Below are positions 1 to 64,000 of a stretch of 64,000 bases of DNA, in pieces. Under the pieces are notes generated by a model. That model was not told where the DNA came from. It saw only the letters and a list, made by a program, of their open reading frames with translations, and made no database searches. How positions within the stretch are numbered: position 1 is the stretch's first letter; every line of letters starts with the position of its first letter. The position numbers and the translations under genes were made by a program. This stretch comes from Antedon mediterranea (taxonomy: Eukaryota; Animalia; Echinodermata). The stretch spans positions 6,154,422 to 6,218,421 of the forward strand of contig NC_092678.1 of NCBI RefSeq assembly GCF_964355755.1, in the 5' to 3' direction.

Positions 1-789
1 CCTATTTAATGGGCAAGTGAACAAGTAACGTGGTCACAAGCTTCCATACACATTTACACCAACCTCATGCACTATTTTATAATGTAATACTGTAAGTTAG
101 TTTACTAACTTATAAGTATGTACAGTAATATGTTTAATTGGGCCACCAAAGTACAGTAACCTGTTCTAGCCCGAATGTAATATCTAGTAGTCTCTATCTA
201 TCTATATCTATCTAGAATCTAGAACCAGAGGACAAACTAACACTAACTTCTTTACCACACACATAATAACACAAAATCCTGTACCTATAATATTTTATAG
301 AGTAGGCCTATTTACAGAAGTTTGGGCTACCAAAATTGTATTCGGGCAAGTAAAACCCCTGCTAATATTTAGTGAAAAACCATAGAGACCTGTACCAAGT
401 GTGAAATAAACAACAGTTATGTGATGTTTTGAGAATAGAGGCATGTTTAACTTTCCCTCGGCCTACAAGATTTATTTTCGGAAAAACACTTGAATGAGAA
501 AGAATGTAACTGTATAAACAGAGAAAAAAAAGACAACTGTAACGTTTGTTATTTCTAGAACATGAAACTGATGAAAAATCGTAACCTTGAAACTGCGTTT
601 AACCTGTTTTCCTGTTGGAATGTCGCCCCCTGCTTAACCCCATGAGGGAAGCTTAACAAAAGACCAAAGAGCACATACCAATGTCGTTGTTCATCATAAA
701 AAGAAAATTGGAAACATTGTCATGTACAGTATCAGTGTGCCAAGATCATGGATCTAGTTGTGCTAGGCAGGCCAAGTCCTATCCTAGCC

Positions 790-1010
790 ATAAGACATCA
801 AATACTGCTTCATTCTCACCCAGACCCATCCAAAGAAAACAGAAAAGTTTCTGCTAAAATTCATTAAAAGGCACTATCTTTTTTTATCATATTCTTAAAT
901 AAGATAAAAGATAGCCCTAAGTTTATTTTAAAACATCAAACACTGTTTCATTGTCACCCAAACCCATCCAAAAAAAACCAGAAAAGTTTCTGCTAAAACT
1001 CTTTAAACGC
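790..1010. repeat. Local tandem duplication, 2 x ~120 bp
   Basis: acatcaaa..ctg.ttcatt.tcaccca.acccatccaaa..aaac.agaaaagtttctgctaaaa occurs at ~796 and ~933. Confidence 0.8.
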
Positions 1011-1370
1011 CATTTTCAATTTCTATTTTTTTTTTATAAATGACAATAGAAATTAAACATTAATTAGACAATCTTACTCGCCACCCAATAAAACTTTTTT
1101 CTTTTTTTTTAACATAAGGAAGTTTTTCTTATAATTCAATTGTTTTTGTTATCAATTTTATTATATTTTGCTATAAAGTTGAAGGAAGATATGTAGAAAA
1201 TCATCAATAATCAAATATGTTTGCATACAAGGGTCTTTTTTTTGTTGAAACATACAAGTAGAATGAACAAATCCAAGTAAATTCAATTAATTTTAAACAA
1301 CACAACCAAAAGTGGCCTTTAGTATGTCAGTATTCCCCGACGGTACTGTACTTATTAAATATGGCTTTAC

Positions 1371-1695
1371 CACGTTCTCGTCAGATCACCAAAGTTAAGC
1401 AACGTCGGGCCTGGTTAGAGCTTGGATGGGAGACCATCTGGGAATAGCGGGTACTGTATACGGAGCTGGGGTCCCTTTAGGCACTGCTGACTCTTATGGC
1501 AGCCCCTGCATCTAGTATCTGCCTCAGACCTCTGGTCAAGGTGGGCACTGGATGAGAGAAGCCCTTGATCAATGTCAGGACCAATCAAGGTGATTTAAAC
1601 AGTCCTGGCTTTGTTTGTATCAAACCTGTTAGTGGCGGTAATTATCGCTGTTGGTTTTGATTGAATAAAATAAAAAATAAAAATAAAATAAATAA
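1371..1695 (+). mobile_element. 5S rRNA-derived SINE (SINE3-like), or a 5S pseudogene with body and A-rich tail
   Basis: 1371-1458 closely resembles the 3' ~3/4 of eukaryotic 5S rRNA (ttctcgtcagatc..aagttaagca..gtcgggcctggttagagcttggatgggagacc..ctgggaata.cgggt.ctgta). It is followed by ~200 bp of unrelated body and an (aaata)n tail at 1663-1695. No oligo-T terminator directly after the 5S part. Confidence 0.75.
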
Positions 1696-3134
1696 CATAC
1701 ATTTTGTTATTTTTATTTATTGACTGTTTAATATCATACTATCATACTTTCCCCTTTGGAATTGAAATTGGGTTTGCTTTTGTTTACTTATTTTTTTGGG
1801 GGTTAGGGGGGGGGGAAGAGGGGAGAGTGAGTTGGCATGGGTTCCACATGGAATACAGTAGATATACCATGGAAAAAAAAAAACTTTACATTTTTCCTGG
1901 CAGACCACATAACGATGTGAAAGTGATGTAAAAAGTTGAAAAAAATAAATAAATGTATTTATTTGATTGATATTAATATCAATTTAATATAATTCTATCC
2001 ATCCTGCTTTAATAATTATTATATTTACATGGCCATGAAAAAGAAATTGAAGTCTCCATACATTGCAAGATATACAGTAAACTATAATCTTTTATATAAG
2101 TCTGACTTTATTTTATTAGACTCATTTACTATTATTAACTTCCTATATAGATTTGTTATAAGATATTACACAGATTAAATTGTAATTGACGTGGCCGTCG
2201 CAACCTTGCGTTGTATTCTAGTCAACACTCGTCCGTCCATCCATGCCGACACTTTGACTGCTCTCCACTTCAACTATCAGACATTTCAATTGCACGCTAT
2301 TAAAACTTGCCTAGATATTAATCTCATAGGATTAAACAGAGAAATCTAAAGAATGCATTATGTACTCAACCATTCTATTAAATTTAGTTCTACTCTAAAA
2401 ACTATTGCTGGAATTTATTACACCTAAATAGAATTCTACATTTTTCATGGATCCTCATTCCATAAGACAAGCCTTTAAAACCTGATTATGTACTTAGGAT
2501 TTATTAAACAAATTATTATTCATTCCAAAATTAAAGAATTTTAAACGGTAATAAATCATTTATTATTTGGATGTTAAAAACCGATCATTACATAAAATAA
2601 TAGGGAATTTACTCATCTTGCAGAGAAGTGATGTAATGGGTATCAAAAAGTTGTGGGTTGGTAAAAGAAAATATACTGTAAATGGTTGTTTTGTGTACCC
2701 AGAGTTGGGGATTGTTTTTGACTAAAAATTTGGCTTTAATAAGCTTTAGGCTGGGTGGAAGACTACTGTAAAGGTGTTCGGCCACCTCTACCTAGCACTA
2801 ATTATCTTTAAATAGATTTAATAAGTATAATAAATAATATTTCAAAATGTCTATTCTTTCAAGCAGAATAATTGATATTATGATTCAGAAACAGGGCCTA
2901 TATTACATTTGTAGGAAAGTGTGAAATATATTGATATTTCATTTGAGAAATTTAAACTGTTTTGAGAAAACGTTCTTAAATCAATACATTCTACGAAAAC
3001 ATTTAGTGTCACTGTGTGTCATCCAATGAGTACTGTGTTACTATGGCAACCATCAGTGCTTTAGTATCACATAACGATGTTAATGTACCTGTTTATGTAC
3101 TAATACTATGATATAAATAGAAAAAAAAGCAGTA

Positions 3135-4737
3135 ACTAGACATGTAACTCGTCACTTTGACGAGTTTGGTTATCCGCCGCGCAAGTGGTGCAACATTAAC
3201 ATTAAGGGGATAGGTTGAGGACAAAAGGAAGTGTTCACGTTGGCATTATGACCTGAACTGAAGAATATGATATGTTGTTATTACTGAATTTTATCTATAT
3301 ATAAATTCATATATAGTATACACAGTATAATCTGTATCCATATCACATACAGTGTAGAATATGTGAACTTACGGGACCCGCTATTTATTGCAATTTTTAA
3401 CATGTTGACGGTTTTAAAATGAAACGGGAAGGTAGCAATTCCGAAAGGAAATTATCTCAGCAACAACGTATTAGCGTGTAGAAGAAATTTGAATACGTGA
3501 AATATTGATGCGCGCTCTTTTAAATGTAATGAATTATGACGCAAAAGATGAAAATACGACCTTTTTTATTTAACTGGCCATATGATGACGTCACAACATC
3601 CGATTGGCAACATTTTTACATAATTTCGTATCTACAATCCAATAGCTTCCAGAAAAAGTTTTAATCGTGATTATCAAATTTTATTCTTACGAGCTATAAC
3701 AGATTAAAATTTACTGTAAAGATGAAATTGATGCCACACGTGATTTAAATTTTTAGGCATGATGACGTCAAAAAAATTAAAATATTTTTAACTCATGCGA
3801 AAGATAGTTGATTGACCTAGACAATATCAAAATCGGGGTGAAAATGGAAAACGGATAAGTGGAGATGCGCTCTATTCAATGTGATGAGCTATGACGAAAG
3901 ATACAAAAATCCTAAATTTTATATTCGCGTGGCCATACGATGACGTCACAATGTCCGGTTAGCCATATTAATACCTGATATCCGATATCTACAACTCATC
4001 TACTTCTAGAAAATGTCATCCACAAAAATTTGACCGTCTAGTTTAGAAATTACGACTGTTTAAAAAAAGTCATATTTTAAAGGAATTTTTTAACCTTTTC
4101 ATAAAAAACGCGCGCAAATTGGCCAATTCGACGTGCTCGTATGACGTATCTTTAAGTCAAAATTGTTTAAAATTTGGTAAAATTACTAGAAAAGGCTGAA
4201 AAAACATAAATCACGCGAAAAAAATACGTTTTCAATGCTACGTGCGCACCGCACACGTAAAAATGTGCGCACGCGTGGGAATTTTTGACATGCTTAAAAC
4301 GACATGAAACGCGTAGAAAGTTGATTATAAATTAATTTTGCGCATTTTGAAATTTTAAATGCGCGTGCGCGCGTAACTTTGTGTAAAACTCGCAATTTTT
4401 TTTCAACAGAAAGTTAGCGCATGATATAAATTAAACTTTTGCAAAGTTTCAAGTTGAAATGTTATTTGGTTGTCAAGCTATGTTAAATACGACAAAATCG
4501 TTAAATCGCACGTAAGTCACGTTGCGCAATTGTAAACATCATGAAAAGCTTCGCTGCACATCTTCATGTGCATGACGATATGTTGAAAAAGTTACAAAAT
4601 GTTATGTTTGCAAGTTTTAGAGAAAAGCGTTCCACAAAAATCATACAGAAAGAAAGAAGAGAAATAAAAAGTTGATGTTGATGATTTCGTACAATCACAA
4701 GAGGTTATCCTGCAACTTCGTTGCGGATAACCAATAA
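3135..4737 (-). mobile_element. Non-autonomous Helentron/HINE (DINE-1-like) element in NUAK intron 1
   Basis: 12-bp subterminal inverted repeats ttggttatccgc (3166-3177) / gcggataaccaa (4723-4734); hairpin aactcgtca-ctt-tgacgagtt (3146-3166) next to terminal CTAGT (minus strand); second hairpin 4703-4732; internal ~355-bp diverged duplication (3508 vs 3864). Confidence 0.75.
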
Positions 4738-7700
4738 GGTAGTTGTTCAATATGATGGATGCACTCAATGGGTCTATTTCATTCATAAGTTTGGAATTCC
4801 TTATTTTTTGACAAGAGTCTTTGTACTATCATATCATTGTGCTCTGTTTAACATATAACTATCCACACCCTTCATTCACAAATATTTCAATTTATATTAT
4901 AAATATATTTTAACTCTTTGCATTTGATCGATCCCAGACAAAGGTAGTAAAAGTGTGTTGCAATTTAGTCATGGGTTTTAAATGTATCTATTCAGACAGT
5001 GAAGTACTGTAATAACATGGTATAAATTTAGTCTAATTTGGATAGGATGTATACAGTACTCTATAGCGATTTCAGAAGGGAGGGCCATGCTTTGTTTTTC
5101 TTTTTCTTTGTTTATATATTTAGGAAAATTATTGCCAAGGATAACCATAAGTGAATTAATTCACTATCATTCTTAAAGGTGGAAATCCTGTTCACAAGAC
5201 AAACAAAATAAGTTAACTTATTTCTCCATGATATTATTAAGCAGTATTATTATTGACATATTATTTTAAAGTTTACCTATGCTCCACCTTTTTATTAACA
5301 AAACCATATTATTTTTATTTTTCTAAAAAGAAATAAAGGGGTTTATGAAAATTCTGAAAGAAAGTGATAATTTGTGGTAGATAAAGGAATCATGATGTGG
5401 GAGTTTTGCAATTCATAAACCAAATGAAGAATACAATGTTTACTACTACCTAGACAGATATACACTGTCCTCTTCAGTCATTTTATAGTGATTCCTTTTT
5501 TGTGTATAAAGTTTACTAAAAGGGTGTAATTTACTAAACCTATTTATAGAGTTTTTGTTGTCTTGACCACATAACATACAGTAAATGTATTGATTGTCAT
5601 AATTTGTCTCATTGTACGACAATTACGCATTACCAAAAAAGGGTTAATACCTAATAAATTACAGAATCATCAAATTGTTATTTAAATGAATTAACTATTG
5701 TAATAATAGTTCATTCTTATATAGCGCATTACCTAACATTGTCAGTCACTATTGTAAAAGTGGGCTATTAGTATTACCAAAGAAATTAAATTACAGAATT
5801 GATATTTAAATGAATATAACCAATGTAAAATTTAAGGGTTATTACCGCTATTGTATTGAAATACAGAATCATTCAACTGATATTTAATTGCAAAAAAGAC
5901 TATTGTAATCATATGAGAAATGTATTATACAATTATATGAGATATTGTATCTAAATAAGTTATAACCACAAATGAATAGCAATGGTCTATTATAAACCAA
6001 TGACACATTTTTTAAGGAAAAACCGGTGTCTACAGGTACCTAGGCATAACAACACCTATGTGTAATAATGACGATTCCTTTACGCTAGAACGATTTCTAA
6101 TCATTTGTTATTTTATAACAATTACGATTATTGATATGCACAGTTGGTGTATGGTACGGCAAGGGAACTCCCTTTTCCCAGTCCCCTATAATACGGAAAA
6201 ACACAATGAAAATATTGAATCTGGATCAGACAATTAGTCAGAAGGTTAATCCAATACTGACATAGTAATAATAATATTTCATTGACTGTTTCTTATTAAT
6301 TTGCTGGTCATAGTCGTAGAAACTAAACAACACAACCCTTCAATTAATATGACTCATTGTCTTAAAAATATATTAACTGCAGGTCCTAAGTATTGCACAG
6401 TAAAATATTAAAATATGATTTTAAACATTATTTTCAAAATACAGGAGAGCCTCTATTAAAGTTGACAGTACAAAACATTTTTGTCCCTTTAATAAAGATA
6501 GGGGTTTGCAGTGTAGTAATAAAATACTGTTTTTTCGCGAGAAATTTTCTCCTTAATCAGGATGTCCCTTGAATAGGCGTTGGTAATAGTGTTATAATAC
6601 CGCTCATTCGTGTCAGTGACAGGAAAGAGTGTTCCTTTTAAATAGTGGTGTCCTTTGAAAAGGCGTTAGAGATATTATTAAAACATTAGCCTACATGTGT
6701 TTGACAGGAAAGTGTCAATAGGGATATCCAAAATTAGGGTTCTACTATAAATGACAAAATATGTGCTGTTAACTGTTAGCTTGGTTTACTTTTAGATGTT
6801 TACGTTGGTTAACGTGACAGTTGTATGGTACAGCATGTAATATTTGCATACACCCACTCTACTGTATCTACAGCAACTGTAAACAGTTACCGATTGAATA
6901 TTTTAGCAGCACAATCTTTTAATAGCTTTTAATATTCTAGACTACACAATGTATTCAGTGGGTAACAACAGTATTCCTTTGGAATAAAAATCACAAAAAA
7001 AGTCTCCTATCTAAGTAAACACAATTTAAATGAAATAATTATATTTAGAAAAAATATCTCACTGTGAGCAGGTGTGATTGATGAATATGGCCACAGGTAC
7101 CTTTTTTTTGCAATCCTAATTAGCATAAACACCTGTCATTTTGTACATATATTTAAATAGATTGTTACTTTGCAATCTCAATACAATTTTAACAGTAGCA
7201 GTATTTTTAATAAATGCGTCATATTTGTATTATTAATATTTATTATTTACAGGTTGATTATTACTCATTTTCCTGACCTACATATGTATGCAAATATGTC
7301 AATTAATAAATAAAACATGCATATTCATTAATTAGATTTAACTGAAAGTTAATGAACATTTAACATCGTGGCCATGATAAATAAGTTTTCATTAAATAAA
7401 ATGACAACAGTTGACAAATAACATAATTTTTCTCGCATAGGAAACAAATGCAATGTTGCTGCTTGGTACATCTAATTAGCATATAGTATATAGAACACCT
7501 GTTATGAGAATTTGTACAATATATTAATAGACTATTACCTTGCAACTGCAATAACAAATTATAAATTATATTGTACCTTACATAAAGGCTGTTGCAGATG
7601 AACAACATTTATTTTTTATTTAAAAAAAATGTTAATTAAAAATATTCGCTGTATTTTCAATTAACATTTCTGTTCAATAATATGTTGCAATTAAACTGTG

Positions 7701-7781
7701 TATTGTTTATTATTAATAATAAAATTAATACAACATAGTGTTATTCAGTAATTAATAAAAAGTTTTATTAAGTCTACTTAC

Positions 7782-7970
7782 CAGTTCACCTGTAGCTATT
7801 TCCCTTGCTAACTTTACTTTGCCGTAAGTCCCTTTACCAAGTGTCCTTAAGAATTCAAAACGATGTCTTAGCCTTTGCCTATGCCGAGAAGATTTTGTCC
7901 TAGTTGAGTTATCAACATTTGTGTGGCCTAATAGACCATGTCCATCTAACATTGTATCAAAAGTAGGCAT
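7782..7970 (-). CDS. NUAK1: NUAK family (SNF1/AMPK-related) kinase, first coding exon; gene continues left of the window
   Basis: MPTF...[35 protein letters not shown] matches the NUAK N-terminus ([17 protein letters not shown]); 63 codons end at a phase-0 GTAAGT donor (7776-7781). Confidence 0.88.
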
Positions 7971-8307
7971 TTCCCTTATTAATCCTATGTTGCTTGTAAG
8001 CTAGTCACAACATCCAAAAAAAAGTTGGGAGAGAGAGGTCAAGGAGGAAGACTTTCTTCCTGCGTGGGTAAAGTCCGCCGGTATCAGTGCTCAGTTGCAG
8101 ACTACAACAATTTAAGTTTGCACTTTTGCAGAATTCAATATAAACAGTTTAAATAAATACCATTTGCAAGTTGTTGCTCCGAATAATTTTAAAACATGTT
8201 CACCCGATGCTGTATTGTGGTTAAATAACAAAAATAAAATACCACCGCGACGGTGAATCAAAGTATCATTCTACCTGTTCACGGAAGACTGAGCAGACGA
8301 CGATAAG

Positions 8308-8318
8308 CAGCCAATCAC
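8308..8318. promoter_or_regulatory. Possible CCAAT box upstream of the NUAK 5' UTR
   Basis: agccaatca ~340 bp upstream of the ATG; motif only. Confidence 0.3.
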
Positions 8319-11074
8319 AGACAAGTATACAAACTGAACTAAGTTTGACGTTTGTGGCGCTGTGCTAATAAGCCGAAACTTTATGACACCAACATTACGC
8401 ATAGCTTTTACTATGAATTGTAAAACTAAGTTTTCGATATTAACAATGACAAATCAAACTCATATCTATCTGTTTTATATTTTATATACTATATTTAGTC
8501 ATGTTGAAAAATATGGTTGAAACAGGTGGAAGTTCTACTCTTAATATGGACATAAAATGGACAGTATATGACTACACTGATCTGATCCAAATATAATTTA
8601 ATAATTGGGTGTTCAATTGTTTGCGATATATTACGTGCATTTTCTTAATATGTAAAAATGTACTGTAAATGATTAATACCAAACATTTCACTAATTCGCA
8701 GCAAACGAAAGAGTTAGAAACATACTTAATGTAATTTAATACTAAAATACCTGTATTGTGTGTCCACAACAAAGAAACGAAGTAGGCCGACAGATAATTA
8801 ACGAGTTATGCAAGTTATTTACAATAATCTCTGTTCCGGTGATACAATCGTGAAACAGGTCTATTACATGTTTCATTTTTTTATTGTAAGGTCACGGACA
8901 ATGTTTATAATAAATTAATAACGAACCGGAATATCTATAAACGGAATAATAATTGGAACATCTTTAAATTTGTTCCGGAAGTTCAATTTGAATATTGTCG
9001 GTATTAAAATTCCCCGGATGTTTATTGTGATGTAAGGTAATGTACAGTCAAGGAAAGGGTTATACCGCCTGTCTATTATTGTCTAGTATAATCTGCATGG
9101 AGGAAAAATTTCTCCATGGTATAAATGTTAATTTAACAAACGTCACCTTTCACGAATTATCAATAGGACCTTATAACATCGTCTTGAACAGGTTGTGAAA
9201 AGGGCGTGGTCTTTTTAATATGGAAACTCCCAAAAGAGGGGTCTTAACATTCTGAAATAAACACAAAATATTATATAATAATTATATTACACTCAACACA
9301 TGGTGATAATAAATGAAAGATTAAAATTGCCGATAAAAATATGACCCGCATACCAATCTTACGATGACCTTATCATCCAAGGTAACAAAAAGTGCACGCG
9401 CGGAGGATGCATCACCATGCGCGCAGAGGGGGAGACATAGTAAATTAATAAATGTGCCGAAACATAGTGCTTTCCATCAACGCTGACCAAAATAAACATT
9501 GCAATATTCTAAAAATAACTTATTTGTTGCTGTAAGCGATGATCGAAGATAACTCAAAATATTTCATAAATCATAATCGAATTATGTTAAGATAGTTATG
9601 ATCTAACCACAAGCGGGAATAACGTGGTTCTAATTAGTGACCAGGGGGAGAAACAGTGGGACATATGACCAAACGTCATGGAATAATAACAATGCTATGG
9701 AATATAATTCATTGTCTGTAGGTAAATACATGTAAAACCATTTTTGAAAATAATTAATATGTCCACATCCTTGAGCATTCCATGGAAAGTTAACAATCGG
9801 TATTTTTTTAAATAATTAAATCTGGAATTTGTTTGATATGAATCATACAATTTCAGCAACATTTTTACACCGGGGATATATCGTACGATACCACTTGTTT
9901 AGAACATGGAGCTATTTTTTACAACATTACGTTGTGTGATATTTCTTTGCTCGCGCAAAGTCTATCGAATGCAATTGATGTTTGGAACCAATAAAATGAA
10001 ACAATAGACCAAAATTAATGTATGTTCTTGCACTTGATCTTTCAACAAAATATTGAAGTTGCATTCGCTAGGTTTTGTAAAGGTTTCAATAAAAGCAATG
10101 AAAATGGTTCTTTGTTTTAAAATCCTGTATTAGTTTTATACATTTAGTTTAAGTTTCCTTGTAAACAGGCCTAGTATTTTTAAAAATATTTTTTTTTTCT
10201 GTAACTTTTATTTTACTTACTCTAGACGCACCTTCATTCATAAAATTTTCCACTGTTTTAAAAGTGTAGCTTCCAAATAAATTATTCTTATTACCCATTA
10301 CCAATGCGATTACGGATATAGATTATAACATTCTCCCCATTGCTTAAAAATAGCTCTCTCGGCCTAATGGTCCTAACTCATAAGGAAGTATAACCCACTG
10401 CAACCCCCTACATTCCCCCGGACTTGACACTTCCAAGTAGTCCAGTATAAATCATTATTCCAACCTAAAGGCTAAAGATAACAGGAAAAAGGTATAGAAA
10501 AATATAAAACTTTCCGACCTTATATTTCCCTCGTCCTGCTGACAAAATATAACACAAACACGGATATAAATATAAATCACCCAAAACGATGACGTTTTTA
10601 TTAATCCATATTTAAAGAATAGATAACACCATAAAGCGATTCATTGTATTGCAATCTATTATTTGTTTAAAATAAAAAAGAGATTTACAACTAAGATAAA
10701 AAAGAAACATACACAAAAAAAAAAAACAACAACAGGGGCGTAAATAGTTGGAGATTACCATTTTTTTAATTGCAATTGAAATACAAGATTTACTAAAAAC
10801 TAATTTTAGCGTATAGTACGGTAGACCTCCAGTAGAGGCCCTTCCTTCGAGAAAACCATATTTAGGGGAAATCCCTTATTATGGGGAGACTTTTAAAAAC
10901 GAACGAGGAATAACATTACGCTAAAGTCTTACTCAGGAAGGGGGTGGGTCGAACTCGTATAACTGCACAATGATGGGTTGCGAAAAATTCTAACTGTAAA
11001 TATGAATTATTTCGGCCTACGTAAGGACATTTCAATGTTTTACTATGAGTTTTCTGCACAATTTAACTGCTGTT

Positions 11075-11252
11075 GTGTAGAACTCCCTTTGGGACACCCA
11101 TTATTAAGGTGACATCTCTATACAGGAAAAATCCCTGACTAAGGATTCTTCCTATATTATAAATGATTACATGTTTTAACACTGCAACCAATCCCTATTC
11201 ATGGACACCTCTATTAAAGGGACAATGTCGGGTCCTGAAGAGATTCTACTGT
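11075..11252. mobile_element. CAGT-ended (Tc1/mariner-pogo-like) MITE family copy; relatives near 6440-6748, 12160-12313, 36141-36257, 39100-39206, 41740-41826, 57722-57802, 60138-60290
   Basis: Shared ends tacagtagaacc..gggacac / gtgtccc..aggttctactgta, TA flanks. Confidence 0.55.
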
Positions 11253-14200
11253 ACAATATTTTCAAAATTAGGTAGTAGGCATACGTTGCCAAACGTCACC
11301 CTCTCAGCATTTCTGTTGGGCCACAGTGAACAACCCATAAAAGTACAGAGGGGCAATTTTGATCAAAATGTTGACAGAGACGTGATCGAATCTGTAATAA
11401 TCAAATCATCATCATCGCCGAGATCAGACGAAACAGATTAAAATACAATAGAACTATACGAATTATACAATTTACTATAATTTAATTGAGTTTGATATAA
11501 AACCGTTTAACTCTACGCACGCGAGTAGTCCAGTTTACCTTGAGTATTACATGTAAAAATTCATGAATCATCGTTGTTAAAACCGACATATATGGAAATG
11601 ATGATGTCATATCACTACCGTACTAAATTTGGGCATATCACTACCATATTTGGGCACATCACACTTTTTTTGTCAAATAAAGTTTGATAGTGTAGACAGA
11701 GTTTTAATTTGTTGAAATCTGTTCTTTTTTAAATCAATATGTCTAGCGCAGGCGACTAAACATGTTCAAATAAGCCTACCAATCGGAGTTAATTATGAAA
11801 ATGTTCATGCCAAATCGTGACCTTTTGATGTTGTAGGTAACCTTTAATGGTCTGAGTAGACGGCTATTTATAATCTTATATTCACTTTTTAATAATGTAA
11901 TTCTGATAATTGGAATATGATGAAATAATCATCGTTACAGAAAGAAAGTAATCGTTATATTAGACAAAATTAAGTATTCTAATTGTTATTTCTGAAATAC
12001 AGTAGTTGCAGTTTTATTATCCGGTTATGTAGGCCTATTTGTATATTTTATTTTGAGCATGTATTTTACCTTCAACGTGAGTTGACAAAGTGATGTTAGA
12101 AATGTTAGTTATTAGATTCCACCTGTTATACTTTGTACAACTACAACAATAGAACAGAATAGAACTACGAGGAGGACACTTTCGGAACCGAAACAAGTAC
12201 CCCTTAATAGGGATGTCCCTGGCCTGAATGTGGGTTGGCCGCCGAGTTTAAAACATATATTTTCCCTCTTTCGTTTAGCAGGAAAGTTCCCCCTGAACAG
12301 GGATTCTACTGTACAAACAGGCCTACAAAAAAAGAAACATAGGCCTACAGTAGAGAAATTACGACTAGTCTGGCGATGTGACGTCACTGTTGTTAGGCAT
12401 TTTTTAGAACGCCTTATTATTTTGATATCTTCATAGACCTAGATGTTTAGCCTAGATTTTGTGTTTCTTTTGATCTATTTTGGCAACATTATTTCTCCAT
12501 AACATAATATGTCATTGTTTTTGGTTGTTAAGAGAAATTAAAAAAACAATTTAAACAAATATCATTCCTACCTGTATTGTCACGAACTTGTTTTCTGTCT
12601 GATGTGCTGAGTAATCTAATCCTGTGGATTAACTACGGATTAACATACTTCGTAATCCCATATCAGGTTGCTGCTAGAGGCCAGTCTGTACGGTCATGGT
12701 CACTTTGCTAAACCTGATCCTCTGATCTATTCGGTTTTTAGTCGTAATCGTGACTCTATGATTAATTTATTAAGAATTTAATTCTACCAAGGAATAATTT
12801 AAGCTTATTATTAGCATAATCAAATGTTTAAAAGTGTCAAACGATTAACACCATTATATACCGCATTATGGAATAGTTTACTTTCGTGTCCGTACAAGAT
12901 TCAAGGTAATTTAAGATTTAAAAAAAAAATGTTTGTTTGGTCTCCGTATGAACCAACGAAATATGTTTGATCTATTCCAATGACAATAATTAATGTCTTC
13001 CAGTGACGTCACTCTTACAACACTGTCCTTTCCAATGAAAACATTCTACATAACAAATGTCATTCAGTGTGTTTTGCTTGTTCGAAAAGCAAGCGGCACT
13101 CGTAAAAATACCGACAGACGAATATAAATAAATTATAAATAAATATATAAATAAATATAATAAATAGTATTTTAACATTGCTATTTGCAATTTGATGTTT
13201 TTTTTGGTCTTAATTATGCCAAGCAAACGAATTTCCATTTTAAAGTGAACCAACAGAATGTATTGAATCTTGAATAAAACAAACCAGCTTGTACCACAAT
13301 AATACAACAACAAGTTAGATTTATATTTCAAAAGATTTAGAAAATCAAAATGTTAAATAATTTCCGCAAAGAACAATAAGATGCCACTTGAATACCCAGA
13401 TAAATGACATGTGCTATTGTTTTATTAAGTGGTACTTGTCACTTAAGTTGGTATTTGTCACTTGTTTGCTCTCGCGCCGACAAATCATTCATTAAAACAT
13501 TAAATCAAATCACTACCGGTTTTTACTATACAACCAATGGCTAATTTAAAATAATCTCTTTTTTGACTTTTGTGAGCTATTTCCGATTTGAAAGAAACAA
13601 TGCGGCAAAACTCAGTAGCAATATTGTATTTTGCTGTAGGCCTAGGCCGAAATCCGGAGAAGATGAACGGAGAAGAAGTGGATTAAAGCAGGTTGTTCCG
13701 CGGGTTATTTTGTTGACCCATTTAGAGTATTTAGGCATTTGAAGGTGTATTCATATAAACAACACATTAATTCAATTAAATTCGAGAATGATATGCGGTG
13801 TTTTTAAAACGCGTAAAAACGCTTAATTATTTAATCTATTTTTATTTTGCGAACACTCATCTGCTGAATGAATAACAAAAATAGGAAAAAACTAAATTGT
13901 TTTTCCAGGTATTTGGTTGGCAGATGAATTCGAAGATTACTGAGTGTGAAGTGTGGGAAACCACTCATTAACATAAGTATGTAGGCCTAGTCAATTTTTT
14001 TCTGTAGGTCCTTCCGAAAAAGTAAAATAAAGACGGAAACTTATTAAAACAGGTTGATGACCTATTTAGAGGATTATGGAATGGTTTGTAAGGTAATTAA
14101 TTAATTCCGTCAGGTCAATCATTAATTAACATCCCATGGACTATCTGCATTGAAAATAATTATTTAATTAAGTTTTCAAATATCAATGTGCAATTATAAT

Positions 14201-14359
14201 TTTTTCCCAGGCAGTTGGTTTACAAATTATAACCAAGCATGGTCTACCAATGAAACAAACTAACAAACACAAAAAAACAAACTTATATACAAACAAATAA
14301 CAATGAACTACCACAAACAAAAAGAAAACACAAATAAAGAAACAAACTTAATTATGACA

Positions 14360-15390
14360 CTCTATGTACAAAATCATATTTATCTGCAACCAATCACATG
14401 ATCTAACGAACAAACAAACAAAGAAACGAACATACAAACAAACAAACCAACAAACAAAACATACAAATGGCAAGCACTATAATGTACGTACAAACTCATC
14501 CATATTTATCTCCAACCAATCACATGATCTAACGAACAAACAAATAAACGAACACACAAATAAACAAACAAACAAACAAAACATACAAATGGCAAGCACT
14601 ATATGTACGTACAAACTTATCCATATTTATCTCCAACCAATCACATGATCTAACGAACAAACAAACAAACATACAAACAAACAAACCAACAAACAAAACA
14701 TACAAATGGCAAGCACTATATGTACGTACAAACTCATCCATATTTATCTGCAACCAATCACATGATCTAACGAACAAACAAACAAACAAACCAACAAACA
14801 AAACATACAAATGGAAAGCACTATTGTACGTACAAACTCATCCATATTTATCTCCAACCAATCACATGATCTAACGAACAAACAAAGAAACGAACATACA
14901 AACAAACAAACCAACAAACAAAACATACAAATGGCAAGCACTATAATTATGTACGTACAAACTTATCCATATTTATCTGCAACCAATCACATGATCTAAC
15001 GAACAAACAAACAAACAAACCAACAAACAAAACATACAAATGGAAAGCACTATATGTACGTACAAACTCATCCATATTTATCTGCAACCAATCACATGAT
15101 CTAACGAACAAACAAACCAACAAACAAACCAAATGTAATGCAAATGACAAACTGCACTATATGTACGTACAAAATCATATTCATCTGCCATGATCTAACG
15201 AACAAACAAAGAAACGAACATACAAACAAACAAACCAAAGAAAATTTTTTTAAATTCAAATGGCAAACTACACTATATGTACGTACACAATCATATTTAT
15301 CTGCAATCAATCACGTGATCTAACGAACAAACAAACCAATGAACACACAAACAAACAAACAAACAAAGTGTAATACAAACTGCACTGAGT
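14360..15390. repeat. Minisatellite, ~9 units of 105-125 bp with an internal (aaac)n tract
   Basis: Unit tgtacgtacaaactcatccatatttatct(g/c)caaccaatcacatgatctaacgaac(aaac)n..atacaaatggcaagcacta. Confidence 0.95.
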
Positions 15391-15963
15391 ACAAAATCAT
15401 TTTAATTTGCAAATTCAAATCTATAAACTGAATCACCAAGATTCGTTTTAAATGTTTTCCGGTGACAAATCAATATATCTGGAAATGACCTAAAGGTTAA
15501 AACATTAATATGGAATTCATTAAAATATCATTGCTATTATTAGCTGAGCACCAAGTAGGAAGCAATAAGTGATGGTGACCGACGGATGTGCCACAATGAC
15601 GTGACCACGCCACTTCTTATAATGTTATTAACGTGTGCCTAATGTATGTAAATTAAACCGCAGTATTAAAATAATACGATACAAAAAGTAAATGTTTCAC
15701 TGGATAAACCAATATAATAATATATATATATATATATCTAACAATCCATACAGAGCTATATAACTGAAGTAGTTTTATGTAATAATCAACTTTAATTTGT
15801 GAGGTACCTTTTACACACTATTAATAATGACCTAAAAGATGATGCTGACATAATGCGGCAATATAGATCTCTGAGAGTATAAGAGCAAATTCTATTGCTA
15901 GGAAGTTTGGTAAATGTTTAGATCATATTGCTTAAATATGTATTGTGAATCATTATGGGCACT

Positions 15964-16133
15964 AAAGCGTGGTTCCCACTAGCGACGCAACACAAGGACG
16001 TAACGCAACGCAAGTGAATTGACCAATCACAAGCGATGGCTTATTTGTTTGTGATTGCTAACCGTCTATAACTTCGCTTGTCATTGGTTAAAACGCTTGC
16101 GCTGCGTTTACGTCCTTGGGGAACCAAGCTTTA
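15964..16133. mobile_element. MITE (PIF/Harbinger-like); relatives at ~16350-16455 and 56087-56223
   Basis: Ends taaagcgtggttccc / gggaaccaagcttta; internal inverted gaccaatcacaagcga / tcgcttgtcattggt. Confidence 0.6.
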
Positions 16134-17399
16134 GCTACAAGTGTGTTACAATAACGCATTGTAATTGCGTGTGATACTTATTTACCACGACACAATACGG
16201 TAGTGCATCAACTATGTTTGTTAGTATGGTTTGTTATCTTTAAAAAAAAACCATCAGGAAATATATTATGGTTTGTCACTATGAATTACACCCTAAAAAT
16301 ATTTTTATGTGAATTATGAGAAATGCCCTTTATTCAAGTACATCATCCGTAACGCAAGCGAATTGACCAATCAAAAGCTACGGATTATTTAAACTGTCGC
16401 TTTTGATTGGTCAATTCGATTGCCTTGCGTTCCTTTTATGGGGGAACCAAGTTTTAATTGACCAAAATTGAACTACAGTTCGGGTGATCCATCGCGTTAC
16501 ACCACGTCCTTGCATTGCGTCAAATTAAGAACAAAGCTTACAGTAGGTCTACTAGAACTGCACATGCTTATTCCATTGTTAAACTATATTTAGAAAATAT
16601 AATATTCTATAAATAGAAACTTCCTGTTAACTACTACTGTTACTAATTGTTAAGCTAAACCGGTAGCAATAAAATGAACCCGTATGACGTATAGTTAACT
16701 ATAATACGATATTATTTTAATTAATACAAAGGCGTATTGATCAATACATTATATTCATTCATGTTACAGTAGGTAATAAAATGACGTCATTGTATAGAAT
16801 GTACAGAGTGTATTTAATAGCGCCCTGTAAGTACAACCCGATACAATTAGTATTACATTGTATTGATATTACAAACCTGGTTTTAAAAGGTGCATTTTCG
16901 GTCTATTTCCAGTAACAAGACATTGCACTGTTGTGATTAAATTCACTAAATTCGGATAGGGAAACACCAAAACAAACAAATATAATATTACAATCACAAT
17001 TTAAAAAAATTACTCATAATGATTATATAATATTGTCATATTTCGGATTTTATAATTTGTATATATTGGATTGTAAATTGTCTCATGCAAATTAGAATCA
17101 GTTTCGAATTCCATTGTTACCTTCTTAAATAAACATTTCTGCATAATTTCAACCTTGGGAGTTAAAAAAACTATTTCCTAATATACAGCGTAGATTGAAA
17201 TAGTTATATTAACAAGCCTTATTATTGATGACACTTGTCAACACCCCCCCCCCCCACCCACAAAAAAAAACAAGAAAGAAAAAGGATGTAGGTATAACTA
17301 CTGTATGTCATAGCATAAATACTGTAGTATTTTAGAATCTGTTGCAACATTTGTATACTCTACTGTAATACAGTATTTAATGTCCCATTTTTAACTTAA

Positions 17400-17664
17400 A
17401 GATGTATTGTCCCCCAAAAACAAGAAAAATGAAGATTAATTAAAACATACTTTGAATAGGTTATTTTGTAGTTTTAATCAAGCTAATCACTTCAGTAGAA
17501 AAAAAATCTAAAAAAAAAATGATGTTTTCACTTATAAAATGACAAAATAATGGTTAAATTCAACCAAAAATCCATTGGCTGGCAGCCAATTTGACTATTT
17601 TTTGCTTTAAATTACAGTTTTTCAGGTAAATAATTTAATATTTTTTCAGGGGGACAATACATCT
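17400..17664. mobile_element. MITE with TTAA target duplication (Kolobok/piggyBac-type)
   Basis: Perfect 16-bp TIR agatgtattgtccccc / gggggacaatacatct, flanked by ttaa at 17396-17399 and 17665-17668. Confidence 0.8.
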
Positions 17665-18091
17665 TTAAGATGAATGTCATCATAACAGTTCTGTGACAGT
17701 TACATTTATATGTGTGCATTTCCTTGCATTATATTAACGATTAAAGTTGTGTAGCCTACACGGTTAATTTCCAACGTTAGATTCATGTTAATAAAACAAT
17801 TTACAAAACAGAAGAGATGTTTCATGTGAACTTTACTCAATATTGGGAAGTTAGAGCATGGACCTATGAATTAAGTTATAGGTCCATGGTTAGAGCACTA
17901 ACCATTCATCCAAACAAACAAACAAACAGCTTGCTTGCCGAAAAGAGTTGACATAACGTGAGACACGGTCAATGTCTATAATACAAAGTGGGAGAAGGGG
18001 AGAGGTTATTACTGTAGGAGAAAGTGCTGGTTCCCGTACAGTACGTCAAGAATCGGGTGGTAAACTGTAACATCACTTATCTTCAGGGCTC

Positions 18092-19255
18092 CTATACACT
18101 CTGCTCCACATTAGGCCTACTTGTTACATCGTTGCTCGTACTATTGCCAACGGAAAGTTGTTTATTTCTCCTAATTTGAAGGTATTTGGTGCTTATAATT
18201 GCTAAAATAATGATAAACACACAAAATAAGATTGACCGAATTAACAATATTGATTTTGAGTTCAGATCATTTTCCCTGCTGATGCTAGATGTAGGTAAAC
18301 CAGTCTTTGCAATATCTGGATGAACAAGATCTGTGACGTCAACATTCAGTATCGTCGTATCTGAACCCTCTGAATATTCACCTCTAGCGGTGCACTTTAC
18401 TAGTGTGCCGTTTAAACCAATAGTTACATTGTGTATGATTAAACTGTTACTTTTGTTAACCATGTCAATTTTCGGGAACGATTCCCAGATGTACTCAACT
18501 TGCGTAATGTTATTAGTGTCTGGTAGAGAACAATTTAAAACAGCGTCTTCGCCTTCAATCAGATTGTCTAATGTTAAAGAAACATTCAAACGACTTTTTA
18601 CTAATACATTGACTGCGCAAGTATACGTTCGATATCGCACTAAGAAAGAGCAAGTGTACCGCCACATCATAGCCTTTTCATTGCCTGTAATATGGAATTC
18701 TCTTTCAATTACTGTATTATTACCTGAAATTTTATATGTATACTTCATCTCTTCCGATTTCAACGAATGTTGGAATTGAAGATCTGGATAGGAAAACATT
18801 TGGCATTGTACAGTAACAGTACAATCACCAATACAGTAATCTTTGTCAGATGAGCACTGTGGTGAAGAATATGGATACACAGTCACGTTGAAGCTGGATT
18901 CCAGTACAACATTGTCATGACGAGTGACGAGAATGCTGTACAAACCTCTGTCAGAAATCGTCACATTGGTTATTATTATATAAATGTATAATCTTTCAGA
19001 ATCCAAAGTATACGTCTTATTAGAAATGGAGATACGATTGTCATCTACTGGTTGATTATTCTTCTTCAGCTGATAATGTTTTACACAATCGTTACATCTG
19101 ACAACATAACATTCAGCTCTCAGCGTATCGCCAGCAATGTAGTAATCGTATAACGACCTGTAACAACGAATATCTGATTGCTGTGCTGACATATAACTTA
19201 CATCAAAGAAGATGAAAATGAACACTGCTACAACACAGGTGGTTACAGACTCCAT
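18092..19255 (-). CDS. Ig-superfamily type-I membrane protein, paralog 1 (387 aa, single coding exon, intact)
   Basis: ATG at 19255 is homologous to the other paralog starts; signal peptide; D1 with DRGLYS; Cys-rich D2; C2-like D3 (LNC..W..LIIHNVT...NGT.VKC.A); TM; short basic tail. Confidence 0.88.
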   Translation of the reverse strand: MESVTTCVVAVFIFIFFDVSYMSAQQSDIRCYRSLYDYYIAGDTLRAECYVVRCNDCVKHYQLKKNNQPVDDNRISISNKTYTLDSERLYIYIIITNVTISDRGLYSILVTRHDNVVLESSFNVTVYPYSSPQCSSDKDYCIGDCTVTVQCQMFSYPDLQFQHSLKSEEMKYTYKISGNNTVIEREFHITGNEKAMMWRYTCSFLVRYRTYTCAVNVLVKSRLNVSLTLDNLIEGEDAVLNCSLPDTNNITQVEYIWESFPKIDMVNKSNSLIIHNVTIGLNGTLVKCTARGEYSEGSDTTILNVDVTDLVHPDIAKTGLPTSSISRENDLNSKSILLIRSILFCVFIIILAIISTKYLQIRRNKQLSVGNSTSNDVTSRPNVEQSV

Positions 19256-19807
19256 AGTACTTTGGAACACAAAATATGCTCTGTACAATCACTGCTCAAT
19301 GCTTGTGAACATCAATTGTAAAACTCTCGGAAAACAATTCGTGCTTGCATTTTTACAGTAGGCCTAATTAATCCTTAGACCATCATTTTTAGTTTCATAT
19401 GCGAGTTTTTATTTTTCTTTCGTCGCGAGTTTATTGATTTGTTTCAATTTAGGCACCACAAAAATTACAGAAAAAATACAAAACAATACAAAGTAAACAA
19501 AATGATAACAATTATCAAAAGCGAACTTAATCACTGTTTGAAGACTAAATGTATTTAACATTAAGTGATGGCGCTAGTTACACTCCGTTATGCGTGATTA
19601 ATTAGTATGACGTAATGCATACGCGGTATGAGTACTCGGGGGTTCATTGAGGGTATGGGAGACCAGTAAATCCATTGTAGCAAGCAAGATATGTTGTAAA
19701 TAGAGTACGAATGAATTTAGTTGATTAGCTTTATTTGTTACTTGTCTTAACAATACAATTCAGGGCTAGATAACTTTCCTTTAAACTTTGGATCACATTT
19801 TCTGTAA

Positions 19808-20500
19808 TTTTTTTTTTTTTTTTTTTTTTTTTTATTGAACACTTTCATATTTAAATTTAAAAAATAGCTTAAAATAATAACACTTTCTTATTAATAGTAA
19901 TACACAATATACATTTCTCTTAAGAACAAAATATAAATAATTTCACAATGTAATAAATATAAATCTATTTTTTCTTTTCTCTTAAAAACAAAGTCTATAA
20001 ATAATTTGTTGTCAATTTTTTCTTTTTAAGCATATTTCCACTAAAGAATAATTTAATTAAACATAAAACTTTCTTATTCAAATAAATAGTTATTACTTAC
20101 TAAATAAACAGATGATAAAAGTTCTATAAATTCAAGATTAAAAAAAACATTATATGAAAACAGTGCTTTTATTGAACACTTTCATATTTCAATTTAAAAA
20201 ATAGCTTAAAATAATAACACCTTTTAAATAATAATAATATATAATATACATTTCTCTTAAGAACAAACTATAAATAATTTCATGATGTAATAAATATAAA
20301 TCTACTTTTTCTTTTTTCTTAAAAACAAAGTCTATAAATAATTTGTTGTCAATTTTTTCTTTTATAACATATTTCAACTAAATAATTTAATTAAACATAA
20401 AACTTTCTTATTCAAATAAATAGTTTAACTTACTAAATAAACAGATCATAAAAGTCTATAAATAATTCAGGATTAAAAAACATAATATAACAAACAGTAC
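19808..20500 (-). repeat. Poly(T) run plus tandem duplication 2 x ~340 bp, possibly the 3' end of a retroelement
   Basis: ttttattgaacactttcatattt.aatttaaaaaatagc at ~19830 and ~20167; minus strand ends in aataaa + poly(A). Confidence 0.6.
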
Positions 20501-21736
20501 TAAGTCCTTTTTTTTAATGCAAAGTTAATTTTCTGTAACTTGTTCCAACTATTACCTCACACAACATTTGTTTTAGTGTTCATAGATATTTAGTTCAAGA
20601 TTAACAAAACATGACTTTTCTACACTCAAACCGCAATAAAAAATACTCTAGATTTTTCCTAAACTGCATTTAAATTTGGAATTCCTTTCCAGTATCTTTT
20701 AAAGAACATTAATTAACTTTTAAATTAAACCTAAAGATCATTTTAGAATTATCATATACAAGTGCATTAAACACAGTCATCCTTGGTGATTTAAAAAAAA
20801 ATGTTTTGCATTTTAAAATATAAAATATTTTTTATGACACCATGGAAACTAATTCTTACTAAGGAGACATATCTATGTATATATTGTAATAATTCGAAAA
20901 AAAAAACAAACAACAAAAGTGCAAACACGATTTTTTTTAAATAGACCACAAAGACAAATTAATTACTGAAAACAGTTTAGCAAGTTGATGGCATATAATT
21001 AGAGAATTATGGGATAGTGATTACTATAGGATTATGGGAAATTGCTTACTATAAGATTATGAAATATTGTTTACTATAGGATTATGGGATTTTGTTTCTA
21101 GTTTTCTGATGGCATACCGTATTTAATTGATTGCGGAATTGTTCAAGATCTCTTTTAAACATTGATTACGATACTACATATTAACAGACATGCAATCATT
21201 ACTGTACTAACATTTTACATAAATCAATCTTCTTTTGCTTTGTATATTGTGAACTGTCTTATAAAAACATGTAAATTAGAAGCAGTTTCGAAATATATAT
21301 TATTATACACTTTCTATTGATAGATAAACATTTCTAACGCAAATAAAAAACTAACTAGTTCTTTATACAACTTGTTTAATTATCATCTATAGTCCCATTA
21401 TTACAGTTATAAAAAGTTACATAATAAGGACAAAAATATAATAATTACGTCATAGTCTTATTAGTCTATTTGGGCCAATGTTCATCAATGCCTTTCCTTT
21501 TACTGATCTTGTTTGTCAATTCCATTTACCATAATCCATCTTGTCATTGTCCACCTTTTTTCCTTAAACTTCCCTTCATGACACTTCGTTCAAGTTGTTT
21601 CGCTCTAGTGCTCGAAGTATTTACCTTATATTTCCTGATTGTTGGCGTCTTCTCGTCTATTTACATTTGTTACATTGTCTCTGTATATTATAACAGCATT
21701 GTATTAAACGATGTGCAATGTATTTACGGCTCATTG

Positions 21737-22860
21737 TCAGTCTTTTATACAGATGATACATTCGTTCTTCGTATTGTTGCCAGTAGAATGTTTTTTCTTT
21801 CGAATGCATTTTGTGATTACAATTACCAACATAATGATAAACACACATAATATAATCGACCGAATCAATAATATTAATTTTGATGGAAATTCTCTGCTAA
21901 TCGTTAAGATTTCTTGATGAACGTGATCAATATCTGTGACGTCAACATTCAGTAACGTCGTATCGGAACCCTCTGAATATTCACCTCTAGCGGTACACTT
22001 TACTTCTGTCCCCCGTTTAAACCAATAGTTACATTGCGTATGATTAACCTGTTACTTTTGTTAACCGTATCCATTTTCGGGAACGATTCCCAGATGTACT
22101 CAACTTGCGTAATGTTATTAGTGTTTGGAAGAGAGCAGTTTAAAACCGCATCGTCGCCTTCAATCAGATTGTCTGCTGTTAAAGAAACATTTAAACGACT
22201 TTTTACTAATATGTTGACTTCACATGCACACCATTTATTTCGCACTTCGAAAAAACACATGTTTTGCCACATCGTACCCTTTTCAAGGCCTGTAATTGGG
22301 AATTCTCTTTCAATTACTGTATTATTACCTGAAATCTTATATGTATACCCTATATCTTTCAACGAATTATGGAATTGAAGATCTGGATACGAAAAGATTT
22401 GGCATTGTACAGTGACATTACAATCACCAATACAATAATCTTTGTCAGATGAGCACTGTGGTGAAGAATATGGATACACAGTCACGTTGAAGCTGGATTC
22501 CTCGATAGCACTATCATTACGAGTGACGAGAATGCTGTACAAACCACTGTCAGAAATCGTCACATTGGTTATTGTTATATCAATGTATAATGTTTCATTA
22601 TCCCAAGGATACGTTTTATTAGAAATGGAGATACGATTGTCATCTACTGGTTGATTATTCTTCTTCAGCTGATAATGTTTTACACAATCGTTACATCTGT
22701 CAACATAACATTCAGTTCTCAGCGTATCACCAGCAATGTAGTAACGGTAATACGACCAGTAGTTGTAACAAAGAATATCTGATTGCTGTGCTGACATATA
22801 ACTTACATCAAAGAAGATGAAAATGAACACTGCTACAACAGAAGTGGCTACAGACTTCAT
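21737..22860 (-). pseudogene. Ig membrane protein paralog 2, frameshifted (286-aa ORF 22000-22860 lacking TM)
   Basis: C5 run at 22010-22014 versus C3 in paralogs 5 and 6 (+2 nt); the corrected frame continues TEVKCTARGEYSEG..LLIRSIILCVFIIMLVIVITK.. to TGA at 21737. Confidence 0.8.
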
Positions 22861-23130
22861 AGTGCTTTACAAACACACAATATGCTGTGTACAATGTATC
22901 GCTGTTCAATGCTTGTGATGTCAATCCCCGAACTGTTGGTAATAAATAGTTCGTGTCTGCAGCTTCACAGTTATTGCTCAATAATAATTGTTAGTTTCAT
23001 GTCAAGATGTTTATTTTGCTTTCGTCTCAGGTTTTTATGTGGCAAAATGAAATAATTGATAAAATATAAAATGAAGGGGAAAAACCTAATCACTTTAAAG
23101 TATAGATGCAATAGACGATGGAAATATATA

Positions 23131-23845
23131 AAACAAGGCCATATAGATGGCTGCAGTCGCGTGCTCATTAGTGTTTACCGACCGACCGACCAACCAACCT
23201 ACCAACTGACCGAAATTACTGAACATGTTTAAAAATGTTGAAATGTTTAAAAACATTTATATTTTTTTAATTTACACGTGCGTAGCCTGTCACTTTTGAC
23301 GTGCTCGTATAACGTAATTTCGAGTTGAAAAGTCAAGAAAACAGAAATCGGGCAAAAAGAGTGCGCAATAACATATAACGCGCAGTGCGCGCGCAAAAAT
23401 CTGCGCACTCATGGCAATTTTGTAAACGCTTAAAATTGCCTGAAACGTACTCTTATTTCATTGAAAATAAATTAAAAAAATTTAAAGCGCGCGTACGCAT
23501 GTGTTACATGCGCTACGCACGTAATTGTATTGCCATATGATGATTTATGCCCTGAAATTTATGAGTACCAAATTTTATTTAATTCATGGTTGTGAAGATA
23601 TGATTACAAACGTGATTTCGTTAAATCGTGCGTAGACCGCGTAATTTTTTATTGCGCACCATGAAAACATAACCACATCGATTCCTGGCCATAAGGAATA
23701 TACTGTGAAAAATTGACTTAGCTAGATTAAACTGATATCAAGATAAGGTCAGAAAGCGATAAAACGCATAGTGATACCGGACCGACAGGATGACCGACCA
23801 ACCGACCGACATAGTGAACTATAGAGTCGCGTCCACGCGACTAAT
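23131..23845 (-). mobile_element. Non-autonomous Helentron/HINE element upstream of paralog 2
   Basis: SubTIR agtcgcgtg (23155-23163) / cacgcgact (23834-23842), terminal hairpins, (ccga/ccaa)n tracts; internal similarity to the 3135-4737 element; empty paralogous site at ~29560-29590. Confidence 0.8.
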
Positions 23846-24635
23846 AACGAATGGATATAGACACGAAGACAATGACTGGAAGCTGTTTGATGGTGTATTT
23901 AGAGGATTCTGGGATAGTGCTTTGTAAGATAATAATTCTTCAAACATTAATACGGTACTCATGTATCTGAGTAAACTGACAAACACGGTCTCATAAATCA
24001 ATATATTGTAATTATTTGCAAATGTATTATACACTTTCCATTCTACTGACAATAAAAACCACGATAATAAAAGAAGCTATTCCTCGATTCATGAAGCGTA
24101 TCGATAGGCTATTATCACCTAAGACAAAATTGTAAATGTAAAGTTTCAATAATATTCCATTATCCAAACATCATTCAAACATTATCGACAATAAATAACA
24201 GGCCATTCTATTTTAGTAGTTTAGTTTACTTGAATCCATGTCAACCAATGACGTCTGATGCCTTCCTGTATGTACCCCCATCCATATCAGGAAAAAGCGA
24301 GATGTTCTGGTTCCATCATTTTTAAAGATACGTTATCCTTGTATTTCTTCTTTTTTTCTTCATTCAACTTCTTTCATGACATTCTTTGAAGTTGGTTGGC
24401 TGTTATGAGCTCGAAATATTAGCATTTTCATTTCATTGGCATCTTCTTTTAAATCACTCTTCAATTCATTTGTTATTCTGTATGATATATTTAGCATTCT
24501 TTTACATATCTACATTAATATTACAACTGACACGATGTGCAATTTATCCCTACAGTTCTATAACAGCAGAGGCTGTGTCATTGCTACTATTGCCATTGGA
24601 ATGTCCTTTCTTTCGAATCTGAATGTGTTTTGTGA

Positions 24636-25673
24636 TTAATATTCCCAACATAATGATAAACTAAACACACATACTATAATCGATCGAATCAATATTAATT
24701 TTACGGAAAATTCTCTGCTAATCGTTAAGATTTCTTGATGAACTTGATCAACCTCCGTGACGTCAACATTCAGTATCGTCGTATCTGAACCCTCTGAATA
24801 TTCACCTCTGGCGGTGCACTTCACTACTGTTCCGTTTAAACCAATAGTTACATTTCTTATGATTAAAATGTTACTTGTGTTAACCGTATCCATTTTCGGG
24901 AACGATTCCCAGATGTACTCAACTTGCGTAATGTTATCGGTGTCTGGTAGAGTACAATTTAAAACCGCACCTTCGCATTCAATCAAATTTTCTGATGTTA
25001 AAGAAACCTTCAAACGACTTTTTACTAATACATTGACTTCACAAGTATACGTTCGATCGTGCACTTTGAAAGAGCACGTGTACCGCCACATCATCATCTT
25101 TTCAAGGCCTGTAATATGGAATTTTCTTTCAATTCTTGTATTATTACCTGAAATTTTATATGTATACTTCATTTCTTCCGATGTCAACGAAGGTTGGAAT
25201 TGAAGATCTGGATACGAAAACATTTGGCATTGTACAGTAACAGTACAGTCACCAATACAGTAATCTTCGTCAGATGAGCATTTTGGTGCAGGCTGTGGCA
25301 AAACAGTCACGTTAAAGCTAGATTCCTCAAAAACATTATCATGACGAGTGACGAGAATGCTATACACACCACTGTCAGAAACCCTTACAGTTGTTGTTAC
25401 TATTTTTAATGTTTCAGAATCCGAAGACGTTCTATTAGAAATGCTGATACGATTGTCATCTACTGATTGATTATTCTTCTTCAACTGATATTGTTTTACA
25501 CAATCGTAACATCTGCTAACATAACATACAGCTGTCAGCGTTTGACCAACAATGTAGTAGTCAACGAAATAATAGTGATGACAACGAACATTTTGTTGAT
25601 GTTCCGACATACAACTTACATCGAAGAAGATACAAATGAACACTGCTACAACGCAAGTGATGACAGACTTCAT
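24636..25673 (-). CDS. Ig membrane protein paralog 3 (345 aa); frameshift in the TM region removes the tail (possible pseudogene)
   Basis: Complete ectodomain; 5-bp duplication taaac at ~24657-24666 relative to paralog 5; the corrected frame reads FIIMLGILITKHIQIRKK..SAVIEL* (stop 24550). Confidence 0.8.
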   Translation of the reverse strand: MKSVITCVVAVFICIFFDVSCMSEHQQNVRCHHYYFVDYYIVGQTLTAVCYVSRCYDCVKQYQLKKNNQSVDDNRISISNRTSSDSETLKIVTTTVRVSDSGVYSILVTRHDNVFEESSFNVTVLPQPAPKCSSDEDYCIGDCTVTVQCQMFSYPDLQFQPSLTSEEMKYTYKISGNNTRIERKFHITGLEKMMMWRYTCSFKVHDRTYTCEVNVLVKSRLKVSLTSENLIECEGAVLNCTLPDTDNITQVEYIWESFPKMDTVNTSNILIIRNVTIGLNGTVVKCTARGEYSEGSDTTILNVDVTEVDQVHQEILTISREFSVKLILIRSIIVCVFSLSLCWEY

Positions 25674-26138
25674 AGTGCTTTGGTCACATAATATTATGCT
25701 GAGTGTACAATTTATCGCTGATCAATGCTTCGGAAAATCAATTCTCAAACTGTCAGCAATAAACAATTAGTGCCTGTTGCTTGAATTGTTGTTGATAATT
25801 AAATATTGTTTCATTTTCAAGTTTTAATCTTTCTTTGTTGCGGGGTTTTTATGTGGCAAAATGACATAATTGATTAACACAAAGTGAAGAGGAAAACATA
25901 CAACGTAAAGATGCAAAAAAAGATACAAATATAAAATAAATAATGGCTATAATAGACACGAAGAAATGACTGGAAGCTGTTTCTAATTGATGGCGTATTT
26001 AGAGTTTTATGAGATAATGTTTTGGAATAACATAAATAGATACAGTCTATTTATATATATATTCTATTTATTATAAACTTTCTATTGATAGATAAACATG
26101 TCTAACTTGCTAACGAAAATAATAAAAATAAAGTGGGC

Positions 26139-26760
26139 AGTTATTACAAAGTACAACAGCAGTTTATACAAAGCGAGACAATTATTACAAAGTGCGACAA
26201 GTTATTAGTGCGAAAGCAGGTTTTACAAAGTGTGACAATCATTAAAGTGCGACAATTATTACAAAGTGAGACAAGTTATTACAAAGTGTGACAAGTTATT
26301 AGTGCGACAGCAGTTTTTACAAAGTGCGACAATTATTACAAAGTGAAACAAGTTATTACAAAGTGTGACAAGTTATTAGTGCGACAGCAGTTTTTACAAA
26401 GTGCGACAATTATTACAAAGTGAGACAAGTTATTACAAAGTACAACAGCAGTTATTACAAAACGAGACAATTATTACAAAGTGAGACAAGTTATTATAAA
26501 GTGAGACAAGTTATTACAAAGTGAGACAGCAGTTATTACAAAGTGAGACAAATGATTACAAAGTGAGACAAGTTATTACAAAGTGCGACAGCAGTTATTA
26601 CGAAGTAAGATAAGTTATTACAACGTGAGACAGCAGTTATTACAAAGTGAGACAGCAGTTATTACAAAATGAGACAAGTTATTACAAAGTTAGACAGTAC
26701 AGTAGTTATTACAAAGTGAGACAAGTTATTACAAAGTTAGACGATTTTTACAGTGCGACA
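26139..26760. repeat. Minisatellite, 20-23-bp unit agttattacaaagtgagaca(gc)
   Basis: More than 25 adjacent degenerate copies. Confidence 0.95.
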
Positions 26761-27405
26761 GACAGTAAATAAAGGTTAAATTGTTCATCAATATATACAT
26801 ACAGTGTAGTAACATTTTCATAAATAAAATTTAAGATCATATCCATGTTCTAATTATTCTTATTGTTTACGTTGTATTGTGAGTTGTGACCATAATGCAA
26901 ATTGGAATCGGTTTCGAATTCTAGTGTAACCTGCTTAAATAAACATCTTTCCACAACTATTTACTTCTACATTGGAATATGAAATATAAACCTGACTATA
27001 ACCAATAACCAATTAAAATTCGTTAGACGTTTGCCCTACTCTGACGTAATAATTCTACTTAATACTAAGTAGGTTACATATGAGAACTGATGACTAGAGC
27101 GTAGATTCGAGCTTATAGGAAGCATAGGGTACTGCACCAACAAGGTGATAATTGTATAACTACTGTTTTACCAAGTAGCTAAGTTAAGTCACACTTTTTG
27201 GACATGCATTTAAAATGATGAATTGTGGTAATTCAATCACAAGATGGTGAGATGAATATCTCTATGTTTTAATTTATGTTGCTGTCTTTTTTTATACTTT
27301 GGTTCTGTTTTTATTTATACGTGACGATAAAGCGATAAAATAAAAAAAGAAACAGTCTTATTACATCAGGAGCCTACAACTGACACGATTTGATAGCTCT
27401 CCTTT

Positions 27406-29304
27406 TCAGGTCTCCAATACATTCAGTTCTATAGCAGAGGTTGTCTCGTTGTTTGCATTGTTGCCGTCGGAGGGTGTTTTCTTCCTAATTAGAAAGTATT
27501 TGGAGATTATAATTGCCAAAATAATGATGAAAACACAAAATATGATCGACCGAATCAACAATGTTGATTTTAAGTGCGTACTATCTTCTCTGCTAACGTT
27601 GTCTATAGGTACTTTATTAGGCATCGTTGTGATATCTTCCTGAATCTGCTCAAGAACCGTGACGTCAACGTGCAATACATCTTCCTGAACTTTATCAAGA
27701 TCTGTGACATTTAGTATTGTCGTATCTTCTTTGCTAATTTTGGATATCGGTATACGCGTCGTTGCGATATCTTCCTGAACAGTGACTTGATCAAGATCTG
27801 TGACGTCAACATTCAGTATCGCCGTATCTTCTTTGCTAATGTTGGATATCGGTATACGCGTCGTTGCGATATCTTCCTGAACAGTGACTTGATCAAGATC
27901 TGTGACGTCAACATTCAGTTTCGTCGTATCTTCTTTGCTAATGTTGGATATCGGTATACGCGTCGTTGCGATATCTTCCTGAACAGTGACTTGATCAAGA
28001 TCTGTGACATTAACATTCAGTTTCGTCGTATCTTCTTTGCTAATGTTGGATATCGGTATACGCGTCATTGCGATATCTTCCTGAACAGTGACTTGATCAA
28101 ATTTAGTGACGTCAACATTCAATATCGTCGTATCTTCACTGCTAATGTTGGATATCGGTATACTCGTCGTTGCGACATCAAGATCAACTCGATCAAGATC
28201 AATGACATCCATGTGCATTACATCGTTCTGAACAGTGCCTTGATCAAGATCAGTGACGTCAACATTTAGTATCTTAATATCTTCAATGTTGGGTGAAGAT
28301 ATAAGCGTCGTTGCGACATCAAGATGAACTTGATCAAGATCAGTGACGTCAATGTCCAGTACATCTTCCTGAACTTGATCAACCTCAATGACGTCAACAT
28401 TGAGTACCGTCGTATCTGAACCCTCTGAATATCCAACTCTAGCGGTGCACTTTACTACTGTTCCGTTTAAACCAATAGTTACATTGCGTATGGTTAATAA
28501 GTTTCTTTCGATAACCATGTCAATTTTTGGGAATGATTCCCATATGTACTTAACTTGAGTGACGCCATTATTTGGTAGAGAACAATTTACTACGGCGTCA
28601 TCGCCAGCAATCAGATTTGCTGACAGTAAAGCCACATTCAAACGACTTTTTCTCAATACATTGACTACGCAAGTATATGTTTCAGATTGGACTTTGAAAA
28701 AACACATGTACCGCTACATCATACCTTTTTCAAGGTTTGTAATACGCAACTTTCTTTCAATTCTTGCATTATTACGAGAAATGTTAAAAGTAGTATACTT
28801 TCTCCTTCTCGATTTTAACAAATCCTGGATTTCAAGATCTGGATACGAAAAGATTTGGCATTGTACAGTAACAGTACAGTCACCAAAGCAGTAATATTTG
28901 TTAGATGAGCACTGTGGTGTAGGTTGTGGCAAAACGCTAACGGTCAATGGTCTAGATTCCTCCATACTATTGTCATGACCAGTGATGACAATGCTGTACG
29001 AACCACTGTCAGAACTCCTCAAATTGGTTATTGTTATATCAATTACTTCAGAATGCCAACGAGACGTTTCATTAGAAATTCGAATATGATTACCATCTAC
29101 TGGTTGATTATTCTTCTTCAACTGATAATCTTTCACACAAAAGTTACATCTGCTAACATGACATACAGCTGTCAGCGTTTGGCCAACAAAGTAGTAATCA
29201 TTTACAGGATAATGATGACAATGAACATTTTGTTCCGACATACAACTTACATCGAAGAAGATACAAATGAACACTGCTACAACACAGGTGTATACAAACT
29301 TCAT
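27406..29304 (-). pseudogene. Ig membrane protein paralog 4 with in-frame TAG (Trp codon) and expanded repeat stalk (632 codons if read through)
   Basis: ORFs 28714-29304 and 27406-28707 are in the same frame; GMM*RYMC versus MMWRYTC in paralogs. Confidence 0.85.
27690..28190 (-). repeat. Coding tandem repeat, 102 bp / 34 aa, ~5 copies
   Basis: gatatcttcctgaac at 27766, 27868, 27970, 28072; unit LNVDVTDLDQVTVQEDIATTRIPISNISKEDTTK. Confidence 0.95.
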
Positions 29305-30347
29305 AGTGCTTTACACATATAATATGCTGTGTCCGATCTAGTCGCTGATCAATGCTTCTGAAAATCAATTCTCAAACTGTCGGCAATAAACAGTTCATGC
29401 CTGTTGCTTGAATTATTATTGATCAATAAATATTGTTTGTTTCGTTTTGAGGTATTTATCTTTCTTTGTTGTGGGGGATTTTATGTAGCAAAATAAAATA
29501 ATTGATTAACATAAAGGGAAGGGGAAAACATACAACGTAAAGATGCAATAAAGGATGCAAATATAAAATAACGAATGGCTATAATAGACACGAAGAAATG
29601 ACTGGAAGCTGTTTCTAATTGGTGGCGTATAAAGAGGATTCTGGGATAGTGTTTTGGAATAACATTAATCGATACAGTCTATTTTAAGGATCTGAGAAAA
29701 CGTCTCATAAAAACAATATTTTGTAATCATTTTCAAGTTTATTATACACTTTCTAACCAAACATCTCGGCATCATTTCTTTGAATTAAAAAAAACCGCGA
29801 TCAATAAAACAAGTATTTCCTCATAAAGTAAATCAGACAAACCTGGTTATTACAGTTATAATTTCAACAGTTTCCACATTACCTGGTTATTGTAGTTACA
29901 AAAAGTATCATTAATATTCCATAAAGTAAAACAATTTCCAAAATAATTCTATTTTAGTAGTTTAGTTGGTTCCATGTTCATTAAAGACGCATGATTCCAT
30001 GATCTTATTGTCCACTCAGGAAGGAGCGAGATTCTCTGGTTCCATCATATTTTTAATGCTATATTGTCCTTGTGTTTCCTCTTTTTCTCTTCCTTCAGCT
30101 TTCTATTCCATAATATTCTTTGTAGTTGGTTGGTTCTTATGGGACGACATATTAATATTTTCCTTTTTTGTTTTAATTGGAATCTTCCTTTAAATCACTT
30201 TTCAGGTATATTGTTACATTGTCCCTGTATATTTTTAGCATCCTTTTTAATAATTATCATTAATATATGATGTGGACAATTTATATTTGGCTCATTTGCA
30301 ACCCTCCCCACACCGATACATCCAGTTCTATAGCAGCAGAGGCTATG

Positions 30348-31445
30348 TCATTTCTTACTATTGCCATTGCAATGACTTTTCTTTCGAATCTGAATGTGTT
30401 TTGTGATTAATATTCCCAACATAATGATAAACACACATACTACAATCGATCGAATCAATATTAATTTTAAGGGAAATTCTCGGCTAACCGTTAAGATGTC
30501 TTCCTGAACTTGATTAAGATCTGTGACGTCAACATTCAGTGTCGTCGTATCTGAACCCTCTGAATATTCACCTCTAGCGGTACACTTTACTTGTGTCCCG
30601 TTTAAACCAATATTTACATTGTGTATGATTAAATTGTTACTTTTGTTAATCATGTCAATTTTCGGGAATGATTCCCATATATATTCAACCTGAGTGACGT
30701 CATTGTTGCTCGATAGAAAACAATTAAAAACTGCGTCTTCGCCTTCAATCAGATTGTCCGATGTTAAAGAAACATTCAAACGACTTTTTACTAATACATT
30801 TACTGCGCAGGTATACCATTTGGATTGAACTTTGAAAAAACACGTATACCGCCACATCATAGCCTTTTCATTGCCTGTAATACGGAATTCTTTTTCAATT
30901 CTTGTATTATTACTTGACATTTTATATGTATACTTTATCTCTTCCGATGTCAACGAATTTTGGAATTGAAGATCTGGATAGGAAAACATTTGGCATTGTA
31001 CAGTGACAGTACAGTCACCAATACAGTAATCTTTGCCAGACGAACACTGTGGTGTAGGTTGTGGAAAAACGATGACGTTAACGATAGATTCCTGTACAAC
31101 ATTATCATGACGAGTGACGAGAATGCTGTACACACCACTGTCAGAAATCGTCACATTGGCTATTGTTATATAAATGTTTAATGTTTCAGAATCCCAAGTA
31201 GACGTTTGATTAGAAATGGAGATACGATTGTCATCTACTGGTTGATTATTCTTCCTCCACTGATAATGTTTTGCACAATAGTTACATCTGTAAACATAAC
31301 ATGTAGCTCTCAACGTATCGCCAGCAATGTAGTAATCATTAAGAGTGGCGTAACAATGAACATCTGGTTGCTGCGCCAAAATATAACTTACGTCAAAGAA
31401 AAAGAACACGAACACTGCTACAACACAAGTGGCTACAGACTTCAT
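30348..31445 (-). CDS. Ig membrane protein paralog 5 (365 aa, intact through TM, very short tail)
   Basis: Signal peptide, 3 Ig-like domains, TM; a +1 nt shift near the end replaces the NDxASAxIEL motif of other paralogs with KK*. Confidence 0.88.
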   Translation of the reverse strand: MKSVATCVVAVFVFFFFDVSYILAQQPDVHCYATLNDYYIAGDTLRATCYVYRCNYCAKHYQWRKNNQPVDDNRISISNQTSTWDSETLNIYITIANVTISDSGVYSILVTRHDNVVQESIVNVIVFPQPTPQCSSGKDYCIGDCTVTVQCQMFSYPDLQFQNSLTSEEIKYTYKMSSNNTRIEKEFRITGNEKAMMWRYTCFFKVQSKWYTCAVNVLVKSRLNVSLTSDNLIEGEDAVFNCFLSSNNDVTQVEYIWESFPKIDMINKSNNLIIHNVNIGLNGTQVKCTARGEYSEGSDTTTLNVDVTDLNQVQEDILTVSREFPLKLILIRSIVVCVFIIMLGILITKHIQIRKKSHCNGNSKK

Positions 31446-31935
31446 AGTGCTTAAGACATATAATATATGGGGTGTACAATTTATCGCTGCTCAATGCTTG
31501 TGAATATAAATTCTAAAACTGTCGACAACAAATTATAGTTCGTGTATCTTTACAGGTGATCATCAGATAAAATACTGCTACTTTCACGGATTAGTTTTGT
31601 TCGCGTGCGACATGACTGTTCAATATGAAAGGTCCTATCATATCAAAAAATCGTCTCACGCGATATTGATATATATTGATAACTTCCATAAAAAAAGGTC
31701 AGGGAAGAGCGAGATTTTCTGGTCGTATTTGTAAAGCTATGTTGTCGTTGTTTTCGCTCGTTTCTCTTCCTTCAACTTTCTCTTCCGTGTTCATTCTTTG
31801 AAGTTTGTCGTTTTCATTGGCGTCTTCTTTTAAATCACTCTTCAGTTCATTTGTTACATTGATATATTTAGCATTATTTTTAATATACATTAATATTACA
31901 ACTGACACCATGTGAAAAGTATCTACGTCCCGGGG

Positions 31936-33132
31936 TCAGTCCTCTCTATCCGATGATGCATTAAGTTGTACAGCAGAAGCTGTGTCGTTGCCAATAGAAT
32001 GCTTTTTCTTTCGGATGTATTTTGTGATTAAAATTCCCAACATTATGATAAAAACACAAAATATGATCGATCGAATTAACAATATTGATGTTGAGTACAT
32101 ATCATCTTGTCGGCTAATATTGGATATGGAATGCGTCGTTGCAATGTTTTCCTGAACTTGATCAAGATCAAGATCCGTGACGTCAACGGGCAGTACATCT
32201 TGCTGAACTTGATCAAGATCTGTGACGTCAACATTCAGTATCGTCGTATCTGAACCCTCCGAATATTCACCTCTGGCGGTGCACTTTACTTCTGTCCCGT
32301 TTAAACCAATAGTTACATTGCGTATGATTAAACTGTTACTTTTGTTAATCATGTCAAATTTCGGGAACGATTCCCAGATGTACTCAACTTGAGTGACGTC
32401 ATTTTTTGGCAGAGAACAATTTAAAACTGCATCATTCCCCTCAATCACATTTACTGAAGTTAAAGAAACATTTAATCGACTTTTTACAAACACATCAACT
32501 GCGCAAGTATACATTTCAGATTTCACTTCCAATTTACACAAGTACTTAACCACCCTTTGATCATGATCTGTAATACGAAATTGTCTTTCAAATATCACAT
32601 TATTATCTGAAATTGTAAAATTATACTCGCTCTCTTGCCGAGTCGACCAATGTTGGAAAAGAAGATCTGGATAGGAAAAGATTTGGCATTGTACAGTGAC
32701 ACTGCAATCACCAATGCAATAATCTTTGTCAGACGAGCACTGTGCTGCAGGTTGTGGCAAAACGCTAATGTTAAAGGGTAGAGATTCCACTATATCATTA
32801 TCTTTACGTATGATGAGAATGCTGTACAAACCACTATCAGAAATTCTCAAATTGGTTATTGATATTTCAAATTGAAATTGCCAATCAACGGTTTCTTGAG
32901 AAATGCGGATACGATTGTCATCTACTGGTTGATTATTCTTCTTTAACTGATAATTTCTTACACAATAGTAACAACTGTAAACATAACATCCAGTGGTCAG
33001 CGTTTGTCCAACAAAGTAGTAATCATCGGGAGGATAGTAGTAACAATAAGGATTTAGCTGCTGTGCTGACATATAACTTACATCAAAGAAGAAAATGAAC
33101 ACTGCTACAACACAGGTGGTTACAGACCTCAT
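31936..33132 (-). CDS. Ig membrane protein paralog 6 (398 aa, intact)
   Basis: ATG at 33132 (MRSVTTC); same architecture; its TGA is followed by an in-frame open extension to 31699. Confidence 0.88.
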   Translation of the reverse strand: MRSVTTCVVAVFIFFFDVSYMSAQQLNPYCYYYPPDDYYFVGQTLTTGCYVYSCYYCVRNYQLKKNNQPVDDNRIRISQETVDWQFQFEISITNLRISDSGLYSILIIRKDNDIVESLPFNISVLPQPAAQCSSDKDYCIGDCSVTVQCQIFSYPDLLFQHWSTRQESEYNFTISDNNVIFERQFRITDHDQRVVKYLCKLEVKSEMYTCAVDVFVKSRLNVSLTSVNVIEGNDAVLNCSLPKNDVTQVEYIWESFPKFDMINKSNSLIIRNVTIGLNGTEVKCTARGEYSEGSDTTILNVDVTDLDQVQQDVLPVDVTDLDLDQVQENIATTHSISNISRQDDMYSTSILLIRSIIFCVFIIMLGILITKYIRKKKHSIGNDTASAVQLNASSDRED

Positions 33133-34019
33133 AGTGCTTGTAATATGGTGTGTTTTATCACTGCTCAATTCTTATAAACATCAATTCTCAAAACTGCCGA
33201 CAAAGTTCGTGTCTGAATTCTCAGGAATATTGATAATAATTCATTATTGTTAGTTTCGAGTATCAGGGTTTTTATTTTGTTTACGTTGTGACAAAATGGA
33301 AAAACTAATTTTTAAAATACAAAATGAAGGAAAAATATCCGCACACACTTGAAGGTGCAATCAAAGATGGAAACACTTAAACACTGATTTACACGAAGAC
33401 AAATGAATATGACTTAAACTATTAAATGTAAGGTCTAAAGGATTCTGGGATAGTGTTTTGTAAGGTAATTAAGTCTTCACACATTAATACATCAGTATTG
33501 CATCTGAGTAAACTGTCTCATAAAAACAATGTATTGGAATCAGTTTTGAACTTCATTATAAATCGTCTACTGCATAATTCTTAACTGCGAACAATAAAAG
33601 TAACCATTTCCTCAAAGCGTAAAGTTATTTTTAAAGTTAAAAAAAGTTACATTAATATTCTAAAAAGTTATCGACCATAAGTAACAGCTTATTCTATTTA
33701 GTAGTTTAGTTGGTTCCATTTACATCATTGTCGTCTAATGCCATGACCGCATCTTCTTATTGTTCGTATTGTTCAAGGAAGAGTGAGAATCTCAGGTTCC
33801 ATCATTATTTTCTAGCAACGTTCTATCTCCTTGTTCTTCCTCATTCCTTCATATTTCTCTTCCGTAATCATTCTTTTGAGTTGGTTGGAGCTTGTGTACA
33901 CAAAATATTGATATTCCTTTGATTTTTATTGGCGTCTTCTTTTTATTTACATGTTTGTATCTTGTCTCTACAATCTTTAGCATTTTCTAAATATTGCATC
34001 CAGGGCTCATTTTCAGCCG

Positions 34020-35231
34020 TCATGCATTCAGTTCTACAGCAGAGGTTGTGTCGTTTGTATTATTGCTAGCGGAAAGTGCTTTCTTCTTAATGCAAAGGTA
34101 TTTGCTGATTATAAATGCCAAAATAATAAACACACAAAATATGATTGAACGAATAAAAAATATTGATCTTGAGTTAACATAATTCTCCCTGCTAATTTTG
34201 GTAGTAGGTAAACCAACCGCTGAGACATTAGGATGAACTTCATCAAGATCCGTGACGTCAACGGGAAGTGTATCTTCCTGAACTTGATTAAGATCTGTGA
34301 CGCCAACATTCAGTATCGTCGTATCTGAACCCTCTGAATATTCACCTCTAGCGGTGCAATTTACTTCTGTTCCGTTTAAACCATTAGTTACATTGCGTAT
34401 GGTTAAACTGTTACTTTTGTTAATCATGTCAATTTTCGGGAATGATTCCCATATATATTCAACCCGAGTGACGTCATTGTTGCTCGATAGAGAACAATTA
34501 AAAACTGCGTCTTCGCCTTCAATCAGATTGTCCGATGTTAAAGAAACATTCAAACGACTTTTTACTAATACATTTACTGCGCAGGTATACCATTTGGATT
34601 GAACTTTGAAAAAACACGTATACCGCCACATCATAGCCTTTTCATTGCCTGTAATACGGAATTCTTTTTCAATTCTTGTATTATTACCTGAAATTTTATA
34701 TGTATACTTTATCTCTTCCGTTTTCAACGAATTTTGGAATTGAAGATCTGGGTACGAAAACATTTGGCATTGTACAGTGACAGTACAATCACCAATACAG
34801 TAATCTTTGTCAGACGAACACTGTGGTGTAGGTTGTGGAAAAACGATGACGTTAACGATAGATTCCTGTACAACATTATCATGACGAGTGACGAGAATGC
34901 TGTACACACCACTGTCAGAAATCGTCACATTGGCTATTGTTATATAAATGTTTAATGTTTCAGAATCCCAAGTAGTCGTTTGATTAGAAATGGAGATACG
35001 ATTGTCATCTACTGGTTGATTATTCTTCCTCCACTGATAATTTTTTACACAATCGTCACATCTGTCAACATAACATCTACCTTTTATCGTATCACCGGCA
35101 ATATAGAAACCACTGGGATGCCCCCAGTTGTAGGCGTAACAACGAATATCTGGTTGCTGCGCCGAAATATAACTTGCATCAAAGAAGATGAAAATGAACA
35201 CTGTTACAACACAGGTGGCTACAGACTTCAT
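34020..35231 (-). CDS. Ig membrane protein paralog 7 (403 aa, intact)
   Basis: Same architecture; D1 retains the C-strand Trp (YQWRK) and DSGVYS. Confidence 0.88.
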   Translation of the reverse strand: MKSVATCVVTVFIFIFFDASYISAQQPDIRCYAYNWGHPSGFYIAGDTIKGRCYVDRCDDCVKNYQWRKNNQPVDDNRISISNQTTTWDSETLNIYITIANVTISDSGVYSILVTRHDNVVQESIVNVIVFPQPTPQCSSDKDYCIGDCTVTVQCQMFSYPDLQFQNSLKTEEIKYTYKISGNNTRIEKEFRITGNEKAMMWRYTCFFKVQSKWYTCAVNVLVKSRLNVSLTSDNLIEGEDAVFNCSLSSNNDVTRVEYIWESFPKIDMINKSNSLTIRNVTNGLNGTEVNCTARGEYSEGSDTTILNVGVTDLNQVQEDTLPVDVTDLDEVHPNVSAVGLPTTKISRENYVNSRSIFFIRSIIFCVFIILAFIISKYLCIKKKALSASNNTNDTTSAVELNA

Positions 35232-36272
35232 AGTGCTTTGGACATATAATATTGTGTGTGCAATTTATCGCTGCTCAATGCTTGTGAATTCTTAAACTTC
35301 CGGAAAAACCAGTTCGTTCCTTCACGGTATAAACGTTACATCGGATCGGAGGAAAACTACCGGAGTTATATCAGGTATACATCAGAGTTACCGAAACAGA
35401 TGAATAAGAGAGTTAACTGATCACACGAGCATTTACATCAGATGTACTGTAACTCGGATAACCTTAATCAATTCTGTATGTTACGCTTGCGCGTGTGAAC
35501 ACAGCTAAATGTGTGTAAATATTTTCTAGATACTATAAATGCTGTAAAATATAAAGTCTCCAAATTTCGTAAATAAACGTCTGCGCCGGCAGCTATACAA
35601 CTCACAACTGATACGAACAAGAAGACCATTATTAGTTTCACGTTCAGATCTTGGTCTTGTGAGTTTATAACATAAGTAAAAGGTGCCAGAAAGACGCAAA
35701 AATAAAACATTTGAAAATCGGATTGGATATATCGATACGAAGACAAATAAATATGACTGCAAACTTGTAAATATATTCTTGAATCGACCCTGGGCTGCAA
35801 ATAAATAATACGATGCTTGCCAAACATAAAGAGATATCTTAGTGGGGTATTATATTTGTCCATAGCCGCAAGATACGCATATTTTGTTAAGCGTTCTGGT
35901 ATTTTTTCTGGCACAACACCTTCCTTTACATCTGGTTTATTCAGGAGGGCATAATAACACATTCTACGCGGGGGTGGGGGTGTGGCATTAAGATCGAACA
36001 GCCCCCTAGATCACCCCACCGATGTTAATTATAAGTCTTCATCTTATTGATATTATAAATTCAATTCAATTGCCAACATATTTTCTTTCAATCCGTTAGA
36101 TGCGGTTTATCAAACGTTATGATTAAACATACAAAACGTTATACAGTAAAAACACCTATTACGGAGACACATCTGGAACTTAAAAAATGTCCCTTTAAGA
36201 TGGTGTCCCCTTAATAGGGGAAAAGAGGTGTCCGCCTCAAAGGAGGGATTCGCTGTATTAACAAGGCCATTT

Positions 36273-36452
36273 AAATTCTGATTGTATAAAAGTTAAATTC
36301 TGATTGTATAAAAGTTAAAAATTCTGATTGTATAAAAGTAAAAAATTCTGATTGTATAAAAGTAAAAAATTCTGATTGTATAAAAGTAAAAAATTCTGAT
36401 TGTATAAAAGTTAAAAATTCTGATTGTATAAAAGTTAAAAAGTTAAAAATTC
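36273..36452. repeat. Minisatellite, 23-25-bp unit aaattctgattgtataaaagt(t)aa, ~6 copies
   Basis: Direct reading. Confidence 0.95.
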
Positions 36453-37711
36453 AAAGTAGGTACAATCATGTTAATAAAAATATGAAAAGTTAAAAATCTA
36501 TAGAATATGAAAAGTTAAAAATCTATTTCATATTCGTAAAGCGTTTTCGTGTTGACGAATATCACCAGTCATATTCTTAACTACAAAACGAGTATAGTTT
36601 TTGATCTATTTTGCACATTTTGCATTTGAATCATGACTGATTCATGATTATAATATAATTATAGATTTATTGAAAGTAATTTACTAAAGTAATTTACTAA
36701 AATGCTAGGTCAATTTTGATAAATAGCGGTTTTTAAAGTCCTCACTCGCTTTGATGTCACGCTAGGCCTAGGCAGCCAAGCAGTAATTATATGAACACTT
36801 ATTGTTTGCGGCTATTAGAGATAAACCGATAATGGAAAGTTAAATATCAATTTTCAGCTGCCGTAAAAATGCAAAACACAAACAAAACCCCGCCAGACAC
36901 GACAATAAAATTCCATTTGATTTTGAAAAATTACGATAAAATAACTATGATATAAAAGGGTCAGTTTTATGTAATTGTGTGCGCAGTGATTCTCACAGTG
37001 TTTAATACAATATCTTAATTAATACACGTTTTCAGCTGTTTGCCAAATGCAGACGGCAATGTTCACAAAAAGAGAAGAAAGTCTAAAAAAATATTTTGTT
37101 ATTTTGATATTTCAAATAAATAATTCGATTGTTTGCGGTAAGAGATGAATCGATAGTGACAATTGAATATGAAATTAAAGGGGGAAACACCAGGTCAACA
37201 TTAAGGAACTTATAATAATCAGATCTTGGGCTGGAATGTACGTATATGGTAAAGAATTGGACAAGTGATAAATGATTTATAATTTAAGTATTTTTAAATA
37301 CAATACATCTTTAAAAATATGGGGGGGGGGGGGGGACAATAGGCCTACATCTTTTAAAATAATCAAATAAACCACAAATGGGGATACATTCTCATTCGGT
37401 TATCTGCTTTCTTTATATAGGGATATGGACTATGTCCAAGTTAGTAATTATGTTTGATAATTCTTTAATTATTTAAAACAGTTTTAACGCGATGTTGTAC
37501 CTGTTGCACGGTCTCATATATCTCTTGTAGAGAACCATTTTGTGTTTGTTTTTGTCTTGTTGCCACAGCTGGTGGCGCTTTGTGTTTTTGGAAATGAAAT
37601 AATAAAAAAAAAAATGAAAAAAAAAGGTCTCATCTATCAACCGATTCTCTGGATTTATTTGAATTTTATCAAAATTCCAGAAATTTGAATTTTATCCAAA
37701 TTCCAGAAATT

Positions 37712-38138
37712 GATTGTACAGTGAAACTATACAAGCTATACCGGCTATAAAAGTGCGATTTCACGATAAGATTATTGTTATTGCATCACAAACTAACAAA
37801 GAGATTCTATATGTTGTTGTATGTTAAGTACATACAAATAAATAATAGACCTATAATAAATCACGTAATTAAAATATAAAACATAGCAATATAATAATGT
37901 CATCTGATTAGCTAAGACGATATAATTATTGATTGTACCGTGAAACCATACAAGCTATATCGACTATAAAAGTGCCATTTCACGACAAGATTCTCCAACG
38001 TGTTGTATTGCATCGTGAACTGACAAAGAGTTGTTATATGTTGTTGTATGTTAAGTGCATACAAATAAATAATAGACCTATAATAAATCACGTAATTAAA
38101 ATATAAAACATAGCAATATAATGTCATCTGATTAGCTA
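37712..38138. repeat. Tandem duplication 2 x ~220 bp
   Basis: gattgtac.gtgaaac.atacaagctata...gtcatctgattagcta occurs twice. Confidence 0.85.
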
Positions 38139-39772
38139 TGATGATATAATGAAAGTTACATAGTTGAACATAGTAAACACTATGGTGGTACCTAGTTAAT
38201 ACGTCTCTTACTTTTTCGAAAAACAAAAAATTATATTATCCATCGGTTCGCATTCAAAGGACAATTTCAACCATTCCAACAATTTGTGGAGCCTATCGTG
38301 CACCCCTTTCAAACCTAAACTTGCCCCAGTTAAGAGTAACAAATGTGCTATATTTGATGGTAAAATAATAATTTATATGACCGTTAAAAATACTTTACTT
38401 TCACACCTGCGTAAGGCCTAAGGTAGATAGATCATTATTCGATATACGATATTTAACTACTTGAGGATATCATAATTATTATATGATACCTATATCAACC
38501 GATGGGCACATACATTTTACTATTATTAATAAATCCAGTGTTTTTAACAAATTCCAGTTGGACCTCTTTGATGTGCCGCGCAGGTGTGAATAGAAAATAG
38601 CGGAAGTGCAGGATGACCTTTCACGGGTCAAATCCCTTCGAGCTATATCCAATCAAAAAATTCCTTTCATGTCAAGATAATTTTTGTATCTGAAAGTTGA
38701 GTAATTACATTGACAGATACGAAAGGATACGAATGTCAAAGTATAACTGTATATTACGTAGTTTGTGATGAGTTACAACTGTACTGGGTATGGAAGAAGC
38801 TAGGCCTATACGAGACTAGTGAACCCCTCAAAAAAACGACCACCCTGGATTGTGGAAATCCGGCTGAGCTATGCTTCTTTGGGGCATTACAAATAAAGTG
38901 TCATGACTTTTTAAGCGCTACAATGACATAAATGTGTTATTATTCATGTTTAGAATGTTACAATGAATTAGCAATCAATGTGACATTGGGGACAATGATG
39001 GTGCAATTTTAAACTTGCAAAAATAAGACAATGCGTGTTTTGTGTGTCGATCTTTACGGGGATATCTTTCGGTACTCAATAACTGGACAGGGGTTGGCCA
39101 TAGTGTTAAAACCTATTATATTTACCATAGTTCTTTCACGGGAAAGTGTCCCTTTGATAGAGGTATCCCCTTAATTGGGGTTTCCCAAAGAAGAGGCTCT
39201 ACTGTATCTCTAAACACTAAATTACTAAACACTAAACACAATTAATCGATCGGAGTCCCTCAAATTATAAATATGGGTTGGCTTTAAAACCATACATTCC
39301 CCAAGTTCATTTCACGAGAAGTGTCCCCTTAATAGAAGTGTCCACAAGAAGGGCTTCTACTGAATCTCTAAAACAATTTCACAACAATATTGTGCATAAT
39401 TTTCGTCTACTGCCAGCTGGTATGTCACTCCGTCAACAATTGTCTCGATCCGTCCCTCAAATTATGACCGCAATTACTATATTATATTTTAGGAAATTCG
39501 AATTATTCAATATTTAATATTGGAAGAGACAGATTCTGATTGGGGATAACCGACAGATGAATTATCTGTCTGAATTATAACAGAAAAGAATGAGTTATGA
39601 ATCTGTCAATGATTTTACCCTATGACTTTATTGCTAATCATTTTTAAACGAATTGCGTTGAATTTATTTGTGGTAAGTGAATAAATGTCAGGAAGTTTGC
39701 AAAACAAAATCTCTCAGCGCGTGTAAAGCAACAGAGATGCTTCTTATGGCACGCCAGACTACCATTATTTAA

Positions 39773-39877
39773 AAAGAAAGGCCATATACATGGCTGCAGT
39801 CGCGTGCTCAAGTTAGTGTTTACCGACCAACCGACCGACATAGTGAGCTGTAGAGTCGCGTTGCACGCGACTAAAAA
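39773..39877 (-). mobile_element. Minimal (~100 bp) deletion derivative of the 23131-23845 HINE family
   Basis: aggccatatacatggctgcagtcgcgtgctc..ccgaccgacatagtgagctgtagagtcgcgttgcacgcgact: both termini joined at the ccga tract. Confidence 0.8.
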
Positions 39878-40246
39878 GAAGTGATATCTTTGTTTTATCA
39901 TGGAGAAATTATAGACATATCTCTATTAATAGAGGATAGGCCTATATTTGCCAATATTCATCAGTAGAAATAGGAATCTCTAAATAACTATAAGATATCT
40001 TAGTTTTAAATAGAGATAACATATCTAAATTTCAATTTGGCGCGCCATAGTTTATGTCTCCATGTGGATATCGAGAATGTCATACGGTCCGTTAATCGGG
40101 ATATTGGAACCAAAAAAGTGACACATTCAAATACATATTTTTCTATATTTAAATAAAAGGAATTAAAAAAAAATAAAAAAACATATAAACGGCACTAAAA
40201 AATGTATATTTATACAAGGTTAATGAATGAAGTCTGCATCAGTTTA

Positions 40247-42903
40247 TTAGCAAATCAGTGAGAAACACGGAGATTTGGTTTTCTTCTTCAGCTTGTCGAC
40301 AATGTAATAAATAGTCGGTCTTTGCTCTGGAATAATACGTGTACACTTTCTGCCGAGTTTACATAGAGGTATCATATTTAGACATAATCCCATGTCCAGA
40401 AACACATATCCGAGGCTTTAAATGTCACATTTAAATGTCGGCGGTGAATTCGGATAAAAGAGTTCTGGTGCGTAGCCTCTATGAGCTGCCATGAGTTCTT
40501 TGCGTTCCTCTGCAAGAGTTTCGTTAATTTTAAAGTAATCGTAGGAAGCATCAGCATGGCAGATGGAACCGAAGTCTGTGATCTTTACCGACCAGCAGTT
40601 ACCATCGTGGTAAAGAAGCATATTCCTGCTGGCGATGTCGTTATGAATAAAGCCGTGGTTTTGCAGTATCTGGACGCCTTCTGCCATATCGAGTGCAAGA
40701 TGCAGTCCATCTCGAATAGTAAGCTGAGGATTCTTGTATTTGATGGCTTTAAGGAACGTGACTAATTTATACTGTGTTGGATATCCAACGTATTCCATAA
40801 TTATCCTGCTTCTGAGTTCGACAGAAGTGTCACTACAGATTCCGTACACGTAAGGGAACAGTCTGCTTCTTCTTGACAGGAACTTCAGGACACGAGCTTC
40901 AATCTCAATTTCAAATTTTTCCATAAATTGCTCTTGTTTGTTTTCTGAGAGGAAGCAGGACTTGACGGCCACAAGAGGGCCATCAGGATGATTCAGCCGC
41001 TTTAGGAACACTTCACCAAATGCCTTTCCAAGTTTGATCTATAACATTTTCATAGATTATCCCCTAATTTATTTTGCTTTTAATACGCATCCTACAGCGA
41101 TTAACACGCCAATTACAGGATGGATAAACTATTTTATAAGTTCTAAGTCTCATTTGAGGCTTAGGAAGTGTTGAGTGTTGAAAGAGTGATGAGTTACAAC
41201 CCTGGCACTAAGTGAACCCTTGACATTGGGATTGGAAGGCAAGCACGTTAACCACCAAGCTACAGCTCCACTACCAATAATTTAATACTTTTAATTTGAA
41301 TGATATTGATCTATTTGATGATAGATTTTAGATATGTATGTATTAAATAACAATACATTCGCTCTGTTATAATCTTGTAACGAATGTTTTGGAAATATTG
41401 TAGACAATTAAAAAGACAATTACCGGGTTGTTCATGTTGACCACTGGGTACAAGTTGTCCACAGATATTTCTGGAACGTCCTTTGGCAAGAGTTTTTCGA
41501 GCTTCAAGAGCTCACAAGGCAACGTGAATTTGACGGGTTTTTCAAATGAACTGAAAAGCTGAGACGATATGGCCAATACTGGTTGGTCTGTTAGAGCAAG
41601 TGCCTAAAGGAGGATGAAATTGTATTTGATTTTATCAATATTGTCGAATACTGATGTACACAAATGCTGCAGTAAAACTCCGACTCTAATAGTGAAAAAA
41701 TTTGATGGGCAATACAATGTTTCAACACTAAACGGTTGCCATACAACCTCTATTTAGGGACACTCCTATTTAAAGGACACATTGCTGGGTCCCGAAGTTG
41801 TCGCCTCAATTTGTGTTTTATCTGTATGTTTAATATGGATTATGGGTATATACCTCAGCTTCATTGGGTTTAATAGCCAGATGAATCGGTGTCATTGGTG
41901 CAATGAGAGGGCTTGAAGTTACATCATTACAAGGCTGCGAATATAAATAAAACTTAATTAATATTCAACGATCTCATATTCTTGGACAATATATTATAAA
42001 TACTGAAAAACTATTGACAATTGATGGAAGACACGATACCTCAATTGATTTGGTCTTTGAACTGAATCCAGTAAGTGGCAATTTGAACAAATCAGAGATG
42101 CCGAAAAGTCCAGTAAGACCTTGATACCACGTTGCTAGACTGGTGAACAATTGTGAAATCAATAAGCTGTCGACACCAGAGTTAAAACGAGCCTTCTAGA
42201 CAACTCTTGAGTGGATGCTACCAACTTCTAGTCTTGACATCGTGTCAGAAAATTGACCTTTGACATCTGAGGCTTCCTTCAAGGGTGGTAAACAATGAAT
42301 TCTATCCATCGAAAAGAGGCTTCTGATGAGATTCAGTGCTGCCATGTATTCTGATTCCACGTCATTGTCAATGACCTCTGCTTCTGCATCATTGACCTCA
42401 ACACAACTGTTATCCAGCACAAGGAGTGCTCTTGTGTATTCCTGAAGCCTGACACCAATCTCTGGGTCCGAGCAAGTGATGGCATCTGGTCGAAGAGGAT
42501 CAATGGCAATACCGTAAATGATCTTCAACATAATCACACGGGCATGGGATGTAAGTCTTATCCAGACTTTACTGGATGAAGTTGGCTGCTGGTCAACATC
42601 CTCGGCATTCTCATGTCTTTCGAAAGTAAAACAACACTTGAAGTATTTGTCGAATAACTTCGAGAAGATAGAGTGCCTAATAATAAAAGGTCCAAAAACA
42701 ATTAAATAAAATATCTATTGTGTGTAGCGCATTTGAATGATGTGTATTCGTAAAAAAAAAAGCGCTATAGAAATGAGATATTTATTGAGATATATATAAT
42801 AATATATATCATATGAAATAATAACAAAGCGTACAAACCTTTTTTGACCTATTTTAGTAACAGTACGGTTACGTTTAAATAGACGTTTAATCCGTCCTGG
42901 CAT
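40247..42903 (-). pseudogene. Five-exon protein kinase gene (non-RD, TK/TKL-like) with two premature stops
   Basis: Coding exons 42839-42903, 42040-42676, 41854-41934, 41424-41603, 40247-41038, all GT-AG and phase-compatible (584 codons). Motifs LGKAFGEV, VAVK, HNDIASRN, DFG, APE, DI*SLG, PEQRP. TAG at 42196-42198 and TAA at 40418-40420. Confidence 0.82.
41160..41270 (-). mobile_element. tRNA-derived SINE fragment in the kinase intron
   Basis: Minus strand tgtagcttggtggttaacgtgcttgccttccaatcc..agggttca (A/B-box-like). Confidence 0.45.
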
Positions 42904-42927
42904 GATCTATACGAAGAAAAAAATAAA

Positions 42928-42961
<34 letters not shown>

Positions 42962-43670
42962 AATTGTTCAATAAATAATAGTCCTACTGGTCAAGTTTTT
43001 GAAGGATAAATGAATTCAAAATAAATATAGTTTTCTTAATCTTACCGTTTTAAAGTAAACTATTCGTAAAATATTAGTATATTTCTGAAATCTAATTAAA
43101 CAAATATAATTTAGTACGAATTGAAATCATTTTATATTTTCGTAAAATATTTATAGTAGCCCTACATAACTATTACCTAATATCACAAGACAAAGGGACC
43201 TCTACAGGAAAGAGGAACACGACGATGTCCAAGGGCTAGGCCTAGACCATGGAGTTAGACCTCCATGGCCTAGAGTTCAATGGCGTTATTTTCTTTTCCA
43301 CCGTTTGCCTAAGTATGTCGCAAATTTTCGGGATGAAATGTGTGTTTATATAATCTAAATTAATACTTTTAATTGTGACCTATGATTAAATAAATAATGT
43401 ATACATTTTATGATAAAAAATCAAATATTTACAGTGATATTTTTAAGCATTACTTACCGAGTCAAGTTTGGTTTGTATATCTGAGGTTGATCTCCATGGT
43501 TTGGTCACTACAACAGGAGAGTGTTACCATGTGCGCAAGAACGCACACGCGGTATGCGCTTCACACGCGCCACATCGGGGGACGGGGGGGGGGGAGTGGT
43601 TGGGGTGTCGGAGAGGGCCGCGGAGTAGTAGAAGTAGAGAACCACACAGTTAAGCACGGTTCTGTATCAA

Positions 43671-43785
43671 GTTAAGCATCAATGCTTAAGCATCAGTTAA
43701 GCATCAATGCTTAAGCATCAGTTAAGCATCAATGCTTAAGCATCAGTTAAGCATCAATGCTTAAGCATCAGTTAAGCATCAATGC
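43671..43785. repeat. 25-bp tandem repeat with a palindromic core, ~4.5 copies
   Basis: gttaagcatcaatgcttaagcatca; core ttaagcat-ca-atgcttaa. Confidence 0.95.
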
Positions 43786-44214
43786 AATTTACTAAAAGAA
43801 AACGAAATATAGGCCTATATGCCTACTAAATGGCGAATTCTAAAGTATACAAAAAGAAACACAATTTACTTTAATTTTATATAGAAACCTACACTAACCT
43901 TAACATAATACAGTCTCACACATGTGATACAATGTGACACTGTATTACATAATTTGCCTATGACACTGGACATAAAATGTATGGATACAGTAAAGGGAAT
44001 CGGGTGGGTTTTAATAAATATAAGTTCTTGAGGCCAATGACCTGATAAACAACACATGATATGTATGTTAATGCTATTAATAATCAATCGTCCATATTAC
44101 AGCTATTTTGGAATCATCTCCCAATGGAAATAACGATCAGAAGATTGTCTAGCGGTATTTCAAACGATCTTTCTTCTTGTGGCTGTGGTAGGCCTACCAC
44201 TCTATAAGATTAGG

Positions 44215-44478
44215 GACACTTTGGGGGCGTACCTAAGGCGCCAACAACATCGGCAAGGGTTCGAGGCCGACTCGCTCCTGGTGGGGGAACAAGTCTTCTC
44301 GGATAAGGACTATAAACTGTATGTCCAGTAAACCCAGTTCATTTTTCGAGAAGAGTTACCCCGGTGAACTGATTTATAAAAATAGCCCCTGTATCAGGGA
44401 ATTACCACCTATCTGATAGGACAGTGATTAATTTACTATTGGTAATTCTTGGCAACATTGCATTAAATAAAATAAAAC
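44215..44478 (+). mobile_element. tRNA-headed SINE with a Nin/Deu-like central domain; relatives at ~48060-48260 (-) and ~49833-50000 (+)
   Basis: gggttcgag B-box; tcttctcggataaggactataaac; cgagaagag..ccccggtg; (aaata)n tail; three copies align by eye. Confidence 0.65.
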
Positions 44479-44558
44479 CCCTGTTCAGTGGAAACGCATC
44501 AAAAATATCTCTAATAGAGTTGGGATCTAAGAGGCCTACACTGCATTTTCATCTGAAT

Positions 44559-45372
44559 TCTATTCTATGTTATAAAAAAAAAAATGATATCCATTAATCA
44601 TTATGGGACAGACAAAAGCTGACGATGTAACTATCTTTAAGGAAAACAGTCGATATGATTAATAATATTTCTGTCTTTTCTTCTTTGTTGTGTTCTCTTA
44701 ATTTTCTCGAGGATCGAGCAAAAACAATTTTTCTTAATTGAAAGGTAGACCAGTTAAACATATAGATGGACATTCGTATAGGCCTGAAGCGAGTCTCACG
44801 AGACGCACAATGCACAAATATTGACGTCAAAATATCGTGATTTGAATAGTAACAACCATATCCATTTCTTGGAATAGAATATTTAAAGAAAATAGACGAC
44901 ACGTACGCGGTATATTAATAACATACGTGATGCAAAACGGCTATAGAATATCACCACGGTCTTGTGACGCGTGACGTCATCTTACCCCCATACGGATTCT
45001 TAACATGACATCTATCTATCTATTCAAATTCCTATGTTGTGTATACACAACATTTATCAGGCCTAATAGTGATGTAAAACGGGTATAGAATATCACCACG
45101 GTCTTGTGATGCGTGACGTCATCTTTCCCCCATACAGATTTTAAAATGAAAAACTACCTATTTAAAATCCTATGTTGTGTGTACAACGTATATCAGACCT
45201 AATGGTGATGTAAAACGAGTATAGAATACATTCGGATCTTGTGACTCATTACGTCATCTACCCCCCCCCCCTCCCCAGCAATCGAGATATGACCAATCTA
45301 TTAGAATTCCTATTGTTAATATACAACTTAACATTGAATTATAAAAACAAGACATATGCTGTATAATACTAG
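44559..45372 (+). mobile_element. Probable non-autonomous Helitron with three internal ~135-bp tandem units
   Basis: Starts TCTATTCTATGTTATAAA and ends CTAG|T; units gatg.aaaacg..tatagaata..gtgac..acgtcatct at ~44930, 45072, 45207; 3' hairpin not clear. Confidence 0.5.
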
Positions 45373-45787
45373 TTTGTATTTTGTACATTGATTTGTTTAA
45401 ATGTCCATGACGCCAGAACATGCGTTTATCATGCCCTACTTACGTTTTTACGTTCAAGAACTGTTTTCTCTCAAAAAATCATATGGCGTTACAATTTCAA
45501 TGTGTGACACGGGAATAACAAGCAATTTCATGATAAATCTTTTTTTGTCATTTGTATGTTTTTTTTGCTCCAGGCCTGAAAAATAAGAGTGTTGGAAGGG
45601 GGTTCAGCGTAGGACCGTGGGCGATTACAGAGCTTGGTCCCGGTGGAGGTTCAAGAGAAACAGTACACTGAAATTAGAAATATAGGCCTATGTCATCACA
45701 AATTTTTTTTAAACACAAACTAATTGGCTAATGAGTGTGATGCTTGAATATTAGCGATATCATTACTTTCAGGACTAAAGAAACTAA

Positions 45788-45913
45788 AGCTCTGTTTACA
45801 CTATCAAACTTTATGTGACAAAAAATGACATGATGAAATTTGGTCATATCACTACCATATTTGAGCACATCACATTTTTGTTGTCAAACTAGTTTGATAG
45901 TGTAGACATGGCT
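45788..45913. mobile_element. MITE with ~24-bp TIRs (PIF/Harbinger-like); relatives at 46734-46895, 60293-60430 and partial 11590-11704
   Basis: agctctgt(c/t)tacactatcaaac / gtttgatagtgtagacagagct, TAA/TTA flanks, internal atatcactaccatatttg. Confidence 0.75.
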
Positions 45914-46075
45914 TTAGAAAGATAGACCTTACAACATTACATAGCAGCTTTGCAACAACACAAACAATAGGCCGATAGTGACCATTGATATTATCAAAGA
46001 ACTTATAACACAAGAATCTCCTGTTCGTCCGAAGCGCGTAACAATTACGAAAGGCATTGTGGGATAGAATAGAGC

Positions 46076-46319
46076 TATGGGTGGCGCCATTGTGAGCCAT
46101 GGAGTAGGGCGCCCGCATCAAATTAGAAAGTCAAAATCATAGAGGGGATCTGCTAATGCTCTAGGGGGGATAGAGTAATTGACTGAGGAGTAGGGCGCCC
46201 GCATCAAATTAGAAAGTCAAAATCATAGAGGGGATCTGCTAATACTCTAGGGGGGTAGAGTAATTGACTTCCTAGTTTGGAGGGGGCGCTGCTCCATGCT
46301 GTGAAATGGCGTCGCCCAG
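46076..46319. mobile_element. Small element with imperfect terminal inverted repeats and an internal 2 x ~87-bp direct repeat
   Basis: tgggtggcgccatt..catggagtagggcgccc versus gggcgctgctccatg..aatggcgtcgccca; ggagtagggcgcccgcatcaaattagaaag occurs twice. Confidence 0.55.
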
Positions 46320-48288
46320 TTTGACCTTTTAACCCTGTACTTCCGATACTGTGTTTTGAATGCAAATTGAAGAACAGGAGATTCTTGTGTTATAAGTTCT
46401 TTGATATTATTGTGATGATTGAGAAGCGATCTGGCACTTTTTGGAGAAAGGAAACTTAAGACCAAAACAGTTAGACTTTAAAGAGAATCCCTCTGGGTGA
46501 CTAATATTTTAGATAAACTTCTTTTAAAAGGAAACAAATTGAAAACAAACAGATATTCAGGGTTCAATCTGTGATGTAGATATTCGAGCTCTTCCATCAG
46601 TCGTAGGCTCAGTTGGACCCCCAATTTCAAGGGCGTTAGGTTGACGGCTTCTCATCATTTATTTACTACGGAATTCAAAACAAAATGGAACCCAAACATA
46701 GTTTCATTGACGACAGTCAATTCAGTTTTCTTAAGCTCTGTCTACACTATCAAATTAATTTGACAAAACAAGTGTGACGTGCCAAAATATGGCAGTGATA
46801 TGCCCAAATATGGTAGTGATATGACGTCATCATGTCCATATATGGGCACATCACATTTTTTTGTCACATAAAGTTTGATAGTGTAGACAGATATTTAGAT
46901 TTAAAGGGTCTTTCATACCCGTTCCGGTCCGGCAAATCAGAATCAGAATCATAATTTAATCTGGCGCTTTCGATTCGCGCGAACAAATTCGCCTAGTGGA
47001 AAATCGGCGAAAGAGAATGAATAGGCCTATATGCTGTATATGTACTTAAATGCGTGTGAACACAGCCTTAGACGCGGGGAATGGATCAATAGATTATATT
47101 ACCTTTGCGGTAATTATTATATATTAAATAGAACACGCTAAACACATGTTGTATTTCTAATAGTCACTTTAAAAAGTTACATATCATTTCCGTTTGAAAA
47201 AAAAGGAGTTAATACATGGAAAAATGTGCATCATTCAAAGTGACAACAAATGACGGTAGTTGTTAATAAAAATTCCGGGAACGAATCCATACTTGTTATT
47301 TATGTATTGCGATAGGTTGCGGTTCAAGGAGTAGGTCTACGATTCTACGTTTGTAGACGCCTTCCTTGTTTCACCGAGTTTCAAACTTTTCTTTGACTTT
47401 TATATTACTCTCATTTATAAATCATGAAAAGCAGTAGGCCTATCTACCGTACGTTACTGATAATACAATCCTATCAGGACATACATACTATAGATAGAGA
47501 CGCAAACGTGGCACATTATTTGACTGAGCCGGATGCTGTGCTACGGTAGCCTACGCGCCATTTCAATAAAATATATAATATGCATAACCTTGCCGTCACG
47601 TGTTTAAAATTGCTCTTGGGTGGGTGAATAAACCTTGAAAGGTTGCAAAAAATCTTTTTTAGACTGATCTCTTTAATATTCTTTTAGTTATTAATTTTCT
47701 TGTCACGATTTTAAGCGACATAATGGCACTAGCGACAATCTGATAATAGTTAGGGTAACTAAGTGCGTTGACTCGGCATTTTTTTAATGCGATGCCTTGA
47801 TTATAATGGAAGGATATGCCCGACATGTCAGAAGTGGATAGAGCACATTCTACTAATCATCGGGGTTTAAAACATCTTTAGAAATACAACGTCGAAAGCT
47901 AAGCTCATCTCCCGACATTCGCAATAAATGTAATGCCATTGTCTATAGGCCTACAGTAGATTCACTTTTTTTTGTCGGTTTTGTCTGTCGAATACAAACT
48001 GATGTCAAACAAACGTCATATAGGGTTTTATGTACCCATTGATAAGACTTGAAATATGATCAGTGGGACTGTGACCTAATAGTACACCGGGGTAATAAAA
48101 TCCCCTACTCGTTGATGTACTTGGTTCTTTAAAGTGCACATGAGCTAGATGCGTACAATGGACCTACTATACGGTTTATAGTTCTTATCCGAGAAGACTC
48201 GTTCCACCAGACTCATGGAGCGAGTGAGCCTCGAACCCTTGCCGACGTTATGGCTACGTAATTACGGTCTCTCCCACAAACCTTATTA

Positions 48289-48603
48289 ATAAGAGAAGAG
48301 ATCGCCTTTAAGTGGAACTTAAAGGCGATCTTTAACAGTTAACTGACAGTTAAACTCGTTGGCAAAGGGGTACCTTGAGAATGCTCCGGGGAATTTCCAT
48401 TTTGATGTAAAATAGAGAAGGAAAGTTAACAATTAAATCGCCAGGATTTAAAAGTAACTTTGCAGCCGTTAAAGCTAATACCAACAGGTTTTACCATTTT
48501 ATAGAAATGTAGATTCCTTTAGGCGGACAATTTTAAATCTGTTTGAATCACGACCTGATGGATTGTATCCACATTCATTGCACGCGCGTACCCCTCGCAT
48601 TAA
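48289..48603 (-). mobile_element. Probable third HINE-type element
   Basis: Perfect 15-bp stem agatcgcctttaagt-gga-acttaaaggcgatct (48299-48331); imperfect subTIR gcaaaggggtac / gtacccctcgc. Confidence 0.45.
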
Positions 48604-51180
48604 TAATAATTGATGTGCTTAAATGCGACTTCCGCGATGCCTAAACATACTCTTTTAATAAAATGTTACATCCCCTTGGCCTACTTTCAAACCAGTAGTT
48701 AATAATGTCATTATACAAGGACTTATATAGTTCACGACATTTCTCGTATCAGTTCCGGAACTGTTCTGCTTAGAATATTCTTTTTCTAGATATATTTATT
48801 TATAAATTGTCAAATCTATGTATGGTTTATATCTTTTCATTTCCCTCTAGTTAATAATTTTCAAAGTCAGGAGGTTTAATTTTAATTGTCATATGAAAGA
48901 TGCTTCCCTAGTATTGAAACAATAGGCCTAACAATAACAAATACATAATAGTATGCTTAATTCTCCTGAGATGAACAACCTTGTGTAGGAATTACCGTTT
49001 TGGATGAATACCTTATCTAGTCTATTTCAAATGTTCCGCAAAACGTAAATTTCATACGATACTGTCATAGCAATTTAAATTTAAACAAGAAATATTTCTT
49101 ATAAAAAACGCCGCTCACCGTGTAACAGTTTTAAAGATATATTGTCCACCCTAAAAAAAATGTTTTCTCAATTTTTTTGTTGAATGTGCCATTTTAATGT
49201 CACATAATAGTTACTCACTTTGACCAAAAAACTGGATCGAAAACAAAAATTATTTACCTTAAAAATGTACCGGTAATTTAAAGCAAAACATATTTAAATT
49301 GTCTGTTAATTAAATTAAACGTTTCTTTTTTCTTTTTATGAGTGAAATAATAATTGTTACAAAAGTGATTACTTTTTTTAAAACTGCGAAATGGCCTAAT
49401 TAAAGTCTGATTTTATTATTATCTATAACAAACACTCGTGTTGTTTCTTTCTACTTTATAGGTATGAGCAATTATGTTTCTGTGTACAAGCATTATGTAT
49501 GCGATGACTAATGCAACGAAAATATATTAATATCAGCATGTTAATTGTTCTGTTTGATACTAGGAACAATATAAATATTATGTCACAAACGAAGAATGTA
49601 TTATTTATTGGTTTTTGGGAACATATATTTGTTTAACAGTGTATATGATAAGATAAGGCTATACATATATCATAATTTGTTTTACCAATCAACAACAACA
49701 AGGGAAGCAACTGAATACCGAATTTATCATCAACCGAATCCAACAGCCAAACCGAATCCAACAGCCAAACCGACAAAATACTAAGACCAACCAACTACAG
49801 TTAACATACGTACGTTTATTTATTTTTTAATGTATTCACATCTAGCTCGTGTGCACTTTAAAGAACCTAGTACATCTTTCGAGACGAGTAGGGGGTTACC
49901 CCGGTGTATTAGTACATCACAGCCACTGATCACCAACTGGGCCCTCTGGGAGACCAGTCTTTGACTGAAGAGGTTACCCAGTATAAATATATATTTCAAT
50001 CAATTTCTGCAATATACAATATAAAGAAATAGACAAAACAAATATAGAAGGCAAGGAAAGACTAAACAGGTGCTAAACACCTATGCTAGTTGGTCAACCC
50101 AGAACAGAGCACAGAAATAAACCAAAACAAAATTACATTCTACAATTAGGCCCTAAAGCATCTACAAGAAAGCGACCAACAAAAATCGAAAAGCCAACTG
50201 GTGGACTAACATAAAAAATGTTGGGCAAGCCTATCAGTGAACCAACATAGGTATAACATAAAACTCGCAGGAAGAAACCCGCCGGAAGAAACCCTCCGGA
50301 AGAAAATATGGACTTCAATACCGGTACCCATCTACATACCGACAAACAACTATATCTAAGGCAAACAATTAAAAACTTAACTTTACGGATAAATAGTTTT
50401 GTTTTGAATATCTAGATCGTCCTAAATTCCAGGATACAGAATTCCTAAGATTCTATATAGTATACTTGAAATATTATTGTTTTTAACCGTATTGTACCCT
50501 TCATATACCGATGCTTACGTCATCATCACTCGGGTAACATCGTGTTTATATACACATAAAGGGTGTTGTTACACCTCCGCAGGTGAGACGTACACAAAAT
50601 GCCACACATTCTACAAATGACCGACAAATATATTGCCGAAATAATTACCTTACTAAGAAAAAATAATTTTATCGCGCACGTATAAATATACACTGTCAAA
50701 CGCATCTCCAACAACACTTGGTAAATTTAGCATGTGGTTTTACACAACACAGGTGTACGGTAAATGAGTAACCAATTAACAATATTTTTTACCACACGGC
50801 TGGAGTTCTAGAAATCGTAATATTTCTGGAACTGAGATAAACATTTCTGCTATTAATTCCGTCAGAATTAGAACAATACATGAGTAACGTACCACGTGCG
50901 TTTCTCGTTATCGTAAAGTCAAGACCATTCTAGTTTACATAAGTTGTCAATATTTACCATATACATTCCACAGTGTACGGTATTTTAATAACACTGTATT
51001 ACGTATCGAATGGGCTATATAACAGTTTATGCTACAATACGGTATAATTTACACGTAGACATGTCCACACTGAAAACAAATCAGCACCATGTTGCACATT
51101 ACATCGGGTTGATTTTGTACAATCATAGCCTATGTTACAATACAGTGTGATATACATGACAGTAGAACACTTCAGATCAT

Positions 51181-51626
51181 CGGGACATCCTTATTCATGG
51201 GACACCCCTATTCATGGGACACCCCTATCCATGGGACACCCCTATCCATGGGACACCCCTATCCATGGGACACCCCTATTCATAGGACATCCCTATTCAT
51301 GGGACACCCCTATCCATGAGAAATTCCTATTCATGAGATAGTTATATTTATGGGACATCCGTATCAACGGTGCACGTCTATTCATGGGACATCTCTATCC
51401 GTGGGACATTCCTATTCATGGGACACCCCTATCCATGGGACACCCCTATTCATAGGACATCCCTATTCATGGGACACCCCTATCCATGAGAAATCCCTAT
51501 TCATGAGATAGTTATATTTATGGGACATCCGTATCAACGGTGCACGTCTATTCATGGGACATCTCTATCCGTGGGACATTCCTATTCATGGGACATCTCT
51601 ATCCGTGGGACATTTCTATTCATGGG
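51181..51626. repeat. 17-bp minisatellite (atgggacacccctat(c/t)c) with a 170-bp higher-order period
   Basis: ~26 units; variant block tatccatgagaaat recurs at 51311 and 51481. Confidence 0.95.
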
Positions 51627-51951
51627 AACACACGGCAGACAAAGAGTCCTATTACAGTAGTTAATCAATTTAACAATTAGGGTCTGTTCACACTAGTAGT
51701 CAAAATGTAACCAAGCTATACAGTTCTGTATCATCATTACATGTGTGGACAACTATTGCAGTTGTATTACGTATAAAGCTACTGCTATAACGTACATATT
51801 TAAATTGAGTGGGCATACCATATTTAGTAAACTGTTAATTGAATAGCAGTTTCACATAGTTGTTTACGGGGGTTTAGGTGTACATATGCTGTATACATAA
51901 ACAAGGTACTTAGAATATACTTGCTACCTAATTTTGTTTATCTTGTTTACA

Positions 51952-52285
51952 AGTAAACACATATTTTGAATCTACACAATTCTGTTTATTAAATGAAAAT
52001 AATAAGTTTATAAACAGTGAGTGATTCCGACTTTCTGAACTTTGAAATTAAACAGTTTATAAAAACACGTTTAGAGTAAATACGGCAATATGAAACAATA
52101 GGCGTAATATACGCCAGCCAGTAAACACATATTTTGGATCTATACAATTTGTTTCTTAAATGAAAATAATAAGTTTATAAACAGCGATTCATTCCGACTT
52201 TCTGAACTTTGAATTTAAACAGTTTATAAAAACACGTTTACAGTAAATACGGCAATATGAAACAATAGGCGTAATATACGCCAGT
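51952..52285. repeat. Tandem duplication 2 x ~168 bp
   Basis: agtaaacacatatttt...ggcgtaatatacgccag occurs twice. Confidence 0.9.
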
Positions 52286-54570
52286 TGTACGCCGCCAGTC
52301 TTACCTAGTACGTGTGAACAAGTTACTACATATTTATACTATATATACATACTTAATACAGTAAAACAAAATATAACTTTTCTAAGGCCTACCTTGTTAT
52401 GCGTTTCTGTTATTCCAAACTGAACAAGAATACCGTACAGCAGCGCCCAGGTGTAAATCACAGGTGTAAGGATTTTGTATTCAAAATACTTTACTTGTTT
52501 ACAGTAACTGATATTCTGCTATGATTTTGTTATTATTTATGCGATTTCCTACCAAAGTAGGCTAGTAGCCTGATATTTTTCATCGAAATATTTTAAATAA
52601 ACAATTAACGTAATAATACATTTAGACGAGACAAACTTAGCTATGTTTTATATAGTCATTTTATTGTATTGCTTTTTGTTAGCCTTTCTGGATAACTTGA
52701 TAATACTGAGTATTCTATGATTTAAGTTTACTGTGTATACGACACGATATATTTGTTATAACTTAACTTCTAATAATTGTACACTTTTTCTTGGTTGAGG
52801 CATGAAATAATTTATTAGGTCTATGGTTGGTCTATATGGGTCCATAGGCCTATAAATAGTATTTTAACATTGTCTTTTGCAATATGATGTATTTTTCTTG
52901 TTGTTGTATTGTCTTAGAAAAACGAATTTACATTTTAAAGTGGACCAATAAAATGTCTTTAATCTATAGGTAGGCCTATTGTCCGCGTAAGACATGCGCA
53001 GTTCGATATTAGGGTCATTTTATAAATGTAACATGCATCTATTAAATGGAAATATATAAAATATGCATATGTCTATATAAATTAAAAATGGATAAATATA
53101 ACTTAAGGATACATGAATATAATAATGTATATTTAAACATTGTTATTATTATTTTTAATTTATGAGACATTTCGTCTTTTATTGATCAAAGATAATTCCA
53201 GAGGGCAGTAAATACTAATTTCGAAAAAATAAAATCGCTTAAAATAATATGTTCTTGATAAACCAATTATCAAAGCAGGCCTACTATACTATTCATAGGC
53301 AAGAAATAATTATTTAAAAAAATCATTTTTATATCTGAATAAAAAATATACCGTAAAGCATGGAGTAATTATATGTCAAACACTAGTTAAAACTATAGTT
53401 AATTGCACGAAAAATAATAGGCCTACACATAATACTAAAATGGCTGTATTGCCCCTACTACTGCATGTCATTGGATAAAACATAATCTGGTTTGGTTATT
53501 GCATTGTTTCTGCATATTGTATCTCTCAATTATTACTATTATAATTATATTATTTATAATTATAAAAATACATTATATTACATATTATTTCATGATTAAT
53601 TTATTAAATATCAAAATATAGATAATTTTTACAATCTTCAATAAAAAGTTAATGTTGGAGGTCTATTATACAGTACGCGATTTTACCTTATTTAATCAAA
53701 ATATTTCTTCACAAACTTCTTCGAAAACTTCATGTTTTATATAAATATTGTACTGTGTCTTACAATAACTTTATAAAAACTATAATATCATGTAACTTTA
53801 AAACAGAAATTCTCAAAAAATTGACTAAAAACGAGATTTTACCGAATATTTGGTAAGCCAAAATATTAATGTGTGTAGTTTTGGAAAGTGGCATTGGTAA
53901 CATACAATTCATAAGGAATCATGTTAGTGTGTTGCTGCTGTAATGAATAAATAGTATTGCAGTTTTACTATAGTCAAATTGTTTTGACATGATCTTTAGA
54001 AATTATGGGTCAACTTGTTAATTGTTTACTGTATCATGCTTTTGTGTATTTGTTGTTATTTCTTTCCACTTGGTCGAGTGCCACTGTTGTAAAAAACCTT
54101 GATTCCCACTTGAGCGACTCAATGATGTTAGCGCAATGCAAGTGATTTGAACAATCAAAAGCGACATTTTGGATTGTCCATCGCATGTAAAGTGTACAAT
54201 AATGTAATCATGCAATGATTACATATTGCAGCCACATCCATATTTGACCTTTGAACTGTGAAAGGACATATTTATACACACAATAAACCAACTCCTTTCT
54301 GTTCCAGGCCTTTTTGGTATAAACATCTCACATAATCAGTATCAGTGCAGGGTCCAGGATTGTAATTAGCTGTTGCTATCTTCTGGTCTTCTTGTCACTG
54401 TCATTTTTTAAAATTGTCATTGTCATTTTTGTACAATAAAATTTGTCACCATTTTTTGTACAAAAAAATTTGTCACCATTTTTTGTACAATAAAATTGTC
54501 CCTGTCATTGTAATTGTCACTTTTGTACAATAAATGTCATTGTCATTTGTACTTGAATAAAGTTACTATT

Positions 54571-54740
54571 TCAAGATTTATCAGTTTTGTTACTATACAC
54601 AAGTTTCGTCGCCTGGCGTATTATCGCCCAGTTGCGCTGACCACTAGCTATCAACTTCCTACGTTGTTCCGTAGCGGTTGTTAGACTCCTCACATGATTT
54701 TTAAATTCCGAATCCCACACAAGTGCAAAGCTCAAACCAT
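54571..54740 (-). CDS. LRRK2: LRRK2-like last coding exon with C-terminal helix
   Basis: DGLSFALVWDSEFKNHVRSLTTATEQRRKLIASGQRNWAIIRQATKLVYSNKTDKS*. Confidence 0.82.
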
Positions 54741-57700
54741 CTTAAAATAAATTCAAAATACATTTACTTTTGTTTGGAGTAGTTTATATATAGAGAATCT
54801 TATTTTAAAGGCTTTAGGCGTTTTTAGCCTTTTTCGACATATTTCAATGCCTGTTTTTTCTTCTGTGCACTGCCCCATAAGCTCCAGGCCACTAAGTTTA
54901 GCCAGTGAGTGCTCATAGCTTTTATGCCACTGGACACTGTAAGAAACTTCTAGGTAAAGTAGTCTCAAATTCTGCCTCTTTTGTCATGTATTATCCGATT
55001 TTCAGCCCCTGTTTTCCCCAACCCTTGTTTTTGATATTTCGTACTATGTGCCGTACTACTTTTACATTACTGAATGTAAAAGTAATAAATAAATATATTG
55101 TGAAAATATAACTCTTCATCTTTCATCTCATGAATTATTTGTACCATTGAATTCATAAACATTCATTATTTGCATACTATTCAATGGTTATATTGCACAT
55201 TCAGCTTTTTATAAACATTTTGAGAATTTCATGGCGACTGCTGAAATGTTCCAAAAACAAACTCTATATAACTCTTCTACTTGATGGACAAAATCTGAGC
55301 GCTGCCATTTAAAAGTTTATTGACTCGCCTTTGACAATGATTCCAGATGGAATCAGAGGATTAATTGAATACGCTGTCCTTATTTGATGAAGTGAATCGA
55401 CCAATCAATCTTTCAACTCATGAAATATTCTCTCACATTCAAAACATAAACATTCATAATTTATAGGATTTTTTTTATCCTACAGGCGTCTTGCTTGGTT
55501 TAGTTGGCCTATACCTGTCCATAGTTTTTATGCAGTTTAAAATGTCATCCAATCAAATGACAGGAATTTATTTAGGTGTTATATAAAATGATCTAACTTG
55601 ATTACTATGAATATAAATGTAGAGTATGACTTACCATTGTGAATGTTGCTGAACGGCGATTTGTAACCCATGGCAGCAGATATCACACGATCTGATTTCC
55701 CATAACCTAAAAATAGTAAAACAATTGATAGAATATTCTAAAACCTCAGAAACACACACAGATATTTGAACCATACTGTGAAGGCTCAAGCGGGCTAATG
55801 GTAGGATGTCTACACAATAAGCAGAAGATTCTGGGTTCGAATCTTCGAATAGGTATACCTTGATCTTCTGTGAGTATCAAGGCCGTAACCGGACCAATAT
55901 GTCTCTTGACCACTTGAATTAACTTCAATGAGACCGTATCAAAAAGACACATGTGTCCGCCACTCGTTCCGACCCACGCCACTTGTGAACAAATCACCAT
56001 CGACTTTACTATTACATATTTCTTCTCAGTCGTTCTGAAATGAGTAATTATTGGTATGTTAAAGTACAAAACAGTAAAACTCCTATTAAGCTTGGTTCCT
56101 ACTTGGATGTAGGTGCAAAGCAAGTGAGTTGACCAATCACAAGCGACAGTTGGGCTGATCTATCGCGTTGCGATTAGTCAATTATTACTTGCAGTGCACT
56201 TACGTCCTTGGGAACCAAGCTTTTAGGCAACAACTTCAGTACCCATCAAATTGTACCCTTAATAGGCGTTGGCTGTAGTTTCCCACTTTATTTGATAAGA
56301 TGGTGTCCCCGTAATAGAGGATTATGTTTCTCTTGAATAGGGTTAAGTTGTAAACAATTGCCCTTCATTCACTTCTTGAAAATATGAACCTTATTTTGTT
56401 TCACCTGAATAGGGGTACTATAGTGACATGTTGGCTCTTATGTGTTTGCCTGTTATACACATTTTTTCTATGCATCCATATACATTTGATATAAAAATGA
56501 CTGCAATTGTTTTAGGTTGGAGGATTGGTGGGCGACCCTGGGGTAGGGTAATTACACCTGTAATTAAAAATTCTTTCTTAGTAGAAACAGGTCAAAAAGC
56601 AATCTTAATAGTTATGAGATAAGTTTACACTAAGGGGTGTGGAAATATTCAAGCATGGAATGAAATCTAATATATTGTATGTAATTGAATGCAATACATA
56701 CAATAGCAACTCCAGGTTTATTATTTGTTTTGAGCCAGAGAAACCATCTTGAGGTGTCGATGAACGTCGTTTGATGTCATGAACCTCGATGATGGCGCTT
56801 TGGCGTCGCGCAAGCCACAGCTTTTGTTCGATACACATACAGGTTATGAGAGACAAATGGTCTGACCTGGAGAAAAAAAAGTTAAAAACTAATCACATGT
56901 CTCAGGACATTAATTCAGTGTTTAAAACAGGAACATTCTAACAATAGACAGTACAACAGGGGTGTGAAATTCTTACAGAGCTTTTGTTTTAGAAGGTAGA
57001 CGAAGGAGATGGTAATTAATATAAAATAATTACTTCCTTTAGATTCTTTTAGGCTTTGATTTGGTGTCTTTTAGTTCTTCATTCTGAACTTTGCTATTGT
57101 AAGGCCAGCCTAGCTAATGCAGAACCTACTCAAACACGCACATCAAACTTGCATGTGCATGGTCTATGTGCCTACAGTATGTCTAGGAGGCTGGCGGTTG
57201 TCGGTTGTATCTCTAAATCAAAATGCATTTAAAACAGGATGGAATTAGAAAATTCTACGAGATCTACAAATATTACGGTCTGTTAAATTATTCCTTGTCT
57301 CCTTCGTCTACCATCATAAAAAAAAAATAGTATCGCACAAACAAGTTTCAAATTTCTGGAAAACTCACTTTAATTCTGTGTTCGGCAAGTCATCATATGC
57401 TTCATCTTCCAAAGGTTGAAGTTCATATGACACAGGTTGACCTCCACACCCTAGCCACAATTTACTGGACGTCATGGTCATGCATTTGATTGGCTCACAA
57501 CCAACCTTAATGCTTTTAACCGGTTGACACTCAGGGGTCTGAAAAACACACACAAATTGTTTAGACAATACCATTTATGATTATTGTTTAAACTTTAAAA
57601 TAAAATTAAATGAAAAAAAAAAAGAATGAATGTTGACATTTCGGAACCATTATGAAATAAAATTATTCCTTAACAATGTGCAAACAAATATTGTGTTATG

Positions 57701-60700
57701 TTGACTATGCTAAATGACACATACAGCAGAACCTCTATAAAGGGACACCTTTAGGACCAAACAAAGTGTCACTTGTATACAGGTAAATATATGTTTTCTG
57801 TATAGTGATTTTCACACTGCTGCTCTAGCCCGCTACGTCACACGAGATGACTCATTCATTAGATGAAATCAAGCAGCAGTATAGTACTACACTTTGACAT
57901 TTTTGTTAAAATGGAAACTCAACTATAATTTATAGGTACCACCTGTTGAATCCAAAAAACGGCTGGGAAAAGAGTCTAAAGACAAATCCCAAAGCATTTC
58001 TGGTATTTATGAGTCCCATGATATTACTATAATTCACTGTCAGATAATCATTGAATTATTATCAAAACAGTCCATTGAAGTTTTTGTTTGTAATAGGATA
58101 CTTGAAGTATCTAGGCGTGATGAAGTGACCCCCAGACTTGACCTTAGTAATAACAATAAGCGAGCAGCGTTTTTTGTAAGAAATATTCTTGTTATATTTG
58201 TGTTTATGTTCAATTATTATGTATGAATTTCCTATTTTTGGACCAATAAAATTATGTATTCTGTATTCTCTATGACGTTAACTTATAAGGTTACAATAAT
58301 AGTGAGGGGGGAGGGGGTCACAATAAAGGGGTCTACTGTATTCATTTTTCATGTTTGCATTTATCACAGAGCAACGTTGCGAAACCAATGTTTAACAATA
58401 ATTACCTTTAAAAGTTTCTCTGCATTGAATATTAGAAATTGCCCATTAGCCAATCCAGCATAAACATGTCCAATATCACCATGGCTGGAAAAGTACATTT
58501 TTTAGATGTAAATAATTTCTATTATTATTATCTAAATATTCAAATATAATTTGTACAAAAACAGTGGTATTTATTTCTCAAAAACAACAACAACAATTTC
58601 TAATGTGTCGGAATTATACAAAAGTGAAATGGGTGCAAGCCCCCACTATCATATTGTTTTGTACATGATAGCTTAAAGTATTTTGTCAAACACAGTCTGT
58701 TGCTATTGGCTGGTTCGGAAGAAATCGCTGTGTTATATATTTTTAATTACGTTCTTTTATACATCATTTATCTCATGCATATTATTTATGTTTCTTCGGC
58801 TCTTTGACCAGACTGTGGTTTTGTGTATTTTTGCATGAATGCCTTAGGCAAGCTTGTAATAAAAGAGTATGCATCCCCTCCAAATCGTTTGTAATGTAAA
58901 CTTTTCCAAGCCCCTACCTTGGTTTCCATACAAGGCTTAATACAGAGTCTGTTAGGCAGGCACTGGTATGTTTCATTTGTGGTACCTCCTGCTTAGCATC
59001 ATACACACAGATATAATGGGCATGCATGCCCACCAATACTGCATCCTCTCCTGCACTCGCCATGCACAAGGCCCGGCCTAGGCTCGCACTACAGGCTGTT
59101 CCCTATTTCAGATAGAAAGCAATGGTACAATTTAACATGATTGTTATTAGTATATTACAAATTTATTTAAAAGAGAGCCACATATAAATGTATATTACAT
59201 AGCCTATGTAAATACGCGAACGTGATTGGTTGAAACTGCATCACATGACTACCGCTGCGAGGATCGTAAATCGTATATATCCTCGAGAACGATGATATTG
59301 ACTGTGTAATTTTCGCGTAATAATCGTGTCCCCTGTCATTAATCATATAAATTCTCGAGTACGATGATATTGACTGTGTAATTTTCGTGTGCAACACTCG
59401 AGTTTGCCGATAAATAAACAAAAGTCATCTACTCGATCTTGAACTCGGGTGGAATTGTCACTCCATCGCAAGACAACGTTTCATCCGCTGGGCCACGGAA
59501 TTTGCTTGAAGAAATTAATTTTCTAAACTATTTAAGCTATGCACACATAGCGCCCTCATTTGTTATAAGTCCACCCTAAATGTGATGAAACACCGTTTGT
59601 GATTGGTCAATACTCACGGTAGTAACCTAGTAACTAGTACGCGCTGAACATCCGGTGATTCGGCTCCTCGAAGATCGAGAGAAGACGAATTGTTTATTCG
59701 GCCTACCTGATTATAATATTATTATTAATAGGCTTATTGATGGAAATTCTTCTGTTAATTTAAACGACCTAGGCCTAAGTGAATATTTTATTGCCAAGGA
59801 ATCATTAATTAGTAATTATCTGTATATTATTCTTCGCAAGGTAAGGTGTCTAGGCAGGCTTGTTAATACAATACAAATACTATAGGAGGCCTAGCCTAGC
59901 TTCACCCAACCCAGCAGACTTGTTCTTGGCTATATAATATAACAGATATTGCCTTTTATATCGGTTAAATATAAGATTTGACATCCCCTCGGGAATGATA
60001 TTAAGTTCTCGGGGAATATATATTTCCCTCAGCTGGCGCTTCGGGAAATATATATTCCCTCGAACTTAATATCATTCCCTCGGGGATGTCAAATCTTATA
60101 TTTAACCTCTAAGCAGTCAATATCTGTATAATATAACATGGTAGAACAATTGAGGGGACCTTCGGAACCCATACCAAAAATTTCCCTAGAGGTGTCTTCT
60201 TTATAGGATGTCCTCTGTATAGTTGTTGGTCATTGCATGGTCATTTTTTTCATGGGAAAGTATTGTATCCCCTTAATAGGTGTCCCCTGTTAAGCTCTGT
60301 CTGTACTATCAAACTTTATGTGACAACAAAAATGTGATGTGAATATCACTACCATATTTAAGCATACAGTATCACTACCATATTTTGGCACTTTTTTTTG
60401 TCAAACTAGTTTGATAGTGTAGACAGAGCTTAAAAGGCCCAAATGTGTTTTACTTTATTTAATTATATACAAACAAAATAATAAATAAAGATGACATAAT
60501 GTTAAAACTTTACTAAATATTTTGCACCTGTTGATTATAAAAACTCTCTAATAAAATTAATTCAATTTAAGTTAAAACAAATCATTTAATTTCAGTTTTA
60601 ATCAAATCATTTAAATTGATCTAACAACTATTTTGCTTATATTAATGTAATAACTAATACGCTACTTATAGAATCTATTTTTACATCCAAACATGAATGC

Positions 60701-63700
60701 CAAACCATTGACCTGGATTAGTCTAGCCTCGGTACTCTAATGTGTATTTTATTTCACTTCTAAATTTTAAGAAAACTTTTAAACATTATCCTAACTAAAC
60801 TTTTGATAATTATTGATTGATCATTATCTTGTACTGAATAGTATTTAAAACAATGTTATTTATATGCTTTTAATATTAAACTTTTGTGTATATATCAAAA
60901 TTGTTTATTTTTATATTATTTTAATTGCTAAAGCAATGTATTACTTACAAATTAAATTTCTTTATATATTTTAAATTTTATATTATGTATAATTGTTTTT
61001 ATTAGTAAATGTATTTTTGTACGCTATATAGTTTTGCTGGATGGGGCACCCTCATGAAACATGGTTCAATAAATAATAAAAATAAATAATTAATTTTGTT
61101 TGAATTTTAAATGAAATTTGATAAAAAATAAAATTATTTTGTATGGAAATAAAGTATTTGAGGTTATTTGGATTTATGTCGACACTTTTTTAGTTTTGTT
61201 TTATTGATATACCTTTAAAATCTAGAATCTTTAAAAAATGTAAAAACTACAAACTTATAGATAATTAATAAATTAATGATATGGCAAAATTGTTTCTAAA
61301 TATGTATTATTTACAAATTGTCTGTAAAGAAGATTTCCTCATTTTTTTCCAAAGAAGAAACATTCACAATTATAATCATAATTTGTATAAATGTCATTGT
61401 CGAATGCTATTATTATCTAAGCCCTTTATAAGCACTTCCTTTAGACTTGTGAATATAATTGTTATTTTAATGCACTTTTATTCTTTATTTCCTCTTCTAA
61501 TTTACAAAAATCATTTTACACACTTGAAAGTAACAATCACCTGTTATTTAAATACCTACAATTATATCCACCTGTTGTTAATTTAAAAAAAAAACAGATA
61601 TTCATGGAGAAAAAAAAAATTTTCTCTGGTTTTTGTATGCATGTACAATTGTTTGTTTTATAACCGAAAGAAACTTAATGGAAAATCATCTTTATTTCTT
61701 GCAGGTCATCCATTATCAATCTTTCTGCATTCAGTTAAAATAGTTTTAAAAAGCGCTTAAGTGAAAAACTAAGACTTTATCTATCAAACCAGTTCTTTTG
61801 TGGAATGCACCTTATCATCTACAAGTTTTTGTTTTTTTTTCAAATATAGAAATATTTGCTTAAGCTATTTTGAAAACTGACTTAAGATAAAATAAATAAA
61901 ATAGAAAAAATAACTAACAATAGTTAAATTGTAATATCTTGTTGCTTTATTTGAATATATATATATAGAATTTGTGTATTTTAAACTTCATTATTATTAT
62001 TATTATTATATACTATACTTAGGTTAGGTATTACTATTTATATTTTTTCAAAATTAAATAAAATTTACAAATTTTAATAAAAAAATAATTTGAAAGATAC
62101 CTGTACGATGATTTCATCTCCCTGGTCTAGGTTTACTTTACATATGACGCTCATATTAGAATCTCCACCCACAAACCACACTTCTACTACCTCCTCTTGA
62201 TTAATGCTACACACCTGTATTTATGCAAATTAAGTTGTATACCATTAGTATATATGATTTGCTCAGGCAAATATTAAAAATTCTCTCTTCACTGTTGATG
62301 CTACAAATTGTGAGTAATTTATGCTAATTAAATTGTATAACAATAGCATATATGATTTGCTCATACAAATATTATAACATCTCTTTTCATTGTTGATGCT
62401 ACACACCTGTATTAAATAATTTATGCAAATTGTATAACATTAGCATACAGTATATTATTATATGTTGTTCAGAATACTGATTCATGCCAATACTATAATG
62501 TAAAATATTTTCTCTTTCAGTACCTGTTTATTGCTACTCAAATTAAATTGTGTAAATTATACAAAATTAATATGTTACCAAACATTTTTTCTGTACAACA
62601 AATAGAGAAAACTTGTCAAAGACTTACCCGGCTAATTCCACATTCAACCGTTTTGTCTTTAAATAATGTGAATGTGTTCTGCAGACACAGCAACTCTGGT
62701 GTATTTAACCATCTATGTGTTTCTTTTGACTGAAACCAAAGGAAATATATAAAATAAAAACATTAATTAACTATCGTGTCAGTTAAGACAGAGGCAATGA
62801 AAGCCACAGCCATAATATCAGCATAGGTTGAAGTCTCTCATTGACCATAGTTTTGGCGCAAGTTTTCTTGAATAAGGACGTCGATCTTATATAGCGCTTT
62901 TAAAATGCTAAATATTCAAGCACTTTACATTATTACATTACAATATTTCATAATGTTGCAGTTTGTGACGTTACAAGGTACCTATTTGTATGCGTGTGGA
63001 GTAAAGTGTCTTTGTCTAAGGACACAAGCAATGTGATGATCAATGGACTCGAACTCCCGTTTTTGCAATCAGAAGTGAAACGCCCAACACACTGTGCCAC
63101 ACGCTCTTGCAAGACATAAAACTTGAGGTCCAGTATACACATTTTGACGCTCTTTTGTACCTACCGTTGGTCTATTCTCTGGTACACGTTCAAGACATAG
63201 ATCAATGAGGTCTTGAAGCTCAGGCCAAGGGTCAACACCACTCTCGGTCAATGGCGGAAGTTTACGTCCCTAAAAAAGAGAAAGACAATTATTTTATGAA
63301 GTTGTTAAATTGTATATGCAATTTAACAACACTGAATATCGTTTGAAAATTATTATAACCTTAACAACGGCATCATCCAGTTCATTACGGAAATCAAGAT
63401 CTTCAAAAGGCTTCTTTCCGCAGGTAACAATCTCGTACAAAAGAATACCGAACGAATATACATCCACCTGGAATGTAAATCAATACAATTCATTTATTTG
63501 TCGTCCAAAAACGTTTATTTTTAATTAGATGAGGATTGTAACCATCCTTTTTACAATGCCTCGGAAAATGTGTCACAGGTCCTAACTTTGAACATGAAAT
63601 ATTGAGAGACGCTATAACTTCAAACACACATAGGGGGTGTTATTTTTTTAAACAGCATCTACAGAATTCCTGCTAAATCCAGATAGACAGCTATTACAAT

Positions 63701-63930
63701 CTTAAGAAAAGTGTTTCATGGAAGTCCCCAGATCTTTAAGTTTCGTTAATGCAAATAATAAAGGTTAAACAATTTAATCAACAAAATATTTGACCTCTGA
63801 CCTCAGTGTTGTATGTAGCAGTGCCTTTAATGACCTCTGGTGCTCTGTAGCCTGGCGTTCCTTCATTAGATTTCAAGCCATAATATGTGATAAACTTGGA
63901 AATACCATAATCTGCAATCTTTGCATTTAT
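54571..63930 (-). CDS. LRRK2: LRRK2-like ROCO kinase, 3' part (12 coding exons: kinase C-lobe, WD40, C-terminal helix); 5' part lies right of the window
   Basis: Exons 63802-63930, 63360-63467, 63165-63269, 62628-62729, 62101-62214, 58918-59102, 58406-58484, 57369-57538, 56702-56866, 55859-56034, 55635-55706, 54571-54740; all GT-AG and phase-compatible. Motifs AKIADYGIS, EGTPGYRAPEV, DVYSFGILLYEI, PWPE, LTDSVLSL, WVGTSGGH, ALVWD..HVRSL..RRKL match LRRK2. Confidence 0.88.
55635..55706 (-). CDS. LRRK2: LRRK2-like penultimate coding exon
   Basis: YGKSDRVISAAMGYKSPFSNIHN, phase 1-1. Confidence 0.8.
55859..56034 (-). CDS. LRRK2: LRRK2-like exon: WD40
   Basis: TTEKKYVIVKSMVICSQVAWVGTSGGHMCLFDTVSLKLIQVVKRHIGPVTAL. 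Confidence 0.88.
56702..56866 (-). CDS. LRRK2: LRRK2-like exon: WD40
   Basis: SDHLSLITCMCIEQKLWLARRQSAIIEVHD..; donor GTATGT inferred from phase. Confidence 0.78.
57369..57538 (-). CDS. LRRK2: LRRK2-like exon: WD40
   Basis: TPECQPVKSIKVGCEPIKCMTMTSSKLWLGCGG.. Confidence 0.85.
58406..58484 (-). CDS. LRRK2: LRRK2-like exon: WD40
   Basis: HGDIGHVYAGLANGQFLIFNAEKLLK. Confidence 0.82.
58918..59102 (-). CDS. LRRK2: LRRK2-like exon: WD40
   Basis: GTACSASLGRALCMASAGEDAVLVGMHAHYICVYDAKQEVPQMKHTSACLTDSVLSLVWKP. Confidence 0.82.
59942..60127. repeat. ~190-bp near-perfect palindrome, probably the end of a ~1-kb non-autonomous DNA element (~59190-60130)
   Basis: Arms 59942-60031 and 60038-60127 (ggttaaatataagatttgacatcccc..gggaatgatattaagttc / gaacttaatatcattccc..ggggatgtcaaatcttatatttaacc). 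Confidence 0.9.
62101..62214 (-). CDS. LRRK2: LRRK2-like exon: WD40
   Basis: VCSINQEEVVEVWFVGGDSNMSVICKVNLDQGDEIIVQ; acceptor has a weak pyrimidine tract. Confidence 0.75.
62628..62729 (-). CDS. LRRK2: LRRK2-like exon: kinase-WD40 linker
   Basis: SKETHRWLNTPELLCLQNTFTLFKDKTVECGISR. Confidence 0.85.
62885..63105 (-). mobile_element. tRNA-derived SINE in an LRRK2-like intron
   Basis: Minus strand gtggcacagtg..gagttcgagtcc (A/B boxes), tgtgtccttagacaaagacacttt central motif, aagcgctatataa 3' end. Confidence 0.65.
63165..63269 (-). CDS. LRRK2: LRRK2-like exon: kinase subdomains X-XI
   Basis: GRKLPPLTESGVDPWPELQDLIDLCLERVPENRPT. Confidence 0.9.
63360..63467 (-). CDS. LRRK2: LRRK2-like exon: kinase subdomain IX
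   Basis: VDVYSFGILLYEIVTCGKKPFEDLDFRNELDDAVVK. Confidence 0.9.
63802..63930 (-). CDS. LRRK2: LRRK2-like exon: activation segment (DYG..APE)
   Basis: INAKIADYGISKFITYYGLKSNEGTPGYRAPEVIKGTATYNTE, 43 codons. Confidence 0.9.
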
Positions 63931-64000
63931 CTTTGTAATAAAACACACAAATATTTTATAAATATTTAATTTCATATACAGTACATATATTTCATACAAT

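What the first reader, a model, noticed from the sequence alone, without database searches (positions are those of the whole stretch)
18092..35231. Tandem array of seven intronless, rapidly diversifying three-Ig-domain membrane receptors: candidate undescribed invertebrate immune or allorecognition locus
Seen: seven head-to-tail paralogs in 17 kb, each with signal peptide, D1-D2-D3, stalk, TM and short tail encoded in one exon. Four are intact and three are lesioned. Divergence concentrates at the membrane-distal tip. I do not recognise a named family. Known: tandem Ig receptor clusters with birth-and-death turnover and distal variability typify recognition systems (vertebrate KIR/LILR/CEACAM, Hydractinia Alr, amphioxus VCBP). 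Inference: a lineage-specific pathogen, self/non-self or gamete recognition family lying between conserved NUAK and LRRK2-like genes.
Basis: partly seen in the sequence, partly recalled or inferred. Interest (0 to 1): 0.88.

Follow-up and report, generated by a model that had tools for sequence, protein, structure and literature searches.

The report
Feather-star diversifying Ig receptor cluster
A feather star carries seven side-by-side copies (four intact, three broken) of a cell-surface gene with three antibody-like domains, whose outermost domain shows positive selection, which makes it a likely but untested system for recognising microbes or foreign cells.

Summary
The array is real: seven minus-strand copies at 18092-35231, each a continuous frame for signal peptide, three Ig-like domains, stalk, membrane helix and short tail. 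Four are intact; two have frameshifts, one a premature stop. The neighbouring NUAK exon is 100% identical to Antedon mediterranea, so the host is a feather star (crinoid). No close homologue was found; the only full-length relative is a crinoid nectin/CADM-like protein (25% identity). dN/dS falls from domain 1 (1.05) to domain 3 (0.36). A site model finds positive selection in domain 1 only (LRT 22.2), which survives removal of indel loops, intact-only analysis and a gene-conversion simulation (0 of 100). Copies are mosaics, and public contigs hold a tip variant absent from the window. New details: domain 1 lacks the F-strand cysteine, and all seven membrane helices carry an invariant arginine with no conserved tail motif, as in adaptor-coupled activating receptors (recalled). 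Best reading (0.4): likely non-self, probably microbe-binding, receptors. Main rival (0.25): isoform-specific self-binding as in sDscam/Alr. Expression, ligand and partner are untested. It is not a member of Alr, VCBP, CEACAM or sDscam on the features I could test.

The parts
18092..19255 (-). Copy c1, intact, 387 aa: signal peptide, D1-D2-D3, stalk, membrane helix with Arg (18236-18238), short tail
21737..22860 (-). Copy c2, frameshift (two extra bases, G run 22010-22014) in D3; stop at 22000-22002; membrane and tail remnant in another frame
   Evidence: frameshift not checked against reads
23131..23843 (.). Very high-copy repeat inserted between c2 and c3; contigs of runs X2 and X7 join across it
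24636..25673 (-). Copy c3, whole ectodomain intact, 5-base duplication (24657-24666) breaks the membrane helix; 5' flank closest to c4 (87%), 3' part closest to c5 and c6 (81%, 79%)
27406..29304 (-). Copy c4, premature TAG at 28714-28716 in D2; stalk expanded by a 102-base repeat (4.6 copies, 27707-28179)
   Evidence: the stop lies inside a 405-base contig of run X1 with 0 differences
30348..31445 (-). Copy c5, intact, 365 aa; tail cut short by one extra base; 93-99% identical to c7 from about codon 51 on but 82-83% over the first 75 codons
31936..33132 (-). Copy c6, intact, 398 aa, the most divergent intact copy
34020..35231 (-). Copy c7, intact, 403 aa; D1 residues 25-131 (34833-35159) with invariant Cys 31, 53, 58, 61 and Ile in place of the F-strand Cys
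7776..7970 (-). Flank: first coding exon of NUAK, 100% identical to an Antedon mediterranea protein, 81% to Anneissia japonica
40250..42714 (-). Flank: broken kinase gene with two in-frame stops, between the array and the LRRK2-like exons
55749..63999 (-). Flank: LRRK2-like exons (LRRK2 beta-propeller E 1.4e-8; kinase exon E 2e-7)

Best explanation
This is a tandem family of seven crinoid three-Ig membrane-protein genes, likely derived from a nectin/CADM-like ancestor, whose outer domain is under positive selection and likely binds a variable non-self, probably microbial, ligand. Domains 2-3 and the stalk would act as a conserved glycosylated spacer. Unequal crossing-over and gene conversion likely shuffle tips among copies and create or kill copies. 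With no conserved signalling motif in the short tail, the invariant arginine inside the membrane helix would recruit a separate signalling partner, as in vertebrate activating receptors. Shown: array, lesions, Ig fold of D1, selection, mosaicism, the arginine. Inferred: ancestry, expression, ligand, partner, immune role.
For: dN/dS 1.05 (0.72-1.56) in D1, 0.62 in D2, 0.36 (0.23-0.58) in D3. M2a vs M1a: D1 LRT 22.2, p=1.5e-5, 18% of sites at omega 4.1; D2 2.3 and D3 2.5, not significant. Still significant without all indel-bearing loops (10.2, p=0.006), in the 4 intact copies alone (12.1, p=0.002) and in each half of D1 on its own tree (22.8; 10.0); 0 of 100 no-selection simulations with conversion tracts reached 22.2. 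Tip loops vary more than base loops (p=0.0008). c5/c7 share a 195-base identical tract (0 of 5000 permutations); 5' flank, D1 and membrane/tail partitions reject each other's trees (AU p<0.003). A domain-1 tip variant absent from the window is in contigs of the same species label (X1) and of organism B (X5). Arg at position 5-6 of the best 21-residue helix in the 6 copies with a whole helix and present in 7 of 7, with three synonymous codons; absent from the crinoid relative P0035. The same evolutionary pattern is pathogen-driven in primate CEACAMs (PMC8860441, abstract seen). Arg-dependent pairing with the FcR-gamma adaptor in LILRA, NKp46, GPVI and Fc-alpha-RI is recalled, from no call.
Against: Ligand, cell type and partner are unknown. 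None of the four intact proteins is in the protein collection (4 of 4 absent), so annotation gives no support for expression. Selected sites include the residue before the B-strand Cys (52) and outer E-strand residues (94, 96, 98), the self-binding face of sDscam Ig1, whereas CEACAM diversification is on the CC'C''FG face (PMC5112662 passages). FcR-gamma/DAP12-type adaptors are, by recall, vertebrate; no echinoderm partner was identified. The Arg could simply sit near the outer membrane surface. Only seven paralogues, my own codon-model code, naive empirical Bayes; 11 of 100 null simulations passed the nominal 5% level, so the weaker control tests (LRT 6-12) are less secure (4 of 100 reached 10.2). 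The c2 tip loop is identical over 19 bases in organism B, which fits stable specificities better than a fast arms race.
Confidence: 0.4

Rival explanations
1. Isoform-specific self-recognition: each D1 binds its own kind across cells through the ABED face (as sDscam Ig1 and Dscam1 Ig7 do, and functionally like Hydractinia Alr), giving a code for self/non-self tissue or neuronal self-avoidance.
For: Site 52, just before the B-strand Cys, is selected in 5 of 5 tests that span it (posterior 0.94-0.98 in those listed) and; sites 80, 94, 96, 98 in the D1 second-half test. In sDscam that residue contacts its counterpart and outer E-strand residues vary most while the CFG face is conserved (PMC10154414 passages). 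Likely ancestor is of the nectin/CADM adhesion type. Alr I-set domains also lack the canonical disulfide and have a predicted A-B bridge (PMC9546547 passages). Sea stars show allorecognition (PMC9763293, abstract start and passages).
Against: ABED against GFC outer residues is not significant (mean pairwise difference 0.54-0.58 against 0.38-0.39, p 0.11-0.23, faces assigned by hand). Selected sites also occur on the F strand, FG loop and G strand (109, 121, 122, 125). No conserved splice donor after the membrane helix, so no cassette-plus-constant-exon design. Only four intact genes here, few for a neuronal code. Two copies carry Glu at site 52, awkward on a two-fold axis (inference).
Confidence: 0.25
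2. A former adhesion molecule that microbes or parasites use as an entry point; copies diversify to escape, and the truncated ones (c3, whole ectodomain without anchor) act as shed decoys. No signalling role.
For: Same selection and conversion evidence. c3 keeps an intact ectodomain. Precedent in CEACAMs (abstract).
Against: Does not explain the invariant, family-specific membrane Arg. Private changes in c3 D3 are 5 nonsynonymous to 2 synonymous, compatible with decay.
Confidence: 0.13
3. A retrocopy-derived, mostly silent array that is decaying; high dN/dS in D1 reflects relaxed constraint.
For: 3 of 7 copies broken, a fourth with a shortened tail; neighbouring kinase also broken; no annotated protein; pooled D1 ratio does not differ from 1.
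Against: D3 at 0.36, signal peptide at 0.39, invariant cysteines and Arg, a site class well above 1 that holds in intact copies; pieces of c5- and c6-like coding sequence persist in organism B at about 3.5-5% divergence with indels mostly in multiples of three bases.
Confidence: 0.12
4. Gamete or larval recognition proteins diversifying by sexual conflict or species recognition.
For: Positive selection on a membrane-distal Ig domain and single-exon structure are common in reproductive proteins (recalled).
Against: A tip variant and the c2 loop are shared between organisms A and B, the opposite of species-specific divergence.
Confidence: 0.08

Closest known systems
Nectin/CADM-like three-Ig receptors; nearest sequence XP_071944688 'cell adhesion molecule 3-like' of Antedon mediterranea (P0035)
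   Same: Signal peptide, three Ig domains, one membrane helix; colinear alignment over about 365 residues, E 4e-17 pairwise; best of 89 fetched proteins against the array profile, 42.2 bits against 24.0; P0035 itself resembles CADM, nectin and Kirrel clusters.
   Different: 25% identity; array D1 lacks the F-strand Cys and has three extra Cys; membrane Arg; tail about 17-31 residues against about 95; tandem and under positive selection.
Vertebrate CEACAM cluster
   Same: Tandem Ig receptors, N-domain under positive selection, gene conversion; weak sequence and fold matches of D1 to CEACAM N-domains.
   Different: CEACAM domains lie on separate exons and diversify on the CC'C''FG face, with ITIM/ITAM paired receptors; none seen here; matches are no better than to NCAM, titin or PDGFR.
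Hydractinia Alr family
   Same: Clustered single-pass Ig genes with pseudogenes and non-canonical disulfides.
   Different: Alr: one exon per domain, an Fn3-like spacer, ITAM/ITIM tails in many; here one frame, repeat-prone stalk, no such tails; no sequence link found.
Chelicerate sDscam
   Same: Tandem variable first Ig domain; variation at the B-strand pre-Cys site and outer E strand.
   Different: sDscam cassettes have two or four exons and use alternative promoters plus splicing; here each copy is a whole gene with its own stop.
Amphioxus VCBP
   Same: Clustered deuterostome Ig genes with haplotype and copy-number variation (PMC2632668, abstract).
   Different: [quoted passage not shown]
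Activating LILRA / NKp46 / GPVI / Fc-alpha-RI receptors (recalled)
   Same: Short tail plus an Arg near the outer end of the membrane helix.
   Different: Vertebrate, multi-exon, C2-type domains, known FcR-gamma partner; no homology shown here.

Membership tests
Immunoglobulin superfamily | D1 has an Ig beta-sandwich | tested here: met
   Pfam Ig hits in 7 of 7; Z 12.5, rmsd 2.0, 95 aligned, top 50 rows Z 10.8-12.5 nearly all Ig-domain chains
Immunoglobulin superfamily | D2 and D3 are Ig domains | tested here: inconclusive
   D3: Pfam Ig_2 best stretch in 5 of 7, TrkA E 4e-4. D2: no Pfam hit; neuroplastin E 7e-4 across D2-D3 (profile included P0035); model pLDDT 42, best Z 6.9, rmsd 2.8, 84 aligned
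Immunoglobulin superfamily | Canonical B-F disulfide in D1 | tested here: not met
   D-x-G-x-Y-x-I in 7 of 7; invariant Cys 31, 53, 58, 61. Their pairing is not shown
Nectin/CADM-like receptors | Three-Ig, single-pass architecture with colinear homology | tested here: met
Nectin/CADM-like receptors | Orthology to a named member (tree or synteny) | not testable with these tools
   no genome held; one relative only, 25% identity
Nectin/CADM-like receptors | Conserved cytoplasmic scaffold-binding tail (recalled) | tested here: not met
   tails 17-31 residues from the first Lys, ends differ among the four intact copies
Hydractinia Alr | One exon per domain and an Fn3-like spacer | tested here: not met
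   continuous frames; stalk is short or made of repeats; definition
Hydractinia Alr | Controls fusion or rejection; allele-specific trans binding | not testable with these tools
   needs cell assays and crosses
CEACAM | Separate N-domain exon and ITIM/ITAM paired receptors | tested here: not met
   single frame; only a Yxx(I) at the inner membrane edge in 3 of 7, no ITAM; definition
sDscam / clustered protocadherin type | Variable cassettes spliced to shared constant exons | tested here: not met
   each copy has its own helix, tail and stop; a donor-like site after the helix in 1 of 7 only; no transcripts to confirm
sDscam / clustered protocadherin type | Variable ABED face, conserved CFG face in D1 | tested here: inconclusive
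   trend in that direction, p 0.11-0.23; selected sites on both faces
VCBP | Two V domains plus chitin-binding domain | tested here: not met
   architecture read from the sequence is three domains, stalk, membrane helix
Adaptor-coupled activating Ig receptors (LILRA type) | Basic residue in the membrane helix and short tail | tested here: met
   the family definition is recalled
Adaptor-coupled activating Ig receptors (LILRA type) | Association with an ITAM adaptor | not testable with these tools
   no genome or partner sequence available

The most novel reading that the evidence does not exclude
This is an echinoderm self/non-self locus: haplotype-variable, single-exon Ig receptors that read identity through a Dscam-like ABED face and signal through a membrane arginine to an unknown adaptor, an independent invertebrate invention of the activating-receptor design and a candidate gene set for echinoderm allorecognition.
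Probability: 0.2. Interest if true: 0.9.

Novelty: new variant of a known kind. Interest (0 to 1): 0.63.

Why it matters
Crinoids are the earliest-branching living echinoderms (recalled) and their immune and self-recognition genes are barely described. A compact, apparently unannotated cluster with tested positive selection, tip shuffling and extra variants gives four short single-frame genes that can be expressed and assayed directly for self-binding against microbe-binding. If the membrane arginine recruits an adaptor, the activating-receptor logic of vertebrate innate cells would have an invertebrate deuterostome parallel. If the binding is isoform-specific, it would be a molecular handle on echinoderm allorecognition.

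Tried and rejected
No whole genome is held, so genome-wide copy number and synteny were not tested. Close homologues: 0 of 1523 and 0 of 3135 candidates at E<=0.01 (lengths about 107-706 aa only); of 82 hits in the representative library most are long multi-repeat proteins matching only residues about 98-150; of the 12 I looked up, one is crinoid, four are animal multi-Ig proteins and seven are bacterial or unnamed metagenome proteins. Metagenome scan: 1 weak locus of 231 pattern matches, 29% over 63 residues, not pursued. Expression: no RNA holder listed; run X9 is only guessed to be RNA and covers scattered pieces; no conclusion either way. One X9 contig joins the c2 5' part to the c1 3' part, but the join follows a 52-base stretch identical in both copies, so an assembly chimera cannot be excluded. 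D1 homodimer prediction: no answer, score 0.00. D2-D3 fold: low confidence. Atlas search of D2 alone could not be run. ABED against GFC test not significant. Cassette splicing to shared exons rejected for want of a conserved donor. Rfam: 0 matches. Second-haplotype cover of 31243-34333 is not seen in X1 at 90% likeness, but contigs show presence, not absence. The intact-only part crashed and was redone as site models. A sea-urchin immune-repertoire paper I wanted was not held, so earlier descriptions of echinoderm V-type Ig genes in subscription journals were not seen; no supplements were read.
Full report
Observation. Stop-to-stop ORFs under the standard code show long minus-strand frames repeated across 18092-35264. 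tblastn with the last copy finds seven copies and no more in the window. Start codons lie 1.7-3.6 kb apart. Four frames are intact (c1 387, c5 365, c6 398, c7 403 aa). c2 has two extra bases in domain 3, c3 a five-base duplication in the membrane helix, c4 a premature TAG in domain 2 and a stalk expanded by 102-base repeats. The c4 stop lies in a 405-base contig of run X1 with no difference from the window; that run may be the source sample, so this argues against a consensus error only. The c2 and c3 lesions were not checked against reads. c5 has one extra base that cuts its tail short.

Host and flanks. The NUAK first exon (7776-7970) is 100% identical to an Antedon mediterranea protein and 81% to Anneissia japonica (2 hits of 29 candidates), so the host is a feather star of, or very near, that species. 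LRRK2-like exons lie at 55.7-64 kb, but a kinase gene with two in-frame stops sits between them and the array.

Domains. Pfam places Ig families on domain 1 in 7 of 7 copies and Ig_2 on domain 3 in 5 of 7; domain 2 has no hit. The AlphaFold model is usable only for domain 1 (block pLDDT 54-75), which matches Ig folds (best Z 12.5, rmsd 2.0, 95 aligned; no family stands out). Domain 1 has Ile where the F-strand Cys belongs and four invariant Cys (31, 53, 58, 61); an A-B bridge and a bridge in the BC loop are my inference. Domains 2-3 are supported weakly, by a profile match across both to neuroplastin (E 7e-4), a low-confidence model and alignment to the relative below.

Relatives. Word-based searches found nothing (0 of 1523, 0 of 3135), and 4 of 4 intact proteins are absent from the collection. 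Of 82 hits among 1.84 billion representatives, one spans all three domains: XP_071944688, 'cell adhesion molecule 3-like' of A. mediterranea, 25% identical over about 400 columns and best of 89 proteins against the array profile. Its own look-alikes are CADM, nectin and Kirrel clusters; the Atlas gives copy 7 generic Ig adhesion clusters and one unnamed echinoderm cluster (score 0.93). The array likely derives from this kind of receptor; orthology is not shown.

Selection. Pooled dN/dS is 0.39 (signal), 1.05 (D1), 0.62 (D2), 0.36 (D3). With my own codon-model code, M2a beats M1a in D1 (LRT 22.2, p=1.5e-5; 18% of sites, omega 4.1) but not in D2 or D3. The result holds with free branch lengths (22.4), without all indel-bearing loops (10.2), in intact copies alone (12.1; 6.3 without residues 33-41) and in both halves of D1. 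Simulating no positive selection with four conversion tracts gave 0 of 100 at 22.2, 4 of 100 at 10.2 and 11 of 100 at the nominal 5% level: the main result is safe, the weaker ones less so. Tip loops vary more than base loops (p=0.0008); the ABED face varies more than the GFC face but not significantly (p 0.11-0.23) (faces assigned by hand).

Shuffling and variation. c5 and c7 share a 195-base identical tract (best of 21 pairs, 0 of 5000 permutations) and are 93-99% identical from about codon 51 on, but 82-83% over the first 75 codons: the tip escapes homogenisation. 5' flank, D1 and membrane/tail trees reject one another; c3 has a c4-like front and a c5/c6-like back. Public contigs add a domain-1 tip variant that is absent from the window yet present in X1 (organism A) and X5 (organism B); the other two variants I checked are simply c1 and c2. 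In both runs of sample S1, contigs over 31243-34333 match the window exactly at about half the depth of flanking contigs (X1 17-21 against 36-38; X2 141-154 against 256-363). This hints that only one haplotype carries the c5-front, c6, c7-back block, as a crossover in the c5/c7 tract would give, but contig depth is not a copy number. Unexplained: several full-depth contigs in those runs differ from the window by 1-3%. Organisms B (X5, X7; one study) and C (X8) hold pieces of several copies, so the array predates these splits.

Membrane and tail. All seven copies have I-R-S-I at the outer end of the helix; the Arg falls at position 5-6 of the best 21-residue window in the six copies with a whole helix, uses three synonymous codons, and is absent from the crinoid relative. 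Tails are 17-31 residues, with no ITAM and only a Yxx(I) at the membrane edge in 3 of 7. Short tail plus membrane Arg is the signature of FcR-gamma-coupled activating receptors (recalled, no paper read).

Mechanism. Best reading (0.4): likely non-self receptors whose domain 1 binds a changing, probably microbial ligand and which would signal through a partner bound at the Arg. Main rival (0.25): isoform-specific self-binding; the selected site before the B-strand Cys and the outer E-strand sites are those that set specificity in sDscam Ig1 (PMC10154414, passages), while Xenopus CEACAMs diversify on the opposite face (PMC5112662, passages). Lesser rivals: escape/decoy without signalling (0.13), decay (0.12), gamete recognition (0.08).

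Comparison and novelty. It works like CEACAM, Alr, VCBP or sDscam clusters but fails their structural membership tests (PMC8860441 abstract; PMC9546547 passages; PMC2632668 abstract). Ten literature searches (listings and abstract starts) and term look-ups in four more papers (PMC11999971, PMC9763293, PMC4172062, PMC13337447; passages) showed no description of this crinoid family; most subscription papers are outside the library. Earlier scan notes hold nothing on this locus and one unchecked note on a different sea-urchin Ig-pseudokinase cluster. Verdict: real, apparently undescribed, a new variant of a known kind; interest 0.63.

Noticed in passing
window 40250-42714, minus strand: Multi-exon kinase gene (Pfam PK_Tyr_Ser-Thr E 2.6e-17) with two in-frame stops and an N-terminal part without Pfam match; probably a pseudogene.
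   Followed up: partly
window 23131-23843: Very high-copy repeat inserted between c2 and c3; contigs of X2 and X7 skip it; short related pieces at 39767-39887.
   Followed up: partly
codon 19 of each copy, e.g. window about 19196-19201 (c1): A consensus splice donor GTAAGT lies in the signal peptide of 6 of 7 copies (GCAAGT in c7); may be only Val-Ser codons; no transcripts to test.
   Followed up: partly
window 27707-28254: c4 stalk grown by 102-base (34-residue) repeats derived from the end of D3 and the stalk; c6 and c7 carry one short duplication of the same unit.
   Followed up: partly
window 32088-32932: c6-like contigs in organism B have 2-4 times the depth of other copies' contigs (X5 100-130 against 28-55; X7 242 against 72-127), a hint of amplification.
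   Followed up: no
window 22215-22229: c2 in the window has three substitutions, one creating an extra Cys, where run X2 shows the other letters (two of them also in X7 and X8); c2 may be less decayed on other haplotypes.
   Followed up: partly
window 14359-15367, 26139-26742, 51177-51627: Minisatellite arrays (about 117, 20 and 17 bases).
   Followed up: no
window 35471-36010, minus strand: 180-codon stop-free frame just upstream of c7 with no Pfam match; probably chance.
   Followed up: partly
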